Assembly (NCBI GenBank): GCA_023245335.1
Contig: JAHFKK010000001.1
Span: 1,000,019 to 1,064,018, forward strand
Source: Candidatus Gottesmanbacteria bacterium
GTDB lineage: Bacteria; Patescibacteriota; Microgenomatia; UBA10105; UBA927
Reading direction: 5' to 3'
DNA: 64,000 bases
In this document: positions 1 through 64,000 of the stretch, in pieces
How positions within the stretch are numbered: the first letter of the stretch is position 1
How the letters are laid out: the number at the start of each line of letters is the position of its first letter
The notes under the pieces: model-generated
The model's input: the letters and a program-made list of their open reading frames with translations, nothing else
The model's database searches: none
What the model was told of the DNA's origin: nothing
Translations under genes and position numbers: made by a program

Positions 1-707
1 AAGTTCGCCATTCTCACGCCTATTGTTGGTCCGAACCCAAACAGTCCGCTTCTTACCGTGCGCTGAGGATGATCGACATCTAACGTCACTTCTATTCTCG
101 GTTCTATCGTCCTTCTAAAACAGCGTACCTCTAATGTGTCGGCCGGATTCCAAAATGCCACGCGCAACTGAGGTAATCCCCTATTTTTCCCCGATACCGC
201 GTGTTCAAGATGCGCGGTTAATTGAAGATTGCCTAACGCGCGAGGGACGACCACACTATGTGCATCGCTGGTAGATTTGTCTTTATCAGCCGGCAATTCG
301 GCGGGGTAATAACGGTCATGTTCACCTTCCTTCTGTATCACCAGATGCAACATATGGCGCCGTACTATATACCTGTCAATACATAAATGCAAGCCTTACA
401 GAACTGATTTGCGCGGACTGTACAACATGGTTTATACTTTCCGCCTATCCATATATAGCGTTTATGATATGCACAAAAATATAGAGCAACGAAATGCTTT
501 AGAACGGCAGGCCGAACAGTTATTGCGAGGATGCAGAAGAATCGGCTGCGTGCATGCAGTCCTTCAGACCGGCGGTTGCGCTGCCGGAAATACTCATAGG
601 GACATTATCGTCGCGTTATCTGGACGGGAAGGATGTCGGGACGCTCAGATCTCGGAGGGCGGAACTACCGTGCGGGTCATATTTGACGGCGTCAAAGTGA
701 CCTATAC

Positions 708-2051
708 TCAATAACGTTCGGGAACCGGAAATTTTGCGGTCAGTTCGGTCACTTCTTTCGCGATCCGCTGAATAGTTTTGTCGGCGGGTAACTCTTTTTT
801 CATTCTGATAATGAATGCTGCCCGCTCTTCTTTGTTCTCCGGCAAACGAATATCTTTTACAGACGAAATAATCTCCGTTATCCACCCGCCTATGAGCTTC
901 ATCTCTTTCTCTTTCATTCCTCTCGTCGTGATCGCGGGAGTTCCCAACCGAATACCGGAAGGATAGACGGATGTCCCGTTGTCAAAGGGAACCGTATTGC
1001 GGTTGACGACGATATTCGCGTACTCCAAGGCCCAGGCGACAACCCACGCTGAGGCGCCGGATGACCGGAGATCGATTAATACCAGGTGTTTATCCGTGCC
1101 CCCTGACACCACATCCAACCCTGCCTTCATAAACAGCCCGGCGAGTATCTGTGCATTTTTTACGACTTGCTTCGCGTACGCGGAAAATGCCGGAGTTTTT
1201 GCTTCTCCGAGAGCGACTGCTATTCCTGCGATCGTATGTTCGTGCGGCCCGCCCTGAATGCTCGGAAATACCGACTGATCTATAGCGGATGACAGCTCTT
1301 TTTTCGAGAATATCATGGCGCCCCTCGGACCGCGAAGCGTTTTGTGCGTCGTCATCATGACGACATCTGCATAGGGAAACGGCGACGTATTCACGCCACC
1401 CGCAATAAGCCCAGCTTCGTGGGATACGTCAGCGAGGTAATACGCGCCGACACTGTGGGCAATACCGGCCATCCGTTTGTGATCGATTTCCCTTGGATAC
1501 GCAGTGCCACCGGATATAAGTAATTTCGGCTTTACTTCTTTGGCCTGTTTCTGAATCTCGTCATAATCAAATACCCGTGTTCCTTTGTCGACGTGATAAA
1601 ACGTGACATCCCAAATTTTGGCGACAAGCGTCACTTTTTTCCCGGGAAGTTGCCACCCATGGGACAAATGCCCGCCGTCAGGCAAATACATAGATAATAT
1701 TCTTTCTCCCGGTTCCAATAGGGCCGCGATGACGGCAAGATTTGCAGGACTCCCGGAAAGCGCCTGGACATTGACGCCCCATTGGTCAGGATCAAGCTGA
1801 AAAAGCTCAAGCGCACGCTTTTTACAAAGGCTTTCCAGCTCATCCACGACACTATTTCCCTGATAATATCGCTTTTTCGCCTGCCCTTCGGCGTATTTGT
1901 TGATAAATACCGACCCTACTGCCTCCCGGACGGCCTGACTGGTATAGTTTTCCGAAGGAATCATCTCCAAAACTTCCTGCTGGCGCTTGGATTCAGCTGT
2001 GATAAGTACTGCTACTTGCCGGTCGGATGTATTTATTGCCATGTATGACAA
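708..2051 (-). CDS. glyA: Serine hydroxymethyltransferase
   Basis: 447 aa. N-terminal MIPSENYTS, a PLP-lysine region (HKTLRGPRG) and overall length are typical of SHMT. Confidence 0.9.
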   Translation of the reverse strand: MSYMAINTSDRQVAVLITAESKRQQEVLEMIPSENYTSQAVREAVGSVFINKYAEGQAKKRYYQGNSVVDELESLCKKRALELFQLDPDQWGVNVQALSGSPANLAVIAALLEPGERILSMYLPDGGHLSHGWQLPGKKVTLVAKIWDVTFYHVDKGTRVFDYDEIQKQAKEVKPKLLISGGTAYPREIDHKRMAGIAHSVGAYYLADVSHEAGLIAGGVNTSPFPYADVVMMTTHKTLRGPRGAMIFSKKELSSAIDQSVFPSIQGGPHEHTIAGIAVALGEAKTPAFSAYAKQVVKNAQILAGLFMKAGLDVVSGGTDKHLVLIDLRSSGASAWVVAWALEYANIVVNRNTVPFDNGTSVYPSGIRLGTPAITTRGMKEKEMKLIGGWITEIISSVKDIRLPENKEERAAFIIRMKKELPADKTIQRIAKEVTELTAKFPVPERY

Positions 2052-2087
2052 TTATATATGAAAGACAGTATGGATTGTATATACGCC

Positions 2088-2897
2088 TTAAGAGGAGACT
2101 TGAGTCTTTTGTACCAACCGGACGACAGCGGGTTCTATGGCACCGCAGATAAACGGCCGTAGGACACGGTCCGGTACCAACGCCCAACTGTCAAACCGGA
2201 ATAATTCCGACTCATTACCTTCTATCGAATCCTGAACCGATACGACGAGCGGCCGGTCGGTATCATAAAAATGCCTGCCGCCGTTTGCCAAGGATATCCC
2301 GCCTGCGTCATTTTCTACCGACTTCCTGCCGCTTCCTTTGGCATAAGCTACGACCTCATCACGGGTATACGGACGCATGTGTGCGTGTACCCGGAGAATG
2401 ACCGTCTTCGGTTCGGAGACACCGTCTTTACCGCATCGGACCGCGGTAAGTGCGTTCACGATCTCCACATCCTTGTCTGACTGGGCCATGGCCTCCGCCG
2501 ACTGACTGGCCCATGTGTCCGGATCCTGGTGGGGCTTCTCGAGTATCGTGAGGCTGCCGTCATCCTCATGAACAAACTGTACCGAATCCGTATAGAGATA
2601 AATCCGGTCTTTGCCGTCCGGAATGACACGCGCGCCTGCCGTATACGCCTCTGCCGTTCCGCAGATCGCACTCACCCAAGCGGCATCTTCGCGGGCTTTC
2701 TCCTCAGCGATAAAGACCGGGCGGATCTCCGTATGCGGTGCCATCCGCTGGATGCGCGTCTCATCAAACCCCGGTTCTTTCCGATCTATATGCCAACCAG
2801 GCAAGGCCGCCTGAAATATGGCGTCTTTGTTGCTGCCGTTGCGGGTGACGATCGTGATATCCGGTCGTTCGATATTCATAGGGTGTAAAAAACGCAA
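2088..2897 (-). CDS. Hypothetical protein
   Basis: 269-aa ORF with no overlapping competitor. No motif recognised. Confidence 0.45.
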   Translation of the reverse strand: MRFLHPMNIERPDITIVTRNGSNKDAIFQAALPGWHIDRKEPGFDETRIQRMAPHTEIRPVFIAEEKAREDAAWVSAICGTAEAYTAGARVIPDGKDRIYLYTDSVQFVHEDDGSLTILEKPHQDPDTWASQSAEAMAQSDKDVEIVNALTAVRCGKDGVSEPKTVILRVHAHMRPYTRDEVVAYAKGSGRKSVENDAGGISLANGGRHFYDTDRPLVVSVQDSIEGNESELFRFDSWALVPDRVLRPFICGAIEPAVVRLVQKTQVSS

Positions 2898-2922
2898 AAA
2901 GGCCCGCGAAGGGCCTCTTGAG
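2889..2922 (-). terminator. Rho-independent terminator (minus strand)
   Basis: Hairpin ggcccgcgaagggcc followed on the minus strand by a T-run (cctttttgcgtttttt). Confidence 0.45.
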
Positions 2923-3057
2923 AACGAATAGAACGAACTGACTGGTATATCCGGTTTTTCATTTGGTGAACCCCTTCTTCCCGATCTTTCGGGACTAGCT
3001 TATCCGCCAGCTGGCGGATGGGCTTCGTTTCTTGAGAAAAAACCTATGTAAAAAAAT

Positions 3058-3090
3058 AAAACGCCCAAAGCTTTGAGCGCTTTTATTGTT
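3058..3090 (-). terminator. Rho-independent terminator downstream of the histidine phosphatase gene
   Basis: Hairpin gcgctcaaagc/gctttgggcg followed by ttttattttttt on the minus strand, about 30 nt after the CDS stop. Confidence 0.5.
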
Positions 3091-3118
3091 TATATCAATT
3101 TCACCCGCAAAAGTCAAA

Positions 3119-3709
3119 TTAGCCACTCTTCGTAATTGAGCTCACCTCACAGCTATTTTTCGTGTCGTCAAAGACGAACTTGTAGCCTCCGGCGAGCGGG
3201 ATCGCGACCGTGCGGCTGGTCGGAAAATCTATGGGCAGTCCCAGATATTTCATAGTCACAAACCGCATCGGATCGCCGTGCGTGACGACCAAGACTTCCT
3301 TTCCCAAGTACTCACGCCGCTTTTCCTCTATAAATCCCGCCATCCGCTCTGCCAATTCCCCCATGGATTCAGCTCCTCTGGAGAGATATTTGGGGGTGTA
3401 GGAAAGCTCTCCGTTGGTCGCGTCAAAAAGGTTCATAGACGCTCCCTCCGCGTGGGTCAGCACCTCGAGCAGACGGTCATCGAATTGTACCGGCAGATGG
3501 AGGGCCGAGCTCAAAATTTCCGCAGTCTCGCGCGTCCGCAAAAGCGGACTGCTGTAAATAGCTCCCACATGCTTATCCCGGAAGTACGGCGCGAGTAATT
3601 CTACCTGTTCCCGCCCGCGGGAAGACAGCGGGTAACCCGGAGACCTCCCCGGATACATATATCCCGGATTGTCGTACTCTCCGTGGCGGACAAGATAGAG
3701 CGTGGTCAT
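3119..3709 (-). CDS. Histidine phosphatase family protein (phosphoglycerate mutase-like)
   Basis: N-terminal LYLVRHGE with RHG catalytic histidine motif, 196 aa. Confidence 0.8.
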   Translation of the reverse strand: MTTLYLVRHGEYDNPGYMYPGRSPGYPLSSRGREQVELLAPYFRDKHVGAIYSSPLLRTRETAEILSSALHLPVQFDDRLLEVLTHAEGASMNLFDATNGELSYTPKYLSRGAESMGELAERMAGFIEEKRREYLGKEVLVVTHGDPMRFVTMKYLGLPIDFPTSRTVAIPLAGGYKFVFDDTKNSCEVSSITKSG

Positions 3710-4819
3710 TTAGATAATGATCTTTTTTTTACGAAGAACAGCAAGAATTTTTTCGTGAATGTCTTCTTTGGAAAGAATTTTTCCTTCCTCCGCACACTCT
3801 ATGAGCGCCCAGTTTTTACGCGTTTTGGCCAAAGATAGATACATTGCTTCAGATGCCTTTCTATGGGTGAGATCGCTTTCCAATATGTCGCTTCTGGCAC
3901 CCAAATATGCGCGGTCGCCTTTCTTTTTCGTGAGCTCCATCCCGATTTGCCACGGCACGTGGAGGTAGATAACGACATCTTCCCGGGGAATTTTGTGTAC
4001 TTTGTACTCCAGCTCGTCTATCCAATCCAAAAATTCAGTGCGTTTATCCTCCGGGAGGCGCGCGCCCTGGTGTGCCATATTACTCGTCGCATAGCGGTTA
4101 CTTATGATGACTCCCCCGTGCGCAAGCCACATATCCATCTCCTCTTTGGCGGACGCACGATCCAATGCATACGCGAGCGAAGCCAGGTACGGCGAGACGT
4201 TGTCCCCGAATTCACCGGCGAGGAACCGTCCGGCTATCTTGCCGTGAAACGAACTATAATATCGCGGGAAATCAAATCCCTTCACCGGAATTTGGTGATC
4301 TTTGAGATAGTGTGTCAGGAGTTCCGCCTGCGTCGTCTTGCCGGATCCGTCGCCGCCGTCTATGACAATAAGCATTCCCCGGCGCTTCCTCTCGACATCT
4401 ACCTGCTCCAAAAAGTGTTTGAGGATAATGGGCAGACCTTCTTCATCATAATGTTCCAAAAATAAATGATCAGAAGGATTACCGGTGATCATGGCGGAAA
4501 GTTCATTGACCGCATCTTTGTAAAACATCGCCAATACGGGTTTATGATGCGTGAGCGCGTACACGATTTCTCCGCCGACGCCGCTACTGGGCTTGGTCAC
4601 TTCGGCAACGACACAATCGGCTTCGTCTATAGCGGTTTTCTCGCGCTGGAAGATCTCTTCGGCAGACCGCGCGGCATCTTTTTCGAGTTCGTGGTGATCC
4701 AGAATCTGTTCACCGGAGGTCAATGTATGCCCCAGTGTCTTGAGGTTGTCGATAATTGCTTTTTCCTGTACGAGATAATCGCCGTTATTTGTCGTCGCCG
4801 CCGTAAAATATATTTTCAT
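3710..4819 (-). CDS. tmk: Fusion protein: N-terminal nucleoside 2-deoxyribosyltransferase/Rcl-like domain plus C-terminal thymidylate (dTMP) kinase
   Basis: The C-terminal half has the Tmk P-loop IVIDGGDGSGKTTQ and lid region. The N-terminal ~140 aa (MKIYFTAA...GGEIVYAL) resembles the NDT/DNPH1 flavodoxin-like fold. Confidence 0.75.
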   Translation of the reverse strand: MKIYFTAATTNNGDYLVQEKAIIDNLKTLGHTLTSGEQILDHHELEKDAARSAEEIFQREKTAIDEADCVVAEVTKPSSGVGGEIVYALTHHKPVLAMFYKDAVNELSAMITGNPSDHLFLEHYDEEGLPIILKHFLEQVDVERKRRGMLIVIDGGDGSGKTTQAELLTHYLKDHQIPVKGFDFPRYYSSFHGKIAGRFLAGEFGDNVSPYLASLAYALDRASAKEEMDMWLAHGGVIISNRYATSNMAHQGARLPEDKRTEFLDWIDELEYKVHKIPREDVVIYLHVPWQIGMELTKKKGDRAYLGARSDILESDLTHRKASEAMYLSLAKTRKNWALIECAEEGKILSKEDIHEKILAVLRKKKIII

Positions 4820-5487
4820 GTTCTCTTCATGTATCCTAGCATATCCGCGACTTCGTAGACGGTAGGCAATGTGACATCCGCGACTTTTCCCGTCGTTTCG
4901 CTCCAGACAAGGCAGGTACGCATACCGAGTATATGTGCCGGCACGAGATCTACCGGTTCCCTATCTCCGATCATCATATGAGCGCCCGCAGGAAGCCCGG
5001 TTTCCTTCATGATATATCGGAATCCCTTCTCGCTTGGTTTGGTCTCTCCGACGACCTCTGATGTCACGATCTTCTCAAAAGTCGAGGGGTCGAGCCCGAT
5101 AATCTTCAGCCCTTTCGCGACCGACTCCTGCGTTCCGTTGACCAGCATGAAATGCCGGTATCGGGAAAGAGCCCGAAACATACCGGCAAGTCTGGCATCG
5201 GGCTTCAAGTACTTCGCATAGTCAACAGCTGCTGCCGTCTCTATCGCTGAGGCTGTATTAGAAATTTTGGCGATGATGGATACGGTCTTGGTACCGCTCG
5301 GAGTGATCACTTTATAAACTTTATAAAATTCTTCACTCGCTTTCTTCTCGGACCAGCCGGTATGCTTCATGATTACCCGTATCTCACCCGCCCGGATTTC
5401 ATCCCATAACGCGAGTTTTTGGCGGTAGAGTGTCCCGTCAAAATCCCAAACGATGATCTGAACGTCCTGAAACAGTGTATGCGGCAT
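4816..5487 (-). CDS. HAD-superfamily hydrolase
   Basis: N-terminal motif I DFDGTL, 223 aa. Overlaps tmk by 4 bp, suggesting an operon. Confidence 0.7.
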   Translation of the reverse strand: MPHTLFQDVQIIVWDFDGTLYRQKLALWDEIRAGEIRVIMKHTGWSEKKASEEFYKVYKVITPSGTKTVSIIAKISNTASAIETAAAVDYAKYLKPDARLAGMFRALSRYRHFMLVNGTQESVAKGLKIIGLDPSTFEKIVTSEVVGETKPSEKGFRYIMKETGLPAGAHMMIGDREPVDLVPAHILGMRTCLVWSETTGKVADVTLPTVYEVADMLGYMKRT

Positions 5488-5496
5488 AAATAGACG

Positions 5497-6132
5497 CTAC
5501 GATAAAGTGCGGAGTTTCATGCGAACCTCATGGACGAGTGTCACGCGTGCTTTGGCACTTTTTATAATATTAAGCTCATCCGTGACCACCTTCAATACGG
5601 GAATATCATTATCTTCGGCAAGCCATTTGTGATTGAGCATATCCAGAAGCTCCAAATATTTCATCGTGATGTGACGTTCATATCCTCGGCCGCGGGCGTC
5701 GATACGATGTGCAAGCTCGCGAATCGACGTCTCGAGGTAAATGATGAGATCCGGTTTGGGGAAATACGGTTCAAATGAACGATAAATTTTCTGGTACAAC
5801 CGCCACTCACTTTCGTCCATATTGCCTAGGACGTGCTGTGCCTTGGCATAGGAAAACGCATCCTCCTGGATCGGTGTATCCAGTACGACCGGCCGCACGA
5901 CAAGCATATTGCGCGTTTCCAAGATCTGCGAAATTTTTTCCATGAGAAAGAACGTCTGCGAATGAAATGCCCATCGTTTCATGTCCGTATAAAATCTCGG
6001 GAGAAACGCATTTTCCCCGAAATTTTCCTCGATGAGCCCGAATCGGAACTCTTTGGCGAGCAATCTCGAGACCGTGGTCTTCCCGCTTCCCATGGTTCCC
6101 ATGACGGTAAGATAGAATAATTTCTTCTTCAC
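5497..6132 (-). CDS. Deoxynucleoside kinase (dNK/dCK/dGK family)
   Basis: P-loop GTMGSGKTT, the ERS-like motif (here ETSIRE) and ~210 aa length are typical of deoxynucleoside kinases. Confidence 0.75.
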   Translation of the reverse strand: MKKKLFYLTVMGTMGSGKTTVSRLLAKEFRFGLIEENFGENAFLPRFYTDMKRWAFHSQTFFLMEKISQILETRNMLVVRPVVLDTPIQEDAFSYAKAQHVLGNMDESEWRLYQKIYRSFEPYFPKPDLIIYLETSIRELAHRIDARGRGYERHITMKYLELLDMLNHKWLAEDNDIPVLKVVTDELNIIKSAKARVTLVHEVRMKLRTLS

Positions 6133-6158
6133 TCAAACGTTGTATCATATAGAGAGAT

Positions 6159-7883
6159 ATGAGAGCAAGAAAGACGAGGAGCGCGTGGATCGAAATTATT
6201 TTAGGCAGTATTCTCCTTATCGCTACATTTTTACGTTTGTGGCAATTGGGATCTGTCCAACCCGGTTTGGCAAATGACGAGGCAGGCATTATCTATAGTG
6301 CATACTCCATCTGGAAAACAGGGCGCGAGCCGGCAGGCAAATTTTTACCCACTTCTATACAACTCGACAATTCATTTTCCCCCGTATACATCTATATAAC
6401 CGCGCCATTCGTAGGTCTCCTCGGCTTATCCCCGTGGGCAGGAAGGCTTCCATTCGCATTAACTGGAATCATGAGCGTGCTTCTTCTCTATTTCATTGTC
6501 AAAAAACTTAGCGACAACGATATCGTGGCATTAGGTGCTGCTGGCATCTTGGCACTTATCCCTTGGCATATATACGTTTCCCGCGCGGCGTTCGACGCTA
6601 ATTTTGCACTCGTCTTCTTTTTGGCAGGAATATATGCATTTCTTACATCTCAAAACAAACGGGTTAGGTCAATCCTCTGGTCACTCCTTTGGTTTTTTCT
6701 CGCGTTTTATAGTTATCACGCAACCAAACTATATTTCGTATTACTGCTTCCGACTCTCATCCTCATCTATTGGAAGTCACGAACTACCATACAGCGTATA
6801 GTCTTTATCCTCGGTACAATTCTCATCCTCTGCTCGTATGTGATTGTCCTCAAGACAAATGGACCGAATACACGAGCCGATGTTTTGATTTGGCAAAACA
6901 TGGACCAGTATAGTACCGAAGTTAATTGGCAACGCGAAAAATCTACCCTACCCGAAGGCCTTCGACCCGTATTCTCTAATAAAGTAACCGTAGCGGTACG
7001 CAAAGCAACCGAAACCTATCTAGAGGCGTTCTCAACAAACTATCTCTTTCTTTATGGAGAAACTGGTGCACTAACGAGTGTCTATGGCGGCATCATTAAC
7101 CAAGGACAATTATTTATTTTCATGCTACCATTTCTTATCTTTGGTGTCGTCGGTCTTTCAAAAACTTCAACGCGCACCAAACTACTTGTTACACTGCTTT
7201 TTTTATTCGCTCCAGTACCATCAGCCGCAGCATCGGACCGCACGCTTATTTTTCGAAGCTTCATGCTTTTAATCCCGCTTCCTATACTCGCGGGCTACGG
7301 CATTAACGAATGTATTATGTGGCTCAATACACAACGAAGCATCACAAAATGGATTGTTGTAGCGGGATACAGCATCTTTATTATAATCACACTTTGTTCA
7401 TATATTGCACATCTGTGGTACCGATATCCCGTCTATGGCGCAGAACGATGGTTTAAAAGCAGCACAGATCTCAGTATCTATGTACGAGATCATCATACAG
7501 ACTACTCTCGCGTAATCATTGTTCAATCCGGTTCCATGTTCCTATTTCAATTCGGTATATACGCTAAAATAGATCCAATCATAATACAGCGGGCTTGGAA
7601 CGCCAGACCACGAAGTGTCATAGACAATATCGTCTTTGCTGAATCTCCGTCATGCCCACGGATAACCCTCCCCACACGAGAAACCGCGTCATTGACAAAC
7701 CTGCTCCTCGTATGGCCGGATAATTGCGCAAATAGTTTGCTATCCACGCTGCCCCAAGTTTATACAATCAGGGAACGTGGCGAGCCTCTACGCTCCATAT
7801 GGCGAATGTATTCGCTACCAGCTAACACAACCTTCCAAACGAATTATCCGATGGATTTTTTCAGTCTTCCGACGAACCAATGA
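6159..7883 (+). CDS. GT39/GT83 (PMT/ArnT-like) polytopic membrane glycosyltransferase
   Basis: 574 aa with about 11 TM segments. The N-terminal loop carries the DE motif (NDEAGIIYSAYS) typical of ArnT/PMT GT-C enzymes. Confidence 0.7.
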   Translation: MRARKTRSAWIEIILGSILLIATFLRLWQLGSVQPGLANDEAGIIYSAYSIWKTGREPAGKFLPTSIQLDNSFSPVYIYITAPFVGLLGLSPWAGRLPFALTGIMSVLLLYFIVKKLSDNDIVALGAAGILALIPWHIYVSRAAFDANFALVFFLAGIYAFLTSQNKRVRSILWSLLWFFLAFYSYHATKLYFVLLLPTLILIYWKSRTTIQRIVFILGTILILCSYVIVLKTNGPNTRADVLIWQNMDQYSTEVNWQREKSTLPEGLRPVFSNKVTVAVRKATETYLEAFSTNYLFLYGETGALTSVYGGIINQGQLFIFMLPFLIFGVVGLSKTSTRTKLLVTLLFLFAPVPSAAASDRTLIFRSFMLLIPLPILAGYGINECIMWLNTQRSITKWIVVAGYSIFIIITLCSYIAHLWYRYPVYGAERWFKSSTDLSIYVRDHHTDYSRVIIVQSGSMFLFQFGIYAKIDPIIIQRAWNARPRSVIDNIVFAESPSCPRITLPTRETASLTNLLLVWPDNCANSLLSTLPQVYTIRERGEPLRSIWRMYSLPANTTFQTNYPMDFFSLPTNQ

Positions 7884-7997
7884 CACTGGAATCAAAAATA
7901 GTCAGTTGCGTGACATGACGATTTGACACCACATGACCTAATGTATAGCATACGAGTTGCAAGGAGCACATTTACAGGGAGCGGAAACTGGAAATTT

Positions 7998-8165
7998 TTT
8001 AGCGTGTGGCCCCGGTCACGACACAATCGGACCGTGGGATACGAGGAAGGCGTAAGCGAAACTATCTGCGGGTACGCCTCGGTTGCACTCTCAACCGCAA
8101 TCCGGATGAAAAACCCAACCGTAAGGCTGGATATAGATCAACCGGTTATGAGTCCGCCTCTCTAG
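7998..8165 (+). ncRNA. glmS ribozyme (glucosamine-6-phosphate-activated self-cleaving riboswitch)
   Basis: Found 150 nt upstream of the glmS ATG. It aligns to the conserved core AGCG...ACGAGGA-GGCG-UAAGCGAAA-CUGCGGGUACGCCU-CGGUUG...CAACCG...CCGUAAGG (Rfam RF00234: GACGAGGA..UAUCGAAU..GGCGGAUGCCUCC..CGGCUG..CAGCCGUAAGG). Confidence 0.55.
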
Positions 8166-8314
8166 ATCATTCTTACAAATTTACAAACAAAGGGCAGCAC
8201 ATAGCTTGTTCTGTCTTTAACTACGTTTATTAGGTGTGTCACGTATCATGTATCAATGTGTCACGCTCACATTCCTGACACTTGAGACCTGACGCCCATG
8301 ACACTATATATCTT

Positions 8315-10117
8315 ATGTGTGGAATATTCGGATACATCGGTCACAAAACAAACGCTCCGACGATCGTCCTTGAAGGACTCAAACGTCTCGAGTATCGCGG
8401 CTACGACTCCTGGGGAGTTGCCGTGGTGCCGGAGGGAGACGCCGAAAACATTCTCGTCAAGAAAAAGGCAGGAAAAATCGGCGCCGCGACCGTAACGAGC
8501 ATGCCGAAAGGGACACTTGCGTTCGGACATACCCGGTGGGCTACCCACGGCGGAGTGACGGACGTGAACGCCCATCCGCATCTCGACTGCACCAAAACCA
8601 TTGCAGTCATCCATAACGGGATCGTCGAAAATTACGAAGCACTCAAGGAAATGCTCACGAAAGAAGGGCACCACTTCGTATCCCAAACAGATACGGAAAT
8701 CATCGCGCATTTAGTGGAAGAAAATCTTAAGGCCATGAAGCCCGCCATTCGGGACGCCCAACCTGCTTTTTCCAAAGCGGTACAAAAAGCGTTTAATGCT
8801 CTCGACGGGCTTAACGCGATTATCCTTATAAACACCACGTCACACGAGATGGTGGCCGCAAGAAACGGCTCACCGCTTGTCGTTGGATTCGGTGACGGAG
8901 AAAATTTTCTCGCAAGCGATCCTGCGGCACTTCTCCCACATACCAAGCAAGTGCATTATCTGGAAGATGATGAGATGGTCATCGTGAGACCGGATGCCAT
9001 CCATATCTTTAACGCGAGGACCGGCGAACGGGTGCGGCCGCGGAAACAACTTCTCACGTGGACCGAAAAAGACGCGGAGAAAGGACAGTATCCCTACTTC
9101 ATGCTCAAAGAAATTTACGAGCAGCCCGGTCTTATGAGCGAAATTGCATCAGAATCGACGGAACAAGCTAAAGAATTGGCAAAGCAATTCGCTACTGCCT
9201 ACCGCGTATACGTCGTCGGAGCCGGCACATCCGGTCATGCCGCGCGGGCCGCATCGTATTTGTTTTCGGATATCTCCGCACATCTTATTAACTGGGGTAT
9301 CGCAAGCGAATTTGATCATCGGCTAAACGTGATACCGGAAAAAAGCCTAGTGGTAGCACTATCGCAATCGGGAGAAACGATGGATCTTATGGAAGTAGTG
9401 AAAAAAGCAAAGGCGAAAGGGATTGGTGTCGTTTCTATCGTCAACGTGGTGGGTTCTTCCCTATGGCGTATGGCCGATTTCCGTATGCCTATCGGAGCCG
9501 GACCGGAAAAAGGAGTGGCATCGACCAAGGCATTTACGTCAAAAATAGCGCACCTTATCCTTATCGCGTATGCAATGAAAGGAAACATCAGTGATGGACA
9601 AAAACTGCTCATACGGGCCGCCAAAAGCGCCAAAGAAGCGGTAAGCGAATCAAACGTCAAGCGTATCAAAGCGCTTGCGGCGAAGATGAAATCGGTCGAA
9701 CATATGTTCGTCGTGGGTAAGGGTATCTCCTATCCGGCAGCGCAGGAATGCGCGCTCAAGATAAAGGAAATATCCTATATCCATGCGGAAGGCGTCGCGG
9801 CAGGCGAACTCAAGCACGGCCCCCTAGCGCTCGTCACCAAAGGGACGCCATGCATCGTCATCGCGCCCAATGATGAGACCTATCGTGACGTCCTGGGAAG
9901 CGCGATGGAAATGAAAGCGAGAGGCGGTCATATCATCGGGTTTTCATATAAAAATGATGAGGTCTTTGATGATTACATACCGGTCGCCGATGCGGGTGAG
10001 GCGACGATTATCCCGAACGTCATCGTGGCCCAGCTCCTCGCCTACTATCTGACGCTTGAACGGGGCTTTGACCCCGACATGCCGCGAAATCTCGCCAAAA
10101 GCGTAACCGTGAAATAA
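8315..10117 (+). CDS. glmS: Glutamine--fructose-6-phosphate aminotransferase
   Basis: MCGIFGYIG N-terminal nucleophile Cys, two SIS domains, C-terminal ...KSVTVK. The upstream Met at 8282 would put the catalytic Cys at residue 12, so 8315 is preferred. Confidence 0.93.
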   Translation: MCGIFGYIGHKTNAPTIVLEGLKRLEYRGYDSWGVAVVPEGDAENILVKKKAGKIGAATVTSMPKGTLAFGHTRWATHGGVTDVNAHPHLDCTKTIAVIHNGIVENYEALKEMLTKEGHHFVSQTDTEIIAHLVEENLKAMKPAIRDAQPAFSKAVQKAFNALDGLNAIILINTTSHEMVAARNGSPLVVGFGDGENFLASDPAALLPHTKQVHYLEDDEMVIVRPDAIHIFNARTGERVRPRKQLLTWTEKDAEKGQYPYFMLKEIYEQPGLMSEIASESTEQAKELAKQFATAYRVYVVGAGTSGHAARAASYLFSDISAHLINWGIASEFDHRLNVIPEKSLVVALSQSGETMDLMEVVKKAKAKGIGVVSIVNVVGSSLWRMADFRMPIGAGPEKGVASTKAFTSKIAHLILIAYAMKGNISDGQKLLIRAAKSAKEAVSESNVKRIKALAAKMKSVEHMFVVGKGISYPAAQECALKIKEISYIHAEGVAAGELKHGPLALVTKGTPCIVIAPNDETYRDVLGSAMEMKARGGHIIGFSYKNDEVFDDYIPVADAGEATIIPNVIVAQLLAYYLTLERGFDPDMPRNLAKSVTVK

Positions 10118-10392
10118 TACAGGCGTGGCAGTGTACACATTTTTCTGACTCTCCGCCAAACGCTGGCAATCCACGGGTGACGGTCGCGAGAGCATCCTGC
10201 GATGAGTCCTCACTTCAGAATGAGACGTAGCAACATGGAGTGGAAGCTATTATTTCATGAACGAATTGAGGCGAATCGCGGGACACACGACCGGCAGGCC
10301 CCGCTACCAGTGAACTTCGCATGGCGGATCGCAAAAAAATGCGTGCACTGCCAAAGCGCCATTCTAATTTATAAGGTGCTACAATATGTACC

Positions 10393-11622
10393 ATGAATAA
10401 GCGTATTGCCATGATTTCCGTGCACGAGTGCCCGCTCGCATCCAGTGAAGGCAAAGAGCGCGGAGGCATAAATGTCTATGTGTACGAACTATCCAAAGCC
10501 CTAACGAGGCTCGGGTGGCAAATCGACATGTACACCCGCATGCAGGACTCTGTGAATCCCGCGGTCGTCCAGGTGAACGATAATGCGCGCGTCATCCACA
10601 TCCCTGCCGGCCCAAAGACGCCGATTCCCAAACAACAGGTCATCGGACATCTCGATGAATTTTCACGCAATATGGCCGAGTTCATCCGTGACGACGGAGC
10701 AACCTATAATTATATTCATGCACACTATTATTACTCGGGAGTAGTCGGCCGATATATAGCCGATAATTCGCAGTATTCGATACCTCTTGTCATGACATTT
10801 CACACCTTAGGACTACTCAAACAGCTAACGACTACGAATCATGCCGATGATCCAAAGGAGCGCATCCTCATAGAAAAAGAATTAGTTGCGGCAGCCACAA
10901 AAATTATCGCGACGAGTGACAATGACGCCACATACCTTAAAGCACTGTATGACGCTCCATCCGCGCGGATAGCGATCATCCCTCCGGGCGTCGACACGAG
11001 ACTTTTCCACAATGCCCCCAAAGAAGAGGCGAAACAAGCTATAGGCGCAGACCCCACGCATCGGATCATCCTTTCCGTCGGTAGGATTGATCCGGTAAAA
11101 GGATTAGATGTGTTGTTATATGGGCTCAAACTCATGATTAACGCACACCCCGAATACGCACAAAATACCTGTTTATGGATTGTCGGCGGCGATGTAGAAG
11201 AAAAACGCCGTGAATGGAATTCCGAACAAGCCAAGCTGGAATCCATACGCGAGACGCTCGGACTCCGGACGACGGTCAAATTCATCCCGGCGCAATCGCA
11301 GGAAAAACTCCCTGATTATTATAATGCCGCAGACGTCTTAGTCATGGCCTCGCACTACGAGTCTTTTGGGATGGTCGCTTTGGAGGCCTTAGCCTGCGGG
11401 ACACCGGTTATCGCCACAGACGTTACCGGTATCTCCCCGCTTGTGAAGGCGTTCCCGAAAGGACATATCATATCCGCCAACAATCCGATTCTCCTTTCAC
11501 AAAAACTCGCGCACGTCTTATCGCACCCGCCATTGGTGCAGGCAGATACCCAAAAAATTATTTCGTCTTTGGATTGGTCAGAAACCGCCAAAAAAGTGAT
11601 CTACGTCTACGAAGCATTGTGA
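10393..11622 (+). CDS. GT4 family glycosyltransferase (MshA/sucrose-phosphate-synthase-like)
   Basis: N-terminal GGINVYV(YE)L and a C-terminal E-x7-E region (ESFGMVALEALACGTPVIA). Confidence 0.8.
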   Translation: MNKRIAMISVHECPLASSEGKERGGINVYVYELSKALTRLGWQIDMYTRMQDSVNPAVVQVNDNARVIHIPAGPKTPIPKQQVIGHLDEFSRNMAEFIRDDGATYNYIHAHYYYSGVVGRYIADNSQYSIPLVMTFHTLGLLKQLTTTNHADDPKERILIEKELVAAATKIIATSDNDATYLKALYDAPSARIAIIPPGVDTRLFHNAPKEEAKQAIGADPTHRIILSVGRIDPVKGLDVLLYGLKLMINAHPEYAQNTCLWIVGGDVEEKRREWNSEQAKLESIRETLGLRTTVKFIPAQSQEKLPDYYNAADVLVMASHYESFGMVALEALACGTPVIATDVTGISPLVKAFPKGHIISANNPILLSQKLAHVLSHPPLVQADTQKIISSLDWSETAKKVIYVYEAL

Positions 11623-11626
11623 AGGA

Positions 11627-11935
11627 TTAGAGCGAGTTAGCTTGTTTTTGTAGCGCATCCATACTGGCGACTCCCCCGTCATCCGCTGATGCGTCAAACT
11701 GCTGTCGAAGATCCGCAACCGGATTAGCGGACTGCAGACTTCCGAATCCGACGGTCGGTTTGCCGGCCGTCGCCGACAAAGACGGAAGAGGAGCAGGGAC
11801 GGTATTTGCCGGTAAAGAGGACTCGGGAGATGCCGCGGGGGCCGCAGACATCACCCGCAAAATAACAACTCCCGCAATCACAAGACCCGCGATAGTGAGC
11901 GGGATAGCGATGACAAATAATGATGATTTTTTCAT
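11627..11935 (-). CDS. Small membrane-anchored hypothetical protein
   Basis: 102 aa with an N-terminal TM (LFVIAIPLTIAGLVIAGVVIL) and an Ala/Pro/Ser-rich tail. Confidence 0.4.
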   Translation of the reverse strand: MKKSSLFVIAIPLTIAGLVIAGVVILRVMSAAPAASPESSLPANTVPAPLPSLSATAGKPTVGFGSLQSANPVADLRQQFDASADDGGVASMDALQKQANSL

Positions 11936-11938
11936 ATA

Positions 11939-12769
11939 TTATGGTGTCGGCGTCACTTCTACAGGTTTCGTCAATGATTCTACATCGTCTAAAGCGACAC
12001 CGACCGCTTTGCGTGCTGCCACAAATGCCGCATAGAGAGAGCCCAGCTTCGTTTTGGCATCCCCGATTGCCTTCCCGGCATCCTCTCCCGCACTCGTTTC
12101 GCTGGTTACCGGAAGCACGGTCGAAATACTGCCGGTCAAAGTAGTCAAAAGGGTCTGGGCGGTCGCTACTTTTGCCTGGGCGGCGGTGATATCGGAGTCG
12201 ATACCGGACACGTCTTTTCCCTGCGCCTTGAGCGCTGCTGCGGAAACGGAAATCTTATCAAGAAGCGCTGTCATAGATGCAAGCTTTTTTTGCATGGACG
12301 TCAAAGCATTGGTAACCGTCGACCGGAATTTGTCCGCCACGGAAAGTACTCTTTGTTTCTTCCCGGAATCTTTAAACGCCTCTACCTTTCGAAGGAACCC
12401 CGTATGAGATGCTTCATCTTCGCCCGCACGCTTATGGAGCGCATTGGTAAACTCATCTTCGAGCGTCCGCACCTTTGCGTCTGTTACCTTGAGAATTTTC
12501 GCCTCCCGAGCGGCACGGTCCTCCTGGAATGCATCCTCCTCTTTTTTGGTCAGTACCGGTGCCAGAACCCGGAGCGTCGGCCTTGGGTTTTCTCCTCCAC
12601 GACCACGACCGGAACCGGAATGCGTATCCGCTTTGAGTTCGGGAGGACGCTCTGCGGAACCGGTAGAACTAACTACTTCCTGAGTTTGGTCGCCCAAGAC
12701 GTTCGGCCGCATCATGGGGTGACCGAGACCTAAACCAAGAAGAATAAGACCGAAAAACTGATCGAGCAT
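11939..12769 (-). CDS. Secreted/membrane-anchored coiled-coil hypothetical protein
   Basis: 276 aa with an N-terminal hydrophobic segment, then low-complexity and coiled-coil-like sequence. Confidence 0.45.
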   Translation of the reverse strand: MLDQFFGLILLGLGLGHPMMRPNVLGDQTQEVVSSTGSAERPPELKADTHSGSGRGRGGENPRPTLRVLAPVLTKKEEDAFQEDRAAREAKILKVTDAKVRTLEDEFTNALHKRAGEDEASHTGFLRKVEAFKDSGKKQRVLSVADKFRSTVTNALTSMQKKLASMTALLDKISVSAAALKAQGKDVSGIDSDITAAQAKVATAQTLLTTLTGSISTVLPVTSETSAGEDAGKAIGDAKTKLGSLYAAFVAARKAVGVALDDVESLTKPVEVTPTP

Positions 12770-12851
12770 TGTATCCAGTATGGAAAGAATCGGAGTGGAT
12801 TGTCAAGTATATTACAATTGCAGAATTAATGACCAAGAATTGAACATGACG

Positions 12852-13250
12852 TCACCTCGTAATCCTTAATTCTTTTCTCAAGAGGTAATGCAGCGTATTC
12901 GTACGAATTTTGGTTTTCTGGACGGTCCATCCCAACGTATGTGCTAAAGCCTCGACCGATGAAGAGCTTTGTTCTGCTTCAAAGAGTTTTTGTTCGCTCG
13001 GAGGTATCTTGGCAAGTGCACGCCTGAATCCTGGGTGATTCGTGATCGTCTCAATCGCTCTTGCCCTCCTCTTTTGGGATTGTGTCGGGACAGTTGGTAG
13101 GCCGTCCGCAAATATGCGTGCGACTGCCGTACGTCTTTGTGTCGCACTGCGCGCACGCAACTCTCTTTCTGCACGCTCTGCTTCAAGGATAATCTGTTGG
13201 AATACGCTTGGCCCTGCGGGTGATTTCGACAATCTCCGTTCGTCATCCAT
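12852..13250 (-). CDS. Hypothetical protein
   Basis: 132-aa basic protein. First gene of a co-directional run of three. Confidence 0.35.
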   Translation of the reverse strand: MDDERRLSKSPAGPSVFQQIILEAERAERELRARSATQRRTAVARIFADGLPTVPTQSQKRRARAIETITNHPGFRRALAKIPPSEQKLFEAEQSSSSVEALAHTLGWTVQKTKIRTNTLHYLLRKELRITR

Positions 13251-13259
13251 ACGATTCGA

Positions 13260-14789
13260 TTATAGTTCTTTGTTCGCCGCTGGGTCCTGATTATACTTCT
13301 CAGGTTTGCCGAGTTTGATGTAAAACTCCGCCCGCTGCAATTCGGTGCCGATATAGATAAGGTGACTTGGCAAAACGAGGTACTCACCGATATTCACCAT
13401 TTCAATGTAGAGTTCCATAGCGGTCTTTTCCCGCCATTCCTTGAGAAGCAGTCCGCCGTTTGGTGCATAGAGTTTGACGACAATTTCCCATTCGGTATCC
13501 GGGGGCTTCGTAGCGTATTTGGTAGGTCTTCCGACACTATTTTTGTCCGTTTGCTCGACCGAAACGACCACGTTCCCCCGCGGATCATCTTCAAACATCT
13601 GCCTGCTCGTGTAGCCTAACTCTTTGTCATAATTTTCTTTCAGGATCTTTTCGACCAACTCGTAATCATCGCTATAGATGTGCGCGCTATGGGTGATCAT
13701 GACGAACGCCCCCATGGCGACCCCCGACTCGTCGCAAATAAGCTTCTGTAATTTCCGAAGGCTAAATACGTTCCTGGGCCAGCCGTGCACCATATCCTGA
13801 CTCCGAAAATGCGTCGTCATAAAAAGTCTGCCGTCCTCTATGCTGCAGAGAATCTGTGTGAGGCACGGCGTGTCCCCTTTGTTGACGACCGACCAGTCTT
13901 CTTTAATTTTGGCGGTAAATGCAACCATCTTTTTCGAAAACGGTCGTGTTTTGATAAGGTCTATGATGTTTTGGATCTGATCGACGCCGTCATGATCGCG
14001 CAGTCTCTGCCCATACGTATATGCGATGCCGGGAATCTGTTTGGCGGAAAGTACCTGCGGATAATACGAAAGCAAATCTTTTTCCGAAAACGGGAAAAAG
14101 TGCGGCAGATATGGCTTGTCCGGATCCTCGTCATAGACGACCGCCATGACGTTCAGGAACTCTTTGAGTTCATTTTCCTGCGTGTAGCGGGTCGTTTTGT
14201 TGCGGCCGTACCGCATGATATTCATAAGGATTTTGAGCCATGCTTGCGCCGCGGTCTTCCCGTGTATGCGAACACCGATCTGTTCGCTGGGATACGTAAA
14301 CGGTTTGGGGCGACTGGTCGGAAACTTTTTGGGCTCGGTAAATGGCGCGGGCGGGACGGCCCCCAAATCACTGACTGTTTTCCTCAAAAGATCCGGAGAT
14401 TTGCCGCGGAGATTGATGACCTCTACGGATGTGCGGAAAAGGTCTATGGCATCCTTACCTATTTCCTTCTCTATCTGCCCGCCTTTCTCGTCCCCGATAA
14501 TGAAAAAATTCTCGTCGACGCCATTTGCCATAAGCGCCATAAGCGCCTGGCCGCTTCGGGAAAGGTCAGCGCCCCACAAAACGATCTTCCGTACATGCGG
14601 GTTGGCATAGACGTTTCTGATCATTGCCGAAATTCCCGCGGACGAATACAGGTTACCGATGGCGCAATAGTTCTCGTCTTTCAGAAGGTTCGCGACCACC
14701 TGCCGTTCCGTCCACATGATTGCAACCCCGACGGGATTCTTGGGGTCTTTGACATGCAACACTTGTCTATAGAGAATCGGCCAATCCAT
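13260..14789 (-). CDS. thyA: Thymidylate synthase (ThyA, archaeal-type PCL active site) with ~200-aa N-terminal extension domain
   Basis: The C-terminal ~300 aa carries ThyA folate/dUMP motifs including the catalytic Cys in TPCL (archaeal-type rather than PCH). It is adjacent to dcd. The N-terminal domain is unassigned. Confidence 0.65.
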   Translation of the reverse strand: MDWPILYRQVLHVKDPKNPVGVAIMWTERQVVANLLKDENYCAIGNLYSSAGISAMIRNVYANPHVRKIVLWGADLSRSGQALMALMANGVDENFFIIGDEKGGQIEKEIGKDAIDLFRTSVEVINLRGKSPDLLRKTVSDLGAVPPAPFTEPKKFPTSRPKPFTYPSEQIGVRIHGKTAAQAWLKILMNIMRYGRNKTTRYTQENELKEFLNVMAVVYDEDPDKPYLPHFFPFSEKDLLSYYPQVLSAKQIPGIAYTYGQRLRDHDGVDQIQNIIDLIKTRPFSKKMVAFTAKIKEDWSVVNKGDTPCLTQILCSIEDGRLFMTTHFRSQDMVHGWPRNVFSLRKLQKLICDESGVAMGAFVMITHSAHIYSDDYELVEKILKENYDKELGYTSRQMFEDDPRGNVVVSVEQTDKNSVGRPTKYATKPPDTEWEIVVKLYAPNGGLLLKEWREKTAMELYIEMVNIGEYLVLPSHLIYIGTELQRAEFYIKLGKPEKYNQDPAANKEL

Positions 14790-14791
14790 GA

Positions 14792-15397
14792 TTATTTTTC
14801 CTGGGCAATTCTGCTTGCCAGAGGTGTTTTTTGCCCGGCGTATTTCGCCGTTTTTTTCTTACTGTACGGCACCTGGGCAGGAGAACTTAATTCTTCAAAC
14901 GTCATACTGCAAATCCGCATCCCCGGATAGAGGGCGACCGCCATACGGCCTAAATTTCCAAGCTCCATGACGACGACGCCATTCCACCCGGGCTCGAATA
15001 TTGACGCGGTCGAATGGACAACGATTCCGAGCCGTCCGAGACTGGATCTTCCTTCTAAGCGACCAATAAGATCATCTGCGATAGATATGGATTCAACGGT
15101 TGTTGCTAACACGAAATCACCCGGTTGCAGGATAAACGCTTCCCCTTTTGTGAGATTGACTTCCCGCATCATGTCTTTGGAAAGCTTAGGATTCGTCGGG
15201 TCTATATAGGCCATCGTGCTATGGTTGAAAACCCGGAATTGTCTTCCGAGCCGGAGATCGACCGAACAAGAACCAAGCTGTGTCTTCGCATCTATCTTCG
15301 GGGTTATGACAATTCTCTTGGAGAGAACGGCTTTTTTGATATCCCTATCGGACAAAATCATGGGCCTAAGTATAGCCAATACGCGTGCATGAGACAA
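14792..15397 (-). CDS. dcd: dCTP deaminase
   Basis: MILSDRDIKKA N-terminus, ~200 aa trimeric dUTPase-like fold, and the VDLRLG motif. Confidence 0.88.
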   Translation of the reverse strand: MSHARVLAILRPMILSDRDIKKAVLSKRIVITPKIDAKTQLGSCSVDLRLGRQFRVFNHSTMAYIDPTNPKLSKDMMREVNLTKGEAFILQPGDFVLATTVESISIADDLIGRLEGRSSLGRLGIVVHSTASIFEPGWNGVVVMELGNLGRMAVALYPGMRICSMTFEELSSPAQVPYSKKKTAKYAGQKTPLASRIAQEK

Positions 15398-15438
15398 GTC
15401 AGAGGAATAAATGTTTATATTGCGATATACTGTTCCTT

Positions 15439-16296
15439 ATGATCCGGGGCATCATCACAGACATAGACGGCGTCATCGTCGGAGACAAAGTCGGATTCAA
15501 TTCTCCCTTCCCCCATCCTGACGTCCTCGCACGGATAAAGAAAATACATGACTCCGGCATACCGGTGACCCTTTGTACCGGCAAGCCGCATTATGCGGTC
15601 GGGCAAATCATCCGCGTCTGCGGACTCAATAATCCCCATATCACCGACGGCGGAGCCATCATCATAGATCCTATCACCAACACGATTGTCAAAAAACATG
15701 TTATGGATCCCTCGCTCGTTGCCGGACTCGTCGCGTCGTGTCTTAGGACTGACATGTATGTCGAGATCTATACGGAGGAGAGCTATATCATCCAAAAAAG
15801 CCAAGTCCGGGAAAATCTGACCCCGATACATGAGCACATATTGCAAACCGCGCCGGTCATAGTAGACGACTTGGTCGAGGAAGCCAAAAACCATGAGATC
15901 GTGAAAGTTATGCCGGTCGCAACGGATGAGGAAGACAAAAAACGACTGATTTCGATCTACGAGCCGTATAAGGATCAACTGACTCTCGCCTTTGGACTCC
16001 ACCCCATCGCAAACCCGCACCAGTTCGGTCTGATTACCGCCAAAGGCGTCTCAAAGAAACAATCCGCAATCGATGCGACCTCGGCTCTCCAAATTCCACT
16101 ACGTGATTATCTCGGAATTGGAGACAGCACCAGCGACTGGTCATTCATGGAGCTGTGCGGCTATGCGGCTACGATAGGAAACGGCAGCAGTGAACTCAAA
16201 AAACTGGTCGTAAGCAAAGAAGATCACGGATTTATCGCCGAACACTCCGTCGACGAAAACGGGGCGCTCACTATCCTTGATTACTTCGGACTGTGA
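15439..16296 (+). CDS. Cof-type HAD-IIB phosphatase
   Basis: MIRGIITDIDGV motif I. The later GIGDSTSDWSFMELCGYAATIGNG matches Cof-type motif III. The start was moved from 15385 to 15439 so that it begins at motif I and does not overlap dcd. Confidence 0.7.
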   Translation: MIRGIITDIDGVIVGDKVGFNSPFPHPDVLARIKKIHDSGIPVTLCTGKPHYAVGQIIRVCGLNNPHITDGGAIIIDPITNTIVKKHVMDPSLVAGLVASCLRTDMYVEIYTEESYIIQKSQVRENLTPIHEHILQTAPVIVDDLVEEAKNHEIVKVMPVATDEEDKKRLISIYEPYKDQLTLAFGLHPIANPHQFGLITAKGVSKKQSAIDATSALQIPLRDYLGIGDSTSDWSFMELCGYAATIGNGSSELKKLVVSKEDHGFIAEHSVDENGALTILDYFGL

Positions 16297-16297
16297 A

Positions 16298-16666
16298 TTA
16301 CCTCTTCGCACGTCCCCGTGCTTTTGGCGTATCGGGAAACTGAAACACCACGCTGGTCCGACGTGGTATCTGTAATCTCTCCACCCGGTGGTTCAGGAGG
16401 TCGTGAGGATTTTTGCCCCTCGTGTGGTGAAATTTGACATAGGTAAATTTATCAAACGGACCGCCCTGGATCGAACGGACCAATCCCTTCATATTATTGG
16501 CATCTTCCAAAACGCGTCTCACTTCCGGTTTCTGCATCTTCGCAAATGCAACTCGTATGACGTTTCGTATATCCGGAGCATACGCGGTCAGCTCTCCTTC
16601 GACACGGACGGGTTTTTGATGTGTCAATATGATATCAGGTGACATAGTAAGGGTGAAGTATAGCAC
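16298..16666 (-). CDS. Hypothetical protein
   Basis: 122-aa ORF, convergent with the HAD gene. Confidence 0.35.
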   Translation of the reverse strand: MLYFTLTMSPDIILTHQKPVRVEGELTAYAPDIRNVIRVAFAKMQKPEVRRVLEDANNMKGLVRSIQGGPFDKFTYVKFHHTRGKNPHDLLNHRVERLQIPRRTSVVFQFPDTPKARGRAKR

Positions 16667-16677
16667 TATGGGTCGAA

Positions 16678-17034
16678 TTATTTCTTCTTCTTACTCCGCA
16701 TAACGGCAGCATACGCCCCCATGACCCACGGGACTATGGCAGCGGGGTCATCCATGGCGCATGATGGGACTTCCCAAAACGATAATGTTGTAGGTTTCCC
16801 CGTATGACTCCTATAGACAAAACGTTTACTTCCCTCGTCTTCATAATCCTTCTGATTCTCTCTATCTACTTTGAGATACAGCGTCCCTCCGTTTATGAGC
16901 CCGATAAATATGCCGCGCAAATAGATCCCATGGCCGTCAAACATCCGCCGGATGGCGATGCCGTCTACCTCACGCAGAAGTTCGCTTTCGACGTACACTT
17001 TGAAGCTGTCATCCCTCGTCTTCATCCAGGTCAT
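16678..17034 (-). CDS. TfoX/Sxy N-terminal domain protein (competence regulator-like)
   Basis: Characteristic pattern R(R)MFGGxGIY..G..FG...DGxLYLK (here AIRRMFDGHGIYLRGIFIGLINGGTLYLKVD). Confidence 0.6.
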   Translation of the reverse strand: MTWMKTRDDSFKVYVESELLREVDGIAIRRMFDGHGIYLRGIFIGLINGGTLYLKVDRENQKDYEDEGSKRFVYRSHTGKPTTLSFWEVPSCAMDDPAAIVPWVMGAYAAVMRSKKKK

Positions 17035-17095
17035 TGTACATCAACTAGTAGCGCATAATTTGTAACACAAGGACATCAAAGCTATAATCCGGATA

Positions 17096-17458
17096 ATGAA
17101 ATTTCAGGAAGATGAGTACATGCGTTTAGAAGTGATGGATAACATAGAGGTTGACGTCACCGACCTTACAGGCGGAAAGCCGGTCGTCCACCGGACGGGA
17201 TTCATTTTAAATATTAACCTGAAAGAGGGCAATACGCGCAGAGGCAAATCAACGATCACGATGGTAGACAAGTTTCCCAAAGACGCCCGCCGGAGAGAAG
17301 AAAAAATTGAATTACCTACCCCGCCTTTACGAAACTATCTCGACTTATATTCCAGAACGATCATATATGTCCCCAAAGGAGAAATCTTGTCACCTGATAA
17401 TAATTGGAAACTCACCATACGCCGGTCAGATAAAACAACTGCTTCATCTACCCACTAA
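17096..17458 (+). CDS. Hypothetical protein
   Basis: 120-aa ORF. Overlaps the convergent ImmA-like gene by 15 bp. Confidence 0.3.
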   Translation: MKFQEDEYMRLEVMDNIEVDVTDLTGGKPVVHRTGFILNINLKEGNTRRGKSTITMVDKFPKDARRREEKIELPTPPLRNYLDLYSRTIIYVPKGEILSPDNNWKLTIRRSDKTTASSTH

Positions 17459-17827
17459 ATACTTCTGGGCGAAACTATTTGCTTCCCTCTCCTGACGCCG
17501 GATCTCCGAGCGACTCTGAGTGACGAGGATGGAGTTACGGTGTCCGAGGATGACGTGACCGATCTCATGCATGATCGTCCATTCTATATCTTGCTCCGGC
17601 TGATCCAATAATGAATCGGACACGATAATGAGGTGCTTCCCCTTCAGTTCGTCCCCGTGGAACACATACGCCCACGCGTCTTCGACGCTTCCCAATATCC
17701 ACGTGTCCCGTGTGACTTTCCGGATGAGGTCGTCCGACAATTTGGCAACCGTACGCAGCACATATTTTTTCAGTCTCCTGTTGACGTGAAGTTTACCGGC
17801 AAATGCATTCGTAATATCTTTATTCAT
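17444..17827 (-). CDS. ImmA/IrrE-family (DUF955) zinc metallopeptidase
   Basis: HEIGHVILGH is the HExxH Zn-binding motif of the ImmA/IrrE family. 127 aa. Confidence 0.6.
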   Translation of the reverse strand: MNKDITNAFAGKLHVNRRLKKYVLRTVAKLSDDLIRKVTRDTWILGSVEDAWAYVFHGDELKGKHLIIVSDSLLDQPEQDIEWTIMHEIGHVILGHRNSILVTQSRSEIRRQEREANSFAQKYLVGR

Positions 17828-19064
17828 GGATCGTGCTAACGACCTTCGCCTTGGAAGAATTTATATGACTCATGTGCAGTAACACGCCTATGGTAAACGG
17901 TAGAACCGGCGCTATATACAGCCACTCTCTCGCAAGCGTCACCTGATCCCCATGCGCAAGGAGCATATACAGCACAATGTAGCTTATGACCCGGGGGACG
18001 CCGAGGACGATATCGCGTTCGACGAGGAAATGATATTTGTCCCGCCAGTGATCCTTCACCGCATCGATCGCCTGGAAGGAAACCGTCGACAACCACGTAT
18101 TGATAAACGGCCCGGTAATCCCGGTGACGATCACAAATATCCAGAGCCCGGTCGTATTTTGCATGACAGCAAAAACAAGATTACCTGCGGCTAGCCCTAA
18201 GGATCCCAGCCAAAACCATCGGGGATCTTTCCTCAAAAATTTAGCGCTCACCACTCCGGTGACGGTACCCAAAAGATATGATATCGCCTGCGCAGCGCCT
18301 ACCCAGAATTCCTGCCGGAGGATAAGGTAAAAAAGCACCCCGGATATCGTACCGAATGCAACATCGTAGAGGCCAAGAAGCATCTGCTGGCCTAACACCA
18401 AGTTCCAAGTCCGGGTACGACTCTTCCGAAAAAGGTCACGATACGAAAACTGCGGGATCTCATGACTCGGCAATTTCCCGATAAAGAGAACCATGCAAAG
18501 GAGGAGAATAAACACAATGAAGAAAAGGAGTGCATACCCGGGGCTGACGCCGAAATAGAGTGTGGTCCCGGCAAGTGTAATGATGGATCCTCCGATAAAC
18601 GGCGCTATGGCACTAAGAAAGTTAATGACCGACATGGCCCAACCGAAATATTGTTCACGCCCCACCTCGTTGGTCAGGATATATTGGTTCAGGTTAAACG
18701 ATGCCCAAAACATTCCCCCGCCGAAGCCGCTGAATATCGCCAAAGGAAATAGGTAGTGTATGGCATTTCCCTGCAAGTAAAATAACAGAAGATAAAATAC
18801 CGCGCCGCATACGATGGAAATTTTCATCAAAAGACCGGAAGACACTCTGCGTAGTACCCAAGCCGCCGCAACGATAAAGACGAGAAGTGATACAAACGAC
18901 CATAACGAAAATAGCACTGTGGTCCTCAGGTCGCTATGCGCGAAAATGAATATCGTGACAAAGACCGATGCAAGTCCGTTGACGAAATAATCCAGTCCTT
19001 CGATAGTGATGAGATGCCGCTCATCGCGGGAAAGTGAGGCCATATATACATTATATATCAGCAC
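17820..19064 (-). CDS. Polytopic membrane transporter (MFS-like)
   Basis: 414 aa with about 12 hydrophobic segments. No clear signature. Confidence 0.45.
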   Translation of the reverse strand: MLIYNVYMASLSRDERHLITIEGLDYFVNGLASVFVTIFIFAHSDLRTTVLFSLWSFVSLLVFIVAAAWVLRRVSSGLLMKISIVCGAVFYLLLFYLQGNAIHYLFPLAIFSGFGGGMFWASFNLNQYILTNEVGREQYFGWAMSVINFLSAIAPFIGGSIITLAGTTLYFGVSPGYALLFFIVFILLLCMVLFIGKLPSHEIPQFSYRDLFRKSRTRTWNLVLGQQMLLGLYDVAFGTISGVLFYLILRQEFWVGAAQAISYLLGTVTGVVSAKFLRKDPRWFWLGSLGLAAGNLVFAVMQNTTGLWIFVIVTGITGPFINTWLSTVSFQAIDAVKDHWRDKYHFLVERDIVLGVPRVISYIVLYMLLAHGDQVTLAREWLYIAPVLPFTIGVLLHMSHINSSKAKVVSTIHE

Positions 19065-19170
19065 CCGCTTCCGAAGGACAGTATAATAAAGCTGTCTATA
19101 ATATCTGAAACTCTGGTCTCCCCATTTGCGTGCGCCTATAAAACATAAACGAAAGATAGGCTATAATTAA

Positions 19171-20190
19171 TCAATCCTTACGACTCAAACGCTCGTTTAT
19201 CTCCGTAACAACATTATCCGCGTTTCCCGATAAAATATGTATTTTTCTCGGTATTGTTGCGCTTATTAACTCACTAGACTCTTTGATTATTTTTTCAAAT
19301 TCCTCTTGCTTGGCGCTGAGCTGATCAAAAACAAAAAATGACTGATCGAATGTACCGTTATGCAATTCACGGGCTATATCAAATATATAGGCATTAAAAT
19401 TATATGTGTCACTTCCAAAAAACGTGCTTACCGAAAACTTAATTTCTTCCAGTTTAAAAACTCCATCAACTAAGTCTTCCCCTTTCGTTCCCAGATAACC
19501 ATTTCCCTTCTTTATGACCTCCATACCTTTTGTGTGCGCTATTCCTTCCAAGACGCTATCTTGATAAGCTTCATATTTTAACCTTTTTGTAGATTTTACC
19601 TCTGGAAACTCTTCCTCTAAGGATATAGTCGACGAATCTTTAGAGATATTTCTTTCAAGTTCTTTTATCATTTGTTCTCTATTTAATCCTGACAAACTTT
19701 TCTCATCAGGAAAGACGTTACGCACTATGTTTGTGGCCTGTTTATTCATTAAATCTTCAATTCTCTTTTCTGTAACCCCTGTCGATGATTCTATTCGTTT
19801 AAGTGCTTGAATTGTCTGAGTATATATTTCGTGTTGCATTTTTATCGAGGCATCACTTCTGTCTGTGATTACCCTTTCGGAATTTTTGCTCAACACAATT
19901 GCCGTTATGGCAAGTACAATCGACCCACCCGATAAAATAAATGAAAGGAACATATTAATTATATCGAGGGTAGAAAATATAATGTGTTCTTTTGCTATAA
20001 TATTTTGGAGTATGAATGCAACCCCTAAACCTAAAACAAATGCGATAACGATATGTATAATGAGCCAAAATAATTTATTCGCATAATTATTTTCGATGGA
20101 GCTAACCTTCTCAGAAGTCGGAGTTAGCTCAATTGGTAAATTTACTTTCCTAGTTGCCATAAAAAATCTGCCATTCAGCAGCGAAGCCAA
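19171..20190 (-). CDS. Membrane-anchored hypothetical protein
   Basis: Two N-terminal TM helices followed by a charged, coiled-coil-rich region. 339 aa. Confidence 0.45.
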   Translation of the reverse strand: MASLLNGRFFMATRKVNLPIELTPTSEKVSSIENNYANKLFWLIIHIVIAFVLGLGVAFILQNIIAKEHIIFSTLDIINMFLSFILSGGSIVLAITAIVLSKNSERVITDRSDASIKMQHEIYTQTIQALKRIESSTGVTEKRIEDLMNKQATNIVRNVFPDEKSLSGLNREQMIKELERNISKDSSTISLEEEFPEVKSTKRLKYEAYQDSVLEGIAHTKGMEVIKKGNGYLGTKGEDLVDGVFKLEEIKFSVSTFFGSDTYNFNAYIFDIARELHNGTFDQSFFVFDQLSAKQEEFEKIIKESSELISATIPRKIHILSGNADNVVTEINERLSRKD

Positions 20191-20230
20191 TATATTCCTA
20201 ATTTATTCTTTAGTCAAGTCAATTTTGATC

Positions 20231-20635
20231 TTATTTCCATCCAAATATCGCCCCGAAGAAGCCGGCAAGAGGTGAGACGTCCCACCAATGAAAAGTCCAG
20301 GTTGGGATCTCGGCCGGAGTGGCTGTCTTTGGTTTCGATCCAGTTGTCGGTGAGGCCGTGGTCGTCGGGGACGGGTTTGCGGTGGGTGTTGCTTCCAAAG
20401 TCGGACTCGGCAACGGCGTAACAGTAGGCTTGGGAGTCACCGTCGGCCGAGGCGTCGATGTCGGCCTTGGAGTAGATGTGATAACCGGTACGTAAACTGT
20501 CGGTGCGACATAAATGGGAGCCTGTTGCACAGGAGCAGATGTCGGTTGAGTGACCGCTCCCCCGCTACTACCGCCGCACATGACCATAGAGGCATACGAA
20601 CAGGATGAGCCCGTCCACCCGTCACTGCAGATCAC
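20231..20635 (-). CDS. Pro/Thr-rich secreted/anchored protein
   Basis: Low-complexity TPRPTSTPRPTVTPKPTVTPLPSPT linker, 134 aa. Confidence 0.4.
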   Translation of the reverse strand: MICSDGWTGSSCSYASMVMCGGSSGGAVTQPTSAPVQQAPIYVAPTVYVPVITSTPRPTSTPRPTVTPKPTVTPLPSPTLEATPTANPSPTTTASPTTGSKPKTATPAEIPTWTFHWWDVSPLAGFFGAIFGWK

Positions 20636-20834
20636 ATGACCATTACCCTGTGGGCCAGCACTACAACTGACCCCGTTGTGTCCGGAACAACAGCCGCTGG
20701 TCCCCAGAACTTTCGCGGGGGAAAAGAAAAACGTGGCAGCGATTATGAGGGGCAGGAGGACTAAGCGCTTAATGTATCCTCCAAACTGAGCAGTCTACCG
20801 GATTATAGCACGACCTGCTATCATTGCTACCCGT

Positions 20835-21182
20835 ATGCAAACAAGAGAAGCAAAACTCCTTAGTCTGATGATGCAGGACGATGTCGAGATCGAGGAACGG
20901 CTTATCGGCTCAACTATACCGGGCAAACGGATACGCGGCTATGTCAGCAGCTTTTCATTCAACACGAAGGACGGTGGGGGCTCCGGAACAAAATTTTTTG
21001 TCCGGGTGACGTCGACGGATTCGTATCTGTTTGAAACGGATTATAAATTGTCCAAATTTCCGGTTCGGATAAATGACTACGGCCAGATCATAGCTATCGT
21101 CCCCAAAGTGGCCATGCTCGATCAGGGATTAACGGAAATTCATATAACACGGTTTTCCCGCCCAATGCGTCAACGACCCTAA
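20835..21182 (+). CDS. Hypothetical protein
   Basis: 115-aa ORF. Confidence 0.35.
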   Translation: MQTREAKLLSLMMQDDVEIEERLIGSTIPGKRIRGYVSSFSFNTKDGGGSGTKFFVRVTSTDSYLFETDYKLSKFPVRINDYGQIIAIVPKVAMLDQGLTEIHITRFSRPMRQRP

Positions 21183-21191
21183 TGGTTGGGG

Positions 21192-21971
21192 CTAGCGTTG
21201 TTCGTTTAAGGTCTCCGGAAGAGAATTGCTCAACTGCATGGCAATATGGTCAGCCAATTCATCCATGCCGCCTCGTCTTAGTATATACGGCGATGTGTTG
21301 ATGAGTGTGGCTCCTGCGGGCGAATTATGTAAAGAGTAATACCGATCCAGCAATGCCAAAAAATCCATTTCCTTGCCGCGTTTCTTCATGACCGCCCTCC
21401 TCGTGTGCAGTCGGTGTTGCGCTGCATCTCCGTATTGCGCAACCACGGCGTACTTTATCCTGGCTTCCGGGACTATTTCGTCAGACGGCAAATCCGTGAC
21501 AAGCACTCCTCCGCCGGTACGTATAATCCCTTCCCGCACAATCGGCCGCATCAATTGACGTACGACGGTCGATTGCTCTACGGCCCCAGCCGCAATTTCC
21601 AATTTTCCGCGGCTCACCGGCCACGTCTCCGATAATGGATGGACAGTCAGATCACGACGTCCGCTGACAAGATGCATTCTGCCCTGGTCACTTCGTACGA
21701 TTTCAAAATGAGGTTTTCCCTTATCCTCCAGCCAAGTACGTATCAAATCCAGGCCTGCTTGGCGCATCTGCATTGGGCCTTCTTCCGGTTCATCGAAGAT
21801 ATGTTCCCGTAGGCCCTCATGGGCCACACGAAAAACAAGATCATCGGTGTCAAGGACTCGCATTCCCAACCGGCCCGCCAGAGGTAATGCTAACTCCATG
21901 CCTCCCGAACTGCGAGAACCCTGTATAGGAATAGTGGACTGCAGGGAAATTTGTTCCGACCGGACTGCCAT
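21192..21971 (-). CDS. Hypothetical conserved protein
   Basis: 259-aa ORF with no recognisable motif. Immediately upstream of the P-type ATPase. Confidence 0.45.
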   Translation of the reverse strand: MAVRSEQISLQSTIPIQGSRSSGGMELALPLAGRLGMRVLDTDDLVFRVAHEGLREHIFDEPEEGPMQMRQAGLDLIRTWLEDKGKPHFEIVRSDQGRMHLVSGRRDLTVHPLSETWPVSRGKLEIAAGAVEQSTVVRQLMRPIVREGIIRTGGGVLVTDLPSDEIVPEARIKYAVVAQYGDAAQHRLHTRRAVMKKRGKEMDFLALLDRYYSLHNSPAGATLINTSPYILRRGGMDELADHIAMQLSNSLPETLNEQR

Positions 21972-21987
21972 GATGGGAATTATACCA

Positions 21988-24564
21988 TTACGACGCCACT
22001 TCTTTTTTATAAAACCATAATTTCAGAAGTTCGACGAGCGTGATATAGAAAAATACTATTCCCATAAGCAGCACATAATACGTCATGGGCGGACGGACCA
22101 TCTGGAAAAATTTCCCGACCGGTGTAAACGGGAGAACGAGAGAAATCGCGACGATGACGACAAGCCCGCTTGCGAAAACCAGATTGATCTTGCTGCGGAC
22201 AAACGGAACGAGGTGGGTCCGGATACTCATGACGATGAGTGTTTGGGTGACGATGCTTTCGATAAACCACCCGGTCTGAAAAAGCGGCGCATTCGCTTTG
22301 AAGTACCAGAGAAGTAATCCGAATGTGATGAAATCAAATAGAGATGATACCGGTCCGAACACCAGCATAAATCGTTTGATACTCCCGATGCTCCATTTCC
22401 TCGGACGTGCGAGATACCCGGCATCTACCTGATCGTTGGCAAGAAGGAGCTGCGACGTGTCGTAAAAAAGATCGTTGAGAAGTACCTGGATAGGCAGTAA
22501 AGGCAGAAACGGCAGAAACACCGACGAAACCGCGATCGAAAGCATATTGCCGAAATTACTGCTCATACCCATATTGAGGTACTTCATGACATTGCCAAAC
22601 GTTCTCCGCCCTTCTATGACGCCTTCATATAGAACATGCAGTGATTTATGAAGAAGGATGATATCTGCCGATTCCTTCGCGACATCCGCAGCGTTATTTA
22701 CCGAAATGCCGATGTCAGACGCGCGTAGACTCGGCGCGTCGTTTATGCCGTCGCCCAGGTACCCTACCACTTTCCCCATCGCGCGTAGGCTTTTGAGAAC
22801 TTGGGCTTTTTCACTAGGATTCAACCGGGCAAATATGGTCGTTACGAGTGCCCGTTTCCCCAATTCCCCTTCGGTGAGACCGGCAATCTCCTCACCCTTC
22901 ATGACGCCTTTCACGGGAAGCCGGAGGTCTGCGCAAATTTTTTGCGTCACCAACTCGTTATCGCCGGTCAGTATCTTTATCTCTACCCCCGCATCAGCGA
23001 GCAATTTGAGAGATTCGACCGCGCTTGTTTTCGGAGGATCCTCAAACGTGAGAAACCCCATAAATACCAGATCTTTTTCATCATGAAACGTGAGCTTACC
23101 GGTGGCGGTCATCTCCCGGTAGCCTACGGCGAGCATCCGCAGTCCCTGCCGGCTGAACGATTCAAACGTCTGCCGCGCCTTTTTCATGAGAGTTGGGGTC
23201 ATAGCGATTACTTTTCCCCCGTCTGCATAGAAATCAGAAAGTTTCAGAAGTTCTTCCGGTGCACCTTTCACCATGAGAAGTTTTTTCTTTTCATGAGCAA
23301 AAAGTACGGATACGCGCTTGCGGAAGAAATCAAACGGAAGTGTCGCGAGGTATTGGTATCCGGCAACATCAATCGTTTTATGAGCGATGAGTGCTTCCTC
23401 CATCGGCCCTTTGTACCCCGTCTGGTGACGACTATTGAGATACCCGTAGAGATGGATACGCTCATCCCGCACACCCTTGAGATTGACGTAATCCATGAGC
23501 CTGATGGCATTCTCCGTGAGTGTCCCCGTTTTGTCCGTCGCGAGTATTTCGATACTGCCGAAATTTTCGATTGCCGGTAAACTTTTGACGATGACTCCTT
23601 TTTTCGACATACGTATGGCGCCTTTACTCAAGTTGATGGTCAGGATGACGGGCAGGAGTTCCGGCGCGAATCCTATGGCAAGCGCCAAAACAAAAAGGAG
23701 GGATGAAAGTATGTCGTGGCCGAGTACGATGTGGGAAAGAAGTACTATTCCGGAAACGATAAGTGCGGTTTTGGCGAGTAGCATGCCGAAATTATTGATC
23801 CCTTTCTCAAATTCCGTCTGTGGCCTGGGGGTAACTAACGATTTCGCGACCCCACCCAATTCAGTCGAGTTTCCTGTGATGACCACGACTGCGACGGCAA
23901 CGCCGCTTATGACATGCGTCCCCATGAATACGCAGTTAGTTCTTCCCGATACCGGGGCATCTGCTTTCGGTACTATGGTCAGATCCTTTTCCTGCGGATA
24001 TGATTCGCCCGTCAGGGTCGACTGATCTACCAACAAATCCGTCGCGGTCAGTAATCGGCAATCCGCGGGTACGATATCCCCGACCGACAAGCGTATGATG
24101 TCGCCCGGCACGAGACGCGATATCGGGATTTCCCTCTGTACGCCATCGCGAAGTACCGCTGCAGTCAGGGAGACGCGGGCACGGAGCTTTTCCGACGCAT
24201 CCGCCGCTTGGTGTTCCTGATACACGTCGAGCGTAATACTGATAAGAAGGATGACTAATATAATAATGAAGTCAGTAAGCTGTCCGAGAACCGCAGAGAT
24301 AAGAGCCGCGGCCAGAAGCAAAAGGATAAGAGGGTTGACGAGCTTCGAGATAAACCGGGTGAGAAGCGTATCTTTTTTCCGCTCCACGAAGACATTACGA
24401 CCGTACTCCCTCATTCTTCGCTCCGCAGCCTCCTCCGTGAGTCCCTCGGTAGACGTATGCAATGACGAAAGAATATCCTTCTCCCTCGTTACCCACCACC
24501 CCTTCAACAAATCCGCCATGAAATCAGTATACCACCGGCCTTTGTAAGCGAGTTCACTTCGCAA
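21988..24564 (-). CDS. Cation-transporting P-type ATPase (Mg2+/Ca2+ type)
   Basis: DKTGTLT phosphorylation motif, TGDN, GDGINDAPSL hinge, ~10 TM. 858 aa. Confidence 0.9.
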   Translation of the reverse strand: MRSELAYKGRWYTDFMADLLKGWWVTREKDILSSLHTSTEGLTEEAAERRMREYGRNVFVERKKDTLLTRFISKLVNPLILLLLAAALISAVLGQLTDFIIILVILLISITLDVYQEHQAADASEKLRARVSLTAAVLRDGVQREIPISRLVPGDIIRLSVGDIVPADCRLLTATDLLVDQSTLTGESYPQEKDLTIVPKADAPVSGRTNCVFMGTHVISGVAVAVVVITGNSTELGGVAKSLVTPRPQTEFEKGINNFGMLLAKTALIVSGIVLLSHIVLGHDILSSLLFVLALAIGFAPELLPVILTINLSKGAIRMSKKGVIVKSLPAIENFGSIEILATDKTGTLTENAIRLMDYVNLKGVRDERIHLYGYLNSRHQTGYKGPMEEALIAHKTIDVAGYQYLATLPFDFFRKRVSVLFAHEKKKLLMVKGAPEELLKLSDFYADGGKVIAMTPTLMKKARQTFESFSRQGLRMLAVGYREMTATGKLTFHDEKDLVFMGFLTFEDPPKTSAVESLKLLADAGVEIKILTGDNELVTQKICADLRLPVKGVMKGEEIAGLTEGELGKRALVTTIFARLNPSEKAQVLKSLRAMGKVVGYLGDGINDAPSLRASDIGISVNNAADVAKESADIILLHKSLHVLYEGVIEGRRTFGNVMKYLNMGMSSNFGNMLSIAVSSVFLPFLPLLPIQVLLNDLFYDTSQLLLANDQVDAGYLARPRKWSIGSIKRFMLVFGPVSSLFDFITFGLLLWYFKANAPLFQTGWFIESIVTQTLIVMSIRTHLVPFVRSKINLVFASGLVVIVAISLVLPFTPVGKFFQMVRPPMTYYVLLMGIVFFYITLVELLKLWFYKKEVAS

Positions 24565-24584
24565 TAACGGTAAAACGCGCTATA

Positions 24585-25133
24585 ATGCGTTCCTCTATGC
24601 CAAACCGGGAATATCAACCCAAAGAAGCAGCACCCTGGAAGGAACACACGACCGCATCAGCATCTGCGTCCGTATTTTTGTCTGATGATCAGGGTAGGCT
24701 CCTCATGGTCCAGGATATAGACGCCTACGGCGGAAAATGGTCGCCTATCGCGGGCTTTGTCGACGTCGCAAACAACGAGGAACCGGAAGTGGCGGCCCTT
24801 CGCGAAGCCAAAGAAGAATTGGGGCTCGATATCCGGCTCGATGAACTCTTAGGCGTATGGCACTATTATGCGGAAGACGGTCCCAAAAAATCCGATGAAA
24901 AAACTCATATGCACGTGGGCTACTCCTACACCGGCACCATCTTAGGCGGTACGTATACGATGCAAAAGGAAGAAATCCAAAATTACGGCTTCTTCACTCC
25001 CACTCAAATTGAAGACATGCACCGAAACGGGATACTCAAAACACCGCAGTACAACTATGTGGGATACAAACTCTGGCAAGCCGGCACCCGGCATCCTCTC
25101 AACGTCATCCAAACGAACGGGACGACACACTAA
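24585..25133 (+). CDS. NUDIX hydrolase
   Basis: Nudix box G..x..E...REAKEELGL (here EVAALREAKEELGLDI). Confidence 0.7.
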   Translation: MRSSMPNREYQPKEAAPWKEHTTASASASVFLSDDQGRLLMVQDIDAYGGKWSPIAGFVDVANNEEPEVAALREAKEELGLDIRLDELLGVWHYYAEDGPKKSDEKTHMHVGYSYTGTILGGTYTMQKEEIQNYGFFTPTQIEDMHRNGILKTPQYNYVGYKLWQAGTRHPLNVIQTNGTTH

Positions 25134-25134
25134 T

Positions 25135-25998
25135 TCACCGGATCGTATATCGGCTGTCTACATAGGAAGCAATACGGCCTTCCAGATCCGACAATCCGGC
25201 TAGATCTTTGATGTAATGACTCGTATCCAAAACGAGCGCCCCGGACGGGCGGTCCAGAAGTCCGTTCTCTTTGTCCATGCCGTCCCGCTCACGGATATAC
25301 CGCTGTTCACTGATGACGTCCTTGTGTGCCGTCGGGTCGTGTGCCACGCGGTACGTCGCCGATGCGTCTGGGCTCGCGAATAAATACAGTTTCACCTTCG
25401 CATCAGGGAAAAGATCCAGACCCGTTTTCCTGCCGATCACAATCACTCCCCCCAATTGCCCCGCCGAATCCCGCCAAAACTGATAGAGTTTCCATCGCAT
25501 CGCAGGAGATGAGGCGATGACGGCAGACAAATTTTCGATGGCCTTCTGTTTGGGATAGGTGATGAGTTCACCCAGCATATCACGGTCACCGACCATGACA
25601 CGTGCCGTATGCGAACCCTCCTTGGGTTTGTCGATCCGTAGCTTTTCCGGTAACTGATCGTAAAAATCGACGATCCGGTCGGCAAAATCGACAGGGATAG
25701 TTGTGACGTTTGACCCGTCTGTTTTTACCATTTTGCTTTCTATGGCCAATAGCGCCAGCGCTCGGACGGTCGTACCGGTGTTAAATATAGTGAGGTTGTA
25801 GCGGTTCGCGAGCTTCTCGGAAATGACGCGCTTGCCCGCGGTCGTTGACCCGTCCATAGTAATAATCATGGAATGACGATCTATGATTTCTTTGGGTTGG
25901 GCTGGCTGGCGTTCGAGTAGGCTCACCATATAATAAATTGCTCCGGGCTGTCGTTCATCTCCGTGTTTAAAAAAACTTGGAGCATTCCGACAGAGCAA
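25135..25998 (-). CDS. cmk: Cytidylate kinase, with insertions
   Basis: P-loop-like ITMDGSTTAGKRV at the N-terminus and a KLYLFASPDASATYR segment resembling the Cmk C-terminal KIFLTAS..RA.RR. 287 aa is longer than canonical. Confidence 0.55.
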   Translation of the reverse strand: MLCRNAPSFFKHGDERQPGAIYYMVSLLERQPAQPKEIIDRHSMIITMDGSTTAGKRVISEKLANRYNLTIFNTGTTVRALALLAIESKMVKTDGSNVTTIPVDFADRIVDFYDQLPEKLRIDKPKEGSHTARVMVGDRDMLGELITYPKQKAIENLSAVIASSPAMRWKLYQFWRDSAGQLGGVIVIGRKTGLDLFPDAKVKLYLFASPDASATYRVAHDPTAHKDVISEQRYIRERDGMDKENGLLDRPSGALVLDTSHYIKDLAGLSDLEGRIASYVDSRYTIR

Positions 25999-26137
25999 AT
26001 AAAGAATGTTACTGCGTTAGCCCGCAATTATACGCCATTACAGGAAATCACGCTACAAATACAATGGTTCCTGTCCTATAGATGAGAGGCATCCCGTATA
26101 GCCATTTCCGGGGATTTTCGCTAGACTAGGGACTACC

Positions 26138-26752
26138 ATGATTACCGAGGTAATCTTTGACATCGAATCCCAAAAGCTCTTCTCCGAAGTCGAAAACAAC
26201 GATCCGGCAAAATTGGGCGTTTCCATCGTGTCCGCCTATATCCGGGAGGTCAACGAAAATCAGGAAGAAGTGAGCGGTGAAATGAAATCCTTTTGGGAAG
26301 ACGAACTCGACGGACTCTGGCCGATACTCCTCTCTGCCAAACGGGTCATAGGCTTTAACACCCTCAAATTCGACGTACCGGTACTTACCCCGTACGCGCC
26401 TCCCGGAACTCTCGCAAAACTACCGCACCTAGACATCATGCAGCATGTACGAAATGCGCTCGGCCACTCATTGAGCCTCGCAACCCTTGGAGAAAACACG
26501 CTGGGACGGGGCAAAACCGACGTCGGCACCAACGCCGTCATCTACTGGAAATCCCATGATCCGGAAAGCCTCGCCAAGCTCAAATTCTATTGCGAAGCCG
26601 ATGTCGCCCTCACCCGCGACCTCTATGACTACGGAGTAAAAAACAAACTCCTCAAGTACGTGGATACCTGGAACAATCCCCAGACCTTTGCTGTAGACTT
26701 TTCCTACCCCAAAGAAGTGGTTGATGCGTCACGGCAGATTGGACTTTTTTAG
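26138..26752 (+). CDS. DEDD-family 3'-5' exonuclease (DnaQ-like)
   Basis: Exo I FDIES, Exo II GFNTLKFDVPVL, Exo III YCEADVALTRDLY. Confidence 0.6.
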   Translation: MITEVIFDIESQKLFSEVENNDPAKLGVSIVSAYIREVNENQEEVSGEMKSFWEDELDGLWPILLSAKRVIGFNTLKFDVPVLTPYAPPGTLAKLPHLDIMQHVRNALGHSLSLATLGENTLGRGKTDVGTNAVIYWKSHDPESLAKLKFYCEADVALTRDLYDYGVKNKLLKYVDTWNNPQTFAVDFSYPKEVVDASRQIGLF

Positions 26753-26757
26753 CCAGT

Positions 26758-27120
26758 CTACATCTTCATCTCACTGCCAAACTGGAAGTAGTTTCCATCC
26801 GGGTCCGCGAATGTCGACAGCCACATATCCGGCGATTCTCCGGGATGATACGGAACCGCTATGACTTTGGCTCCAAGCTTCTTGACTCTCGCAAATTCCG
26901 TCTTTACGTTTTTCGTGGAGAAGTTTATGAGAATCCGCTTGGGCTCTTTGGCCTTACCATGGACATCTTTATGCGGACCGACCATGAAATAACTGCCGTT
27001 TACGTCAAATCCGAAATAGTCTCCGCCGGTCCAACCCGGTTTCTTCCCGAAAACCTTTTGATAAAACGCCGCAAGCTTTTTCGGCTTGTCGGAAAATACA
27101 AGAACAGAATCAAGTTTCAT
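26758..27120 (-). CDS. VOC-family (glyoxalase/bleomycin-resistance) protein
   Basis: 120 aa, with motifs and length typical of the small VOC family. Confidence 0.65.
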   Translation of the reverse strand: MKLDSVLVFSDKPKKLAAFYQKVFGKKPGWTGGDYFGFDVNGSYFMVGPHKDVHGKAKEPKRILINFSTKNVKTEFARVKKLGAKVIAVPYHPGESPDMWLSTFADPDGNYFQFGSEMKM

Positions 27121-27237
27121 AATTGAAACCTCCTTCGTGACTCACTATACAACCGCTTTTTCCTGTTGTCTATAAGTAAGTGAGATATCGTACAAATGCG
27201 GCCGTACTAAACCGGTGATACAATAGATTTCTCATCC

Positions 27238-28461
27238 ATGAATATATCACTGACCGATCGATATCCTGCCCTGCGTTCCCGCGATTATCAGCTCCAGTGG
27301 ATCGGACAGTTCGTAAGTAACGCCGGTACCCAAATGCAAGTCGTGGCAATCAACTGGCAGTTATATGAGATGACGCACTCCCCGTTTGTATTGGCCATCT
27401 TAGGCGCTTCGCGGATCGTACCCGTCGTGTTGTTTTCCCTAATCGGCGGCACGATCGTCGACGCGCATAACCGGAAAAAAATACTTTATGTCACGCAAGC
27501 TGTTCAGGCAGTCATCGCGGCGCTGCAGGGATTTCTTACCTTCACCGGTCTCGCAAATCCCGTAAACCTCGTCGTGCTAAACGCGTTGCTCATCGCAGTA
27601 TACAGCCTCGATGGTCCCGCCCGGGCAGCGTTTATGCCGTCGCTCGTCAAACGCAAACACTACGGCAACGCGGTAAGCCTCAACATGATCGGGTACTACA
27701 TCTCAACCGTTGCGGGACCCGCGATCAGCGGGTTCGTCATCGCGTATCTGGGGGTAGCATCCGTATACTTTCTCGACGCTGTCTCATACGTCATTCTTTT
27801 ATTCACATTATTTGCCATCCAAGCCCACGGCAGGATCGAGGGTGATGTACAGCCCGCGAGCCTCGCAGCAATTATGGAAGGCCTGACGTTTATCAAATCC
27901 AAAACACTTATTTGGTCCACCATGCTTTTGGATTTCTTTGCCACGTTCTTTGCGGAAGCGACTATCCTCATCCCGGTATTTGCAAAAGACGTCCTTCACA
28001 TAGGCCCGGAGGGTATCGGGCTCTTGTACGCGGCCCCGTTTGTCGGCGGCACGATTATGGGTTTTGTCGCCGCTACCTACGGCAAACGCTTACATACCGG
28101 CCGCATACTCCTTTGGAGCATCATTATGTATGCTCTTGGCACCATCGTATTCGGCCTTTCTCATCTGTATTGGGTGAGCCTGGTCGCGTTAGTAGTAGTG
28201 GGCGCGGGAGACGGACTTTCCGCAGTCATCCGAAATATCATCCGACAGCTGTCAACGCCCGACCATATCCGTGGCAGGATGACTGCGATGAATCAGATAT
28301 TTTATTCCGGCGGACCTAATCTCGGCCAAGTGGAAGCAGGCGTCGTCGCCGGCCTTCTGGGCGCTCCCCTGTCCGTCATCGTCGGGGGCGTAGGGACGCT
28401 TATAGTCGTCGGCATCATGGGGTATGCAATTCCGGTATTACGCAATTATAAAGACGCCTAA
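27238..28461 (+). CDS. MFS transporter
   Basis: 407 aa, 12 TM. The G-x-[LIV]-[VI]-D-x-x-x-R-[RK] motif after TM2 (GGTIVDAHNRKK) is typical. Confidence 0.8.
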   Translation: MNISLTDRYPALRSRDYQLQWIGQFVSNAGTQMQVVAINWQLYEMTHSPFVLAILGASRIVPVVLFSLIGGTIVDAHNRKKILYVTQAVQAVIAALQGFLTFTGLANPVNLVVLNALLIAVYSLDGPARAAFMPSLVKRKHYGNAVSLNMIGYYISTVAGPAISGFVIAYLGVASVYFLDAVSYVILLFTLFAIQAHGRIEGDVQPASLAAIMEGLTFIKSKTLIWSTMLLDFFATFFAEATILIPVFAKDVLHIGPEGIGLLYAAPFVGGTIMGFVAATYGKRLHTGRILLWSIIMYALGTIVFGLSHLYWVSLVALVVVGAGDGLSAVIRNIIRQLSTPDHIRGRMTAMNQIFYSGGPNLGQVEAGVVAGLLGAPLSVIVGGVGTLIVVGIMGYAIPVLRNYKDA

Positions 28462-28472
28462 ACTCCTGTGAA

Positions 28473-29909
28473 TTGTCCTCGGCAGCTACTTCTGATAGCC
28501 TAGATAGTGTGAAGAAACATGCCGTAAAATTCGTCCATCATGCTAAACACATCGCGCACCACCTTCGAAACCATCGGGCAATCACGCGGCGTAACGTGCT
28601 TCTTTTCTTCGTGGGACTGAACATTTTCTTTCTTTTCGTCATTATGATGAATACCATGAGTTTCCCGAACACTATGGTCGGCGGCGTCAACCTGGGACTC
28701 AAAACAAAAACCTATATACGAAACTATCTGGCCGGAGTATATGGCACACCATTTAAACTCACCATCAATTCCCATACGTACGATTTGAACTATGAGCACA
28801 TCGGGGTATATATGAACCCCGATGGCGCCATAAACGAAATATTTGCACCCAATACTAAGCCTTTTCCCGAAAACGTCGGGGCGTTTGTCGCGTCGGTCTT
28901 TCAGAAGCGTCCCGTAAAGATCCCATTGTCATTCTCCCAGGAATTCTACGAATACGTCACCAAAATAAACATCGCAGGAAGCAACCACAACGATATAGTG
29001 TACGTGAATCAGGAAAATAAACAGGTGACACTCTTCACGCCCGAACAACGATATCGTATAAATACCTCCCTATTTCAGACTGAACTCACGAAGCGGTTCG
29101 GGAGACACGAAGATGCGTTACTGGTCCCGCTGGTCGAAGTACCCAATACACTTGAAAAAGACGTAGAGGCAGCAAACACCAAACTCCTTGCCGCCTATAA
29201 AGATCCTCTCACCGTGATCGTCGGGATCAACAGTGCCAACCGCTTCCTCACCCTGTCGCCTGATGACCTCCGACGTTACACGGTTGCAAGTATTTCGGCC
29301 AATTCCCACGACGTACAACTCAACGTAAATAGCAAAGCGTTTGCCCCGGATCTCTCACGGGCTCTTGCCGTGTACACCGCATCGTTTAACCCGACGCTCG
29401 CAAGCGAAAAAATCGGTGACGAGATGAAAAACGCACTGCTTACCCGTATGACCGGCTCACCCATGGATTCCATCAAGGTCGGCATAGACAACGGGCCGAA
29501 TACGGACGGAGAAATAGCCACGAAATATATAGAGATCGATATTTCCCAACAAAAACTTTTCACATTCAACCAGGGCAAACTGGTGAAAACGTACCGCGTG
29601 TCTACCGGCAAGGACTACCCTACACCAGTCGGAAGATTTGCCATTCTCAATAAGGCAGGACTCGGATACTCATCGATCTATAACGTCTGGATGCCATACT
29701 GGATGGCGTTTTCGTTTTCCGACGTCTTGCACGCCTATTTCGGAATTCATGAGCTCCCTTATTACTACACCGGGGGGACGAAGATCCAACGCCCGAGGGA
29801 CTTCATCGGAGCGCCCAATACGGGCGGGTGTGTGGCTCTGGACATCGGTGACGCGAAAGAGGTTTACCAGTTTTCCGATATCGGTACCCCGGTCGTCATT
29901 TACCAATAG
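28473..29909 (+). CDS. L,D-transpeptidase (YkuD domain) with N-terminal TM and large extracellular domain
   Basis: C-terminal catalytic motif HELPYYYTGG...SGGCVAL (here H...APNTGGCVALDIGDAKEVY). Confidence 0.8.
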   Translation: MSSAATSDSLDSVKKHAVKFVHHAKHIAHHLRNHRAITRRNVLLFFVGLNIFFLFVIMMNTMSFPNTMVGGVNLGLKTKTYIRNYLAGVYGTPFKLTINSHTYDLNYEHIGVYMNPDGAINEIFAPNTKPFPENVGAFVASVFQKRPVKIPLSFSQEFYEYVTKINIAGSNHNDIVYVNQENKQVTLFTPEQRYRINTSLFQTELTKRFGRHEDALLVPLVEVPNTLEKDVEAANTKLLAAYKDPLTVIVGINSANRFLTLSPDDLRRYTVASISANSHDVQLNVNSKAFAPDLSRALAVYTASFNPTLASEKIGDEMKNALLTRMTGSPMDSIKVGIDNGPNTDGEIATKYIEIDISQQKLFTFNQGKLVKTYRVSTGKDYPTPVGRFAILNKAGLGYSSIYNVWMPYWMAFSFSDVLHAYFGIHELPYYYTGGTKIQRPRDFIGAPNTGGCVALDIGDAKEVYQFSDIGTPVVIYQ

Positions 29910-30474
29910 CACTTGCCGAACTGCGGACTTTCTTTACAATTGCGGTTGTCGAATTGACGTACGGCAACACCATGACAACGGGCTCTATCCGGGATCCCAA
30001 ATTACGATTGGCATAATCGACCGCACGGATCTTTTGCATGAAGTGCTGATCTTCTACCTCCATGGCTATCTTATCGGGATTCAACTGCACCAGAACATGC
30101 GCATTCTCCGGTATATCATCCGGCGGAATCGCGGTTTCGTCGACAAATACGGCGTCCACGTTCTCAAATTCGCTGACCACCACATCACGGAACCGTTCAA
30201 TGGGTCGGTCCGCACCCTTATACTTCACCGCATACTCAGCGGAGGCAAGTTTGAGTAATACTAAGTCCGCGTATTTTTTTGCTTCCCGTATATGCTGGAC
30301 GTGTCCCGGATGCGTGAGATCCCATGTACCCTCAAGTAGAATAACGGTCTTGCCGCGCTCATGTGCAACTTTCACGAATTCGCACGATTCATCCCGATTG
30401 AGAAGCTTATGTATGGGAGACAACTCTACTTCTCTCAGTTTGATGCGTGACGATACGAGACGTTCAACTGCCAT
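29896..30474 (-). CDS. Cytidylyltransferase-like nucleotidyltransferase (TagD/RfaE-domain-II family; candidate glycerol-3-phosphate cytidylyltransferase)
   Basis: (T/H)xGH motif in GTWDLTHPGHVQHIREAKKYADLVLL. The ORF track extends to 30606 but those 44 N-terminal residues are Cys/Pro-rich and look non-coding, so the ATG at 30474 is preferred. Confidence 0.65.
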   Translation of the reverse strand: MAVERLVSSRIKLREVELSPIHKLLNRDESCEFVKVAHERGKTVILLEGTWDLTHPGHVQHIREAKKYADLVLLKLASAEYAVKYKGADRPIERFRDVVVSEFENVDAVFVDETAIPPDDIPENAHVLVQLNPDKIAMEVEDQHFMQKIRAVDYANRNLGSRIEPVVMVLPYVNSTTAIVKKVRSSASAIGK

Positions 30475-30669
30475 ATGTATAAAACATTGGGCAGGAGGAT
30501 AGTAGCAGGTGTGGGTGATCATGGAGTCGCCCGCTTCCAACGCTAATGCGGAGCATTTGCGGGCAGGGACCATGCACCTTTGTGGGTCAGGATGGAGTCG
30601 GACCATCCACCTCTTTCTTATCAGGAAAGCGTTCTACCGCTGAACTACTGACCCAAATGATATCCTAAG

Positions 30670-33144
30670 ATGTCAGTAATTGTATCATACGTGCGTATAG
30701 GGCCTCAATTGAAACTTCGCCTCGATGCTGTTACGCTAACGGGTATGTTTGACCGCTGGAAGCGATATCTTCCCGTTGGTATCATCATTCTTTTTTCTTT
30801 CTTCCTTTTCCGGAACTATTTTCTGAAAGGCCTGGTCCCGTTCCCGGCGAACTTACTGGTTGCGACATACGAGCCGTGGAGAAGTTATCCGGTGCCGGAA
30901 TATCCCAACGGTCCGCCGAATAAGCCCATGGGGTTTGACAACATCCGCATTTATTATCCTCTCAAAAAAGTAGCAATTGATCTCGTCAAACACGCGAAAC
31001 CTCCTTTGTGGAATCCATATAATTTCACCGGCAACCCGATACTCGCGACGTACCAGTCCGCGATATTTCACCCACTTTCATTTCTCTACCTCCTCCTTCC
31101 GCAAATCGATGCATGGAGTATTATCATCATCCTTCAGCCTATCCTTGCGGGACTTGCGATGTATGCGTTTCTTTCGGCATTGGAATTTTCGATGTCTGCG
31201 TGCCTATTGGGCGCCCTCACGTTTGCATTTTCCGGATTTTTCATCGTGTGGTGGGAAGAAGCCTTCATGTTCACCTACTCGGCATTATTCCTCCCGATCG
31301 CGCTTACCGCCGTTGAATTATTCCTCAAAAGCCGTCGCCGCATCTGGCTTGCCGTATTCGCACTGAGTCTTGCCGGTTCAATCGTATCGGGCGCATTCCA
31401 AATGACGTTTTATGTCTTCCTTTTTACGGCCGCCTGGATCACATACCGGCTGTGGCACGAAAAAAAGAAGTGGCAGTTTTTTGGGATGTTCCTGGGGGCA
31501 GGCATAATCGCCCTCCTTCTTGGAAGCGTTCATCTCCTCCCTAGCATGGAAGCATATTATCACTCCGCGCGTATATCCGCAGACGCCAAGTATATTTTTG
31601 ACGCGTACCTCCTGCCGCTTACACAGCTTATCACCCTCATCGCTCCCGACTATTTCGGCAACCCCGGCACGTATAACTATTTCGGATCAGGATTTTATCA
31701 CGAACGTATGATGTGGTTCGGCGTCGTGCCGCTTTTCTTTGTTCTCATGGAATTTATGCATCCGTCTCAAAAACGACATGCATTATTTTTCCGGATCGCA
31801 TTTCTGGTTACGCTTTCATTGGTCCTTGCTCTCCCCACGACATGGCTTCTCCTCTACTATCTCAAACTTCCGTTGCTTTCGACCCTGACCCCATCGCGCA
31901 TGATGATGCTGGTCACATTCTCGGCGGCGGTTCTTACCGCTTATGGCGTAGAAACATACTGGCAGGGAATCCAAAAACGGACGCTGGTCATAACAACGCT
32001 CCTCCTGGGAGCAAGCATTGCGGTCGCAGGCTTCTATCCTATCTACATCCATCATCTACAGCCCAAACTGACGATGTATTATATGGTGTCACTCCGAAAT
32101 CTCGTCATCCCGACGGCAAGTCTCGGCATCATCGTTATCACTCTTTTCGTGAGCCGGGTACATAAGCGACTCCGGCCGGTAGGTTTTGCTATCCTCACGG
32201 CGGTGCTACTCACCGGCAGCGTTCTGTTTGCGCAAAAATTTCTCTATTTTTCTGAACGGAGATTTATTTATCCGGCGACGCCAGTCCTTAGTGAATTGCA
32301 AAAACGCGCCGGGTTCGACCGATTTTGGACGTACGAGAATGGGTATATAGAAAAAAACTTCGCCACATACTATGGATTATTTAGTCCCGAAGGATACGAC
32401 TCCATCACCATCCGGCGGTACGGTGAACTATTGAGTTTCGCTGACTCGCACGGCGCCTCCATGACGTCTTCCCGTTCGGATGCGCTCATCCAGTCTACCG
32501 ACCATCTCAACAACATTCTCACCGATCCCTACAGGAAAAAACTTCTGGAGCTCCTGGACGTGCGGTATATCTTGCAACGGTTACTGCCTGACAGAAGCGA
32601 AAAAGCCGTATTGCCCGACCCTACGCAACTTCCGACTGTCTGGAAAGACAATACGTATGCAATTCATGAATATAAAGAGGCTCTCCCTCATGCTGCGTTA
32701 TATAGCTTGGTAGCGGTGATTCCCGACGGAAAAACAGAACTCACCGCCATGTTCGACACAACAACAGATATCCATACCCGTCTGTTTCTTGAACAAAAAC
32801 CGGAAGGATTAACCCTGAATCCCGAAGCAACAGGAACTGCTTCAATCACCGGTATACAACCGAATTCCGTCTCTATCCGGACGCAAACCACCGACGCCAT
32901 GATGCTTTTCCTTTCGGATGCATACTATCCGGGCTGGAATGCTTATATTGATAGTGTAAAAACTCCGGTGTATCGTGCGGACTATGCGTTTAGGGCCGTC
33001 GCAGTGCCCAAAGGAACCCATATAGTGATATTCAAATATGAGCCGCTGTCCTGGAAGTTAGGTCTCATACTATCGAGCATAGGAATAGTTTTCCTTGGAT
33101 TTCTCGTGCTAACAAAAAACATCACACAACTAAAAAAGAAGTAA
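30670..33144 (+). CDS. YfhO-family membrane glycosyltransferase (GT-C fold)
   Basis: 824 aa, polytopic. Conserved C-terminal YfhO signature DAYYPGWNAYIDSVKTPVYRADYAFRAVAVPKGTHIVIFKYEP. Confidence 0.8.
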   Translation: MSVIVSYVRIGPQLKLRLDAVTLTGMFDRWKRYLPVGIIILFSFFLFRNYFLKGLVPFPANLLVATYEPWRSYPVPEYPNGPPNKPMGFDNIRIYYPLKKVAIDLVKHAKPPLWNPYNFTGNPILATYQSAIFHPLSFLYLLLPQIDAWSIIIILQPILAGLAMYAFLSALEFSMSACLLGALTFAFSGFFIVWWEEAFMFTYSALFLPIALTAVELFLKSRRRIWLAVFALSLAGSIVSGAFQMTFYVFLFTAAWITYRLWHEKKKWQFFGMFLGAGIIALLLGSVHLLPSMEAYYHSARISADAKYIFDAYLLPLTQLITLIAPDYFGNPGTYNYFGSGFYHERMMWFGVVPLFFVLMEFMHPSQKRHALFFRIAFLVTLSLVLALPTTWLLLYYLKLPLLSTLTPSRMMMLVTFSAAVLTAYGVETYWQGIQKRTLVITTLLLGASIAVAGFYPIYIHHLQPKLTMYYMVSLRNLVIPTASLGIIVITLFVSRVHKRLRPVGFAILTAVLLTGSVLFAQKFLYFSERRFIYPATPVLSELQKRAGFDRFWTYENGYIEKNFATYYGLFSPEGYDSITIRRYGELLSFADSHGASMTSSRSDALIQSTDHLNNILTDPYRKKLLELLDVRYILQRLLPDRSEKAVLPDPTQLPTVWKDNTYAIHEYKEALPHAALYSLVAVIPDGKTELTAMFDTTTDIHTRLFLEQKPEGLTLNPEATGTASITGIQPNSVSIRTQTTDAMMLFLSDAYYPGWNAYIDSVKTPVYRADYAFRAVAVPKGTHIVIFKYEPLSWKLGLILSSIGIVFLGFLVLTKNITQLKKK

Positions 33145-33545
33145 TATCGCACGAACATACATATATGGCACTAGGATTTAGAATAGAAAAATTGCTTTTC
33201 GGAGAGAAGCGGGCAGAGATTAATGCGGCTGCCAGAAAAGCAGACAAGCTTTTGCGTAAACCCATACCACCTTTATTTGAAACGACGGTTCTTTATGTGG
33301 CAAGGAGCTATCTCAGTTGGGGAGCCGCTTCACAAGACAGACAACTCCAACTAGCTCAGTATATTGAAGCGGTCAGCGCAAAAATTCATATACAAACAGA
33401 GGGGAAAAAGGAGCTTAGACCAGCAAGAAAACAATCTTGAGGCGCGGAAGGTTGATGGTTGGTTAATGAGTAGATTCCGATATACGAATTTACCAACCAT
33501 CAATGTCGTGTACTCACGACGTGATTGACTGACTAATATCACTTG

Positions 33546-33617
33546 AGGCGCGGAAGGGAATCGAACCCTTGCATAGAAGTTTTGCAGACTCCCGCGTTAC
33601 CACTTCGCCACCGCGCC
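33546..33617 (-). tRNA. tRNA-Cys (GCA)
   Basis: Reverse complement folds as a cloverleaf: acceptor GGCGCGG/CCGCGCC, anticodon stem GGAGT/ACTTC with loop CTGCAAA (anticodon GCA), T-arm AAGGG-TTCGATT-CCCTT. CCA is not encoded. Confidence 0.8.
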
Positions 33618-33778
33618 ATATACACTACACTATTTCTATAGACATTCTCCCGCGTTATCCCCTTTGGGGATTGATCGGCTACTAAACTCTCGCGATAAGA
33701 TCGGGATCGTTAACTAGCCATCAAGCCAATCCCCACCGCGCCAATGTTTCTTATTGTACCAAGAACCTTCTTGCCACG

Positions 33779-36160
33779 CTAGCTTTTTCGTCGGCCAGTC
33801 CATGCAAATCCTAACCAGAATACAAACGATATTATAGATAATGCGATGCCCCAATTCAGTGACGCCGGTTCATACCGAAACATGACCGTATGTTTACCCT
33901 TGGGCACCACCACCCCCCGAAATGCATAGTTCGTCCGGTAGACCGTTACCTCGTTTTCGTCTACCGTCGCCTTCCAGCCCGGATAGTCGTTGTCGGATAA
34001 TACTAAAAACGCCATTGTCTGTGTTTGCGTATGGATACTCACACGGTCGGTCTCATAGGAAGAAATTGTAGCCGATCCAACGACCCCGTCAGTATGTATC
34101 CATCCGCTTACCGGGGTTTCGACAAACGACGTTGTAGCAAGATTCGTACCTTCCGCAAACATACTCATAAGTTCTTTGTCCGGGTCCGCAATTGATATCA
34201 CGCGGTTCGTAAGATATGCCCTTGGATATGCGGACTGCCTTTGGTATACAACCCAATTGGCATCTTCCCACAGCCGATCACAGTTCCTGGAATCTAACGG
34301 ATCTTTCGGCCTACAACTATTCATTTCTGATTTCCTGACCAGGAGTCCTTCCGTTCCGGTCATATCCCAAAACCGTTCACGGCGCTTTGAAAGCGCCGCA
34401 CTCACAGAAGCATCCGGAACTACCGTGACATCGCTTCTGAGTATTCCGTTGGATCTGTCCCCCGTATTGACATACGAAACCAGCTCGCCGTACCGCCTGA
34501 CGTATAACGGATCGTAATAATTATCGTCGTAAAAACGGTAATACGTCGCGAAATCAGTTGCAATGGACGCCGTGCCAGTATATGCCACCCTGTTAGGCGC
34601 AAACGACCGGAGCGCGGTAAGAAGTCTGTGTTGCGGCATGACATTTTGCGTGTTGGTAAATGGTATAAATTTGTACGCGTCGTAAGCACCGAATACCAAA
34701 ACAGTCATGATAACAATCCATCCGACGACGCGGCGGGAAACATTCGTATACAGTGAAATAAAAAGTGTCAGCATTATGATGCCGTAGGCCGCCGATTCGA
34801 GCATCGTATTCCGCAGAGCAATTGAGAAACACGCCGTTATAATGGGATTGTTACATGGAACATGCAATCGGACGAGTGTGATTGTGACAAAGAGTATTAT
34901 TCCCAACATCGCTCCGACGCCGATGATTAGCCACAACATAGTTCGCGTCTTCTTCACCCTCAGAAACGCATCCATTCCGAGTCCGGCAAGCATAGCTATG
35001 GCAAATGTAGCCATGCTCATGATCCGGGATGGAGCCCCGGTCGTAAGGATCGGAATCGGCAGCCGATAAAGAAACTCCGTTCCCCACCATCGGAGGGACA
35101 AGAGGACGGAACCGATAGCGACGCCGGCAAAAAATATCGGAAGCAAAGGGTGTTTCCCCTTGCGGAATACCATCGCAAATACGGCAAAGAGAAACGCACC
35201 GCTTCCGACCGATGAAACGCTTTCAATATATTCGACCCGACCCCAATAATTGTAGATCGCGGGATTGCCGAAAAAATTCGGGACGAGAACGGTGATGAAA
35301 TGCCCGATCGGGACGAGGAACTTCAAAAAAATAAATGCGGAAGTTTGGGTAGAAATCGCCGCCCTGGTCGAAAGTTCGGCAGTCGGAATGAGCTGAAATG
35401 CAACAAGCCCTAGACCCAAAATTCCTGCGATCACAAGCGTCATCCAAAGAGCAGTATCCTTCACCCTTCCGCTCTCGCGTACACGAAAAACCGCGTATGC
35501 CACAGCAACGAATAGCATGTAGAGGGATAACTGAGGGAATCCGGTCAATATAACCCAAGAAATCGCGACCGGCAGCCAGCCGACCCCACCCCTTCTTCTC
35601 AAAACGAGCCGATCAATGCTCCACAACAGAAACGGGAGTCCGGCGTACGCGTAGAGATATGTCCCGAATATGGAATTGGTGATGACATATCCCGAAACCA
35701 GCCACACTACTGCGGCAAATACCATCCCGACAGGAGTCATACCAAGGGATGCGGTATACAAAAAACTAAAGACCGCTATGGCCAGAAATTGCCCGACGTA
35801 CAGTGTTGTCCACGCGTGTGCGGGCGATGCGACGAAAAACGCGAGACTCAATGGATTTACCAAACCAAAATGTTGTATGGCAAAAAGCGGCTGACCGGCA
35901 CCATTATACGGATTCCATAACGGCAGGCGACCCTGACGCATAAGGTTTGCTGAAAGGACTTTAAAAGGAAATATCTGGCGGAAGACATCGTCTCCGATTG
36001 CTTTATGGGGAATTGCGGGTACGCCGTTTACTGCTGTGTCTGTCTTCCATGGCTCAAACCAAGCTCTTTGAAAATCTCCCGAAAACGGAACTACTCCGCG
36101 GGACCAGAGTATGGAAATGGCGACTATCGCAATAAGTACGACGGAGATATACCGACGCAT
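33779..36160 (-). CDS. YfhO-family membrane glycosyltransferase (second paralog)
   Basis: 793 aa. C-terminal DNDYPGWKATVDENEVTVYRTNYAFRGVVVPKGKHTVMFRYEP is homologous to the paralog at 30670. Confidence 0.8.
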   Translation of the reverse strand: MRRYISVVLIAIVAISILWSRGVVPFSGDFQRAWFEPWKTDTAVNGVPAIPHKAIGDDVFRQIFPFKVLSANLMRQGRLPLWNPYNGAGQPLFAIQHFGLVNPLSLAFFVASPAHAWTTLYVGQFLAIAVFSFLYTASLGMTPVGMVFAAVVWLVSGYVITNSIFGTYLYAYAGLPFLLWSIDRLVLRRRGGVGWLPVAISWVILTGFPQLSLYMLFVAVAYAVFRVRESGRVKDTALWMTLVIAGILGLGLVAFQLIPTAELSTRAAISTQTSAFIFLKFLVPIGHFITVLVPNFFGNPAIYNYWGRVEYIESVSSVGSGAFLFAVFAMVFRKGKHPLLPIFFAGVAIGSVLLSLRWWGTEFLYRLPIPILTTGAPSRIMSMATFAIAMLAGLGMDAFLRVKKTRTMLWLIIGVGAMLGIILFVTITLVRLHVPCNNPIITACFSIALRNTMLESAAYGIIMLTLFISLYTNVSRRVVGWIVIMTVLVFGAYDAYKFIPFTNTQNVMPQHRLLTALRSFAPNRVAYTGTASIATDFATYYRFYDDNYYDPLYVRRYGELVSYVNTGDRSNGILRSDVTVVPDASVSAALSKRRERFWDMTGTEGLLVRKSEMNSCRPKDPLDSRNCDRLWEDANWVVYQRQSAYPRAYLTNRVISIADPDKELMSMFAEGTNLATTSFVETPVSGWIHTDGVVGSATISSYETDRVSIHTQTQTMAFLVLSDNDYPGWKATVDENEVTVYRTNYAFRGVVVPKGKHTVMFRYEPASLNWGIALSIISFVFWLGFAWTGRRKS

Positions 36161-36193
36161 AACACCATGTATTCTACGCTATTTGCTCGAGAG

Positions 36194-36883
36194 TTATAGC
36201 ACCGAGGAAATTTTTTCAAACGTGGCGCGGATAGCTTTGTCGGGAAACATCTGATCTTTGGTAAACTCGTTCGGCACTACGAAACACGTCACCCCTGCCG
36301 CGATTGCGGATGCCGCACCGACGGTAGAATCTTCTATCGCGATCGTCGTTTTTGGATTCGTATTGAGAAGCTCGATCGCCTTGAGGTACATATCGGGCGC
36401 CGGTTTTTTCGGCAGTCCGAAATCGCCCAGTGCCACGATAATCGGAAAATACTGAAGAAGGTTTGTCCCACGCAAATTCCGGATAACTTCCTCCCGATGG
36501 ACCTGCGAAGAAATCGCCATGAGGATACCTTTGGCATACAGGCGTTTGACTATGTCGACTGCGGGTTCGATAAGAACGATGCCATAATCCCGCTGCATTT
36601 GTTGGTACAGACCAAGTTTACGGTAATGTACCTTCAAAAAAATAGATTCAGAAAATTCCTTACCCAGACCGGTGAAGACCCGCTCATAAAATTTCAGCGG
36701 ATCGACCCCGACGCCTTCATGGACATAGAGTTCTTTGGTGAGCTCAATTCCCACTTCGGAAAGGGCGAGCTTGTGGGCGGCAAAATGATAGGATTCCGAG
36801 TCCACCAGTACGCCGTCCATATCCCACACCACGGCATATGCGTCGTCGAATAGTTTGGTAAATTGTGCGGTTTCTTCAGTCAT
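36194..36883 (-). CDS. HAD-IA hydrolase (beta-phosphoglucomutase/phosphatase-like)
   Basis: Motif I DMDGVLVDSE, motif III K....., motif IV IEDSTVG. Confidence 0.75.
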   Translation of the reverse strand: MTEETAQFTKLFDDAYAVVWDMDGVLVDSESYHFAAHKLALSEVGIELTKELYVHEGVGVDPLKFYERVFTGLGKEFSESIFLKVHYRKLGLYQQMQRDYGIVLIEPAVDIVKRLYAKGILMAISSQVHREEVIRNLRGTNLLQYFPIIVALGDFGLPKKPAPDMYLKAIELLNTNPKTTIAIEDSTVGAASAIAAGVTCFVVPNEFTKDQMFPDKAIRATFEKISSVL

Positions 36884-37561
36884 GACCGACTTATTATGGC
36901 AGATTTATCACGGATTACAATGGGATTCCCACAAAAAATCCCTGGCGGAGCCAGGGAAATTTGTTTAATCCACCCGATCTTCCTTTGCGCCTTACCTACT
37001 ATTCGTAGCGCGGCGCAAAGAGCGATCTTTAGCGGACTTCGGTGCCTTTAGCAACCGGATGGTGATAGGGTTCACCCAGAGCAATGAAAAGAAACCACAC
37101 CGCATAGAGCGGAAGCAATTATCTTTTCGTGCATAGGGTTAGGGATTTGAGAGAAAACTAGAAAAGATCATCCCGCTAAATGCGGAATATCTCGATCATG
37201 AACTAGTTTTCAAATAGAAAGGAGGTGATCCATCCCCAGCTTCGGCTAGGGATACCTTGTTACGACTTAGTCCCCATCGCTGAACTTACCTTCGACTCGT
37301 AAACGAATCTTCGGGTACTTTCAACTTTGGTGGCTTGACGGGCGGTGTGTACAAGACCCGAGAACGTATTCACCGCGGCCTGCTGATCCGCGATTACTAC
37401 CAATTCCAACTTCATGAGGTCGGGTTGCAGACCTCAATCTGAATTGAGGCGAAATTTTAGAGATTTGCTTGGCATTACTACCTTGCGTCCCGTTGTTATT
37501 CGCCATTGTAGGGTGTGTGTGGCCCAGGGCATAAGCGCCGTGCTGACTTGACGTCGTCCCC

Positions 37562-37690
37562 TCCTTCCTCCCCCTCTCTATAAACAGAAGTAAATAGTAA
37601 TGAGTAAATAGTAAGTAGATTAAAAACAAAAACGTTTTCTTTCTATTCACTACTCACTATTTACTATTCACTCTTCCGTCCATAGAGAGG
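37562..37690 (-). repeat. ~128-nt palindromic expansion replacing 16S helix 40, built from a TAAATAGTAA-type repeat unit
   Basis: It lies between GGAGACCGCC and GAGGAAGG, where E. coli has the 15-nt h40 hairpin. It forms the stem ccctctctat...atagagaggg with internal tandem repeats taaatagtaaNgag. Confidence 0.7.
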
Positions 37691-37760
37691 GGGCGGTCTC
37701 CGATGACACTTGTAACATCGGATAGGGGTTGCGCTCGTTGTCCCACTTAAGGGAACACCC

Positions 37761-37791
<31 letters not shown>

Positions 37792-37905
37792 GCTGTGCTA
37801 CCATCCTTGCGGATCCCCTCCCATTTCTGGATGGGTAAACGGTAGCATGTCAAACCCTGGTGAGGTCCTTCGCTTTGTCTCGAATTGAACCACACGCTCC
37901 ACTGG

Positions 37906-37937
<32 letters not shown>

Positions 37938-38326
37938 TAAGCTTGCGCTCGTATTCCCCAGGCGGTCTGCTTAACGCGTTAGCTTACGACAGACAGATTG
38001 CTCTGCCCATCTAGCAGACATGCGTTTAGGGCTAGGACTACGCAGGTCTCTAATCTGCTTCGCTCCCCTAGCTTTCGTGTCTCAGCGTCAGATATTGGCC
38101 AGAAAGGTGCCTTCGCCTTCGGTGTTCCTCATGATATCAACGCATTTCACTGCTTCACCATGAGTTCCCCTTTCCTCTCCAATCCTCGTAGTTTACCCAT
38201 CTCGTATCCAACGTCGAGGTTAAGCCTCGAGCTTTCAGATACGATGCGGTATACCGCCTACACGACACTTTACGCCCAGTAAATCCGGATAACGCTTGCA
38301 CCCTACGTATTACCGCGACTGCTGGC

Positions 38327-38560
38327 CTGTCACACATTGTGACAAACTTTGGACTATATCTTCATCCCGATTCGTATCGGGAGTCTCGCGTATAGTCTCT
38401 GAGGACTCTCTCCGCCAAAGGCGGAGGTTGCCTGCTGATTGTCTTGATACATGTCTGCTGTGTAGCAGAATACTTCGCGGTATATCAAGGTGTTCCAGCA
38501 TATAGCGAGATTTTCTTTCATTACATTACTGTATGACTACGCACCAAACCCCTTACCGGG
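38327..38560 (-). other. ~234-nt insertion in 16S rRNA at E. coli position ~514/515 (within the 515F primer site)
   Basis: Conserved flanks ...ACTACGTGAC | insert | GCCAGCAGTCGCGGTAATAC. The insert is hairpin-rich and has no ORF. Confidence 0.7.
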
Positions 38561-38987
38561 GTCACGTAGTTTGTAGGTGCTTATTCGCCAAAGCCTGTCG
38601 ACCTTGGCAAAAGAGGTTTACGATCCGAAAACCTTCATCCCTCACGCGGCGTCGCTCGGTCAGACTTTCGTCCATTGCCGAATATTCCCAGTTGCTGCCA
38701 TCCGTAGATGTATGGCCCGTGTCTCAGTGCCATTGTGGGGGGTCGTGCTCTCACACCCCCTATCCGTCGTCGCCTTGGTAGGCCTTTACCCCACCAACTA
38801 GCTGATAGATGCAGGGCCACTCCTCCTCCGCGCGGTTAAGCGCTTTGACCTTACGGCCTCATGCGGTATTACCCCGTCTTTCGACGAGCTATCCCACAGA
38901 AAAGGGCATGTTCCCTGCTTATACTCACCCGTCCGCCACTGTAAATTAAATCTTGCGACTCAAAAAACCGTTCGACTTGCATGCTTA

Positions 38988-39030
<43 letters not shown>

Positions 39031-39239
39031 AAAAAAATTGACGTAAGGAGCATTTGTTTGACCAAATTCTGCTTACATCAAAAAAAATCCTATCACCATT
39101 CGATTGTTAAAGTACTCTCCTGAGAGAAAACGTAGATTTTCTCCCAACGCGACCTAGTCAAGCTGGCAGGTGCTTTCGCGATTCCTGCCGTCGCTGCTTT
39201 TCCCGGTTAGTGAAAAGCGAGGTGATGCAAAGAGCGAAA

Positions 39240-39266
39240 AAAAGCCCCGCCATTGCGGGGTTTCTT
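39240..39266 (-). terminator. Rho-independent terminator
   Basis: On the minus strand: aaaccccgcaatggcggggcttttttt. Confidence 0.55.
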
Positions 39267-39367
39267 TGGAAAGAACCTCAATGACGTAGCTCTAGTCACT
39301 CATTGTTTTCCTATTATATGCGGAACGTCTATAACGCGTCAAGGTCGAAGAATGAGGGTCCGATCCT

Positions 39368-39949
39368 CTACTTTTTGTTCTTGCCGAATAACGCACTCAA
39401 TAACGTCACTTTCGCATTTGCCAAGGTCAACTCAATCTGCGCCTGAAATGCCTTTAGGACATCACCAAGACCATCCTGCATCCCTTGTACGGCACTCTTT
39501 GCTACAACGGATCCCAAGACTTCGGCTTCCGGCTGTAAACGCGCAATGACGCTCGGGACCTTGTCCTCAACACTGCTCATGAATCCTTGACCTGCCATTT
39601 GCCCGGATTGCGCGAGAAACATCGCATATCCGATTTTGATCTTAGTTGGAAATTCACGAATACTTTTTTCTATCTTTCGTATATCCTTTTTCAGTTCGCC
39701 TTTTTGTATTTCTTTCCCGACAACGAATGCGCCGGTCAGAAAAAGAGCCGTTCCGATGATTTCCGTGGCTACCTTCTTCGCGGCGTAGTATTTGGCCTCG
39801 CGATCGAGCTTTTTTTCAAACATGTACCGGGCTTCACCCTGTGTTTGGCTAAGGAGATAATCATTTTTCGCGCGGTACTCCTGATACCTGCCTGCAGGCG
39901 TATGGGAGTAGATCATTTCTTTAAGATTTGCCATAGAGCGTATGAACAA
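39368..39949 (-). CDS. Hypothetical membrane-associated protein
   Basis: 193 aa with one central hydrophobic segment. Confidence 0.4.
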   Translation of the reverse strand: MFIRSMANLKEMIYSHTPAGRYQEYRAKNDYLLSQTQGEARYMFEKKLDREAKYYAAKKVATEIIGTALFLTGAFVVGKEIQKGELKKDIRKIEKSIREFPTKIKIGYAMFLAQSGQMAGQGFMSSVEDKVPSVIARLQPEAEVLGSVVAKSAVQGMQDGLGDVLKAFQAQIELTLANAKVTLLSALFGKNKK

Positions 39950-40011
39950 GTTGAATACTGCCGGAGTATAGCAAATATGAGCCTATAGTGCAAATTGCCG
40001 CTACCCAAGTC

Positions 40012-40695
40012 TCATACGAGGAAAAGAAGACTCAAGCACCCGATCCCGGACCCCAAAAGCAGCCCCCCTAGGACGTCAGAAAACCAATGTTCACCCAAAT
40101 ATATCCGGCTTATTGATACGAGCAATACATAAACAACCGCAAGTATGATCGGGACCATTTTGTATACACGCGACTTGCCGTTCTCTTTGGTTAGAGTTGA
40201 CTTCAAATACAAGAGAACGCCGATTATCCCTATAAACAAAGCGCGGGCCGCATGCCCCGACGGATACGAAAATTGTTCATTCACATAGTTCGCCGGGAAA
40301 AGCGACGTCGGGTGCTTGATCATGCTAAACGGCGGTGAAGGATGGTGGACAATGGATTTGCCGTATAACTCCGCAAGAAGTATGAGCCCGAACCCTATAG
40401 GAATAACCATCGCCATCGGATAAAACCGCTTCTTTTTCCGGTCGTAAGCCATCCCAACCGCTAACACGATAACAACCACGCTGGTAAATGCCGGGCTCGC
40501 AAAAAATGTGGAGCCTTCCATGATATTGCCGACAAGGGACGCGAGCCGTAAATGTGCCGAGCGGTCTATCCGTTCCTGTATCTTCACGGTAACTGCGAAA
40601 TCGAGATTCCGCAGTTGTGGCCGGTCTTCAAACTTGGAAAGGAATGTGAACGCCACGAGACAACATATGCTCACTCCCAACGCGATGCGTTTCAT
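40012..40695 (-). CDS. PAP2-family phosphatase (candidate undecaprenyl-PP/lipid phosphate phosphatase)
   Basis: PAP2 motifs KxxxxxxRP, PSGH (SYPSGHAARA) and SRxxxxxHxxxD (SRIYLGEHWFSDV). Start taken at MKRIALG, which leaves a 52-bp divergent spacer to the next gene. Confidence 0.75.
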   Translation of the reverse strand: MKRIALGVSICCLVAFTFLSKFEDRPQLRNLDFAVTVKIQERIDRSAHLRLASLVGNIMEGSTFFASPAFTSVVVIVLAVGMAYDRKKKRFYPMAMVIPIGFGLILLAELYGKSIVHHPSPPFSMIKHPTSLFPANYVNEQFSYPSGHAARALFIGIIGVLLYLKSTLTKENGKSRVYKMVPIILAVVYVLLVSISRIYLGEHWFSDVLGGLLLGSGIGCLSLLFLV

Positions 40696-40747
40696 AGAAA
40701 CTATTGTATCGTATTTTCCTATGCTACAATGATTTGCGTACGACGAG

Positions 40748-42319
40748 ATGAAAAAAATACTGTTCTTTAGCCTCACCATTTTCCTAAGCGCCATCGCCGT
40801 ATGGTATGGCATCACCCATCACCGCGGCGTGACCTGCCCCCGATGCAACATTATCGTCATCACGGTAGACAGCATCCGCGCCGACCACCTACCCTGCTAC
40901 GGTTACGCACTAAATACCGCTCCTCATCTTTGTGCTTTTGCCGACGAAAATCTGCGCTTTACCCGCATGTTCGCAAATTCCACCTGGACACGTCCCAGTG
41001 AATTATCCATGCTGACATCTCTTTATCCGGTAAGTCATGGCATGACCGACCCTCTCCCTACTCATATGAATCCCAAAATTACGACACTGCCGCAAGTGTT
41101 GTATCGTAACGGTTATGAAACAACATTCGTGAGTAATGATCATCTGAACATGGCACTCGAGTTAGGCTTCGGACGGGGATTTCAGCACATCCAATTCACT
41201 CCGGCGATCATCAATGACGAAACGATGCACACGTGGTCGGACACGATAGACTCGATACAAACCGCGAACAAAAAACATAAACCGGCATTCGTTTTTATCC
41301 ACACGGACCATGTCCATGATTACATCGAAGAAATTCTACGGCCCCCGCAAAAATTCCCACTAGATCCGGCCTACCGGTCAAATATAAACTATCCAAAACA
41401 ATTTACCGAAGAAACCTGGAAACGTTCCATCGATTATCTTACCCACAGCATGGAGGTTGGTTGGGGAACCGACCCGATAAACGAGCAGGACGCATGGCGC
41501 ACACAACTGCGGCAGGCCAAAACATTGGACGAGGCACGTCAGGTATTTCTCCAGTTTCCAGAAACTCTCCAGTATGATCTCTATCTCAACATCGCACAGG
41601 ATGATCTCTATAAAAATAATTTTGCCGATTTCATGGAATTATGCAGACACCTCTATGATGAGAATATCCGCACCTTTGATCTATCATTTGAAAAACTCCT
41701 CAAGCGCATCGATGAGGACGGCATCAGCCGGAACACGATTGTCGTCGTAATCGGCGACCACGGACAGCTCTTGGGTGAATACGGGCTCATCGGACACATC
41801 CTCGGCATATCCAACGAGGAAATCCACGTTCCCTTTATTGCTCGGATTCCCGGACTATCATCACGTGTCATTGACGGATTGACACAGGGCATCGATCTCT
41901 ACCCCACGCTTCTGGATGTGGTGGGGATATCGCCGCCGAAGACCGTTGCCGGCATCAGTCTCCGTAAACTCTTGACGAATCAAAAAAACGCGCCGCAGAA
42001 TAAATACGTCATAAGCCAGACGCTGCTTCCGGATCACTTGGAAAGCATACAAACAGACCGTTGGCGACTTGTCGAAGGATTTTATCCCATTGGAATCTCA
42101 CGAAATCTCTACGACCTTGCACGCGATCCCAAACAACTCCACAGCGTATCCCCGACGACACAGCCCGTCGTTGATGCGCTCACCAAACTTTTAGAAACCA
42201 CCATACGCCGGCAACCCGTCTATCCGCCGGTGCAGTCGGCCTTCCCTGATTGGTTTGATGCGACTGTCCGAAAACAACGCATAGACAAAGGCTATTACTT
42301 TGACCCGCTTCATGGTTAA
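40748..42319 (+). CDS. Sulfatase-like (alkaline-phosphatase superfamily, PF00884-like) membrane-anchored protein, paralog 1; Thr-type LtaS/EptA-like candidate phosphotransferase
   Basis: N-terminal TM, then CPRCNIIVITVDSIRADHLPCYGY (metal-ligand Asp region). NSTWTRPSELSMLTSLYP sits where the sulfatase C/S-x-P-x-R motif would be. Confidence 0.75.
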   Translation: MKKILFFSLTIFLSAIAVWYGITHHRGVTCPRCNIIVITVDSIRADHLPCYGYALNTAPHLCAFADENLRFTRMFANSTWTRPSELSMLTSLYPVSHGMTDPLPTHMNPKITTLPQVLYRNGYETTFVSNDHLNMALELGFGRGFQHIQFTPAIINDETMHTWSDTIDSIQTANKKHKPAFVFIHTDHVHDYIEEILRPPQKFPLDPAYRSNINYPKQFTEETWKRSIDYLTHSMEVGWGTDPINEQDAWRTQLRQAKTLDEARQVFLQFPETLQYDLYLNIAQDDLYKNNFADFMELCRHLYDENIRTFDLSFEKLLKRIDEDGISRNTIVVVIGDHGQLLGEYGLIGHILGISNEEIHVPFIARIPGLSSRVIDGLTQGIDLYPTLLDVVGISPPKTVAGISLRKLLTNQKNAPQNKYVISQTLLPDHLESIQTDRWRLVEGFYPIGISRNLYDLARDPKQLHSVSPTTQPVVDALTKLLETTIRRQPVYPPVQSAFPDWFDATVRKQRIDKGYYFDPLHG

Positions 42320-43883
42320 ATCAGCCACTATCGGCAGTATCATATTCCTAAGTATATTCACGGTGGTTATACTTTGGCGCTCGCCTCTCAGAGCATCCCG
42401 CACCCCCGTTTGCTGGCACTGCAACGTCATCCTCATAACCGTAGATAGCCTGCGGGCGGACAGTCTCCCCTGTTATGGATACGCGAAAAATACCGCCCCG
42501 TTCATGTGTGAGTACGCAAAAAAGAATATACTATTCTCCCGAGCGTACGCACCTTCGTCCTGGACCCTGCCAAGCGAAATGTCGCTTTTCACCGGTTTAT
42601 ATCCCACCAACCACGGCATGGACACGGCGATGCAGGATATGCTGAACCCACAGATCACTACGCTCCCGATGGCTCTTCAAAAGAGCGGCTACGAAACGAC
42701 AGCGATCTCAAATGCGCAACCCAACATCGGTTTAGAACAAGGATTGGGACGCGGGTTTACGACAGTAAAAGCTACTCCAAATACTCCACATGATGCGATA
42801 CCCATGCTCCTTGAGGCAGTCGATACGATTCAAACTACAAACGACAGGCACAAGCCGGCATTTGTGTATTTTCATACCGATGGCGTACACAACTACAACA
42901 GCGGTTTCCCTGACGTGCCCTCGTCCTACCCGCTCGATCCTACTTATCATCCGCCGATGATGCCCAAAGACATGTACGCATTTACCCAAAATACGTGGGA
43001 CGTGATGCTTGATCATCTTCTATGGGTAACAAACGTGGATGGTAACAAAAATATTGACGACCCATATACGCGCAGCTATACGCACCTTATGAACGCAAAG
43101 ACACTTTCAGAGGCGAAAACGGTGTTTGACTCGCTGCCGTCCGCCGACCGGAATGCAATCAGCTGGGAAAGCGGTAATGATAAAGTACGGGAATTTCTCG
43201 GATCGGATTACGCGCCGCTTTCCCGGCACCTCTATGACGAAGCCGTCCGAAACGTCGATACCTATATGACACAGGTATTCACGCGTCTTGCCGAACGGAA
43301 TCTGGATAAAAATACGATCGTCATCATCACCTCAGAACACGGAGAATTCCTGGGAGAACGCGGACTTTTCGGTCACGGGACGCAATTTTTTGATCCCGAA
43401 ACCCATGTCCCGCTCATTATGCATGTACCCAACGTTTCGCAAAAGACGGTCACGGGACTCACATCCCTTCTTGACGTCTATGCTACCGTTATTGACCTCC
43501 TCGAACTCCGCGTACGGGCCCCCGCAACGAGTGTCAGCCAAGCAAAAACGCTCTTCCTCAAACGTCCTGCGTCTGCCCGCACGTTTGTCATCAGTGAATG
43601 GTTCAGCAACATGCACAATAAAAGCATACGCACGAACGAGTGGCACCTCTTAGAAACACGGAGCCCAAGCGGAGAAGCAATCCGCGAACTGTATCATATT
43701 CTGTTCGATCCGTCCGAAACGACCAATGTCGCCTCTACCAACGCTTCTGTCGTCGCGGCCCTTTCGAAACTCCTTCGCGACACACCGTATTCCGAACAAC
43801 TCTACGAACCAGTCTCCCGATCGTTTCCGGACTGGATCGACGAGGCACATCGCAAAAAACTCATAGAAACAGGGTATTATTAA
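42300..43883 (+). CDS. Sulfatase-like Thr-type alkaline-phosphatase superfamily protein, paralog 2
   Basis: CWHCNVILITVDSLRADSLPCYGY; SSWTLPSEMSLFTGLYP; C-terminal WIDEAHRKKLIETGYY. Confidence 0.75.
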   Translation: MTRFMVKSATIGSIIFLSIFTVVILWRSPLRASRTPVCWHCNVILITVDSLRADSLPCYGYAKNTAPFMCEYAKKNILFSRAYAPSSWTLPSEMSLFTGLYPTNHGMDTAMQDMLNPQITTLPMALQKSGYETTAISNAQPNIGLEQGLGRGFTTVKATPNTPHDAIPMLLEAVDTIQTTNDRHKPAFVYFHTDGVHNYNSGFPDVPSSYPLDPTYHPPMMPKDMYAFTQNTWDVMLDHLLWVTNVDGNKNIDDPYTRSYTHLMNAKTLSEAKTVFDSLPSADRNAISWESGNDKVREFLGSDYAPLSRHLYDEAVRNVDTYMTQVFTRLAERNLDKNTIVIITSEHGEFLGERGLFGHGTQFFDPETHVPLIMHVPNVSQKTVTGLTSLLDVYATVIDLLELRVRAPATSVSQAKTLFLKRPASARTFVISEWFSNMHNKSIRTNEWHLLETRSPSGEAIRELYHILFDPSETTNVASTNASVVAALSKLLRDTPYSEQLYEPVSRSFPDWIDEAHRKKLIETGYY

Positions 43884-43896
43884 AATAATAAAGACC

Positions 43897-45477
43897 ATGA
43901 AAATACACCGGGGGTTCATCGTCATTTGTATCATCCTTCTCATAGGATTCATCGTCTTCATGCGCGAAATGCTCCATCCTCTCTCGTATCGAAATTCCTC
44001 CGCCTTATGCTGGAAATGTAATGTGGTAATTATCGCGATCGACCTTCTACGCGCAGACAGCCTCCCCTGCTATGGGTACCGCTTCGATACCGCCCCGAAT
44101 TTGTGCGCGTACAGCAACAATAACATCCAGTTTTCCCGAGCGTATGCGACATCGTCATGGACGCAACCAAGCGAGGCTTCACTGTTTACCGGACTTTACC
44201 TGCACAGTCACGGCATGAGCGCATCCATGCGCACGATGCTCAATCCCCAGGTCGCGACGTTACCAAAAATTCTATATGCTCATGGCTACGAAACTATCGC
44301 CGTTTCTAACATACAGCCGAACGTCGGCTTGGAAATGGGCTTAGGTAAAGGTTTTACGTCGGTTCGGTTGATCCCCGATACTCCCAATGATTCTGTACGG
44401 GGACTGCTTGGGGCGATCGACGCCATACAAAATGCCAATAATCATCGACGGCCGGCATTCGTGTTTTACCATACGGATACGGTCAGGGATTATCTCAATG
44501 ACATATCCGACCCCCCATCTTCATTTTCATTTGATCCCGTCTACCACTCACCGGCGTTACCTAAAAATATCTACGAGTTCACTGAGCATACATGGACGGT
44601 AATGCGCGACCATCTGCTCTATATCATAAATGTCGATACGCTTCGCGACAAAGACCGTACGTACAGCAAACTGTACGACAAGCTCCAAAACGCAAAAACA
44701 CTTGCAGATGCACGGAAGGTATATGATGCATTACCGGCGTCAGAACAGGGCGAGATTATTTGGGAAAGCGGACAGGCGACCGTACGAACAACACTCGGTA
44801 ATCGCTACGCACCGTTTGTCCGACACCTCTACGATGATTCTGTACGTACCATAGACGACGCCCTGCGTCCGGCTATAGAAAAACTCTCACAGCGCGCGCT
44901 AAGTCGTCGCACCGTGGTGATCATAACGTCAGAACACGGTGAATATCTGGGGGAACGCGGCATCTTCGGCCACACTCAGCCGTTATTTGAACCGGAGACG
45001 CACGTTCCGCTTATTATGCATATCCCGAAAATATCTAAGGCCCGCGTAGAAACGCTCGCTTCACTCATTGATATCTACCACACCGTCTTCGATCTCATCG
45101 GCGTACGTACGGCCATTCCGAAAAGCAGCATTAGTCAAATACCGGCAATACTGCATGACACGCGCGAACCGGGACGAACGTTTGTCATAAGCGAATGGGC
45201 GCATACTCACCGTGACGAGAGTATCCGTACAAACGAGTGGCACTTCATGATGCGATGGACCTCTAATATCATGACGGAGGAGTTGTATGACCTATCCACC
45301 GATCCGACCGAAACCAAGAATGTTGCTTCTACTCATCCGAGCGTAGTGAAATCCTTGAAAGAAACGCTCTACCTGACGCTCGGCTTGGAACCCGTGTATA
45401 CACCTATCAATCTATCTTTTCCAAACTGGATTGACGAGGCTCATCGGAAAAAACTGATTGAGACTGGATACTACTAG
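43897..45477 (+). CDS. Sulfatase-like Thr-type alkaline-phosphatase superfamily protein, paralog 3
   Basis: CWKCNVVIIAIDLLRADSLPCYGY; SSWTQPSEASLFTGLY. The C-terminal 16 aa are identical to paralog 2. Confidence 0.75.
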   Translation: MKIHRGFIVICIILLIGFIVFMREMLHPLSYRNSSALCWKCNVVIIAIDLLRADSLPCYGYRFDTAPNLCAYSNNNIQFSRAYATSSWTQPSEASLFTGLYLHSHGMSASMRTMLNPQVATLPKILYAHGYETIAVSNIQPNVGLEMGLGKGFTSVRLIPDTPNDSVRGLLGAIDAIQNANNHRRPAFVFYHTDTVRDYLNDISDPPSSFSFDPVYHSPALPKNIYEFTEHTWTVMRDHLLYIINVDTLRDKDRTYSKLYDKLQNAKTLADARKVYDALPASEQGEIIWESGQATVRTTLGNRYAPFVRHLYDDSVRTIDDALRPAIEKLSQRALSRRTVVIITSEHGEYLGERGIFGHTQPLFEPETHVPLIMHIPKISKARVETLASLIDIYHTVFDLIGVRTAIPKSSISQIPAILHDTREPGRTFVISEWAHTHRDESIRTNEWHFMMRWTSNIMTEELYDLSTDPTETKNVASTHPSVVKSLKETLYLTLGLEPVYTPINLSFPNWIDEAHRKKLIETGYY

Positions 45478-47027
45478 CGGCGCACAGCGTTCGCGAAACT
45501 TTGCCACTCTGCGTCAAGCCTACTATTCTCCTTCATGAGGCGTTTTGCGGTGTCCAAATGATCGGCGAGAACGTTATTTGTTTCCATCGGATCCTGCGCT
45601 ACATTATATAACTCATACGGAACGAACCCTCCGTTTAACCATTTCATGAACATTTTCCAGCCATCATTCCGTACCGTTTTGACTTCATGATCTGTGTTGT
45701 ATCCGTTGGCAATAAGTAAACGATCCCTCAATCTATTGCCGACTGCACTATCTAAAAGACTGATCCCCTGGAAAAGGTAACGCCGCACCGGTAGCCCCAG
45801 CGCATCGATAATCGTTGGGGCGATATCTATGCCTTGCACCGGACCTTCCACAACGTGCTTGTCGTATCCCGGGATAGACACGATAAAGGGCACTTTTGTA
45901 TTGGAGTCATACAGCGTTATATGACCTAGCCTGCCATGTTCCATAAATTCCTCACCATGTTCTGACGTAATCACTACAATCGTATTTTTTTGTATCGCGG
46001 GGCTCTCAAGAAATGGAATAAGCACCCGGCCGATCCATGCATCCAATTCAAATATCTTCTGATCATAGAGCGCCTTGACGTATTCCACCTGACGGGGATC
46101 ACGAAGGTCTATTTTAGAAAAATAGTTATATTCGGTATAGTAAGAATCCAGTTCGTTCTCTTTGCTTTGCGCAAGTTGTTTTGCAGCCGAGAGCGTCGGC
46201 GCATTTTCCAGTTTCTCAAGAAAAGCCGTATCAACCGTCGCATTCGGTTTCCCCACAGTCTGGGACAATTGATCGACAAGGTACCGGTAAAAACCGGGAG
46301 AAAAATTGTCGTAAATTCCGTCCCACGTCAGCGGTATATTGGGGAAACGATCATTGGTAAACATCGGTGTGGGATTGTTGGGAATATACGGACCGTGCGC
46401 CTCATATGAATGAAGGTATAGAAATGTCTTATGCCCGTTTGTCACGCTTTTGAGGAACGCTGTCAGCGCCGCGCCGAGATCCTCATCCGGACCGTATCCG
46501 ACGGGGATAACACCAGTGACTCCTTGTTTATAGACGCCGTCGACGGGAAACGCCTGATCATGTTCGGGAACTCCGAAATATGTGGTGTATCCGTTTTGCC
46601 GCAATATTTCCGGCAACAGCGGCGCGGTCGCCGGCAACGTCTTCATTTCATCCTCAAGATTGAGGATCCGGTGATACTGCGGATACCAGGAGGTAAACAT
46701 CGACACATCGGCAGGAAGCGTCCATGACGCATTGCTATATGCGTTTTTAAAAAGAACCGATCTTCCTGCATACCTGCAGAGATTCGGGGCGGTGTTTCTC
46801 GCATATCCATAACAGGGCAGGTGGTTTGCGCTCACGGTATCGAGTGAGATCACGATGACATTACAATTTTTGCATACCGGTCCCCTCCTCTGAAAAAATC
46901 CGGCGAGACGGGAGAAATAAGGTGATACAATGAGAAAAAGAATGGCGATGAGACTACCGATGATAACCATCGCACGAATGTGTTTACGGTTTGGGAAACA
47001 ATCATCAATGAACGTACGGTAGCGCAT
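45474..47027 (-). CDS. Sulfatase-like Thr-type alkaline-phosphatase superfamily protein, paralog 4
   Basis: CKNCNVIVISLDTVSANHLPCYGY; ASWTLPADVSMFTSWYP. Convergent with paralog 3, overlapping it by 4 bp. Confidence 0.7.
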   Translation of the reverse strand: MRYRTFIDDCFPNRKHIRAMVIIGSLIAILFLIVSPYFSRLAGFFQRRGPVCKNCNVIVISLDTVSANHLPCYGYARNTAPNLCRYAGRSVLFKNAYSNASWTLPADVSMFTSWYPQYHRILNLEDEMKTLPATAPLLPEILRQNGYTTYFGVPEHDQAFPVDGVYKQGVTGVIPVGYGPDEDLGAALTAFLKSVTNGHKTFLYLHSYEAHGPYIPNNPTPMFTNDRFPNIPLTWDGIYDNFSPGFYRYLVDQLSQTVGKPNATVDTAFLEKLENAPTLSAAKQLAQSKENELDSYYTEYNYFSKIDLRDPRQVEYVKALYDQKIFELDAWIGRVLIPFLESPAIQKNTIVVITSEHGEEFMEHGRLGHITLYDSNTKVPFIVSIPGYDKHVVEGPVQGIDIAPTIIDALGLPVRRYLFQGISLLDSAVGNRLRDRLLIANGYNTDHEVKTVRNDGWKMFMKWLNGGFVPYELYNVAQDPMETNNVLADHLDTAKRLMKENSRLDAEWQSFANAVRR

Positions 47028-47056
47028 ACGAGCGGTATACCTCTAGAGTATACCAG

Positions 47057-47698
47057 ATGCCTATGAGACCGAATCGACATTTCTCGTACCATTTTTCCAC
47101 AAACTCGCTTCTGTATTCCTTCATGATTCTTATCGGTCTTTTTCTGTTCGCTTTTGCCATGTCGTATCACACGTGCGACAGACTCACCTGTATCTCTGTT
47201 TCCGGAAAACACACGTGGAAAGAGATAGACGCGTACGAACATACGGCAAAGACATATCGCGCGCTCTTTCAAGCAAATACCTATCGGGTCCGGGTAGAAA
47301 AAAATTCAGGACTCACGACCGACGATGCGGCGCTCCTTATGAAGGTAAACATGATGAAAATTTCCGGCCTGTTCGATGACGCCCGCTCACCATACCCGGG
47401 CGCATTGTCCGACCGGATTGTCTGCGATCATGCCTACAAACCGGACATCCGGCATATGACAAACGACTCGCAACTACCGATTACCTACTACACGGGGTGG
47501 CTCAATGACCGACTCCAATTCGGCTCATGTTTGGACTCGGAACTACCATACAAAAGCTATAACGCATATGCGTATTGCCCCCGGGAAAAAGCGTTATATC
47601 ATCTCGAGTGGATTATAAACCGCTCGAAGGACAATGAGGATGAATATATGAATTCGATGCGTACCATGCGGTGTCAAACACCATTCCCATCTCTTTAA
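47057..47698 (+). CDS. Membrane-anchored Cys-containing hypothetical protein
   Basis: 213 aa with an N-terminal TM (LLYSFMILIGLFLFAFAM) and a probable extracytoplasmic domain with 6 Cys. Confidence 0.4.
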   Translation: MPMRPNRHFSYHFSTNSLLYSFMILIGLFLFAFAMSYHTCDRLTCISVSGKHTWKEIDAYEHTAKTYRALFQANTYRVRVEKNSGLTTDDAALLMKVNMMKISGLFDDARSPYPGALSDRIVCDHAYKPDIRHMTNDSQLPITYYTGWLNDRLQFGSCLDSELPYKSYNAYAYCPREKALYHLEWIINRSKDNEDEYMNSMRTMRCQTPFPSL

Positions 47699-47713
47699 GT
47701 CCGGGGTAGTATG

Positions 47714-48334
47714 TTATGGAAGCGATCCTTCTGCCTGTTTCATGATTTCGTAAAGGATGATGCCGCAGCTGACCATCACGTTGAGGCTTATGTTAATCCC
47801 CCACATGGGCATCTCTACGATGAGATCTGCCATATCAAGCACCTCGGAAGAAACGCCTTTTGTTTCGTTCCCGACAACGATCGCCAAGGGCAACGCATAT
47901 CGTACATCGTAAAACCGTTTGCTTCTTTTATCCTGTTCGACCGCCACGACGGTAAGCTTCGGGTTCGTCGCCTTGAGCGTCAAAATAGCCGCGGCTGCGG
48001 TCGTCGCATATTCCCAGTTTACCCAACCGGTCGTGTTAATAGACGCTTTTTTTATTCTGGAGTTCGGGGGGGTCAGCGTCTCGCCGCAAAGGATGACTTT
48101 TTCAGCTGCAACCGCATCGGCAAGCCGGAAAATCGATCCCACATTATACGTATCCAATACGTTATCGACGATAATAATAATCGGATTTTTTGTAATTGCC
48201 CGTTGCACGTCAGCATCCGGTACGGTCGTACGAAGTTCTCGTGCATTCAGTTTGATCATGGACTGATTATACTCGGAAATACGTGATACTATACATACCA
48301 TACGGTCACCGTTCATATGAAATCTACTCAACAA
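47714..48334 (-). CDS. TrmH/SpoU-family RNA 2'-O-methyltransferase
   Basis: SPOUT motifs: IIIVDNVLDTYNVGSIFR, VVGNETKGVS, and MPMWGINISLNV (knot). Confidence 0.8.
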   Translation of the reverse strand: MLSRFHMNGDRMVCIVSRISEYNQSMIKLNARELRTTVPDADVQRAITKNPIIIIVDNVLDTYNVGSIFRLADAVAAEKVILCGETLTPPNSRIKKASINTTGWVNWEYATTAAAAILTLKATNPKLTVVAVEQDKRSKRFYDVRYALPLAIVVGNETKGVSSEVLDMADLIVEMPMWGINISLNVMVSCGIILYEIMKQAEGSLP

Positions 48335-49873
48335 CGTATACTCTTCCTCATAATTCTCTTCTCCGTTTTTGCCGTCGGTAAGACCGCATGGGACCGCTTT
48401 TCCGTACCCTGTTATCGCTGTAACGTTGTCGTGGTCGCCATTGATGACCTCAGGGCAGATGCCTTACCGTGTTTCGGCTACCGCCTCGATACGGCATCGA
48501 ACCTTTGCCAATATGCAGCAAAAAATATCGTGTTTTCTGCGGCCTACGCCAATGCCCCATCGACGAAACCCAGTGAAATGTCATTATTTACCAGCCTATA
48601 TCCGCCAAGTCACGGGCTGGTATCGAGTGCGTCGGGGAAACTCAATCCGCGGATAGTCACATTACCCCAGGCGTTCCAAAACGCAGGATATGAAACGACG
48701 TTCGTCGGCGAAGACACACCGGCACTTGCGCCTGAAGCGGGATTCGGACGCGGGTTTGACACCGTTCACATCACCGACAATATTCTCAACAGCACGACCT
48801 CTGCCATATGGAAGGATGCTTTCGATGGCATAAAAACCGCCAACGACAAACACAAACCCGCGTTTGTCTATCTCCACGCAGCTCATGTTCATGATTATGC
48901 AAATAATCTTTTTAAGTTTACTGAGCCCGGCAGCTTTTACCTGGATCCGACCTACCAATTCACGGACTATCCGAGTCAGCAGGAATTTACTCAACTCAAA
49001 TGGGACGCGATGATGGATTTTATCAACAACACCATCAACACGAGCTGGAATGCAGAAGTAGTCGCTCAATATAAAACGTGGCTCCGCCTCGCGGAAAACG
49101 CGCAAACGGTTGACGAGGCCAAGTCTGTATATCTCTCGTTGCCGGCCAATATGCAAAGACCCATATATCATTTGTTCGCCGCTACCTACGTGAATCTTTA
49201 CCAGTTCGACTCGCTCGTCTCGCTTGCGAGGCATAATTACGATCAGTCCATCTGGGCATTCGATAATAAATTTACGCCGCTCCTTGAGCGCTTGAGACAA
49301 AACGGTTTGACCGACAACACCGTCGTCGTCATCCTCGGAGACTACGGTGAACTATTGGGCGAACACAACGTCGTTGGCCACGCACTCGCCGGATTCTATG
49401 AGAAAGAGTTGCATGTCCCGATGATCTGGCACGTCCCCAATGCCGGCCACCGAACCGTGAGCTCTCTCGCACAACTTATAGACGTCTATCCCACCCTGGT
49501 AAACCTGGTCGGCATACCCAAGCCCGACACGCTTGCCGGCATAAACCTGAGAGGACAGATGTTCGGAGATCCCCGCGCACCAAAAAATACGTATACCATC
49601 GGGTATCTCATTCCCCACGACATTTCCTATGCCACGCAAATTCCGTTTACCAGTAACCAATACAGTATCCAAACTGACGCGTGGCGCCTCGTGGAGGTAC
49701 ATAATCCCGGAGGCACCTATCAGACGCTCTATGACCGAAAAACCGATCCGGGGGAGCTCCACAACATGATCGTCAAAGCTCCCGATGTCGCACAGACGCT
49801 CTCGTCTCTCCTTCACACAACCCTTGACCGCCAAATCATATATCCTCCGATTCTTCCTGCGATAAGCCCCTGA
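48317..49873 (+). CDS. Sulfatase-like Thr-type alkaline-phosphatase superfamily protein, paralog 5
   Basis: CYRCNVVVVAIDDLRADALPCFGY; NAPSTKPSEMSLFTSLYP. Confidence 0.7.
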   Translation: MKSTQQRILFLIILFSVFAVGKTAWDRFSVPCYRCNVVVVAIDDLRADALPCFGYRLDTASNLCQYAAKNIVFSAAYANAPSTKPSEMSLFTSLYPPSHGLVSSASGKLNPRIVTLPQAFQNAGYETTFVGEDTPALAPEAGFGRGFDTVHITDNILNSTTSAIWKDAFDGIKTANDKHKPAFVYLHAAHVHDYANNLFKFTEPGSFYLDPTYQFTDYPSQQEFTQLKWDAMMDFINNTINTSWNAEVVAQYKTWLRLAENAQTVDEAKSVYLSLPANMQRPIYHLFAATYVNLYQFDSLVSLARHNYDQSIWAFDNKFTPLLERLRQNGLTDNTVVVILGDYGELLGEHNVVGHALAGFYEKELHVPMIWHVPNAGHRTVSSLAQLIDVYPTLVNLVGIPKPDTLAGINLRGQMFGDPRAPKNTYTIGYLIPHDISYATQIPFTSNQYSIQTDAWRLVEVHNPGGTYQTLYDRKTDPGELHNMIVKAPDVAQTLSSLLHTTLDRQIIYPPILPAISP

Positions 49874-49885
49874 CCAAAACACTCA

Positions 49886-50686
49886 GTGAACCTTTCATTC
49901 TTCTCTGATATGATATATCCCATGAATCTATTCGGGGCACTCGTGCTTTCGGTCGTCGAAGGGATAACAGAGTTTCTTCCTGTTTCCTCAACCGCGCATC
50001 TTGTGTTGGTGTCCAAACTCATGAATCTCACAACGACAAACTTTAGCAAAAGCTTTGACGTCGTGATTCAGTTCGGCGCGATACTTGCTATCGTGAGCTT
50101 ATATTGGAAAACCATAGTGACCAAACCCAAAATGCTTATTCCGATAGCCGCCGCATTTGTCCCGACCGCGATCATCGGGCTTCTCCTCTACAAACTCATC
50201 AAAAACGTACTCCTTACCGATATTCCGGTCATCATAGGCTCATTGATAGTAGGTGGAGTCGTCCTTATTCTTATGGACAGATTTACGAAAAAACCCAAAT
50301 TTGCGGACCTGACGAGCATGCCGCTTACGCACGCAGTCATCATCGGGATCGGGCAGTCACTCGCAGTCGTGCCGGGGGTCTCCAGATCTGCCGTAACCAT
50401 CATCACCGCACTTCTCTTGGGCTGGAATCGGGAATCAGCGGTTGAATTTTCATTTCTCCTTGCGGTTCCGACGATTGCGGCTGCTGCAGGTCTGGACGCA
50501 GTGAAAAATATCCATGCCCTTACCAGTAATCTTCCCGCGCTTGGCGTCGGATTTCTTGGGTCTTGGCTAACGGCCTATTTTGCGGTCAAAGGATTCGTCG
50601 GATTCGTCAAAAGAAACAATTTTGCGGTTTTCGGATGGTATCGCATCATCGCGGCCGGAGCCTTTTGGTTGATCTCGGGCGTATGA
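49886..50686 (+). CDS. uppP: Undecaprenyl-diphosphate phosphatase (BacA/UppP)
   Basis: Signature VEGITEFLPVSSTAHL and a second SRSA(V/A)TI motif. 8 TM, 266 aa. Confidence 0.85.
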   Translation: MNLSFFSDMIYPMNLFGALVLSVVEGITEFLPVSSTAHLVLVSKLMNLTTTNFSKSFDVVIQFGAILAIVSLYWKTIVTKPKMLIPIAAAFVPTAIIGLLLYKLIKNVLLTDIPVIIGSLIVGGVVLILMDRFTKKPKFADLTSMPLTHAVIIGIGQSLAVVPGVSRSAVTIITALLLGWNRESAVEFSFLLAVPTIAAAAGLDAVKNIHALTSNLPALGVGFLGSWLTAYFAVKGFVGFVKRNNFAVFGWYRIIAAGAFWLISGV

Positions 50687-52485
50687 TAGTGTTTTTTGCT
50701 ACACTCGCAGTATTTATTTTCCCAGGGCTCGCTATTCTTCTTCGTTGGGATGTATTCCCAACGGATTATATCAGCGAAAAAATTCCCCTTGGCGTCGCGT
50801 TATCTCTCGCCTGGTGGATCATAGGATTTTGGTTCCTCCGCATCGCACCGATCCCGCTCCATATGTTTGTCATCCTTTCACTCGTTTCTGCCGTCTTCCT
50901 CATCGCGCTCTCACTTCTTGCGCCAAGAAGAGAGAAAAAGATATCTCCGGCAGGATCAATCCGAACGGACATTGTCATCCTTCTTTTTTTCCTTATACTT
51001 CTCGTGCCCGGAAGCCTCATCGCTACCCGTCAAATCGGACCGACCGGACAGGATATGTCTATGCACAGCTACTTGGCAACCATCATATATCATACCGATG
51101 GATTTCCGAAAACGATGCGACCGATTGTCCCTTCGGATCAGTTCGGCTACTACCCGGTAGGATTCCCGACTGTTATGGCTGTGATGATGACCATAAATCG
51201 CCTCCCGGTAATAACCAACGGACTATGGCTCACTATCCTCACATACTGGCTATTTGCCGTATCGCTCTATACGCTCATCCGTACACGTTATTCTGTCTTC
51301 GTCAGCATGCTCGTTACGATTGTCATGAGCTGGGGAAATGCGATGCCCAATGACATCATCGTCTGGGGCTCTAACCCCACCGTATTATCATTGGATTTTC
51401 TGATACTTTCCGTTTCAGCGCTACCCGTTCGGAAACACGCGGGGTCATACATAGTTCTCTTTATTTTTTTCTATGCCTCATTCCTCACCCACTATATGCT
51501 TCCGGTCGCACTCATCTATCTCGCGCTTACGGTCTCGCCATTCTTCGGTCGGGCGATGACGCAATGCATCCGCTTTGTTCAAAAACATCCCGCGTCACTT
51601 ATTATCACGCTCATCGCAACGCCTTTTCTTTGGCACATATATACGTACACCTGGTATATTTCCAATGCAACCAAGCTGTATGTCGCAGGACTTCAGAGAA
51701 ATGATCTGTCCGCATGGGTCGGTGCGCCCGGATGGGAAATCGTACGCGCAAGTTTCCAATTTCTCACGTCCGTATTTTCAGGACCGGTACTTATTTCTTA
51801 TACTCTCTCGATTCTGGTCATCGCGCTTGTTAATAAACGCCATGCCGCACTCCATATCGTTTCGTTCCTCGGCATAATCATACTTATCGTCAATTCACGA
51901 TATTGGTGGCTGCCGCTGTCAGCCATCCTGTATCCCGACCGCGTTATTTTATTTGAAATCATCCCCATAAGCCTCGGGCTTGCCGAAGCGTCCACGATAG
52001 TATTAAACCGCACATACAAATATTTTATTCTTCACCGCCCGCGGAATTATTTCCTCTTGCATGTCATCGCTATCGCGGTCGTCGTCTACGCATTCGGACC
52101 CGGAATTCGCGTCTCATTACAGAAATTCCTGACATCAGCCGACATGAGTGTCATAACGAAAGATGATCTACAAGCCTTCGCATGGATCCGCGAGCGTACA
52201 AATCCAACTGATGTCATCATGAACAATTACTACGACGCGGGTATCTGGATACCGGCAGTGGCAACACGCTCGATCACAACGTATCACACCAATCCTATTG
52301 ATATGGACCTCATCAACGCAAACGTACGACAGCCGGATTACGCGTATATCGGGAATAAGTCGCTCGTGAGTGCGGGCACTGATCGCGTCGATGAGGAAGT
52401 CGCACGTCATCCGGAAAAATATGTATTGGTCTACGAAGCGGGAAGTGCGAAAATTTATCGCGTACGACGAGCTGTAGCCGAATGA
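50683..52485 (+). CDS. Large polytopic membrane protein with C-terminal extracytoplasmic domain (putative GT-C-like glycosyltransferase)
   Basis: About 600 aa with ≥12 TM. The start ATG overlaps the uppP stop (ATGA). The frame's upstream Met at 50563 lies inside uppP and was rejected. Confidence 0.55.
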   Translation: MIVFFATLAVFIFPGLAILLRWDVFPTDYISEKIPLGVALSLAWWIIGFWFLRIAPIPLHMFVILSLVSAVFLIALSLLAPRREKKISPAGSIRTDIVILLFFLILLVPGSLIATRQIGPTGQDMSMHSYLATIIYHTDGFPKTMRPIVPSDQFGYYPVGFPTVMAVMMTINRLPVITNGLWLTILTYWLFAVSLYTLIRTRYSVFVSMLVTIVMSWGNAMPNDIIVWGSNPTVLSLDFLILSVSALPVRKHAGSYIVLFIFFYASFLTHYMLPVALIYLALTVSPFFGRAMTQCIRFVQKHPASLIITLIATPFLWHIYTYTWYISNATKLYVAGLQRNDLSAWVGAPGWEIVRASFQFLTSVFSGPVLISYTLSILVIALVNKRHAALHIVSFLGIIILIVNSRYWWLPLSAILYPDRVILFEIIPISLGLAEASTIVLNRTYKYFILHRPRNYFLLHVIAIAVVVYAFGPGIRVSLQKFLTSADMSVITKDDLQAFAWIRERTNPTDVIMNNYYDAGIWIPAVATRSITTYHTNPIDMDLINANVRQPDYAYIGNKSLVSAGTDRVDEEVARHPEKYVLVYEAGSAKIYRVRRAVAE

Positions 52486-53036
52486 CGGTGTGAGCGGTGG
52501 CGGAGACTCTTCGCCCGCTCCGATGTGACGAATGAAACACTCGCCCGGCCGATTCCCCACCCAAACAATGCCCCAAAAAGAACGTCCAAAGGATAATGCA
52601 CGCCCATATAAATGCGGGAAAGAGAAATGAGTATTGCCAAAAGGTACAAGCCCGTACGGAGTCGGGGTTCATATACGGAGATCACTTCCGCCATAGCAAA
52701 CGATATGGCGGCATGTCCCGACGGAAACGAATATCCGGAGGCGCCATACACGACGATGGTATCCAGTAGCTGTGAAGGCCGTAAACGCCCGATCAACGGT
52801 TTCATGATCCCTTCTACGAGGGCAAGCGTTCCCAATCCGACGGTCACTATAGGAATGAAAAAACGATGATTTTTTTCTTCCTCCCGCAAAAACAGGATGA
52901 CACCAATCACAAACCAGATAATGCCATACGATCCGATGCCGGAAAAAAATTCCGCTACCGCATTACTCCACGCAGTATGCGGCAAATGATTGACTGCAAA
53001 AAATAGCCGATAATCTAGGGCAAGCAGTGTGTTCAT
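52455..53036 (-). CDS. PAP2-family phosphatase (second copy)
   Basis: KPLIGRLRP, PSGHAAISFA, SRIYMGVHYPLDV. 193 aa. Confidence 0.75.
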   Translation of the reverse strand: MNTLLALDYRLFFAVNHLPHTAWSNAVAEFFSGIGSYGIIWFVIGVILFLREEEKNHRFFIPIVTVGLGTLALVEGIMKPLIGRLRPSQLLDTIVVYGASGYSFPSGHAAISFAMAEVISVYEPRLRTGLYLLAILISLSRIYMGVHYPLDVLFGALFGWGIGRASVSFVTSERAKSLRHRSHRHSATARRTR

Positions 53037-53038
53037 GG

Positions 53039-53332
53039 CTAGGGAGTAGGCGTTGCCGTCGAGGCGCTGACGGAAGCGGCTTTGGGTGTTGCCGTGGGTT
53101 TGACTGTCGCTTTCGGCGTCGGCTTCGCCGTCGTTCCCGTAGTCGGCGCAAGCGTATCAGGCGGTTCTACCGAAGTCGTCGGACTTATGAATATAACCCG
53201 TATGGCTCCTTCATCCGGCACGGGAGACACGACTTTGCGTCCGGAAATGACTATACCGATAATAACCACAACAAAAACAACGACCCCGACGATGATGGTG
53301 AGCGCAGCAATAGTCTTTCTCCGGTCATCCAT
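53039..53332 (-). CDS. Small membrane-anchored Pro/Thr-rich protein
   Basis: N-terminal TM IIVGVVVFVVVIIGIVI and C-terminal PTTGTTAKPTPKATVKPTATPKAASVSASTATPTP. Confidence 0.4.
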   Translation of the reverse strand: MDDRRKTIAALTIIVGVVVFVVVIIGIVISGRKVVSPVPDEGAIRVIFISPTTSVEPPDTLAPTTGTTAKPTPKATVKPTATPKAASVSASTATPTP

Positions 53333-53339
53333 ACTACGA

Positions 53340-53455
53340 TCAAGTATATCATACCCGATCGAATAAATAGTAAACAGTATATAGTAAATAGTAGGTAGAA
53401 ACTGTCTTTCTTTTCTTTGCTTCCTATTTTCTGTTCACTGTTTACTTATTTAATA
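53340..53455. repeat. Second copy of the AT-rich palindromic TAAATAGTAA-unit repeat element (intergenic)
   Basis: The stretch aataaatagtaaacagtatatagtaaatagtaggtag...ctgttcactgtttacttattt is related to the 16S h40 expansion. Confidence 0.55.
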
Positions 53456-55485
53456 TCCTCTTTTTTCCACGCAGCGAAGGTGCATTTGGGGTAAGTACTG
53501 CAGCCGTAAAATTTCTTGCCTCGCTTACTCCGCTTGACCACGATATCGCCCCCGCACCGGGGACACTTCATATCGACCTTCTCCCCGTACTGACGGGTAT
53601 ACGTACATTCGGGGAAATTTGTGCAGGCGACAAACTTGCCGAACCGCCCCATCCTAATCACCAGATCATGACCGCAATTGGGACACTTCTCATCGATTTT
53701 TTCTTCCGTGAGCTTCACCTTCTCTGCATCCTGGTAGGTCGTTTGTATAGCGGCAAAAAACGGGCCGTAAAATTGGGCTATCACGGGAACCCATTCTTTT
53801 TCTCCGTTTGCTATGGCATCCAGATCATCTTCCATATGAGCGGTAAACGGCAGATCGAGAATATTTGCAAAATATTGCACCAAAAAGTCCGTCACGGCGA
53901 ACCCGAGTTCCGTGGGCATCAGTTTCTTTTCTTCCCGGATTACATATTGCCGGTCAATAATGGTTGAGATTATCGGCGCATACGTTGACGGTCTGCCGAT
54001 ACCTTTTTCTTCAAGCGTTTTGACCAAAGACGCCTCCGTGTACCTCGGGGGAGGCGCTGTCTGATGCTGTGTCGGCACTGTACTCACCAGACGCACAGTG
54101 TCACCCTCGTGGACATCGGGAATCACGACGTCATCGGCTTCCCCGCCCGCCGGCGAGGCAGGCCGACCGATGATTTTGAGGTAGCCGTCGAATTTGATGA
54201 CCGATCCGGATGCCTCAAATACATAGCCGTTACTGCTAGTCACATCAATGGTCGTTGCATCAAACACTGCTTCTGCCGCCTGGCTCGCCATCGCCCGTTT
54301 CCAGATGAGATCATAAAGGCGATAATGATCACGGTTAAAATCCCCTTCCTCAACCGGAATGGTCATGAGTGCCCCTTGTGTCGGGCGGATCGCCTCGTGA
54401 GCTTCCTGCGCCACTTTGGATTTGGTCTTAAACCTACGAACGCTTGCGGGGACATACTCGCGGCCGTAGGTTTGGATAAGATATGCACGGGCCTCCGAGA
54501 TAAACTTTTCCGATAAATTCACACTGTCCGTCCGGTGATATGTGATATATCCTTCTTCATACAGTTTTTGCGCAATCTGCATTGTTTTTTTGGAAGAAAA
54601 ATACAAACGCCGTCCGGCGTCCTGCTGTAATGTGCTTGTGGTATAAGGCGCTAAAGGCTGCCGGTGCACTTCCTTTTTATCAACTGCGGAAACGGTGAAC
54701 GGCGGCTGCACATCGCCGATGACGGCTGAGGCGGCTATTGCATTCGGGATGGTCGTTGTCGTCGTCGTATATTTGCCGTCAAAAAGGTCAAACGTCAATG
54801 TCTTTTCGTACTTCACCCCATCCTTACGTACCAGATTGGCATGAATAAAGGCAGTATCAGTGCTCCCTCCTGCAAAGTCGCCTGCGATAGTCCAGTATTC
54901 CTGACTTAGGAATTTCTGGATTTCTCGCTCCCGTTCGACGATAAGTCTCACCGTCACTGATTGGACGCGGCCGGCCGAAAGCCAGCGTTTGGACAACTTT
55001 TTCCACAGAAGCGGCGACAATGTATAACCGACAAGCCGATCCAAAACTCTGCGCGCCTGTTGCGCATCAACGAGCTTCAAATCGATTGATCGCGGATTAT
55101 CCAAAGCGGCTTTAATTGCCGTCTCCGTAATTTCATGAAATGCGATGCGTTTGAATTTATCCGGACTGATATGTAACTTCTCATCCCCAAAAACCGCCGC
55201 GATATGCCATGCAATGGCTTCTCCTTCACGATCAGGATCCGTCGCAAGGATGATAGTGTCCGCTTTTTTTGCGAGCGCCTTGAGGGCCGTCACGTGCTTC
55301 GATTTATCCCGCGGGATGATATAGGTGGGAGCAAATCCGTGTTCGACATCTACGCCCAATGAAGACTTGGGCAAATCACGGACGTGCCCCATGGAAGCCT
55401 CGATAGTGTATGCCTCACCCAAAAAACGCGTCAACGTCCGCGCCTTGGTGGGTGACTCTACGATAATAAGTTTAATTTTTTTCAT
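53446..55485 (-). CDS. topA: DNA topoisomerase I
   Basis: TOPRIM N-terminus KLIIVESPTKA, the catalytic Tyr region, and C-terminal C4 zinc ribbons (CPNCGHD...CPRCGGD). Confidence 0.9.
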   Translation of the reverse strand: MKKIKLIIVESPTKARTLTRFLGEAYTIEASMGHVRDLPKSSLGVDVEHGFAPTYIIPRDKSKHVTALKALAKKADTIILATDPDREGEAIAWHIAAVFGDEKLHISPDKFKRIAFHEITETAIKAALDNPRSIDLKLVDAQQARRVLDRLVGYTLSPLLWKKLSKRWLSAGRVQSVTVRLIVEREREIQKFLSQEYWTIAGDFAGGSTDTAFIHANLVRKDGVKYEKTLTFDLFDGKYTTTTTTIPNAIAASAVIGDVQPPFTVSAVDKKEVHRQPLAPYTTSTLQQDAGRRLYFSSKKTMQIAQKLYEEGYITYHRTDSVNLSEKFISEARAYLIQTYGREYVPASVRRFKTKSKVAQEAHEAIRPTQGALMTIPVEEGDFNRDHYRLYDLIWKRAMASQAAEAVFDATTIDVTSSNGYVFEASGSVIKFDGYLKIIGRPASPAGGEADDVVIPDVHEGDTVRLVSTVPTQHQTAPPPRYTEASLVKTLEEKGIGRPSTYAPIISTIIDRQYVIREEKKLMPTELGFAVTDFLVQYFANILDLPFTAHMEDDLDAIANGEKEWVPVIAQFYGPFFAAIQTTYQDAEKVKLTEEKIDEKCPNCGHDLVIRMGRFGKFVACTNFPECTYTRQYGEKVDMKCPRCGGDIVVKRSKRGKKFYGCSTYPKCTFAAWKKEDIK

Positions 55486-56579
55486 ATGACCCCGTAGGTC
55501 TTCTCCCCGAAATCTTTGACGACTCCCCGTAATTCGAGAACCGTCAGGGTAGCGGCCACGACGCTCATTGTCAAGTGTGTGAGCCGGACAATTGTGTCGA
55601 TATGCTGCTTTCCTTCATATAATACATCCAGTATATTCTGCTCCTCTTTTGACTGACCGGCGACCCGTTTATGAACCCCACGCACCGTTTGTGTGTCCAG
55701 ACCGAATTCCTCCAATATATCATCTGCCGATTCAACAAGCCTGGCTCCCTGTTTGAGTAGCCTTGCCGGCCCGCGGCTCAATACGCTTGTGATAGGCCCC
55801 GGAACAGCGAACACATCTCTCCCTTGTTCTACGGCATTCCTTGCCGTAATGAGTGCGCCGCTATCGTCAGCGCCTTCAGTTACCACGACACCGAGCGATA
55901 AACCGCTTATTATCCGGTTCCGGGCAGGAAATAACCCTTTTGCCGGCCGAAGCCCAAGCGGCATCTCTGATACTATCGCGCCGCACCCTGCGGCAATATC
56001 ATGATACAAGTTAGCATTGCTTGACGGAGCGATAATGTCAATACCGCAGCCGAGTACTGCAATCGTTTTCCCTCCGGCATGTATGGCCGCCCGATGTGCC
56101 ACCGCGTCCACTCCATACGCCATACCTGACACTATCGTGAATCCGGCACTCACGAGTTCCCCGGTCAGCCGCTCGGTCACTTCTCTTCCATAGGCGGTTA
56201 TACGGCGTGTTCCGACGACGGCAATCGTCCGGGTGAGATTAATAGGAGCTTCGGTCCGCTTCCCCAACACATACAAGAGAAACGGAGCATCGGGAATTTC
56301 CCGAAGGAGTTTCGGATATTTCTCATCCGTAATCGGCACAACGGAAATATGCAATGCCACGAGTTGTTTGCGGTACCCGGAAAGATCGAATGTCTTCCTG
56401 AAATGTATAAATGCATCGGTAAGCTTATTTCCGAGTCCGGTTTCACGAATACGTTCGTTCGGCGCTTTCCACGCGGCTTCCGCTGAACCAAAATAATCGA
56501 CAAGAAGTTTGAACCGCATCGGCCCGACACCCGGAAATACACTGAAGGCTATGTAATACGGCAGGTCATCATCACTCAC
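55482..56579 (-). CDS. dprA: DNA processing protein A (DprA/Smf)
   Basis: Rossmann-like core IAVVGTRRITAYG...VVVTEGADDSGALITA. 365 aa. 4-bp overlap with topA. Confidence 0.85.
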   Translation of the reverse strand: MSDDDLPYYIAFSVFPGVGPMRFKLLVDYFGSAEAAWKAPNERIRETGLGNKLTDAFIHFRKTFDLSGYRKQLVALHISVVPITDEKYPKLLREIPDAPFLLYVLGKRTEAPINLTRTIAVVGTRRITAYGREVTERLTGELVSAGFTIVSGMAYGVDAVAHRAAIHAGGKTIAVLGCGIDIIAPSSNANLYHDIAAGCGAIVSEMPLGLRPAKGLFPARNRIISGLSLGVVVTEGADDSGALITARNAVEQGRDVFAVPGPITSVLSRGPARLLKQGARLVESADDILEEFGLDTQTVRGVHKRVAGQSKEEQNILDVLYEGKQHIDTIVRLTHLTMSVVAATLTVLELRGVVKDFGEKTYGVI

Positions 56580-56674
56580 CTCTTTAGAATATCACGTGAT
56601 CGCAAGGGCGTGGACGATGATGACATAAAAGTTTATATAATAAATACGTATGCGTGTGAGTCCCGGCACGCGTC

Positions 56675-58558
56675 TCACCGGGTAAACCACTCTTCAAAAA
56701 TCTTTTTGGCGATAGGGGCTGCGACATTGCTTCCCTCTCCTCCTCCTTCAACCAATACGGTCACGGATATCTCCGGCGGACCACTAAGGTAGGATTCGCC
56801 CTTTTTCACGTCATCCGGAATATATTGATCTGGGACAGGAGCAAACGCGGTAAACCATGCATGCGTCCGGTTTTGCTGCGGGTCTCCAAACTCTGCAGTG
56901 CCTGTTTTACAGGCAACGGGTACGGCAATATGCGGGACATTTTGGGCGGACGTGGTCGCGGCCGGTGTGTCGGTAAGCGCAACCGGCGCTTTGGGTACGG
57001 AAAAGTTAAAAAGCGGCCACCCGGTGCCGCCGGTCGCGCATGCTTTTTCCATCCCCTGGTTAATGATATCGAGCGTCTGCGGCTTCAGACCGAGCGACTT
57101 ACAGTTATCCCGTTGCTCTTTGGTGCTCGCAAGGCGATTTATAGTGGGTTTACAAAGGTTGCCGCCGTTTGCGATCGTATTGGTCCAATAGTTGATCTGA
57201 AGCGGCGTCACCAATAAATATCCTTGCCCTATGGCGACGTGATATGTATCCCCGAGGTACCACTCGTCATTACGCTTCGCAAGGTCGTCCGGCGTCGTGA
57301 AGGCTGTTTTTTTCCACGCGGGATCCGGTACCAAACCGCTTGCTTCACTGGAAAGCTCTATGCCAAGAGGCTTTCCTAAACCGAGTTTACGGGACCATTT
57401 CGCAATCTTCGTTATGCCCAAGAATTCTCCGACTTTATAAAAGAAAATATCGTTACTCCTTTGAATTGCTTTCACGATATCGACCGGTCCCTCTGTCTTA
57501 CCGTACTGCAAATAGTACCAATTCGGAAACGTAAACGGACCGATGGTGATGACGCCGTTATCCTCGACAATCGTATCCGGCGTGATCGCTCCTTCTTCGA
57601 GACCTCCGATCGCTAAAATAATTTTAAACGTCGATCCCGGAGGGTAGGTGCCGCCGATCGCCCGGTTAAACATCGGTAGGTCCGGATTACTCATAAGCGC
57701 CTGGTACTGGCCTGTCGACATTCCGGTCGTAAACGCACTCGGAGAAAATCCGGGGCTTGAGTACATGGCGAGGATCTCGCCGCTTGATGGTTTAGAAACA
57801 ATCACTGCTCCTTTTTGTCCCGGAGGAAATGCTGCCGCTGCTGCCTTTGCTACCCCGAGATCCAATGATAACGTGATATCCTCTCCCGGCAGTTCTTCCT
57901 GACGACCGAGCGTACGCAGCACTTTTCCGGCGGCATCGACCTCAACAAATTCCTTTCCGTCCCGGCCGCGCAGGCGTTCGTTAAAGACCTCTTCGGCGCC
58001 CATTCTGCCCACACGATCTCCTAACCCATAATTCCTGCTGTGATAATAGTCATTCTTAAGCTCCTGCTGAGATAGCTCACCCGTATAACCCAATACGTGT
58101 GCAAGGGCGTCTTCATACGGATACTGCCTGAGGTAATCTACTTCCAGGTATTCGCCCGGCGGCAATCCCTGTTTCGTGAGCCGGTCACCCTCATCTTTCG
58201 TGAGATATGTGACGCATTCCATAACTCCCGTAGACGTGCATGGCTTGAGGAGTCGGTAGTGTGGCACGTTGGTAACGAGCGGTTGTCCCGTCCGGTCAAG
58301 AAAAATTCCCCGCGGCGCATGACGGATAAGTGCGCGGGTCCGGTTGTTGTCAGAGAGTTTCCGGTACTCCAATCCGTGAATGAGGGTGAGGTCTATAAGC
58401 CGGACACCCAGCACAAAAAACCCGAGGCTTAATATCGTAGCAAAAACGAGTGCTCTTCCCGCACCGGCCCACCACGGAGTTTCACCCATGCCGGTACGGA
58501 AACGACTGCTTTCCGTGCGCGTCACATTGTCGGAAAACGCTGATCCCAATTTCACCAT
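56675..58558 (-). CDS. mrdA: Penicillin-binding protein 2 / peptidoglycan D,D-transpeptidase
   Basis: N-terminal TM, the STFK active site (PGSTFKII), SxN and KTG(T) motifs. 627 aa. Downstream of mreB. Confidence 0.85.
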   Translation of the reverse strand: MVKLGSAFSDNVTRTESSRFRTGMGETPWWAGAGRALVFATILSLGFFVLGVRLIDLTLIHGLEYRKLSDNNRTRALIRHAPRGIFLDRTGQPLVTNVPHYRLLKPCTSTGVMECVTYLTKDEGDRLTKQGLPPGEYLEVDYLRQYPYEDALAHVLGYTGELSQQELKNDYYHSRNYGLGDRVGRMGAEEVFNERLRGRDGKEFVEVDAAGKVLRTLGRQEELPGEDITLSLDLGVAKAAAAAFPPGQKGAVIVSKPSSGEILAMYSSPGFSPSAFTTGMSTGQYQALMSNPDLPMFNRAIGGTYPPGSTFKIILAIGGLEEGAITPDTIVEDNGVITIGPFTFPNWYYLQYGKTEGPVDIVKAIQRSNDIFFYKVGEFLGITKIAKWSRKLGLGKPLGIELSSEASGLVPDPAWKKTAFTTPDDLAKRNDEWYLGDTYHVAIGQGYLLVTPLQINYWTNTIANGGNLCKPTINRLASTKEQRDNCKSLGLKPQTLDIINQGMEKACATGGTGWPLFNFSVPKAPVALTDTPAATTSAQNVPHIAVPVACKTGTAEFGDPQQNRTHAWFTAFAPVPDQYIPDDVKKGESYLSGPPEISVTVLVEGGGEGSNVAAPIAKKIFEEWFTR

Positions 58559-58641
58559 AGAGGAATCATACTACACCACACAAAGAAGAGTTACTTTACC
58601 TGCGCCACGTAGCCTTGGCGAAGTGGGGCCTGCCCAATTCC

Positions 58642-59253
58642 TTAACGAAATGGAGGTACCTTGTTATACAAAAGTAATACCCCCAACGAATACGCGGTTC
58701 CCAGAACAACTTCCAGCATATTATGGCGTTTGAGTTTGAGCCTGCTCCACCCAAGGATAGGGACAAGGCTCCCCAAAACCCAAAGCGAGAGCTCATACCA
58801 GCTGACGAGTAGCCCTATTGCCAGTACGAAAACCGCCATATGGCCGGAAATTTTTATCCGGAGCGTGATGAGGAAAAACCCAATCAGCCACAGAAGGAAC
58901 AGTTCAAAAAATCTGGATAACGCGGCGTTGTGCCAGAGGTAGGTCGACCAAAAAAGCAAAAAACAAAATGCGAGGAGAAGGATGAGAAGCCGCACGCGTT
59001 TGGGGCGGTTCGAGATATCCCAGTTGGTATGCATCATACGCGTGAGGCGTACCCGCGCGATGGCGACTATGACACCCACGGCAACGATATAGAGCGCGTA
59101 CGTCGCATACAGAAACCCCCGGAGGTGTACGTGCCACGCACCGATAAGCGCGATTGCCAAAAAAACTACCATCGGTTCAAAAATTTCCGATACGATTCGT
59201 GCGAGCACCGACTCTTCTGTCTTCATATATGTATTATACTTTCCGCGCGGCAA
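58642..59253 (-). CDS. Polytopic membrane protein (possible MreD-like)
   Basis: 203 aa, 5-6 TM, sitting between mreB and the PBP2 gene. No mreC is detected. Confidence 0.4.
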   Translation of the reverse strand: MPRGKYNTYMKTEESVLARIVSEIFEPMVVFLAIALIGAWHVHLRGFLYATYALYIVAVGVIVAIARVRLTRMMHTNWDISNRPKRVRLLILLLAFCFLLFWSTYLWHNAALSRFFELFLLWLIGFFLITLRIKISGHMAVFVLAIGLLVSWYELSLWVLGSLVPILGWSRLKLKRHNMLEVVLGTAYSLGVLLLYNKVPPFR

Positions 59254-60322
59254 TTTTCACTTTCGCAAGAAGAATGGGGTCGCTCAAAAGCTTACCGCAT
59301 CCGCGGACGACAGCGGTTTGCGGGTCGTCGGTAATCCATACGGGCATTTTGAGCTCTGTCGCGATGAGTTTATCAATTCCCCGAAGCATGCTGCCGCCTC
59401 CCGCAAGCACGATACCGTGTTCCATGATATCTCCGATAAGCTCAGGCGGTGTTTCTTCGATGGTCTCCCCAAGCGCTTCTATGATTTCGTGGACGACCGG
59501 CGACACTGCTTCACGCACTTCTGCCTCCGACAATCTGACAGACTTGGGCAACCCCGTCTCGATATCGCGTCCGCGGATAACCGTCTGTTTTTCGATCTTT
59601 TCAGTCGGATACGCACTGCCGATCGTAATTTTCACTTCTTCGGCGGTCTGATCACCGATAAGGAGTGCGTGCTTCAGTCTCACAAACGAAACGATCGCTT
59701 CGTCCATCTCATCACCTGCCGTACGGATGCTACGGTTCACCACAATTCCGCCGAGCGACAACACGGCGATTTCCGTCGTCCCTCCGCCGATATCACAAAT
59801 AAACGATCCGCGGCTTTCCTGGATAGGAAGCCCGGCGCCGATTGCCGCTGCCATCGGCTCTTCTATAAGGTACACTTCACGCGCGCCGGCCATAATAGCC
59901 GCCTCCGCAGCGGCCCGACGCTCTACTTCCGTCACTCCCGACGGGATTCCAACGACGACTTTGGGCTTGGGAATGCTCGGGAACCCTTTCCGCTTGGGTT
60001 GTTCGTGAACGAGTTTGATGTAATGGGTGATCATCGCAGCTGTTGCGTCAAAGTCGGCTATCACCCCGTCTTTGAGCGGCCGCAATGCTTCGATCGTATC
60101 GGGGGTACGCCCAAGCATGTGCTTGGCCTCCCTGCCAATCGCGATAATCCGTTTCGTTTTGCGGTGACGCGCGACGACCGACGGCTCGCGGATCATAATA
60201 CCCTTGTCTTTCACAAAAACGAGCGTATTCGCCGTACCTAAATCGATGCCAAGATCATGGGAAAGTAAGCTGAAGAGCCAGTCAAACATAATTATTCCGG
60301 AATTTTTTCCCGACCGACTCAT
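59234..60322 (-). CDS. mreB: Rod shape-determining protein MreB
   Basis: Actin-fold motifs DLGTANTLV, GIVLAGGGS... Confidence 0.9.
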   Translation of the reverse strand: MSRSGKNSGIIMFDWLFSLLSHDLGIDLGTANTLVFVKDKGIMIREPSVVARHRKTKRIIAIGREAKHMLGRTPDTIEALRPLKDGVIADFDATAAMITHYIKLVHEQPKRKGFPSIPKPKVVVGIPSGVTEVERRAAAEAAIMAGAREVYLIEEPMAAAIGAGLPIQESRGSFICDIGGGTTEIAVLSLGGIVVNRSIRTAGDEMDEAIVSFVRLKHALLIGDQTAEEVKITIGSAYPTEKIEKQTVIRGRDIETGLPKSVRLSEAEVREAVSPVVHEIIEALGETIEETPPELIGDIMEHGIVLAGGGSMLRGIDKLIATELKMPVWITDDPQTAVVRGCGKLLSDPILLAKVKIAARKV

Positions 60323-60354
60323 TCTATCACATCTAAATTTCCTGGCCGTGACGT

Positions 60355-60885
60355 GTGCGGTATAATACTATATGTATGCGAAATAGATATCCTCACCGAG
60401 GTCCTCCTATACATAAAGAAGTATTGCTTGGCTACGGAGACGGCTCTGAAGAAGGGTTAACGGAAGCGGAAGCGCCTTGGAGCCAATTATCGGGGGTGCA
60501 CCGGCCGTTTTTTACTAGGGAAGAGCGGGTTGGAACAGTATCTAACTTATCGGGTGACTCGATGGGTTTATTTGAAAATTATGATCGTGAAGCTACTCTA
60601 GTTGAGAATCCATTAACCGGTAAAACGAGATTCATATCCAGAAAATCCATATCCAATTTTTTTACCTCACATCTCCCCAAATTTCCTGTCGAACCGACAT
60701 GGGATTATCAAGAAGTTCGTCGTGGAAGGGCCGCGGGAGTGCTTGAACAGCGTGAGTCACGGGCGCTTCATTTCGACATCGATGAGGAAATTAAAAAACG
60801 TCACGGCGATCCAAAACACCCGTTAGCCTTTAAACATCCCCAAATAGGATATAAGCCCAAAATAACGAGACAACAAGATATATAA
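60355..60885 (+). CDS. Hypothetical protein
   Basis: 176-aa ORF. Confidence 0.35.
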   Translation: MRYNTICMRNRYPHRGPPIHKEVLLGYGDGSEEGLTEAEAPWSQLSGVHRPFFTREERVGTVSNLSGDSMGLFENYDREATLVENPLTGKTRFISRKSISNFFTSHLPKFPVEPTWDYQEVRRGRAAGVLEQRESRALHFDIDEEIKKRHGDPKHPLAFKHPQIGYKPKITRQQDI

Positions 60886-60895
60886 TAATGATCGT

Positions 60896-61123
60896 ATGGA
60901 AGACAAAATAGACCAACCGCGTACCCCGGAAGAAATCGCAAGAGATGGAGGTCAGCGCGGAGCGATACCTTTAGGACCAGGCGGCAACATCATCCACAGC
61001 ACAGGCACCGGGGATGAAGCGATTGAGAGATTTGAAAAAACTCACGGATCAATGAATATTCCGGCGTATCTTCGGAAACCTACACTTCGCAAACCCAAAA
61101 AGCCCCCTTTCAGCGGGAGTTAG
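60896..61123 (+). CDS. Small protein with FtsZ-C-terminal-peptide-like tail (IPAYLRK)
   Basis: 75 aa. ...GSMNIPAYLRKPTLRKPKKPP resembles the conserved FtsZ C-terminal peptide (D/E-IPAFLRK). Confidence 0.3.
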   Translation: MEDKIDQPRTPEEIARDGGQRGAIPLGPGGNIIHSTGTGDEAIERFEKTHGSMNIPAYLRKPTLRKPKKPPFSGS

Positions 61124-61128
61124 TCTAT

Positions 61129-61461
61129 CTATTTTTTCCCGTCGAAACGTACCCTGCCTAATCCCGTCCCATAGTCCCGTAACCCCCGGTCGGTTCTCAC
61201 CGGAAGTATCGCATTGGGATGCTCAAAATTTTTGAGCTTCGTACCATTTTCGACCATGATAACTGTATCTTCGACTCTCCCCGTCACCGTACATGCCGCA
61301 TATCTCTGACAATAGTTACGAACATATCCAAGCGTAAGACCGAACCTACTTGCCAACTTAGATGCATTTAATCGAACGCCCGTATGTTTGACAAGGTACG
61401 ACTTGAGCTCGAACGTTGCAGCGCCATGCTCGTGATTTGCTTCGGAAGAATTTTTTGTCAT
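61129..61461 (-). CDS. Hypothetical protein
   Basis: 110-aa ORF. Confidence 0.35.
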   Translation of the reverse strand: MTKNSSEANHEHGAATFELKSYLVKHTGVRLNASKLASRFGLTLGYVRNYCQRYAACTVTGRVEDTVIMVENGTKLKNFEHPNAILPVRTDRGLRDYGTGLGRVRFDGKK

Positions 61462-61505
61462 AGGGATAATTGTACCACGTGTTGTTCTGACGGTCCAAAT
61501 GAAGA

Positions 61506-62375
61506 TTATATTTTTGGTTTGAGGTCGACCCCGAAGTACAGCCGCATGATGAGGCGGTTCATGAGGAAACCGAATTCGGAAATCATGCGCTGTTTAAATG
61601 GCACCCCTCTGAATCGGAGTAATCCGTCATCAATGATTTTAAGCTTACCGGTATCATCTACCAGGACATTTGATACCTCAAACTCGCTCTTTGCAGAAAA
61701 TAGGTGCCGGATGTGATGTCTCATAAGTGAAAATCCGCCCGGAATACCGATAAAGTCCAGACTCTGTCCGGTTTGCCGCATCATCTCGCGGTTAAGCCTT
61801 GCCATATCGGCAAGCTGTGTCCGCACTGATTGCGTCTCCGTGAGGTGCGTCACGGGTTTCCCCTTCACCGCATCCTGTACATAGAGATACTTGCCCGTCG
61901 TGGTGTCCCGACGTAGTTCTGTCGGCACGGCATATACGCCGAAATATTTTTTGACGAGTGCTATATTTTCATTGTCATCCTTATACCCGGTACTCATGAG
62001 ACTATTGCTCCATTCACGCGGAATTTTTATAACTTTCGGGGTCATTCCCTCCGGAAGATACGAAAATACGATGTGGGTAAATCCCTGCCCCATAGGTACC
62101 GGATCTACGTAGGCGGAATCTATGCCGCAGTTTTTGAGAAACGACGAAGTTGCGGGCAAAAACTCTGCTTTGTTCGCCCAAAGCGGGGGTACGGGTTTCT
62201 TCTGCAATTTTTTGGCCTTTACGGTTTCCAGCGAATGTTTCTCCGCTGTGACCCGCGGTTCTATGGTCACACGGACTACTTCCCGTGCAACTGCGGTCTC
62301 CTTTTGCGGGACGCTACGTTCGGGGGCTTTAGCAGGTGATATGGTGCGTGAAACTTCGGGCGTCAATTCAGGCAT
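61506..62375 (-). CDS. Hypothetical protein
   Basis: 289-aa ORF with a Pro/Lys-rich N-terminus. Confidence 0.4.
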   Translation of the reverse strand: MPELTPEVSRTISPAKAPERSVPQKETAVAREVVRVTIEPRVTAEKHSLETVKAKKLQKKPVPPLWANKAEFLPATSSFLKNCGIDSAYVDPVPMGQGFTHIVFSYLPEGMTPKVIKIPREWSNSLMSTGYKDDNENIALVKKYFGVYAVPTELRRDTTTGKYLYVQDAVKGKPVTHLTETQSVRTQLADMARLNREMMRQTGQSLDFIGIPGGFSLMRHHIRHLFSAKSEFEVSNVLVDDTGKLKIIDDGLLRFRGVPFKQRMISEFGFLMNRLIMRLYFGVDLKPKI

Positions 62376-62464
62376 AGTAGCACAATTACCATTTTAGCGC
62401 ATATACGTCGCGTGTGTCACATACATGAAGATAATCTAGGGATTTCACGGATAGCGACCAAGAA

Positions 62465-62902
62465 TTACTTCCCTGTACCTACCTCTACGGGAAGAAGCAT
62501 ATAACTTTTACTACGCGGGTGGTGGACCACTCCGGGACCCAATTTCTGACGCAACTTGGACAAAAGATTCACGGCTTGGGCCTGGGTGAATTCCACATTT
62601 CGGTCCCGGGCAGCTCTCCTAAGTTTTTCGGGAGTCAGATCGGTATATCCCACCGGAAGTAGGTAGAGGGCCATCATTTCGTTATCATTAAGGTGTATAT
62701 CCTCTACTCTATCCGGTACACGTACGACACCGCGCTCGGGATATATCGTTACCGGGCCGCGGTGGTCTACATGTTCTTTACGATCGTTCTTCTCTATCAT
62801 ACTGTTTCGATAATCATTCCCTCCACTTTTGCCAGGGCGGCTTTTCGTTCGTATAGTATTTAGCACAGGCGGCACATTGAAGAATCGTCTCACCAATGAC
62901 AC
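62465..62902 (-). CDS. Putative winged-helix DNA-binding protein (OmpR/CadC-type C-terminal domain-like)
   Basis: The C-terminal segment LTPEKLRRAARDRNVEFTQAQAVNLLSKLRQKLG...SYMLLP has a weak OmpR-type wHTH pattern. Confidence 0.3.
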   Translation of the reverse strand: MSLVRRFFNVPPVLNTIRTKSRPGKSGGNDYRNSMIEKNDRKEHVDHRGPVTIYPERGVVRVPDRVEDIHLNDNEMMALYLLPVGYTDLTPEKLRRAARDRNVEFTQAQAVNLLSKLRQKLGPGVVHHPRSKSYMLLPVEVGTGK

Positions 62903-63445
62903 CGGCTGCGATCCATCCGGCGCAATCAGCTCCTAATGCATGAAACGCAAGTATGGCACCTATTCCCACTGCTATAGATTCAGCCGACCGCACGATGGCC
63001 CCGACGGGATTACCGTCTACAGTACTCGGTGCCATCCATAGTAGTGCTTTCTTGATCTCGGGATTCATACCGTTGAATTATACAGACTTGCGCAAGTTAA
63101 ACACGTCTATATCTTCTTGTTTCAGCTTTCAAAACTCTTAAAAACTGGAACGAGAAGGGAAAGAGAGGCAGCGAATAGCTGTTTTGATGGCCAAGGCCAC
63201 CTCTCTTTCCCATTTCCCAGCCGTACTCGGCGAATCGTTCTCTTCCCGCTTTCGCAGGTCGAACAAATTCGCCGAGTGATCGGCAAGGAGTCCGCTTCGG
63301 CGGTCGCTGGTTCCCGGTAAAGGGAGGCGACCGCCGTTGGGCGGAGTTTGATTTAGTGAACGAAAGAAACGTAATCGTTATGATCGGTCTGCCTCGGCAG
63401 TTGACGCTTACAGCGCGTATAGGAAGGGTGCACATAGGCACTTCC

Positions 63446-63853
63446 CTAACGAGATTCGTCGTTCGTCTCTTGCAGACGCCTTTGCGGGACACTGTCCAGC
63501 ACTAGAGCCAACGCTTGTGCAGCGTGTGCGATATTTTGCATATTGTTGGTTCTGCCAAGATCGCCTTCGCCAAGCAAAGCTCTGGAAAGAGCAAGTAACG
63601 GTAAATTCTCTGATGCGGTTATCGTCGGTTTCTGTCCCGGCAAAAATAACGTTGTTGCACCGGGCGCATCGTCAGAAGTGTGCACAAACATAAATGGAAG
63701 CATTGGCAGCGTCCACCCGACTTGCACACCTGATCGCGACGGGACAGGCTTTATGGTAAGGCGGTAGTTCATCGCGCCGAAAAAGGCAACGAAAAGGATC
63801 GCCCCAAAAATAAGGGCTATGCCCAAAGCAAAACCGCCAGCCCACCTCATCAC
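63446..63853 (-). CDS. Membrane-anchored hypothetical protein
   Basis: 135 aa with an N-terminal TM. Confidence 0.3.
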   Translation of the reverse strand: MMRWAGGFALGIALIFGAILFVAFFGAMNYRLTIKPVPSRSGVQVGWTLPMLPFMFVHTSDDAPGATTLFLPGQKPTITASENLPLLALSRALLGEGDLGRTNNMQNIAHAAQALALVLDSVPQRRLQETNDESR

Positions 63854-64000
63854 AATCTCAATCCCGACAATACGGTTGATTGTCGCTTGTCTTGTGGCGT
63901 CATCTATCAGTTTTTGATTCGCTAATGCCTGATCGGCCGTCGCTTGATTGATAGCTGACTGTGTCTGTATGCTCCCGGCATTGGCCTGATCAAGGGTCTT

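Follow-up and report, generated by a model that had tools for sequence, protein, structure and literature searches.

A thymidylate synthase homologue carrying an MtrA-like domain and a DUF4346 domain on a single chain in a Candidatus Gottesmanbacteria genome

Introduction

Thymidylate synthase (TS) is an essential enzyme, a classic drug target and among the best-understood enzymes. The fold of canonical ThyA (E. coli, L. casei, human; PF00303, EC 2.1.1.45) is shared by the ThyA-fold hydroxymethylases, namely T4 dCMP hydroxymethylase, MilA and the phage dUMP enzymes, and protozoa and plants possess DHFR-TS, a single chain of ~510-610 aa in which an N-terminal alpha/beta domain is followed by TS. 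Methanogen-type ThyA proteins (TIGR03283) stand alone at ~200 aa, lack the canonical C-terminal tail and have a P-C-L active-site motif; the purified Methanobacterium enzyme of Krone et al. 1994 reportedly gave only partial reactions. Archaeal-type ThyA is barely characterised (PMC9931769, PMC9012536).

Further families resemble the regions that flank the synthase at the locus described here. MtrA is the cobamide-binding subunit of methyl-H4MPT:CoM methyltransferase (PF04208; PDB 5LAA, 5L8X, 8Q3V), NF002128 is a model of 390 positions that bears the name 'tetrahydromethanopterin S-methyltransferase subunit A', and TIGR00284 comprises archaeal DHPS-like, pterin-handling proteins of the MJ0301 type. 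Our literature search found no paper on DUF4346, PterinBD, an MtrA-like-ThyA fusion or MJ0301, and the three-domain fusion is not mentioned in the archaeal fusion-census paper.

In this study, we analysed a stretch of 64,000 nucleotides (the window) encoding a protein of 509 aa which, as judged by profile comparison, is a ThyA homologue with three domains whose N-terminal domain is not DHFR. Its single chain is similar in length to DHFR-TS and likewise places an N-terminal alpha/beta domain before TS; unlike in DHFR-TS, that domain is MtrA-like, an extra C-terminal domain follows, and the homology implies no reductase activity. The three-domain family is annotated in databases yet uncharacterised.

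Results

Gene Structure and Domain Layout

The first-pass annotation had described a thymidylate synthase gene, and a single minus-strand frame of 509 aa with zero internal stops does run from the ATG at 14787-14789 to the stop codon at 13260-13262, as read from the sequence (Table 1). An identical protein is already on record (P0001), on a 1.2-Mb contig. The observation that dcd lies directly upstream with a 2-bp gap held as well: the TAA of dcd occupies 14792-14794, 2 bp before the ATG, and the AGGA motif falls inside the 3' end of dcd. The two genes are probably translationally coupled.

Table 1. Positions of the fusion gene, its parts and the related genes in the window.
Feature	Position	Strand	Basis
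Three-domain thymidylate synthase gene, complete, 509 aa	13260..14789	-	Single ORF, three Pfam domains
AGGA RBS-like motif	14799..14802	-	Direct sequence read; 9 nt upstream of fusion ATG
MtrA-like Rossmann domain, residues 1-143	14361..14789	-	PF04208; profile vs 5LAA
Linker, residues 144-170	14280..14360	-	Conserved P167-S168-E169 into first ThyA strand
Methanogen-type 'mini' ThyA core, residues 171-392	13614..14279	-	TIGR03283, PF00303, hhalign, Foldseek
Catalytic Cys309 codon	13863..13865	-	gca on plus strand, TGC on minus
PterinBD-DUF4346 domain, residues 399-505	13275..13595	-	PF14251, conservation, AF2 domain model
Clade-specific disordered insertion, residues 415-431	13497..13547	-	Within first beta-hairpin of DUF4346
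dcd, dCTP deaminase, 189 aa	14792..15361	-	TIGR02274 E = 7e-61
GlyA, serine hydroxymethyltransferase	708..2042	-	PF00464 E = 3e-152; NF000586
Nucleoside deoxyribosyltransferase-like + dTMP kinase fusion	3710..4819	-	PF05014 + PF02223
Deoxynucleotide gene island	3119-6132		Contains dTMP kinase fusion, dNK, HAD, His_Phos_1

The domain boundaries had to be redrawn. The ThyA core, formerly placed in the C-terminal ~300 aa, actually spans residues ~171-392 according to the TIGR03283 match (175-377) and secondary structure, and the last ~110 residues form a third domain (PF14251) that had been overlooked. The N-terminal region had been described as ~200 aa long, unassigned and without a DHFR signature; only the last point stood, while the length came down to 143 aa plus a linker of 27 aa and homology to MtrA gave the region an assignment. 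The AF2 model shows the linker without regular secondary structure, yet P167 never varies in alignment A2, where S168 and E169 reach at least 90% conservation. The insertion in the third domain corresponds to 98% gaps in the diverse alignment A1, and its residues 418-423 have pLDDT below 50 in the AF2 model. The protein looks soluble.

Spread and Conservation of the Fusion

Over 120 clusters (77-100% identity) share the three Pfam domains at a length of ~509 aa, and 285 clusters at the 50%-identity level matched with E <= 1e-30 over residues 2-502. A genome scan with alignment A2 placed the fusion in 363 GTDB species genomes, with CPR bacteria, DPANN archaea, Chloroflexota and KSB1 among the carrier lineages, and the same architecture and length recurred in independent assemblies from NCBI, JGI, ENA and Logan. 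The three domains evolve at one rate: mean identity to the window protein is 33.1%, 33.0% and 32.9%, respectively, near-invariant columns make up 7-11% of each, and conservation across the domain junctions equals that elsewhere in the fusion.

This recurrence speaks against the refutation put forward in the first-pass annotation, a separate upstream gene joined by a frameshift. With the intact reading frame, the full-length architecture in independent assemblies of so many species genomes and the equal conservation over the domain junctions, a sequencing or assembly artefact fusing two or three genes is ruled out for practical purposes, and we consider its chance negligible. A phage origin was rejected as well: the full-length three-domain form is absent from phage records, none of which covers more than 54% of the protein by tblastn.

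Variants of the architecture exist. P0193 has the tandem layout MtrA-like-ThyA-DUF4346-ThyA(Cys->Ser)-DUF4346, which shows ThyA and DUF4346 acting as a single unit inside a ThyA-type dimer; domain copy number also varies in P0259, and P0169 (Nanoarchaeota) carries an additional fused dCMP deaminase.

The Thymidylate Synthase Core

Judged by profile and residue comparison, the core is a TS-fold ThyA homologue that keeps the catalytic residues. Its best-matching curated family is TIGR03283 (E = 2e-41, model positions 3-199 of 201), with which it shares a length of ~200 aa, the missing canonical tail and the P-C-L motif. The score of 141.6 bits lies below the 174.55-bit equivalog cut-off, and the window protein differs from the stand-alone members of that family in its three domains and in coming from a bacterium with a folate-type SHMT. 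PF00303 matched as well (E = 6e-19, 68.6 bits against a 24.3-bit cut-off), and hhalign aligned the core to E. coli ThyA with a probability of 98.4%, identity being ~23-25% over the C-terminal two-thirds. Foldseek with the full-length model returned TS-fold enzymes at E ~1e-13 and only these, and is therefore uninformative on the accessory domains.

The catalytic cysteine had been located correctly in GDTPCLTQ: the motif comprises residues 305-312, and Cys309 within it, which aligns to E. coli Cys146, never varies in A2 and has a conservation of at least 90% in A1. The dUMP-binding residues are matched too (R329 = Arg166, S330 = Ser167, N340 = Asn177, H370 = His207, Y372 = Tyr209), as is Tyr94. 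The Arg126/Arg127 pair, which canonical ThyA contributes across the dimer, is kept in the family as RR or KK (K285/K286 in the window protein, SRR in the family consensus), and D332, equivalent to the pterin-binding Asp169, reaches at least 90% conservation. For the N-terminal third of the core, hhalign gave no alignment: residues 165-247, the region of Arg21 and Glu58, found no E. coli counterpart, and the conserved K198 and the invariant E210 are candidates for these two residues. In the AF2 model the core stops at residue ~392, just past helix K, and the canonical C-terminal tail (E. coli ~220-264) is missing. Both the C-terminal lid and the Trp80/Trp83 region of canonical ThyA are absent from the window protein.

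The first-pass annotation had considered a hydroxymethylase of the dUMP/dCMP type. The base-specifying residue, Asn340, does not vary in A5, the core alignment, and has a conservation of at least 90% in A1; in T4 gp42 and MilA-type enzymes Asp replaces Asn177, and since the window protein keeps Asn, dCMP and CMP are excluded as substrates. We know of no reliable sequence discriminant for a dUMP hydroxymethylase, and ThyA-fold hydroxymethylases reach Foldseek and tblastn scores similar to those of true TS: MilA and AfhB are among the top Foldseek matches, and the annotated dUMP hydroxymethylase of Bacillus phage SP-10 is among the best phage tblastn matches. The mini core also lacks the lid that keeps water from the canonical active site. 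Nevertheless, the family is cellular and widespread, occurring in hundreds of cellular genomes beside dcd and tmk; dNK, SHMT and a dCMP-deaminase fusion complete a dTMP-pathway setting. Neither the window nor 80 related loci showed a further thymidylate synthase, be it ThyX or canonical ThyA, no phage record contains the family at full length, and archaeal extracts form dTMP from pterin C1 donors (PMC9931769). We therefore hold a dUMP 5-hydroxymethylase, or another pyrimidine-modifying ThyA-like enzyme, to be very unlikely.

The MtrA-Like Domain

The N-terminal domain matched PF04208 (E = 5e-10, 39.6 bits against a 25-bit cut-off), its family profile matched PDB 5LAA (E = 3e-25), and TIGR01111, the MtrA model, gave 46 bits against a cut-off of 249. 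The domain is homologous to the Rossmann-like fold of MtrA. A divergent DHFR was tried and rejected: hhalign against E. coli FolA gave a probability of 0.26%, and no DHFR model in Pfam or NCBIfam matched the 509-aa protein.

[quoted passage not shown] No member of the 52 has His at the His84 position (Ser in 36, Thr in 9, Gly in 4, Ala in 3); at the Glu54 position there is a gap or no conservation, Asn55 and Asn82 are likewise lost, and the meander (MtrA consensus GAIPF/YxEN) is shortened and unconserved. The pocket for the nucleotide tail is retained: Thr53, Gly57, Val61 and Asn64 of MtrA are conserved in the family, as S49, G52, M56 and N59 in the window protein. W26, Y48 and R58 are conserved in this family specifically. 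The transmembrane anchor of MtrA is also absent, because ThyA follows the domain, and neither an mtr operon nor any Mtr gene was found in the 64-kb window. Cobalamin is probably uninvolved, since the cobalt ligand is lost. The residue pattern, taken from sequence, favours a ligand- or cofactor-binding role over a regulatory or channelling one, though the extra domain may have the latter.

The homology raises the prospect of a MetH-like corrinoid methyl relay, in which DUF4346 would hold methyl-tetrahydropterin, the MtrA-like domain would carry a base-off/His-off corrinoid, and methyl-Co(III) would methylate the Cys-activated C5 of dUMP with no dihydrofolate formed. The domain is a true MtrA homologue with a conserved cobamide tail pocket, and the Ser or Thr at the His84 position in 45 of the 52 members resembles the His-off corrinoid iron-sulphur protein. 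In addition, a 731-aa RNR-like gene with a C-terminal zinc-ribbon adjoins the fusion in 13 loci. Judged by its sequence features, this gene may encode a B12-dependent class II RNR, in which case a supply of corrinoid would be implied. Such a relay is nonetheless highly improbable in our estimate: the domain retains none of His84, Glu54, Asn55, Asn82 and the meander motif, the conserved equivalent of Asp169 in the core's own pterin site fits direct methylene transfer, and DUF4346, with ~90 aa, is unlike the known methyl-pterin-binding TIM barrels.

The DUF4346 Domain and the Accessory Module

PF14251 matched residues 433-502 at 34.2 bits in the full protein (cut-off 29.6 bits) and at 39 bits with the isolated domain, and it matched 31 of 31 diverse family members (best E = 6e-25). 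The domain carries the motifs DPRGN, SHxxYxGxELxxAE and YxQD, with D402, H476 and Q501 invariant, and its AF2 domain model has a pLDDT of 84.8. It had no significant structural neighbour in the PDB (best E = 0.56, TM below 0.3) or in BFVD (best E = 0.065), and no sequence relative in the PDB was found. A diverged canonical ThyA lid was rejected (hhalign probability 0.08%). With a DUF4346-only query, a single stand-alone relative was found, a protein of 135 aa on a 3-kb contig. 'PterinBD' is a database name, and pterin binding by DUF4346 is putative.

Both accessory domains match NF002128, in the same order, the N-terminal domain at model positions 139-258 and DUF4346 at 286-371. The model holds them contiguously, with no intervening ThyA and with ~138 extra N-terminal positions, so, judged from this model, the pair pre-exists as a unit into which ThyA was inserted; the window protein scored 72.9 bits against a 568-bit cut-off. 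DUF4346 also terminates TIGR00284 (model 417-497, E down to 9e-13 with family members) and thus travels with pterin enzymes. The catalytic domain of that family is a DHPS-like barrel, and an MtrA-like domain was not detected in it (0 of 22 N-domains matched).

These findings bear on whether the module could be regulatory or architectural, that is, an allosteric nucleotide sensor (e.g., for dTTP/dCTP feedback) or an oligomerisation scaffold with no direct cofactor role. The retained N-domain pocket binds a nucleotide moiety in MtrA, domain copy number differs in P0193 and P0259, and the gene sits in a dNTP-metabolism operon beside Dcd and RNR, enzymes that are classically feedback-regulated. 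We know of no allosteric regulation of ThyA, however, DUF4346 accompanies pterin enzymes rather than nucleotide enzymes, and constraint at the level of the core would be unusual in a purely regulatory appendage; we regard a regulatory or scaffolding module as unlikely.

Genomic Context and the dTMP Pathway

Among 80 related loci, 48 have dcd upstream of the fusion in the same orientation. Dcd of the window resembles E. coli Dcd (1e-44) about as it does the M. tuberculosis dCTP deaminase-dUTPase (1e-42), and may be either mono- or bifunctional. GlyA scored 495 bits against NF000586 (cut-off 335), its best PDB relatives are all folate-dependent SHMTs, and its ATG start at 2042 is confirmed by an exact protein look-up; it is a likely source of the methylene-tetrahydrofolate co-substrate. 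dTMP kinase catalyses the step that follows thymidylate synthase, and the kinase fusion in the window matched NF005923 (E = 3e-38) at 131.3 bits, below the curated 193-bit cut-off. Recurrent neighbours of the fusion are tmk, dNK, TK, the RNR-like gene and cmk. The 10-kb flanks beyond both window edges hold fmt-def, which lies just past an edge, and housekeeping genes.

No DHFR was found within ~84 kb around the gene (the window plus 10 kb on each side, ~7% of the genome), and tblastn with FolA (E. coli, L. casei) and T. maritima ThyX gave no match in the window or the 80 loci. These results could suit a DHFR-independent synthase, functionally analogous to protozoan DHFR-TS or ThyX, in which the MtrA-like and DUF4346 domains would form a built-in redox unit that re-reduces the dihydropterin product or gives hydride to the exocyclic methylene intermediate, so that FolA would not be needed. 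The Rossmann-type domain sits where DHFR sits in DHFR-TS, constraint on the accessory domains matches that on the core, and 7,8-dihydropterins are released by the two enzyme types known to carry DUF4346 (ThyA and the DHPS-like TIGR00284 family), a link that we infer. Moreover, folA occurs in only ~55% of CPR genomes, and thyA-positive, folA-negative lineages are described (PMC11974145). On the other side, no NAD(P)H or flavin motif is recognisable, the hhalign comparison gave no support for DHFR, the nearest homologues of the N-domain, MtrA proteins, are not oxidoreductases, and stand-alone mini ThyA proteins exist without the module. A built-in redox unit is unlikely on balance.

Discussion

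We lean, with somewhat more than an even chance, towards the 509-aa protein being a genuine single-chain synthase that converts dUMP to dTMP and whose accessory module binds the folate cofactor. As the conserved residues suggest, Cys309 would attack C6 of dUMP, Asn340 would read the uracil, and Asp332 would keep in place the pterin ring of the 5,10-methylene-tetrahydrofolate that SHMT produces; the methylene group and next a hydride would be transferred, yielding dTMP and dihydrofolate. The adjacent dCTP deaminase is part of the dUMP-supplying pathway, and a dTMP kinase is encoded nearby. The mini core has neither the C-terminal tail nor the Trp80/Trp83 region, the clamp for PABA-glutamate in bacterial ThyA, and the MtrA-like and DUF4346 domains are the probable suppliers of the missing cofactor-binding and closing surface. 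The former would do so with the pocket in which MtrA accommodates the nucleotide tail of its cobamide, and DUF4346 would contact the pterin. On this model, W26, Y48, R58 and N59 together with D402, H476 and Q501 are predicted to surround the bound folate.

Stand-alone methanogen-type ThyA proteins exist without the module; therefore, the core does not intrinsically require it. A bolder reading, which we think rather unlikely, makes the MtrA-like/DUF4346 module an obligatory partner of methanogen-type mini ThyA, one that would deliver or recycle the C1 cofactor and allow dTMP synthesis with neither free dihydrofolate nor FolA. The module may then be fused in CPR and DPANN and separately encoded elsewhere, e.g., by 'MtrA paralogues' of the NF002128 type. 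If true, such a two-component enzyme would explain the thyA-positive, folA-negative genomes and would account for the partial reactions of the Methanobacterium enzyme.

With 363 species-level genomes carrying it, the fusion family apparently provides much of the CPR and DPANN radiations with their thymidylate synthase. In this family, the enzyme bears two strongly constrained and unexplained domains, one with the fold of a cobalamin protein minus the cobalt ligand and one with a fold that has no solved relative. The role of these domains would reveal how a minimal ThyA core binds folate and what DUF4346 and the 'MtrA homologues' of non-methanogens do. It would also reveal whether DHFR is dispensable for dTMP synthesis in some ultra-small symbionts, a point relevant to how far they depend on their hosts for cofactors.

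Architecture and distribution of the fusion

The thymidylate synthase gene was confirmed as one minus-strand ORF with the limits proposed in the first-pass annotation, which had also correctly recognized the motif GDTPCLTQ with its catalytic Cys; the motif spans residues 305-312 and the Cys is Cys309. The accompanying two-domain description, an unassigned N-terminal region and a ThyA core filling the C-terminal ~300 aa, has to be revised. Pfam gave three domains, MtrA (PF04208, residues 2-128, E = 5e-10), Thymidylat_synt (PF00303, E = 6e-19) and PterinBD-DUF4346 (PF14251, residues 433-502, E = 5e-8), and the core is the middle ~220 residues.

The three-domain fusion is real, widespread and strongly constrained. 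The identical protein is recorded on 12-kb, 341-kb and 1.2-Mb contigs from independent assemblies. The check for an internal stop, as expected of frameshift-joined genes, found the ORF intact, and more than 120 clusters (90% identity level), 77-100% identical to the window protein, share its length and its three Pfam domains; the probability of an assembly artefact is negligible. When 1.84 billion representatives were scanned exhaustively with HMMER (E <= 1e-30), 285 clusters defined at 50% identity emerged, mostly of 460-530 aa and aligned over residues 2-502, and a relative is encoded in 363 GTDB species genomes. MAGs of Gottesmanbacteria, Microgenomates and Patescibacteria supply the proteins that are 88-90% identical; with the intron-interrupted bacterial 16S rRNA gene of the window, these place the genome among the CPR bacteria. 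Named bacterial members belong to Microgenomates lineages, Parcubacteria/Paceibacterota, Chloroflexota and candidate division KSB1, and archaeal ones (DPANN) to Iainarchaeum/Diapherotrites and Nanoarchaeota; one member, 36% identical, is surrounded by archaeal ribosomal genes. No phage record carried the three-domain form. Databases name these proteins "thymidylate synthase", "DUF4346 domain-containing protein" or "hypothetical protein". Near-identical gene copies also occur in many MAGs titled "uncultured Gammaproteobacteria" or "uncultured Pseudomonadales" (e.g., loci L005, L008, L044); for MAGs with this CPR gene, such titles are almost certainly placeholder or wrong labels.

In a diverse alignment, mean identity to the window protein was 33.1% for the MtrA-like domain, 33.0% for the ThyA core and 32.9% for DUF4346, with 7, 9 and 11% near-invariant columns, respectively. 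The accessory domains are constrained as strongly as the catalytic core. A regulatory or scaffolding role for the accessory module (MtrA-like plus DUF4346) is in our judgment unlikely.

Several relatives carry variants of the architecture. P0169, from Nanoarchaeota, has an extra C-terminal dCMP deaminase, a dUMP-producing enzyme. The metagenomic P0193 (837 aa) reads MtrA-like-ThyA-DUF4346-ThyA*-DUF4346, the catalytic Cys of ThyA* being replaced by Ser; it is a ThyA dimer in covalent form with one site dead, and shows that ThyA and DUF4346 move jointly as a unit. In P0259 (862 aa, metagenomic), the MtrA-like domain is duplicated and partly degenerate.

The ThyA core

Residues 175-377 matched positions 3-199 of the 201 in the methanogen-type model TIGR03283 (E = 2e-41), thus spanning nearly the full model yet scoring under its equivalog cut-off. 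Alignment of the family core with E. coli ThyA by hhalign (probability 98.4% over E. coli residues 84-217) paired Tyr94 with Y259, Arg126/Arg127 with K285/K286 (SRR in the family consensus), Cys146 with C309, Arg166 with R329, Ser167 with S330, Asp169 with D332, Asn177 with N340, His207 with H370 and Tyr209 with Y372, each invariant or at least 90% conserved in the family. The core would therefore carry the full catalytic set for dUMP. The dCMP hydroxymethylase raised as an alternative at first reading, like a CMP hydroxymethylase, is ruled out because Asn at position 177 (N340) specifies uracil; a dUMP hydroxymethylase is quite improbable. The N-terminal third of the core gave no hhalign alignment to E. 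coli ThyA; candidate equivalents of Arg21 and Glu58 are K198 (conserved) and E210 (invariant).

Foldseek assigned the TS fold (E about 1e-13) to an AF2 model of the whole protein (pLDDT 86.5, pTM 0.75), in which the core ends after helix K at ~residue 392. Unlike canonical ThyA, this core has no C-terminal lid; DUF4346 as a diverged form of that lid was rejected.

The accessory domains

The N-terminal region is a secure MtrA homologue by sequence: a profile of 22 diverse N-domains matched MtrA crystal structures at E = 3e-25. It had been noted as lacking a DHFR signature, and hhalign likewise found no homology to DHFR. In MtrA, the cobalt ligand His84 is braced by Glu54, Asn55 and Asn82 contact the corrin, conservation is highest in the "meander" (consensus GAIPF/YxEN), and a separate pocket for the nucleotide tail comprises Tyr18, Lys52(N), Thr53, Gly57, Val61 and Asn64 (Wagner et al., 2016, PMC4915002). 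When M. jannaschii MtrA was aligned with 52 diverse family members, the His84 position held Ser in 36, Thr in nine, Gly in four, Ala in three and His in none; the Glu54 position was a gap in 35 of 52 and never a conserved acid, and the meander was shortened. These defining tests having failed, the domain was rejected as MtrA proper. Pocket positions fared differently, with Ser/Thr for Thr53 in 48/52, Gly57 in 51/52, Leu/Ile/Met for Val61 in 50/52 and Asn64 in 46/52. By this mapping, the domain retains a ligand pocket and has lost His-on cobalt ligation; a His-off corrinoid methyl relay is highly improbable. Conserved residues new relative to MtrA are W26 (invariant), Y48 and R58.

All 31 diverse C-domains matched PF14251 (best E = 6e-25). 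Motifs conserved among them include DPRGN, S-H-x-x-Y-x-G-x-E-L-x-x-A-E and Y-x-Q-D; D402, H476 and Q501 are invariant, and residues 415-431 form a disordered, clade-specific insertion. A dedicated AF2 model (pLDDT 84.8) showed three strands and two to three helices, with no significant structural neighbor in PDB or BFVD, and PDB held no sequence relative. In NCBIfam NF002128 (390 positions, named an MtrA), the N-domain matched positions 139-258 and DUF4346 domains matched 286-371 (E down to 9e-20). A contiguous MtrA-like-DUF4346 unit thus exists elsewhere; the two are directly joined there, and in our family the ThyA core sits between the halves of this pre-existing module. The archaeal DHPS-like TIGR00284 also ends in DUF4346, linking the domain to pterin enzymes, and was matched by none of the tested N-domains.

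Pathway and genomic context

Directly upstream lies dcd (dCTP deaminase by TIGR02274, E = 7e-61), its TAA stop (14792-14794) separated from the fusion-gene ATG by 2 bp, as first described. An AGGA inside dcd, 9 nt 5' of this ATG, suggests translational coupling. Of 80 related loci, Chloroflexota included, 48 likewise have dcd directly upstream. Genes for thymidylate kinase, deoxynucleoside kinase and thymidine kinase also recur nearby, as do a large RNR-like gene, a cytidylate-kinase-like gene, NUDIX and HAD phosphatases; the setting is that of the dTMP pathway. A deoxynucleotide salvage island lies 7 kb from the fusion gene; its nucleoside 2-deoxyribosyltransferase-like domain fused to dTMP kinase (369 aa) is unusual in itself. 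Downstream, the first of three ORFs begins 9 bp past the fusion-gene stop; the 276-aa ORF recurs in close Gottesmanbacteria relatives only (10-16/80 loci) and the 132-aa ORF in 0/80.

The best PDB relatives of the serine hydroxymethyltransferase (SHMT) are all folate-dependent SHMTs. It is nearer to plant/animal SHMTs (E about 1e-122) than to those of E. coli/Bacillus (E about 1e-100), and the recorded protein begins at ATG 2042, the mechanical TTG start at 2051 being wrong. An adjacent fmt-like formyltransferase and peptide deformylase pair (1-1090 of L085, a locus reaching past the window), about 9-10 kb beyond the right edge, means that the genome encodes a 10-formyl-THF-dependent enzyme. 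Together with the folate-type SHMT, this pair indicates that the organism's C1 pool is most likely folate-based. Neither DHFR nor ThyX was found in the window, its 10-kb extensions or the 80 related loci; that the accessory module is a built-in reductase or hydride donor, rendering the enzyme DHFR-independent, nevertheless seems doubtful.

In 22/80 loci (among L040-L080, e.g., L079 7206-8681), the fusion gene has a PurF-like protein of ~490 aa in its vicinity, combining glutamine amidotransferase and phosphoribosyltransferase; de novo purine synthesis is generally considered absent from these organisms.

Features of the window
Feature	Coordinates	Strand	Remarks
Serine hydroxymethyltransferase	708-2042	minus	passes NCBIfam SHMT cut-off
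Deoxynucleotide salvage island	3119-6132	minus	His_Phos_1, NDT-like-dTMP kinase fusion, HAD, dNK
PMT_2 glycosyltransferase	6159-7883		
glmS ribozyme/riboswitch	7990-8155	plus	RF00234, 53 bits
GlmS-type gene	8282-10117	plus	GATase + SIS; downstream of ribozyme
GT4 glycosyltransferase	10393-11622		
Three unmatched ORFs	11627-13250	minus	132, 276, 102 aa; no Pfam or NCBIfam match
Three-domain thymidylate synthase	13260-14789	minus	single uninterrupted 509-aa ORF
Catalytic Cys309 codon	13863-13865	minus	in GDTPCLTQ
YfhO-like membrane protein	30670-33144	plus	824 aa
YfhO-like membrane protein	33779-36160	minus	793 aa
Bacterial 16S rRNA gene	37218-39036	minus	interrupted by group I intron
Group I catalytic intron	38327-38573	minus	Rfam RF00028, 73.5 bits
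PAP2 phosphatases	40012-40815; 52455-53036		flank sulfatase row
Five paralogous sulfatase-family genes in a row	40748-49873	four plus, one minus	PF00884, ~520 aa each
BacA	49886-50686		beside sulfatase row

The group I intron in the 16S rRNA gene is typical of CPR bacteria and helps to place the organism. The sulfatase-family expansion is unexpected in a ~1.2 Mb genome and may be tied to lipid, teichoic-acid-type or cell-surface modification. With its YfhO-like pair, between which lies a tRNA gene, and the PMT_2 and GT4 genes, the region has many genes for cell-envelope glycosylation. The glmS ribozyme and GlmS-type gene form an ordinary arrangement.

Interpretation

We consider it somewhat better than an even chance that the window protein is the organism's thymidylate synthase, using methylene-tetrahydrofolate, with the accessory pair replacing folate-clamping elements missing from the "mini" (short methanogen-type) core; the MtrA-like and DUF4346 domains would take over the clamping that such a core lacks. 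The sole purified methanogen enzyme was described in the title of its paper as a "putative" thymidylate synthase, and reportedly showed partial reactions only. Archaeal ThyA biochemistry and cofactor specificity have been called poorly known (PMC9012536; PMC9931769), and dTMP was made in archaeal extracts with formaldehyde and modified pterins (PMC9931769). The literature searched made no mention of DUF4346, PterinBD or an MtrA-ThyA fusion. The enzyme family is already known and its architecture is visible in databases; the accessory module, conserved across CPR and DPANN, is functionally unexplained. The significance would be larger if this module confers DHFR independence, or is the missing partner of the archaeal mini ThyA.

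Follow-up and report, generated by a model that had tools for sequence, protein, structure and literature searches.

We lean toward regarding the region around a gene for an HxGH nucleotidyltransferase (NT) in an ultra-small CPR/Microgenomates bacterium (genome, 1.2 Mb) as a conserved backbone beside a variable surface-glycan slot, and not as one module, with NT being an offshoot of HldC that has an altered substrate pocket. NT would then activate some phosphorylated sugar or alcohol, neither heptose-1-phosphate nor glycerol-3-phosphate, as a nucleotide-diphospho donor. Its donor would most likely be consumed on the cytoplasmic side, in building an envelope glycan linked to polyprenyl phosphate; this link is drawn from the gene neighborhood, and synteny in these genomes is generally conserved whatever the function. 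By analogy with known members of their family, each of the two YfhO paralogs encoded next to NT would move a sugar from a polyprenyl-phosphate-sugar to an extracytoplasmic acceptor, for which a protein, a wall glycopolymer, and a lipid-anchored polymer are candidates.

Organization of the locus

The window analyzed here is the whole 64-kb stretch of DNA. Every gene listed in the initial annotation was found where it had been placed, and the family calls of an HxGH nucleotidyltransferase, two YfhO GT-C paralogs, and a YkuD transpeptidase were right, as was the position of tRNA-Cys between the two YfhO ORFs of 824 and 793 amino acids (Table 1). A tRNA-Ile(GAT) gene between NT and YfhO-1, on the same strand as NT and 107 bp upstream of it, had been overlooked.

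Table 1. Features of the locus, with positions in the window
Feature	Position	Strand	Remarks
MFS_3 transporter	27238..28461	+	Pfam match; backbone member
YkuD L,D-transpeptidase	28473..29909	+	PF03734 E 3.9e-20
NT, HxGH nucleotidyltransferase	29896..30474	-	192 aa
tRNA-Ile(GAT)	30582..30654	-	ARAGORN; Rfam 64.6 bits
YfhO-1, GT-C	30670..33144	+	824 aa ORF; PF09586 E 2.9e-32
Small ORF, 91 aa	33165..33440	+	20 bp 3' of YfhO-1; no family match
tRNA-Cys(GCA)	33545..33617	-	tRNA and Rfam scans
YfhO-2, GT-C	33779..36160	-	793 aa; PF09586 E 1.7e-17
HAD-IA hydrolase, beta-phosphoglucomutase/sugar-phosphatase subfamily	36194..36883	-	HAD_2 E 1.6e-25
16S rRNA gene with group I intron	37218-39036		

At its full extent, the ORF of NT covers positions 29896 to 30606 on the minus strand. 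Its start was assigned to the ATG at 30474, because all homologues open with MAVERLV and the longer ORF enters tRNA-Ile. Similarly, the true start of YfhO-1 is more probably the ATG at 30745, yielding 799 amino acids, since its homologues are 793 to 804 amino acids long. The 91-amino-acid ORF downstream of it may not be a real gene. The HAD-IA gene, which shares the strand of YfhO-2 and precedes it by 34 bp, is probably cotranscribed with it; its product scored 99.5 bits against TIGR02009, under the cutoff of 153. A terminator-like hairpin (36939-36957) lies between the HAD and 16S genes.

NT, YfhO-1, and HAD/YfhO-2 form three separate units on alternating strands, with tRNA genes in between. 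Since NT is convergent with the YkuD gene, their 3' ends overlapping by 14 bp, and YfhO-1 is divergent from tRNA-Ile and NT, the window holds no operon evidence for NT. NT adjoins the YfhO genes but is not in an operon with them.

Conservation of the backbone and variability of the upstream slot

The locus was compared with 10 related Microgenomates loci, 9 of which extend upstream of NT. Most of them share a backbone in which tRNA-Cys, tRNA-Ile, and NT are followed by YkuD and MFS_3 on the other strand; the order tRNA-Cys, tRNA-Ile, NT is kept in L001, L003, and L009, and a YkuD homologue is located downstream of NT in 8 of the 10. The slot upstream of NT varies. It holds HAD, YfhO-2, and YfhO-1 here and in L018; in other relatives, it carries a single YfhO gene or a Bac_transf phosphoglycosyltransferase, or is empty. 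The HAD gene adjoins the YfhO slot in L019 as well as in L018, and in L003, L020, and L021, Bac_transf shares the strand of NT and precedes it by about 70 bp. In eight of the nine loci that extend upstream, the neighbor of NT on that side is a glycan gene, either YfhO or Bac_transf. The neighborhood also contains envelope-type genes, namely, UppP, two PAP2 genes, a PMT_2 GT-C, GlmS, GT4, PBP2, and MreB, which makes a cell-envelope theme reasonable.

Family placement of the nucleotidyltransferase

The HxGH motif of NT, T-H55-P-G57-H58, is invariant in its family at H55, G57, and H58, as are K86-G87, R90-P91, and T176, whereas S175 is nearly so. Judged by these conserved residues, NT appears to be a catalytically intact HxGH enzyme. 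The motif is common to the whole superfamily and therefore does not discriminate between TagD and other members; the match to the Pfam CTP_transf_like model was 21.1 bits, with a cutoff of 21. The NCBIfam model rfaE_dom_II was matched by all 29 NT family members. It aligned with NT over the full length (E 2.4e-13), whereas the TagD model covered the N-terminal half only (E 1.5e-4). A profile search of the PDB likewise yielded 59.7 bits over the full length for HldC and 33 bits over the N-terminal half only for TagD, and the best Foldseek match was 5xf2 (E 3.8e-10). HldC/RfaE domain II is both a full-length homologue and the best structural match of NT. Among 1.84 billion proteins, the ten closest nonfamily representatives that were scanned all classified as RfaE-II, one of them a GmhB-HldC fusion. 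A neighbor-joining tree, for which TagD and RibL references were few and outgroups were selected by similarity to the NT family, united this family with HldC in one clade. Both TagD sequences fell outside this clade in all of 100 bootstraps, and 3glv/RibL-like sequences did so in 73 of 100.

NT thus appears to descend from the HldC/RfaE-domain-II branch, whose members are beta-sugar-1-phosphate adenylyltransferases that convert NTP and X-phosphate to NDP-X and PPi. Its family is narrow, comprising 7 GTDB species and 2 representatives at 50% identity, and by sequence it is a lineage-restricted subfamily derived from HldC/RfaE-II in a small CPR clade.

The initial annotation had described NT as TagD-like. 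However, the family clusters with ADP-heptose enzymes, an outcome named beforehand as contrary to that description, and rfaE_dom_II fits it better than TagD does. It is very unlikely that NT is a TagD-type CTP:glycerol-3-phosphate cytidylyltransferase providing CDP-glycerol for a teichoic-like polymer that is then glycosylated by both YfhO proteins. TagD (TIGR01518; 1coz, 2b7l) shares the HxGH Rossmann-like superfamily with NT, and the two align over ~70 residues at the start of the catalytic core, but NT is 60 residues longer and scored 21.9 bits against TIGR01518, over residues 45 to 110 only, compared with a curated cutoff of 165.4. In a motif alignment, for which the TagD sequence was checked against 1coz, the TagD signatures RTEGISTT and K44-x-K46 were absent from NT. 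In place of the TagD sequences PRTEGISTT and QKQKK, it has LPYVNSTT and Y-K86-G-A-D-R90-P, respectively, so that the HldC-type KGxxRP occupies the KxK region. CDP-ribitol, which had also been proposed as a product of the HxGH enzyme, is made by TarI, an enzyme with an IspD-like fold; HxGH enzymes are not known to produce it.

The second-best match of NT was 3glv. NT could be a cofactor-salvage adenylyltransferase unrelated to the envelope (a RibL-like FMN adenylyltransferase, PPAT, or NMNAT), its adjacency to YfhO being coincidental, but we consider this unlikely. The RibL features ARD, LGxDQ, and HSS were not shared by NT in the motif alignment, in which the sequence of the M. jannaschii RibL reference was provisional. 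PPAT and NMNAT models matched NT weakly and in the N-terminal part only. Furthermore, an occurrence in just these few species would be odd for a core cofactor step, and the recurrence of a glycan gene upstream of NT does not fit a coincidental adjacency.

Substrate pocket of the nucleotidyltransferase

The heptose-contact motifs of HldC were proposed from docking, without a substrate complex (PMC7993394). In the NT family, TNG is changed to [VLI]-E48-G, NSD to A77-S78-A79, and KGG-D to M-E139-[IV]-E141-D142. Three of the five proposed motifs are thus replaced, one of them by charge reversal (K to E139), each replacement being present in 71 to 100% of members, and only KG is kept. By comparison, 44 RfaE-II-like representatives retain N (77%), N-S-D (80, 86, and 95%), and K-G (68 and 66%). 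The family has also acquired two aromatic residues that are present in 100% of members, W51 in place of F and Y81 in place of S, and a 7-residue insert (119-125) with invariant N124-A125. As far as the alignment can tell, the positions proposed from docking to contact heptose are replaced in NT; since they derive from docking, their loss is not strictly decisive against heptose-1-phosphate.

It is nevertheless quite improbable that NT makes NDP-heptose for a surface glycan. HldC/RfaE-II is its closest family by every measure, and its C-terminal motif, L170-P-Y-V-N-S175-T-T, resembles the (F/L)XXGXSTT of heptose nucleotidyltransferases (PMC11461863) in keeping L and STT, with neither the G nor an Arg at position 5. 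Such enzymes also occur well outside lipopolysaccharide producers (PMC11573728). On the other hand, in addition to the replaced pocket motifs, NT scored 50.2 bits against the RfaE-II equivalog model, under the curated cutoff of 181.5, and neither GmhA, the HldA kinase, nor GmhB was found in the 64-kb window or the 10 related loci. In contrast, P0044, a true RfaE-II with 34% identity, belongs to a genuine heptose cluster that also encodes GmhA, PfkB, an epimerase, and GT9.

YfhO paralogs

YfhO-1 and YfhO-2 scored 112.4 and 63.5 bits, respectively, against PF09586, for which the gathering threshold is 28.5, and are 30% identical to each other over the full length (E 5e-105). YfhO-1 has 236 homologues, which are Microgenomates-wide among the named ones. 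It carries invariant P69-W70, K85, and G88-x-D90 and a PLWNPY stretch, and YfhO-2 shares the invariant alignment columns; G88-x-D90 is invariant in all 22 aligned sequences, both paralogs included. The conserved Asp would represent the acidic residue that GT-C enzymes have in the first extracytoplasmic loop and may have a catalytic role.

YfhO orthologues in Roizmanbacteria and Levybacteria lie amid genes for short GT2, other GT-C, and sugar-modifying enzymes, with short GT2 genes flanking them in L016 and L017; neither an HxGH nucleotidyltransferase nor Glyphos_transf was found around them. Among the ~60 ORFs scanned in the window, CsbB-like GT2 (PF00535) and GtrA-family (PF04138) partners were not found. 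The paralogs resemble the YfhO of the CsbB/GtcA/YfhO system of Bacillus, Staphylococcus, and Listeria (PMC5836110, PMC8035078) in PF09586 membership, a length of ~800 amino acids, and the first-loop acidic residue. However, the similarity is at the profile level only, and two paralogs occur here at a tRNA-flanked variable slot, with neither an adjacent GT-A or GtrA-family flippase in the window nor an evident teichoic-acid acceptor. The streptococcal protein O-glycosyltransferases PgtC2 and PgfM1/PgfM2 belong to the same family and show that its targets include Ser/Thr-rich stretches of membrane proteins (PMC12041528, PMC5856776). YfhO-2 weakly matched the C-terminal part of the PgfM1 and PgfM2 equivalog models, with 18 bits compared to cutoffs of 1400 to 1500.

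YfhO enzymes use C55-P-sugar donors, which are formed by a GT-A from UDP-sugars, and they serve in protein glycosylation too (PMC8035078, PMC12041528). Therefore, YfhO neither needs a CDP-alditol nor implies teichoic acid. That the locus has two diverged paralogs suggests that they handle different sugars or different acceptors.

Teichoic acid and the sulfatase-family array

The initial annotation had combined these genes into one CDP-alditol/teichoic glycosylation module. This is unsupported because NT clusters with ADP-heptose enzymes and lacks the TagD signatures, the genes form separate units, with YfhO neighbors that vary among relatives, YfhO chemistry relies on C55-P-sugars, and the nearby array is sulfatase-like. 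A polyol-phosphate (teichoic) polymer is neither required nor indicated by anything at the locus. TagB/TagF (PF04464) had no match in the scanned ORFs of the 64-kb window or the called genes of the related loci, which also argues against a TagD function of NT.

An array ~4 kb away had been described as LtaS-like. The distance was about right, as the array starts at 40748, ~4.6 kb from YfhO-2, but the likeness to LtaS did not hold. The best PDB matches of the array proteins were S1 sulfatases and phosphonate monoester hydrolases, and no LtaS chain was among the top 60. By eye, the proteins have a single N-terminal hydrophobic segment, compared with the five-TM N-terminal domain of LtaS. Thr81 is invariant at their nucleophile position. 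Between YfhO-2 and the array are the HAD gene, the 16S rRNA gene with its group I intron, a 193-amino-acid ORF, and a PAP2 gene.

Descent of the nucleotidyltransferase

The 192-aa HxGH nucleotidyltransferase (NT) was barely recognized by the Pfam model CTP_transf_like (21.1 bits versus a cutoff of 21). Among the NCBIfam models, HldE and rfaE_dom_II scored best (E ~1e-13) across essentially the whole protein, and the TagD model matched the N-terminal half only (E 1.5e-4). The same pattern was found in 29 of 29 aligned members of the NT family, which comprises NT and its close homologues. When the family profile was searched against PDB sequences, the sole full-length match was B. pseudomallei HldC (BpHldC; 59.7 bits, residues 41-185). 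A RibL-like T. volcanium protein (3glv) came second with 41.5 bits, and TagD, CCT, and ECT could be aligned over the first ~70 core residues only. Against 1.84 billion representative proteins, the profile delineated an island: one representative scored 324 bits and another 242, after which the scores fell to 160 bits. The ten nearest nonfamily proteins scanned were all classified as RfaE domain II, one of them being a GmhB-HldC fusion. P0044, a 34% identical relative that was the one distant match of the first search, lies in a textbook heptose cluster with a GmhA-like SIS protein, PfkB kinase, epimerase, and GT9.

In a small neighbor-joining tree with outgroups picked by similarity, the NT family was monophyletic in 100 of 100 bootstraps, inside the RfaE-II radiation; the clade formed by the family and HldC left out both TagD sequences in 100/100 and a RibL-like pair in 73/100. 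The tree included a provisional M. jannaschii RibL sequence, and that of B. subtilis TagD was verified against 1coz. Every comparison put NT closest to HldC/RfaE domain II and at a clear distance from TagD; the HxGH enzyme is intact and descends from HldC. The TagD identity proposed in the initial annotation was rejected on HMM scores, motifs, structure ranking, and tree, and NT clusters with ADP-heptose enzymes, a grouping that the initial annotation had itself named as refuting its proposal. That it is nevertheless a TagD of a teichoic acid pathway is highly improbable. Such a mislabel would wrongly imply teichoic acids in Microgenomates. A cofactor adenylyltransferase is unlikely.

Two arrangements of NT-like sequences were observed elsewhere. 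One relative carries tandem family copies (L010, 142-708 and 723-1292), 46% identical to each other. On a metagenomic contig, P0045 (L025, 1475-2485) fuses a canonical RfaE-II domain to the N terminus of an NT-family-like domain; its neighbors are a glutamine amidotransferase gene and genes without assigned function.

Predicted substrate pocket

Each alignment column was compared between 41 NT family sequences and 44 representatives of stand-alone RfaE-II-like proteins. The family retains the catalytic residues G49, D52, H55, G57, H58, K86-G87, and R90-P91, as well as R96, D107, D134, D142, and S175-T176-T177. In BpHldC, five motifs (TNG, NSD, KG, ExTP, KGG) were proposed, on the basis of docking, to contact heptose-1-phosphate (PMC7993394). 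Three of these docking-predicted motifs are replaced in the NT family: the TNG position reads [VLI]-E48-G, the NSD position A77-S78-A79, and the KGG-D position M-E139-[IV]-E141-D142. In addition, GxFD has an invariant Trp (W51) in place of its usual Phe, an invariant Tyr (Y81) has replaced a Ser, and a 7-residue insert unique to the family (119-125) contains invariant N124 and A125. Because the catalytic residues are retained and three predicted heptose contact motifs are replaced, NT looks catalytically competent with a rebuilt second-substrate pocket.

A true NDP-heptose synthase would agree with the descent of NT. The heptose-nucleotidyltransferase motif (F/L)XXGXSTT (PMC11461863, PMC11573728) is retained only in part, as LPYVNSTT. 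NT falls well short of the HldC equivalog cutoff (50 versus 181.5 bits), and together with the replaced motifs this makes the heptose assignment quite unlikely. The actual substrate is not readable from the sequence.

The family is carried by only 7 of 185,579 GTDB species representatives, and the identities of 52 to 79% within it are those of a small clade and do not signal exceptional conservation. The window derives from a CPR/Patescibacteria genome belonging to Microgenomates. Named homologues of NT and of YfhO-1, one of the two YfhO-family GT-C paralogs near it, come from Woesebacteria, Gottesmanbacteria, Roizmanbacteria, and Levybacteria. Cell envelope chemistry of CPR/Patescibacteria is almost all inferred from annotation, and this pocket-altered subfamily of HldC origin, with only 7 GTDB species, offers a tractable route to the activated precursor of these organisms.

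Gene content of the NT region

The genes listed in the initial annotation (NT, both YfhO genes, tRNA-Cys, and YkuD) are all present in the window, and its family-level calls were right. The NT span given there (29896-30474, 192 aa) agrees with a start at ATG 30474, which is favored because the homologues all start with MAVERLV. The public copy of NT (P0001) is annotated with 225 aa, beginning right after tRNA-Ile; it exceeds every homologue by 33 residues (30475-30573), and its start codon was probably mis-called. Similarly, the annotated YfhO-1 start at 30670 is only 15 bp from tRNA-Ile. Judged by its homologues, which measure 793 to 804 aa, YfhO-1 probably starts at ATG 30745.

Features of the NT region and other genes of the window
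Feature	Coordinates	Strand	Remarks
Nucleoside 2-deoxyribosyltransferase/thymidylate kinase fusion	3710-4819	-	369 aa
MtrA-like/thymidylate-synthase-like/DUF4346 fusion	13260-14789	-	509 aa
YkuD L,D-transpeptidase	28473-29909		Convergent with NT, 14-bp overlap
NT ORF	29896-30606	-	Probable true start ATG 30474, 192 aa
tRNA-Ile(GAT)	30582-30654		Between NT and YfhO-1; overlooked in the initial annotation
YfhO-1	30670-33144	+	Passes Pfam YfhO threshold
91-aa ORF	33165-33440	+	Putative gene without family match, 20 bp 3' of YfhO-1
tRNA-Cys			Between YfhO-1 and YfhO-2
YfhO-2	33779-36160	-	Passes Pfam YfhO threshold
HAD hydrolase	36194-36883	-	
16S rRNA gene	37218-39036	-	1297 bits; between the HAD/YfhO-2 unit and PAP2 plus sulfatase-family array
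Group I intron in 16S rRNA gene	38327-38573		RF00028, 73.5 bits
Five sulfatase-family paralogs	40748-42319, 42300-43883, 43897-45477, 45474-47027 on minus strand, 48317-49873		
Large ORF without Pfam match	50563-52485	+	

In an Rfam scan of 26-42 kb, the two tRNAs and the 16S rRNA with its intron were the sole matches; neither a regulatory RNA upstream of NT nor a 23S gene was detected in this interval. The HAD hydrolase gene looks like part of the backbone beside the 16S gene. Its product as a beta-phosphoglucomutase (bPGM) feeding beta-hexose-1-phosphate to NT was an attractive idea, because BpHldC takes beta-G1P (PMC7993394). It was retained only as a low-probability idea: HAD scores below the bPGM cutoffs, and the second-phosphate cap residues of L. 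lactis beta-PGM, compared by eye, are not conserved.

Locus organization among relatives

The comparison of ten related loci relied on gene calling, tRNA searches, and tblastn. On the opposite strand, NT is followed by YkuD (in 8 of 10 loci) and an MFS_3 transporter gene in varying order and then by RNase_H_2 and Cmk. tRNA-Cys, tRNA-Ile, and NT occur in this order on one strand in L001, L003, and L009, and this arrangement is likely ancestral. The slot upstream of NT is variable. In the window and in L018, it holds HAD, YfhO-2, and YfhO-1. L019 has HAD with a single YfhO, L001 a single YfhO-2-like gene, and L006 a single YfhO-1 gene, with the tRNAs inverted. L003 and L021 carry a Bac_transf phosphoglycosyltransferase together with a 564-aa protein without assigned function. 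In L020, Bac_transf lies directly upstream, where the contig ends, and in L009, the slot is empty.

In the window, YfhO-1 sits between tRNA-Cys and tRNA-Ile on the opposite strand. Given the strands and tRNA layout there and the changing slot content among relatives, NT, YfhO-1, and HAD/YfhO-2 constitute three distinct transcription units, and NT has no fixed pairing with YfhO. A single-operon module is ruled out by the alternating strands, the tRNA genes between units, and the varying neighbors. YfhO-type GT-C genes vary as cargo of a tRNA-flanked site and are not constant partners of NT. A scan for sigma-70-type promoters was at chance level (13 found versus 12.4 expected) and so speaks neither for nor against such a module, and no island was seen in GC content.

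Of the 9 loci that extend upstream, 8 have a glycan enzyme that depends on polyprenyl-phosphate (YfhO or Bac_transf) as the neighbor of NT; in L003, L020, and L021, Bac_transf is encoded on the strand of NT, ~70 bp upstream. By guilt by association, this weakly suggests an envelope glycan role for NT. In the most likely mechanism, NT would join an NTP to a phosphorylated alcohol or sugar that is neither heptose-1-phosphate nor glycerol-3-phosphate, and the resulting NDP-activated donor would probably supply the cytoplasmic part of the pathway to a surface glycan linked to a lipid carrier.

A bolder joint reading, which we regard as speculative and improbable, is that the NT family is an HldC-derived invention of its clade that activates a novel phosphoester, and that the adjoining slot, flanked by tRNA-Cys and tRNA-Ile, is a site of cassette swapping. 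The predicted pocket would stand out for its acidic and aromatic residues (E48, E139, and E141 with invariant W51 and Y81), and the substrate, with no earlier known case of nucleotide activation by the HxGH fold, might be a sugar phosphate or alcohol phosphate that carries, for instance, an amino group or a cation. If true, ultrasmall relatives would trade YfhO GT-C and phosphoglycosyltransferase cassettes, varying a surface glycan made from the NT-derived donor.

Two loci, L020 (CAZXHY010000006.1) and L022 (CAZHOQ010000003.1), come from MAG records titled "uncultured Gammaproteobacteria bacterium." Both carry the Microgenomates-specific order NT, YkuD, MFS_3, RNase_H_2, and their labels look wrong. 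Large ORFs of 564 to 640 aa without Pfam matches were also noticed, interspersed with envelope genes: one follows UppP in the window, and others occupy the slot upstream of NT in relatives (L003, 6985-8679; L001, 5452-7230). They could be unrecognized membrane glycosyltransferases.

YfhO glycosyltransferases

YfhO-1 and YfhO-2 belong to the YfhO family and are 30% identical end to end. In a 22-sequence alignment, both share invariant P69-W70, K85, G88-x-D90, and a PLWNPY stretch, among others, and are probably active. Each may take a sugar off a polyprenyl-phosphate carrier and pass it to an acceptor outside the cytoplasm, either a protein or a glycopolymer, and the nearby UppP and two PAP2 phosphatases may recycle the carrier.

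In Firmicutes, YfhO-family enzymes use C55-P-sugar made by a GT-A enzyme (CsbB) and flipped by GtcA, with LTA as the target in B. subtilis and S. aureus and WTA in Listeria (PMC5836110, PMC8035078). The streptococcal family members PgtC2 and PgfM1/M2 O-glycosylate Ser/Thr-rich regions of membrane and surface proteins (PMC12041528, PMC5856776). With both kinds of target known, a YfhO protein does not imply teichoic acid, and the known CsbB/GtcA/YfhO system makes no use of a CDP-alditol.

YfhO-1 orthologues are widespread in Microgenomates. Those of Roizmanbacteria and Levybacteria occur in large clusters of GT-C (YfhO, PMT_2, and GT87) and short GT2 genes, together with the sugar-modifying DegT, hexapeptide acetyltransferase, and GFO oxidoreductase; these clusters contain neither an HxGH nucleotidyltransferase nor a teichoic acid polymerase. 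Among ~60 ORFs scanned in the 64-kb window, no match to GT2, GtrA flippase, or TagB/TagF was detected. When a Roizmanbacteria GT2 adjoining YfhO was used as the query, the genome of the window was absent among the best 120 of 3,793 matches. A sequence search for a solved YfhO structure found none, and no work on YfhO in Patescibacteria was found in the literature; a single paper, in two versions, turned up that names CPR, Microgenomates, and teichoic acid jointly.

Sulfatase-family array

Between YfhO-2 and the array that had been called LtaS-like lie the genes for HAD, 16S rRNA, and PAP2 and an ORF of 193 aa. The members of the array are 28 to 42% identical to the first. As had been noted, Thr is invariant at the formylglycine position: the place of the Cys/Ser is taken by Thr81 in all five paralogs, and Glu or Asp stands in for the motif Arg. 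They also share a conserved Cys-rich stretch (C30, C33, C50, and C62). The array gives no evidence for an LTA synthase. In the PDB, the closest matches were S1 sulfatases and phosphonate monoester hydrolases, with no LtaS chain among the top 60, and by eye the proteins have one N-terminal hydrophobic segment, in contrast to the five-helix domain of LtaS. They may well be phosphodiester-handling ectoenzymes.

The proposed CDP-alditol/teichoic acid module is not supported, since NT descends from HldC, YfhO donors are C55-P-sugars, and the array is sulfatase-like. The remaining picture is of a lineage-restricted HldC family variant beside ordinary CPR YfhO glycosyltransferases.

Other genes of the window

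Two unusual nucleotide metabolism fusions were found farther from NT. The 509-aa protein, which joins MtrA-like, thymidylate-synthase-like, and pterin-binding DUF4346 domains, is conserved in L003-L005; the 369-aa protein combines a nucleoside 2-deoxyribosyltransferase with a thymidylate kinase.

Follow-up and report, generated by a model that had tools for sequence, protein, structure and literature searches.

What occupies helix 40 (h40) of the 16S rRNA gene in this genome, and does the same element occur elsewhere in it? The initial annotation of the 64,000-nt stretch of DNA analyzed here (the window) described a palindrome in place of h40 and a related one near topA. It proposed that both belong to a small mobile or propagating repeat family. 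We analyzed the two loci, compared them with the corresponding loci of close relatives, and surveyed h40 across bacteria.

Extended helix 40 in the 16S rRNA gene

The 16S rRNA gene in the window was 1819 nt long and aligned with the full Rfam model (Table 1); no 23S gene adjoined it. Without its two insertions, its length was ~1460 nt, which is the usual size of CPR 16S genes according to a survey (PMC9297842). In the Rfam SSU model, h40 is the hairpin at positions 1149–1172, with the consensus ACcgCCggcG-loop-gccGGagGAAGG. A sub-alignment of the 3′ part of the gene revealed that the 4-nt loop of this hairpin is replaced by ~113–123 nt in the window, with CCCCCUCUCUAU/AUAGAGAGGGGG as the base stem of the extension. 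Thus, the loop replacement described in the initial annotation was confirmed, and the boundaries given for it (37562–37690) differ from those in Table 1 by ~8 nt at the left end and ~3 nt at the right end. TRF assigned a 7-nt unit (TAAATAG/TGAATAG) to the arms instead of the 10–14-nt unit first reported. The RNA units in the 5′ arm are UGAAUAG, UAAAUAG, and UGAGUAG.

In the rRNA sense, the hairpin folded at −74.1 kcal/mol (z = −10.9), and none of 200 dinucleotide shuffles folded as well. As DNA, the arms were 81–83% complementary in an inverted-repeat comparison, and the stem is not the perfect one that it had been taken for. The rRNA-sense strand formed 52 pairs including 9 G-U pairs, and the opposite strand formed 42 pairs including 1 G-U pair, with energies in this pair count of −63.4 and −41.6 kcal/mol, respectively. 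The advantage of the sense strand in stability was 20–22 kcal/mol. This strand comparison indicates that the stem is near-perfect solely as rRNA-sense RNA, and the nine G-U pairs indicate that pairing is maintained at the RNA level. The G-U asymmetry shows a long residence of the hairpin under RNA-level selection. It also shows that the hairpin must fold in the rRNA transcript, which is compatible with either an excised intervening sequence (IVS) or a retained expansion segment. These results bear on the proposal that a MITE- or REP/REPIN-like mobile DNA palindrome was moved by a transposase acting in trans and that one copy in h40 was domesticated as an expansion segment. Against it, the DNA arms are only ~82% complementary, their differences are of the kind tolerated as G-U in rRNA, and they are made up of tandem repeats, whereas MITEs have defined termini. 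The h40 flanks form an inverted stem and contain no direct repeat.

Introns are frequent in CPR 16S genes, and a group I intron occupies another site of this gene, which might suggest that the h40 insert is itself a self-splicing intron; an assembly artefact was considered as well. Both were effectively refuted. No Rfam intron model matched positions 37570–37693, RF00028 matching 38327–38573 alone, and a hairpin as simple as this insert leaves no space for a catalytic core. Over 12,590 nt, h40 insert included, the window and the independent ENA assembly L178 have the same sequence, indicating that the insert is not an assembly artefact. Homologous extensions were also present in relatives, as described below.

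Several other features of the window were recorded. GC skew was negative in nearly all 1-kb bins from 1 to 64000, regardless of gene orientation. A cluster of five ~520-aa paralogues of the sulfatase family lies between the 16S gene and topA (40748–49873); three were confirmed or implied by Pfam and relatives, and the others were assigned from their size and from the gene order in L175 and L183. A glmS ribozyme (7990–8155, plus strand) is located upstream of glmS (8282–10117, plus strand; SIS and GATase domains), and an ORF at 13260–14789 (minus strand) encodes an unusual fusion of thymidylate-synthase, MtrA-like, and pterin-binding DUF4346 domains.

Table 1. Features of the two hairpins, their surroundings, and the heptamer arrays beyond the window end (64000+n, continued in contig L189)
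Feature	Position	Strand	Basis
16S rRNA gene	37218..39036	-	Rfam RF00177, 1297 bits, full model 1–1533
Extended helix 40, 124-nt hairpin in place of the normal 4-nt loop	37570..37693	-	Rfam alignment and fold
Heptamer array, 3′ arm of the RNA hairpin; plus strand AGTAAAT x4.3 (TAAATAG-type)	37589..37618	-	TRF period 7, score 39; inverted-repeat arms
Apical part, short A/U stem and loop without heptamers	37619..37642	-	MFE structure
Heptamer array, 5′ arm of the RNA hairpin; plus strand CTATTCA x4.9	37643..37676	-	TRF period 7, score 47
Group I intron interrupting the 16S gene in its 530-loop region, separate from the h40 element	38327..38573	-	Rfam RF00028, 73.5 bits
Small conserved ORF downstream of element B	53039..53332	-	ORF list; orthologues after topA in L175, L176, and L185
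Element B, second heptamer hairpin	53356..53452	-	Folding; alignment to the empty sites of L175 and L185
Element B array, TAAATAG x4.3	53364..53393	+	TRF period 7; inverted repeat, partner arm 53424–53446
topA (DNA topoisomerase I)	53446..55485	-	Pfam Topoisom_bac, 1.3e-123
Inverted arrays of a different heptamer (CTCAATA … ATTGAGT/ATTGGAT) in the Wzy_C ORF	64000+5703..5789 (L189 2587–2673)	inverted pair	TRF
Heptamer array in the Wzy_C/TPR membrane-protein ORF, CTACTCACTACTCACTATTCACT	64000+5915..5937 (L189 2439–2461)	coding strand, in frame	TRF
Heptamer array in the fmt ORF, ACTATTTACTACTCACTATTCGCTATTCACT	64000+7960..7990 (L189 386–416)	coding strand, in frame	TRF

A second hairpin downstream of topA

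The second hairpin with a related unit, here termed element B (the h40 element being element A), was found as annotated, with a TRF array in one arm. Its location relative to topA had to be revised: it had been placed upstream of the gene, but it lies directly downstream of it and overlaps its stop codon. The last codons and stop codon of topA fall within the outer stem of element B, and the element occupies the spacer between this stop codon and a small conserved ORF. The hairpin spans 53364–53452, and the segment that is extra relative to relatives spans ~53356–53445 (~90 nt). The two strands of element B folded at −32.7 and −31.5 kcal/mol (z = −5.7 and −4.2, respectively), and no strand-specific RNA signature was present. 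No terminator-like or promoter-like site was found at element B. Its assignment as a terminator or known RNA was rejected, the sole Rfam match being at chance level (E = 0.76).

The topA sites of the relatives differed from that of the window. In L175 (TopA 81% identical), ~20 nt separate the stop codon from the next ORF, and in L185 the spacer is 40 nt long and contains no arrays; element B is missing from both. L176 (TopA 78% identical) has a different hairpin of ~75 nt at this site, composed of GCTTTACAA units. The empty sites in L175 and L185 and the other hairpin in L176 indicate that element B is an insertion/deletion polymorphism. In addition, L176 carries a perfect (AAAGTCA)x4.7 array at 10296–10328, within the coding region of its topA.

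Such a polymorphism counts in favor of a mobile palindrome of the MITE or REP type, as does the location of intergenic copies directly after stop codons, which is also that of REPs. However, hallmarks of such elements were not found. Comparison of filled and empty sites gave at most a 3-nt GTA repeat at the topA site as a target-site duplication. When the 39 window ORFs were compared with Pfam, none had a domain of a transposase, of IS200/IS605, or of a RAYT, and the 64 kb contained only two inverted copies.

Relationship between the two hairpins and the heptamer family

Local alignment of elements A and B gave a score of 48, which exceeded those of all 1000 mononucleotide shuffles (18.5 ± 3.1, maximum 38). 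The possibility, raised with the initial annotation, that shuffled sequences would score comparably was thereby dismissed. The best score elsewhere in the window was 26, and the best scores in 365 kb of other CPR DNA, including ~40 heptamer hairpins, were 31 (element A) and 34 (element B). When element B was compared with 40 h40 inserts, that of its own genome ranked first (48; next 32). Among cross-genome pairs of h40 inserts, a score of 48 was reached by 13 of 780, all between related inserts. These comparisons support the claimed relatedness of the two loci, but the likeness amounts to little more than a shared heptamer array. Because the match corresponds to approximately one such array, the evidence is the occurrence of the same unit in the same genome and not a long shared sequence.

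The alternative that the two hairpins are independent products of local slippage, which resemble each other by coincidence or compositional bias and form no family, draws on this reduction of the likeness to one heptamer. Heptamer arrays are a common slippage product (PMC4692102), and a metagenome scan for TAAATAGTAANNAGTANATAGTA found (TAAATAG)n arrays in at least 120 unrelated contigs. Unrelated metagenome contigs picked for (TAAATAG)3 scored 50–59 against the two loci. None of the metagenome matches listed for TAAATAGTAANNAGTANATAGTA was located within a 16S gene, and none was from a close relative. The occurrence of these arrays in unrelated organisms indicates that heptamer-array hairpins are widespread outside CPR. 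In metagenome contigs L092, L102, L130, L146, and L123/L125/L156, (TAAATAG)n often abuts arrays of other heptamers (GGGTTAC, ATTCACG, and CTACTAC) and long hairpins. On the other side, the ranking of element B against the 40 inserts and the restriction of the 13 high-scoring pairs to related inserts speak against coincidence, as does the abundance of the unit in this genome.

Contig L189, which is 99.97% identical to the window over their overlap, adds 8,375 nt past the window end. Its two ORF-borne arrays, in the fmt and Wzy_C genes, consist of the units of the h40 arms (CTATTCA, CTACTCA, and CTATTTA). A search for (CTAYTYA)x3 with up to 2 mismatches found 4 loci in 72.4 kb of this genome; in other CPR DNA (365 kb), it found 2. 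Four loci per 72 kb compare with ~0.4 expected, an approximately 10-fold enrichment over other CPR DNA; the four are two inverted copies and two single arrays in the 72 kb covered. Over the stretch covered, this genome has a genome-specific heptameric tandem-repeat family (STRR-like), in which 7-nt arrays are present and the unit is enriched. The sharing of an enriched unit by several loci would also be expected of a MITE- or REP-like element. Element B is probably a separate insertion made of the same genome-specific heptamer as the h40 hairpin.

The Wzy_C ORF was inspected further. An in-frame insertion resembling a Rickettsia palindromic element was considered in this gene and rejected: 13 homologues are equal in length there, indicating that the Wzy_C arrays are not insertions, a point in favor of local slippage and coincidence. 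The inverted arrays of a different heptamer in the same ORF code for a repeated WILS-IVY-WILS transmembrane stretch. They can also form a hairpin; the surrounding 140 nt folded at −33 kcal/mol. In L189, 1.3 kb at 3462–4788 contained neither a called gene nor an Rfam match.

Helix 40 in close relatives

TopA and the HAD hydrolase encoded near the 16S gene had their best matches in Candidatus Gottesmanbacteria/Patescibacteria, and copies with 100% identity to both are encoded on a contig of 1,218,111 bp. Three relatives, L183, L184 (= GTDB UBA5942), and L185, were syntenic with the window (PAP2–16S–HAD–YfhO) and had complete 16S genes, each with a group I intron at the identical site (8319–8581, 8233–8574, and 8259–8505, respectively). 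The L176 contig breaks off inside the intron (15530–16220), which contains an ORF of the LAGLIDADG type (…YLAGFTDGEGCFYIGFS…).

The base stem of the h40 extension, CCCCCUCUC, was common to the window, L183, L184, and L185, and the distal parts were unrelated. The h40 loop is replaced by 130 nt with AACAATT x4 in L183, by 136 nt with AACGAAAAC units in L184, and by 44 nt without arrays in L185. The short L185 stem, GUACAGAA/UUCUGUGU, is homologous to GGACGGAAG/CUUCUGUUU of the window, which indicates that the heptamer module was placed on top of an older, shorter extension. The occurrence of this base stem in syntenic relatives shows h40 to be an extension site of long standing and not a fresh insertion target. 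This conservation of the base argues against the arrival of a mobile DNA palindrome in h40, and so does the result that no copy was found outside the rRNA gene in the 20-kb loci of the relatives.

L183 and L184 encode the same HAD protein, and their 16S cores had 0–1 differences per 50–100 columns. Between the two genes, h40, the tip of h44, and one stem of the intron are completely different. These near-identical cores with swapped tips indicate that helix tips are replaced far faster than point substitutions accumulate. The L184 intron has an extra hairpin of ~110 nt composed of AACAATT units, which resembles the L183 h40 hairpin including its loop (score 54). The presence of one heptamer module in the h40 of one relative and in the intron of the other is a further point in favor of a mobile element. 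The possibility that L184 is an assembly chimera was rejected, as L184 and the independent UBA5942 assembly have the same sequence across h40 and the remaining 16S, with the exception of a masked run of N.

The near-identical segment of L183 and L184 extends from ~250 nt upstream of the 16S gene to the locus end over at least 7 kb (16S–HAD–tRNA–YfhO). It is 98.9% identical with the swapped hairpins included, and the syntenic genes upstream of it are too diverged for blastn. This pattern suggests a recent recombination or transfer of the rRNA-containing segment, as a possible history of these loci. In L180, the closest relative with data (HAD 78% identical), the contig starts exactly 20 nt 3′ of h40, as expected if the h40 hairpin breaks short-read assembly there.

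Survey of helix 40 extensions across bacteria

One genome per species (185,579 species; GTDB) was scanned for AGACNGCC followed, after 76–136 nt, by GGAAGGNGGGGAYGACGTCAA. The scan yielded 54 loci, 38 of which were genuine h40 extensions, all being long hairpins. The remaining 16 were excluded as false, having AGACNGCC further upstream in 16S genes of Acidobacteria and others, or runs of N. The 38 extensions were almost all from CPR (Moranbacteria, Paceibacterota, Gottesmanbacteria, Liptonbacteria, Harrisonbacteria, Saccharibacteria, and others), and they constitute a phylogenetically non-independent set with many Moranbacteria.

When the window was included, the strongest autocorrelation of the arms was at lag 7 in 24/39, lag 14 in 2/39, and lag 8 in 4/39 extensions. 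The mean periodicity z was 3.46 at lag 7, 1.99 at lag 14, and ~0 at other lags. Each lineage had its own repeat unit. For the comparison of strands, two duplicate loci were dropped and L183 and L185 were added, giving a set of 39. The rRNA-sense strand was more stable in 33 of these, by a mean of −6.5 kcal/mol (Wilcoxon p = 1.6e-5), and G-U pairs were about twice as frequent in the sense strand (168/1587) as in the antisense strand (81/1477). In many h40 extensions (L001, L006, L020, L023, L036, and other loci of Moranbacteria and Paceibacterota), small G+C-rich side hairpins, such as GCGCACUUCGUGCGC and UUCGCUUGCGAA, flank the heptamer stem on both sides, which suggests that a multi-way junction is conserved at its base.

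At 4 of the 38 loci, the same 8-kb stretch contained the module twice, compared with ~1% in the null (cross-locus null score, 24 ± 4.6). The second copy was the h44 tip of the same 16S in L008 (score 103), h6 of the same 16S in L025 (score 53), the spacer directly after a 425-aa ORF in L028 (score 64), and a site 6 kb upstream of the 16S gene in L044 (score 47). In L008, the non-repetitive parts of the twin copies were identical as well. The twin copies in h40 and h44 of this gene can be cited for a MITE- or REP-like element, and the frequency of same-locus sharing is evidence against coincidence. With this, and with the enrichment of the unit around the window, we regard independent slippage without any family as quite unlikely. 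The initial proposal of a mobile or propagating family thus stands as far as a repeat family is concerned, given the excess of loci in this genome, the polymorphism at the topA site, and the recurrence of modules in other CPR genomes.

Comparison with known systems

We consider the h40 element to be, with a probability of roughly 0.6, a lineage-specific extension of the h40 tip in a Gottesmanbacteria-like CPR (Patescibacteria) bacterium, in which heptamers of a genome-specific family form an rRNA hairpin of the IVS or expansion type. It belongs to the short, ORF-less, non-intron insertions known to be common in CPR rRNA genes. In two surveys, 42–48% of CPR 16S genes have insertions of at least 100 nt, and short insertions without an intron signature or ORF are treated as uncharacterized, possibly RNase III-type IVSs (PMC9297842; PMC11270868). 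The h40 element is exactly of the class in those reports (Tsurumaki et al. 2022, 2024, and Brown et al. 2015 as cited there): it is <200 nt long, has no group I/II signature and no ORF, and lies in a CPR 16S gene that also contains a group I intron. The accessible text of these surveys contains no description of a hairpin/heptamer anatomy, of G-U asymmetry, of sharing with other helix tips and non-rRNA loci, or of turnover between near-identical genes.

Bacterial rRNA IVSs are known from helices 25 and 45 of the 23S rRNA of Salmonella, Yersinia, Campylobacter, Leptospira, and Coxiella, with rare cases in 16S rRNA. They are likewise A/U-rich stem-loops of ~100–200 nt that replace the loop of a peripheral helix (PMC4990558; PMC11270868). 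The likeness extends to the lack of coding capacity, to a sporadic distribution and wholesale replacement among close relatives, and to a long duplex that is a natural substrate of RNase III (same sources). The h40 element is a helix-loop replacement in an rRNA gene, forms an extended stem-loop, and is replaced among relatives, with distal parts of 44–136 nt. It differs from classical IVSs in its location in 16S helix 40, in its tandem-heptamer arms, and in the occurrence of its unit outside rRNA.

Heptameric repeats are over-represented in bacteria, form genome-specific families, and are sometimes inverted; polymerase slippage is given as their origin, and close relatives differ strongly in their length and sequence (PMC4692102). 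The STRR sequences of Calothrix/Nostoc and the GGGAATC repeats of Xanthomonas likewise have a 7-nt unit, one favored per genome, at many loci and sometimes as inverted stem-loops (PMC4692102). STRR-type repeats are intergenic, whereas the arrays in the window are arms of an rRNA helix under an RNA-level pairing constraint.

REP/REPIN sequences are defined by a high copy number of a conserved core and by an associated RAYT gene. Together with MITEs, they resemble the present hairpins as small dispersed palindromes, often located directly after stop codons (Bertels and Rainey 2011, PMC3116915). The hairpins differ from them in having a low copy number in the 72 kb covered and tandem-array arms in place of a conserved REP core; no target-site duplication was found, and no RAYT or transposase gene was found among the 39 window ORFs. 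We therefore consider a transposase-moved MITE or REP palindrome, domesticated in h40, to be unlikely, and the MITE- or REP-like character assigned in the initial annotation is not established.

The preferred reading as an h40-tip extension leaves room for comparison with rRNA expansion segments. In eukaryotes and Asgard archaea, these are variable, repeat-rich helix tips that grow out from the surface of the ribosome, with newer insertions at the tips of older stems. To our knowledge, h40 is not a classical expansion site. The resemblance lies in the short stem of L185, which appears to be the base of the longer one in the window. Expansion segments are part of mature rRNA, in which the h40 element may or may not be retained.

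Proposed mechanism

Under the preferred reading, arrays would arise and change in length through replication slippage, and recombination or another copy mechanism would transfer or exchange whole distal modules among hairpin tips. Slippage accounts for the growth of arrays but not for the non-repeat sequence that twin modules share, as in L008, or for a switch of unit from one 16S gene to a near-identical one, and a step of copying or exchange is thus required. Selection on the rRNA precursor would keep the h40 arms complementary, and the tip of h40 would tolerate extension presumably because it is peripheral. The ~50-bp duplex may be cut by RNase III, leaving the 16S rRNA in two pieces as with a classical IVS, or it may remain on the ribosome as an expansion segment; we give the two fates about even odds. 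No RNase III (rnc) gene was seen when the 39 ORFs of the window, which covers ~5% of the genome, were compared with Pfam.

A bolder version is possible, although we regard it as doubtful. The inverted-heptamer hairpin might be a hitherto undescribed kind of self-propagating cassette of CPR that colonizes, and is exchanged between, RNA helix tips (16S h6, h40, and h44 and group I intron stems) and the 3′ ends of genes, with turnover faster than point mutation. If this were true, these loci would offer a live view of the birth of rRNA expansion segments and IVSs, and the ribosome surface would be a hypervariable trait.

Implications

Short non-intron insertions in CPR rRNA genes have been recorded in the literature but left uncharacterized. 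The analysis of h40 gives them a shared anatomy, namely inverted heptamer arrays on an older base stem. The extensions carry a signature of RNA-level selection in the G-U pairs on the rRNA strand, and they behave as replaceable modules, with further occurrences at the tips of other helices, in the stem of an intron, and downstream of genes. In practical terms, h40 hairpins break short-read assemblies inside the 16S gene and lengthen amplicons. If the pattern holds genome-wide, it would link genome-specific heptamer repeats with rRNA intervening and expansion segments, two unexplained phenomena, and would provide a testable route for the origin of rRNA expansions by slippage and copying between hairpin tips.

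Follow-up and report, generated by a model that had tools for sequence, protein, structure and literature searches.

[quoted passage not shown] The gammaproteobacterial introns are reportedly inserted at sites ~795, 1078 and 1495, unlike the site S516 that is described here. The tRNA introns of Azoarcus and Anabaena belong to subgroup IC3. They are about 200–250 nt long, contain no ORF, have a minimal periphery round the P3–P9 core and are located in tRNA anticodon loops.

In the survey of Tsurumaki et al. 2024 (PMC11270868), inserts are given for 48% of the CPR 16S genes, and 134 of the inserts match the Rfam group I model. Of these 134, 49 are without an annotated ORF; the usual cargo is LAGLIDADG_2 and LAGLIDADG_3. 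The inserts of CPR rRNA are missing from transcripts according to the published reports (PMC9698310, PMC11270868), and the former summarises the removal from transcripts as having been seen in metatranscriptomes. In eukaryotes, S516 is a classic nuclear site of group I introns, which are of subgroup IC1 or IE and occur in amoebae, myxomycetes, algae and fungi (PMC9223047). Examples are Nae.S516 of Naegleria and the myxomycete intron Dalp.S516 with 74 others (PMC9223047, PMC1464144).

The 16S insert and its group I fold

The DNA analysed here, a stretch of 64 kb that we call the window, contains, on its minus strand, a complete gene for 16S rRNA (39036..37218). The gene matches RF00177 (SSU_rRNA_bacteria) with 1297 bits over model positions 1–1533 and is 1819 nt long, or 1582 nt without a 237-nt insert (38563..38327, minus strand) which splits it between U516 and G517 of E. 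coli. The insertion site was placed using the 515F primer, which corresponds to E. coli 515–533 (GUGCCAGCMGCCGCGGUAA); an insertion at U516|G517 is named S516 in the nomenclature of rRNA introns. The site is located in the 530 loop of helix 18, at the decoding centre. In RNA sense, the 16S sequence around the insert reads ...AAGCACCUACAAACUACGU / GACCCCGGUAAGGGG...UGUCACAAUGUGUGACAG / GCCAGCAGUCGCGGUAAUAC, and the insert itself starts with GACCCCGG and ends with GUGACAG.

The boundaries of the 237-nt insert were derived from intron-less relatives (...ACTACGT|GCCAGCAG) and from the P1 and P10 pairings. By sequence alone the boundary is ambiguous by 1 nt (a G), and the group I rules, a U.G pair at the 5′ splice site and a terminal G, settle it at U516|G517. 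The initial annotation had reported an interruption of ~234 nt at the 515F site of the 16S gene. The interruption stands; the length is corrected to 237 nt, as the GAC after CTACGT, which had been assigned to the exon, represents the first three bases of the intron when compared with the intron-less relatives, and the 5′ end is 3 nt longer. The annotation had further stated that the insert lacks an ORF and so is no homing-endonuclease intron. This agrees with our search, in which no ORF longer than 69 aa overlapped the insert and none of the overlapping ORFs had a Pfam match. With no endonuclease gene of its own, the intron would be unable to home alone.

The insert is very probably a compact, ORF-less group I intron located after U516 in the 16S gene of a Gottesmanbacteria-like CPR host, and a streamlined descendant of an S516 lineage. 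The Rfam model RF00028 (Intron_gpI) matched it over the full length (38573..38327, model positions 1–253) with 73.5 bits, compared with a gathering score of 50, and an E value of 9e-17. With 237 nt and this match, it falls under the definition used for CPR rRNA insertions, namely an extra 100 nt or more compared with E. coli 16S and an Rfam group I match. The MFE fold of the insert region had −86.4 kcal/mol compared with −62.6 ± 5.0 for shuffles (z = −4.8), and none of 200 shuffles was as stable. Without any constraint, the MFE fold yielded P1, P1a, P2, P3, P4, P5, P5a, P6a, P8 and P9, which are all the nested helices. A search for P3–P7 core elements, as suggested in the initial annotation, recovered a complete group I core with the P3/P7 pseudoknot, and the four hairpins pointed out there correspond to P9 (38328–38344), P8 (38366–38381), P6a and P5a of the fold.

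In the relatives, 5′ splice sites were identified by a conserved exon end together with a complementary guide within 120 nt. A total of 77 introns were delimited in this way, 63 of them unique, and about 15 loci with truncated or long ORF-bearing introns were left out. A hand-drawn P1–P10 structure with the P3/P7 pseudoknot was scored on two MAFFT alignments, A1 (19 sequences, 464 columns) and A2 (39 sequences, 413 columns). Direct pair counting on these alignments, if anything, under-counts the variable helices P1a, P5a and P9. The features of the gene and of the intron are listed below in window coordinates.

37218..39036, minus strand: 16S rRNA gene (RF00177; spliced length as above)
38327..38563, minus strand: group I intron, 237 nt, site S516 (RF00028 match, intron-less relatives and P1/P10 pairing)
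38564..38570, minus strand: last 7 nt of the 5′ exon, ACUACGU, 5′ strand of P1, with U 38564 as the splice-site U; pairs with 38536–38542; U.G in 39/39 relatives; three exon positions covary with the guide
38548..38562, minus strand: P1a hairpin in the P1 loop, ACCCC GGUAA GGGGU; in the MFE fold; 73% paired, with compensatory changes (A1)
38536..38546, minus strand: internal guide UGGU-GCGUAGU; UGGU (38543–38546) forms P10 with the 3′ exon, GCGUAGU (38536–38542) forms P1 with the 5′ exon
38522..38533, minus strand: P2 hairpin; compensatory changes in 4/4 pairs (A1); missing in some relatives
38505..38510, minus strand: P3 5′ strand UCUCGC; partner 38384–38389; compensatory changes in 5/6 pairs; 98–99.6% of cells paired
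38384..38389, minus strand: P3 3′ strand GCGAGA; partner 38505..38510
38433..38500, minus strand: P4-P5-P5a domain; P4 invariant; helices recovered by the MFE fold
38495–38500 / 38433–38438, minus strand: P4, UGCUGG / UCAGCA; invariant
38483–38489 / 38443–38449, minus strand: P5; compensatory pairs 6/7 (A1) and 6/6 (A2)
38455–38468, minus strand: P5a hairpin; short, carried by P5
38403..38432, minus strand: P6 (GG/CC) and P6a hairpin CUCCGCC-UUU-GGCGGAG; in relatives the loop has long inserts or LAGLIDADG_2 ORFs
38393..38399, minus strand: P7 5′ strand GAGACUA, with bulged A 38398 and G 38397 of the presumed guanosine-binding G-C pair; pseudoknot with P3; partner 38351–38356; invariant in 39/39
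38351..38356, minus strand: P7 3′ strand UAGUCC; invariant; the conserved J8/7 GAUGAAGAUA is just before it
38365..38382, minus strand: P8 hairpin; compensatory changes in 6/7 pairs
38328..38344, minus strand: P9 hairpin UGUCACA-AUG-UGUGACA; in the MFE fold; compensatory changes in 6/7 pairs (A1)
38327, minus strand: terminal G (omega-G); G in all family members
38323..38326, minus strand: first 4 nt of the 3′ exon, GCCA (G517–A520), pairing with the guide in P10

In the 19 relatives of A1, 88.3% of the cells were paired, compared with 33–44% when the 3′ partners were slid by 1–3 columns, and 44 pairs were changed on both sides compared with 17–25 in the slid controls. In the 39 more diverse sequences of A2, the values were 92.5% and 34–44%. 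Compensatory pairs numbered five of six in P3 and 6–7 in each of P5, P6a, P8 and P9, while P4, P6 and P7 do not vary and are therefore uninformative for covariation. A conserved P3–P9 core with the P3/P7 pseudoknot is found by both the model match and the covariation. The terminal G and the GG of P10 are invariant, and the pairing of UGGY with GCCA is present in 86–96% of the cells, with alternation of C-G and U-G. The pattern G(A)GACUA / UAGUCC of the predicted guanosine site is the same in all 39 sequences.

Nine matching combinations of the guide and the exon end (its final six bases) were seen over the 77 loci, for example CTACGT/GCGTAG (34 loci), CTCCGT/GCGGAG (14) and CTTCGT/GCGAAG (8). 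Covariation of exon and guide in P1 is partly by construction, because complementarity was used as the criterion for the 5′ splice site. Despite this built-in criterion, the guide, which is 20–85 nt inside the intron in the delimited relatives, falls into one fixed block of alignment columns beside the invariant GG of P10. Compared with its nearest relatives (L028, L036, L074, L023 and L027), the window's intron shows 7–11 double compensatory changes and 1–5 broken pairs. These double changes indicate that the ribozyme fold is under selection in the window's lineage. The intron is near the short end of the family and lacks the longer P5 extension which is common in the relatives; an intron as short as this could need host factors or splice slowly. 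The periphery seen in the fold consists of P2, a short P5a and one P9 only, and the IC1 periphery (P2.1, extended P5abc or P5d, P9.1/P9.2) is missing. As the core is IC1-like but the IC1 peripheral elements are absent, we do not give the intron a formal subgroup label.

The splicing mechanism that we propose is the established group I pathway fitted to the anatomy of this intron. Once the pre-rRNA has folded, P1 would form between the guide 5′-UGGU-GCGUAGU-3′ and the terminal ACUACGU of the 5′ exon, and its splice-site pair would be a U.G wobble. The G-C pair of P7 beside the bulged A would bind an exogenous guanosine, which would attack after U516. The UGGU of the guide would then hold GCCA of the 3′ exon in P10, and the terminal G 38327 would enter the guanosine site. 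Attack by the freed 3′-OH of U516 would join U516 to G517 and restore the 530-loop sequence GUGCCAGCAGUCGCGGUAA. We infer that the intron is catalytically active and is removed from the mature rRNA, since its core is intact, a domain of 237 nt in the 530 loop is implausible and CPR inserts have been published as lacking in transcripts.

Host, intron-less relatives and alternative explanations

The 16S exons of the window were ~92% identical to those of the Gottesmanbacteria MAG JACRMP010000025 (L028/L105) and 94% identical to those of JAKAFY010000018 (L022/L103), both of which bear the intron. As its 16S exons are 91–94% identical to those of MAGs that were submitted as Candidatus Gottesmanbacteria, the host belongs to the CPR/Patescibacteria. 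The comparison with CPR 16S insertions, which the initial annotation had recommended, thus leads to a Gottesmanbacteria-like host within the CPR and to a published class of insertions. Gottesmanbacteria contigs share the gene order PAP2 phosphatase – 16S – HAD hydrolase – YfhO with the window, whether or not they bear the intron.

Three syntenic intron-less relatives were found by means of the PAP2 neighbour: GCA_040960215.1, GCA_023245355.1 and an ENA scaffold (L106, L108, L109). Their 16S genes have no insert and read ...CAAACTACGT|GCCAGCAGTCGCGG (...ACUACGU|GCCAGC...), which is the predicted ligated junction; the intron-less site as a whole is ...CAAACTACGTGCCAGCAGTCGCGG.... The exons of these three are 91–93% identical to those of the window, the same range as for the intron-bearing L105 (92%) and L103 (94%). 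The existence of syntenic relatives with the exact junction indicates that the element is an optional insertion and not an assembly artefact; in our reading it was acquired by insertion.

The bases 505–507 and 524–526 of helix 18 pair across the insertion site (window 38323–38326 and 38564–38575). The pair 506–525 covaries in intron-bearing genes, with A-U in 18, G-C in 42 and C-G in 2 of 63, and this covariation across the intron shows that the intron-bearing 16S genes are functional. In the window, the internal mismatch to primer 515F (U525) is a compensated change, as A506 on the other side of the intron retains the pseudoknot pair of helix 18.

No 23S or 5S rRNA gene is located within the 64-kb window, where the 16S gene stands alone between the PAP2 and the HAD/YfhO genes. 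The rRNA genes appear to be unlinked in this genome, and relatives share the order of the 16S neighbourhood.

We weighed the group I intron against other explanations of the insert. It might be a degenerate or host-dependent relic, or an intervening sequence, which is either excised in the manner of RNase III without ligation, leaving a fragmented 16S, or spliced only with a protein cofactor. Few members of the family are as short as this insert, which no longer has the long P5 extension of many relatives, and the same gene contains a second insert, the hairpin at 37575–37687, which looks like a classic intervening sequence. RNase III intervening sequences likewise consist of extra sequence in the rRNA gene that is missing from the functional rRNA. 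They are, however, simple extended hairpins at helix tips that are cut without ligation, whereas the S516 element is a ribozyme fold in the loop of the decoding centre; it is composed of several helices within the strand of the 530 loop and is no long hairpin replacing a helix tip. Its core is intact and invariant in the family (P3, P4, P6, P7, J8/7, terminal G, U.G and P10), compensatory changes have preserved its helices even in comparison with its closest kin, which points to ongoing selection on the ribozyme fold, and a break in the 530 loop would sever the selected 505–507/524–526 pseudoknot region. A relic or an intervening sequence is therefore improbable.

Retention of the 237 nt in the mature 16S as an extra domain, the expansion segment that the initial annotation had offered as an alternative, would be in keeping with the unusual length variation of CPR rRNAs. 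The insert is nevertheless placed in the 530 loop of helix 18, it possesses a full ribozyme core and no extension of a helix, and equally related organisms are without it at the exact exon junction; in addition, metatranscriptome work as summarised in PMC9698310 reports that such inserts are missing from CPR rRNA. We consider such retention very improbable. An assembly chimera in which unrelated sequence was joined into the 16S gene is hardly conceivable, given that independent assemblies (~21 GTDB genomes and 71 metagenome contigs) have the same family at the same nucleotide, that Gottesmanbacteria contigs keep the flanking order PAP2 – 16S – HAD – YfhO whether the intron is present or not and that both junctions follow group I rules. 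What the annotation had also proposed, a small group I intron without an ORF, is strongly supported by the RF00028 match, the covariation, the P1 and P10 pairings and the intron-less junction, and this intron would presumably be self-splicing.

Relatives at S516 and comparison with known introns

GTDB was scanned, using one genome per species, for a G directly followed by GCCAGCAGYCGCGGTAATAC (the terminal G plus 3′ exon). The scan gave 29 loci, about 21 of which contain GAKATAGTCCA, a hairpin and a G right before GCCAGCAG. A metagenome scan with a core-plus-exon pattern yielded 71 further loci, so that the intron family is represented at this site by ~90 further loci in total. The GTDB records are labelled Gottesmanbacteria, Levybacteria, Microgenomates, Parcubacteria, Spechtbacterales and Saccharibacteria; there are also labels from outside the CPR, namely Omnitrophota, Planctomycetota, one Gammaproteobacteria MAG and one Cyanobacteriota MAG. 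L028, L023, L013, L027 and L016 independently passed the Rfam gathering score for group I introns. MAGs labelled Omnitrophota or Planctomycetota (L005, L007, L010, L013, L017, L021 and L029) and many metagenome loci (e.g. L030, L046 and L058) contain members of the family on contigs of up to 221 kb. Most of the copies from Omnitrophota, Planctomycetota and metagenomes repeat the start of the 3′ exon: their own first six bases are GCCAGC as well, and these pair with the GCUGG bases of the guide that later form P10. No mention of group I introns in the 16S genes of Omnitrophota or Planctomycetota was found among the 12 top-ranked of 266 literature matches. Further inserts are seen in the 16S regions of two relatives: in L016 (Levybacteria), a group II intron domain (RF01998, 50 bits) was matched at 5604–5693 on the minus strand, just past the 3′ end of the 16S gene, and L023 has an extra ~180 nt at another 16S position (alignment columns 1677–1847).

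Longer inserts at the same site encode LAGLIDADG_2 homing endonucleases in L011, L014 and L015 (E 1e-33 to 1e-41), and in L014 and L015 the ORF is upstream of P7. The core of the window's intron is clearly present in L014 and L015; L011 and L024 are without the core motif CAGAGACT...GAKATAGTCC, and the insert of L024 contains an ORF similar to those of L011, L014 and L015. In L001, an ORF for a 23S_rRNA_IVP four-helix protein precedes the internal guide sequence and seems to be placed in the P1 loop. The LAGLIDADG_2 ORFs of L011, L014 and L015 indicate that the S516 lineage is or was mobile. The window's copy is not autonomous and is best read as a streamlined descendant of this lineage, which includes LAGLIDADG_2-bearing members.

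Over all pairs, identity of introns and identity of flanking exons were weakly correlated (Spearman 0.11). In some pairs, including L040/L088 and L029/L054, introns 84–89% identical reside in 16S exons that are 79–80% identical; for L040/L088 the values are 89% and 79%. The low intron identities of L023 and L074 are an artefact of normalisation to the longer sequence, caused by inserts in the P6 loop, and were not used as evidence. The weak tracking of exon by intron identity suggests that the intron moves horizontally between distant hosts.

In size, in the lack of an ORF and in its minimal periphery, the window's intron resembles those of Azoarcus and Anabaena, but it is inserted in rRNA and its J8/7–P7 sequence GAUGAAGAUAUAGUCC is closer to the Tetrahymena/IC1 type than to the IC3 type of these two. 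Like the 16S introns of Gammaproteobacteria, it lengthens or defeats PCR-based surveys. With the CPR 16S group I inserts of PMC11270868, it has in common the host group (CPR, here a Gottesmanbacteria-like member of the Microgenomates), the gene, the Rfam model, the ORF-less class and the presence of LAGLIDADG_2 in related copies, and nothing essential differs. The element is real but not of a new sort, as group I introns with and without ORFs have already been published in CPR 16S genes. The family of the window's intron extends to Omnitrophota, Planctomycetota and other MAGs, which are outside the coverage of that survey.

With the eukaryotic S516 introns, the window's intron shares the site (after U516, before GCCAGC), the U.G at the splice site, the logic of P1 and P10 and the terminal G. 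The P7 strands of the myxomycete S516 IC1 core, CAGAGACUA / UAGUCC (CAGAGACTA / TAGTCC), are letter-identical to those of the window; an identity of this kind is a resemblance typical of IC1-like cores and would be no test of common descent. The eukaryotic introns are ~480–1150 nt long and located in nuclear rDNA, whereas the window's intron has 237 nt, is bacterial and lacks their P2.1, P5d/P13, P9.1 and P9.2 periphery. The endonucleases also differ, being LAGLIDADG_2 in the related bacterial copies and of the His-Cys box type in the eukaryotic S516 introns.

The bacterial copies may represent one mobile S516 lineage distributed across the CPR, Omnitrophota, Planctomycetota and others, which perhaps shares ancestry with the eukaryotic nuclear S516 IC1 introns. 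We regard this as rather unlikely; hints in its favour are the identical insertion nucleotide, the P7 strands identical to those of myxomycetes and the weak correlation of intron and exon identity. If it were true, one ribozyme lineage would have colonised a single rRNA site across domains, and the 237-nt copy would be close to the minimal functional form. The occurrence of the S516 family in phyla other than the CPR and the coincidence with the eukaryotic S516 site are the sole part of the present results that might repay more study. The locus itself provides one well-delimited CPR rRNA intron with matched intron-less alleles in syntenic relatives, and the family provides a ~60-sequence alignment of a very small rRNA group I ribozyme, a possible model of a minimal ribozyme.

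Primer sites, the second 16S insert and a glmS ribozyme

Two bases of the 515F site precede the intron, and the other 17 of the 19 primer bases remain contiguous. The best genomic 515F site, AGGCCAGCAGTCGCGGTAA, has two mismatches at the extreme 5′ end that result from the intron and one internal mismatch that is intrinsic to the exon. Intrinsic mismatches number 2–3 for 806R and 3 for 341F. Most of the 515F/806R mismatches are intrinsic to the exons and not caused by the intron, which is located upstream of and outside the 515F–806R amplicon. The expectation of the initial annotation that the intron blocks 515F/806R surveys was overstated, as it costs the two 5′-most bases only. Amplicons that span position 516, e.g. 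341F–805R and 27F–1492R, are lengthened by 237 bp, and 16S callers may truncate the gene.

The second insert in the 16S gene (37575–37687, minus strand) is 113 nt long, AT-rich and forms an almost perfect hairpin (MFE −73.2 kcal/mol, z = −10.5). It replaces the 4-nt loop of a helix of the 3′ domain at Rfam model position ~1157, which we take to be helix 40. Among Gottesmanbacteria relatives, L027 has no such hairpin, L028 a short one and L023 a long one. The appearance of this insert is that of an expansion or of an RNase III-type intervening sequence, not that of an intron.

A further ribozyme of the window is located at 7990–8155 on the plus strand, where RF00234 (glmS) was matched with 53 bits compared with a gathering score of 37. 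Directly downstream of it, an ORF of the GlmS type with glutamine amidotransferase and SIS domains extends from 8282 to 10117 on the plus strand.
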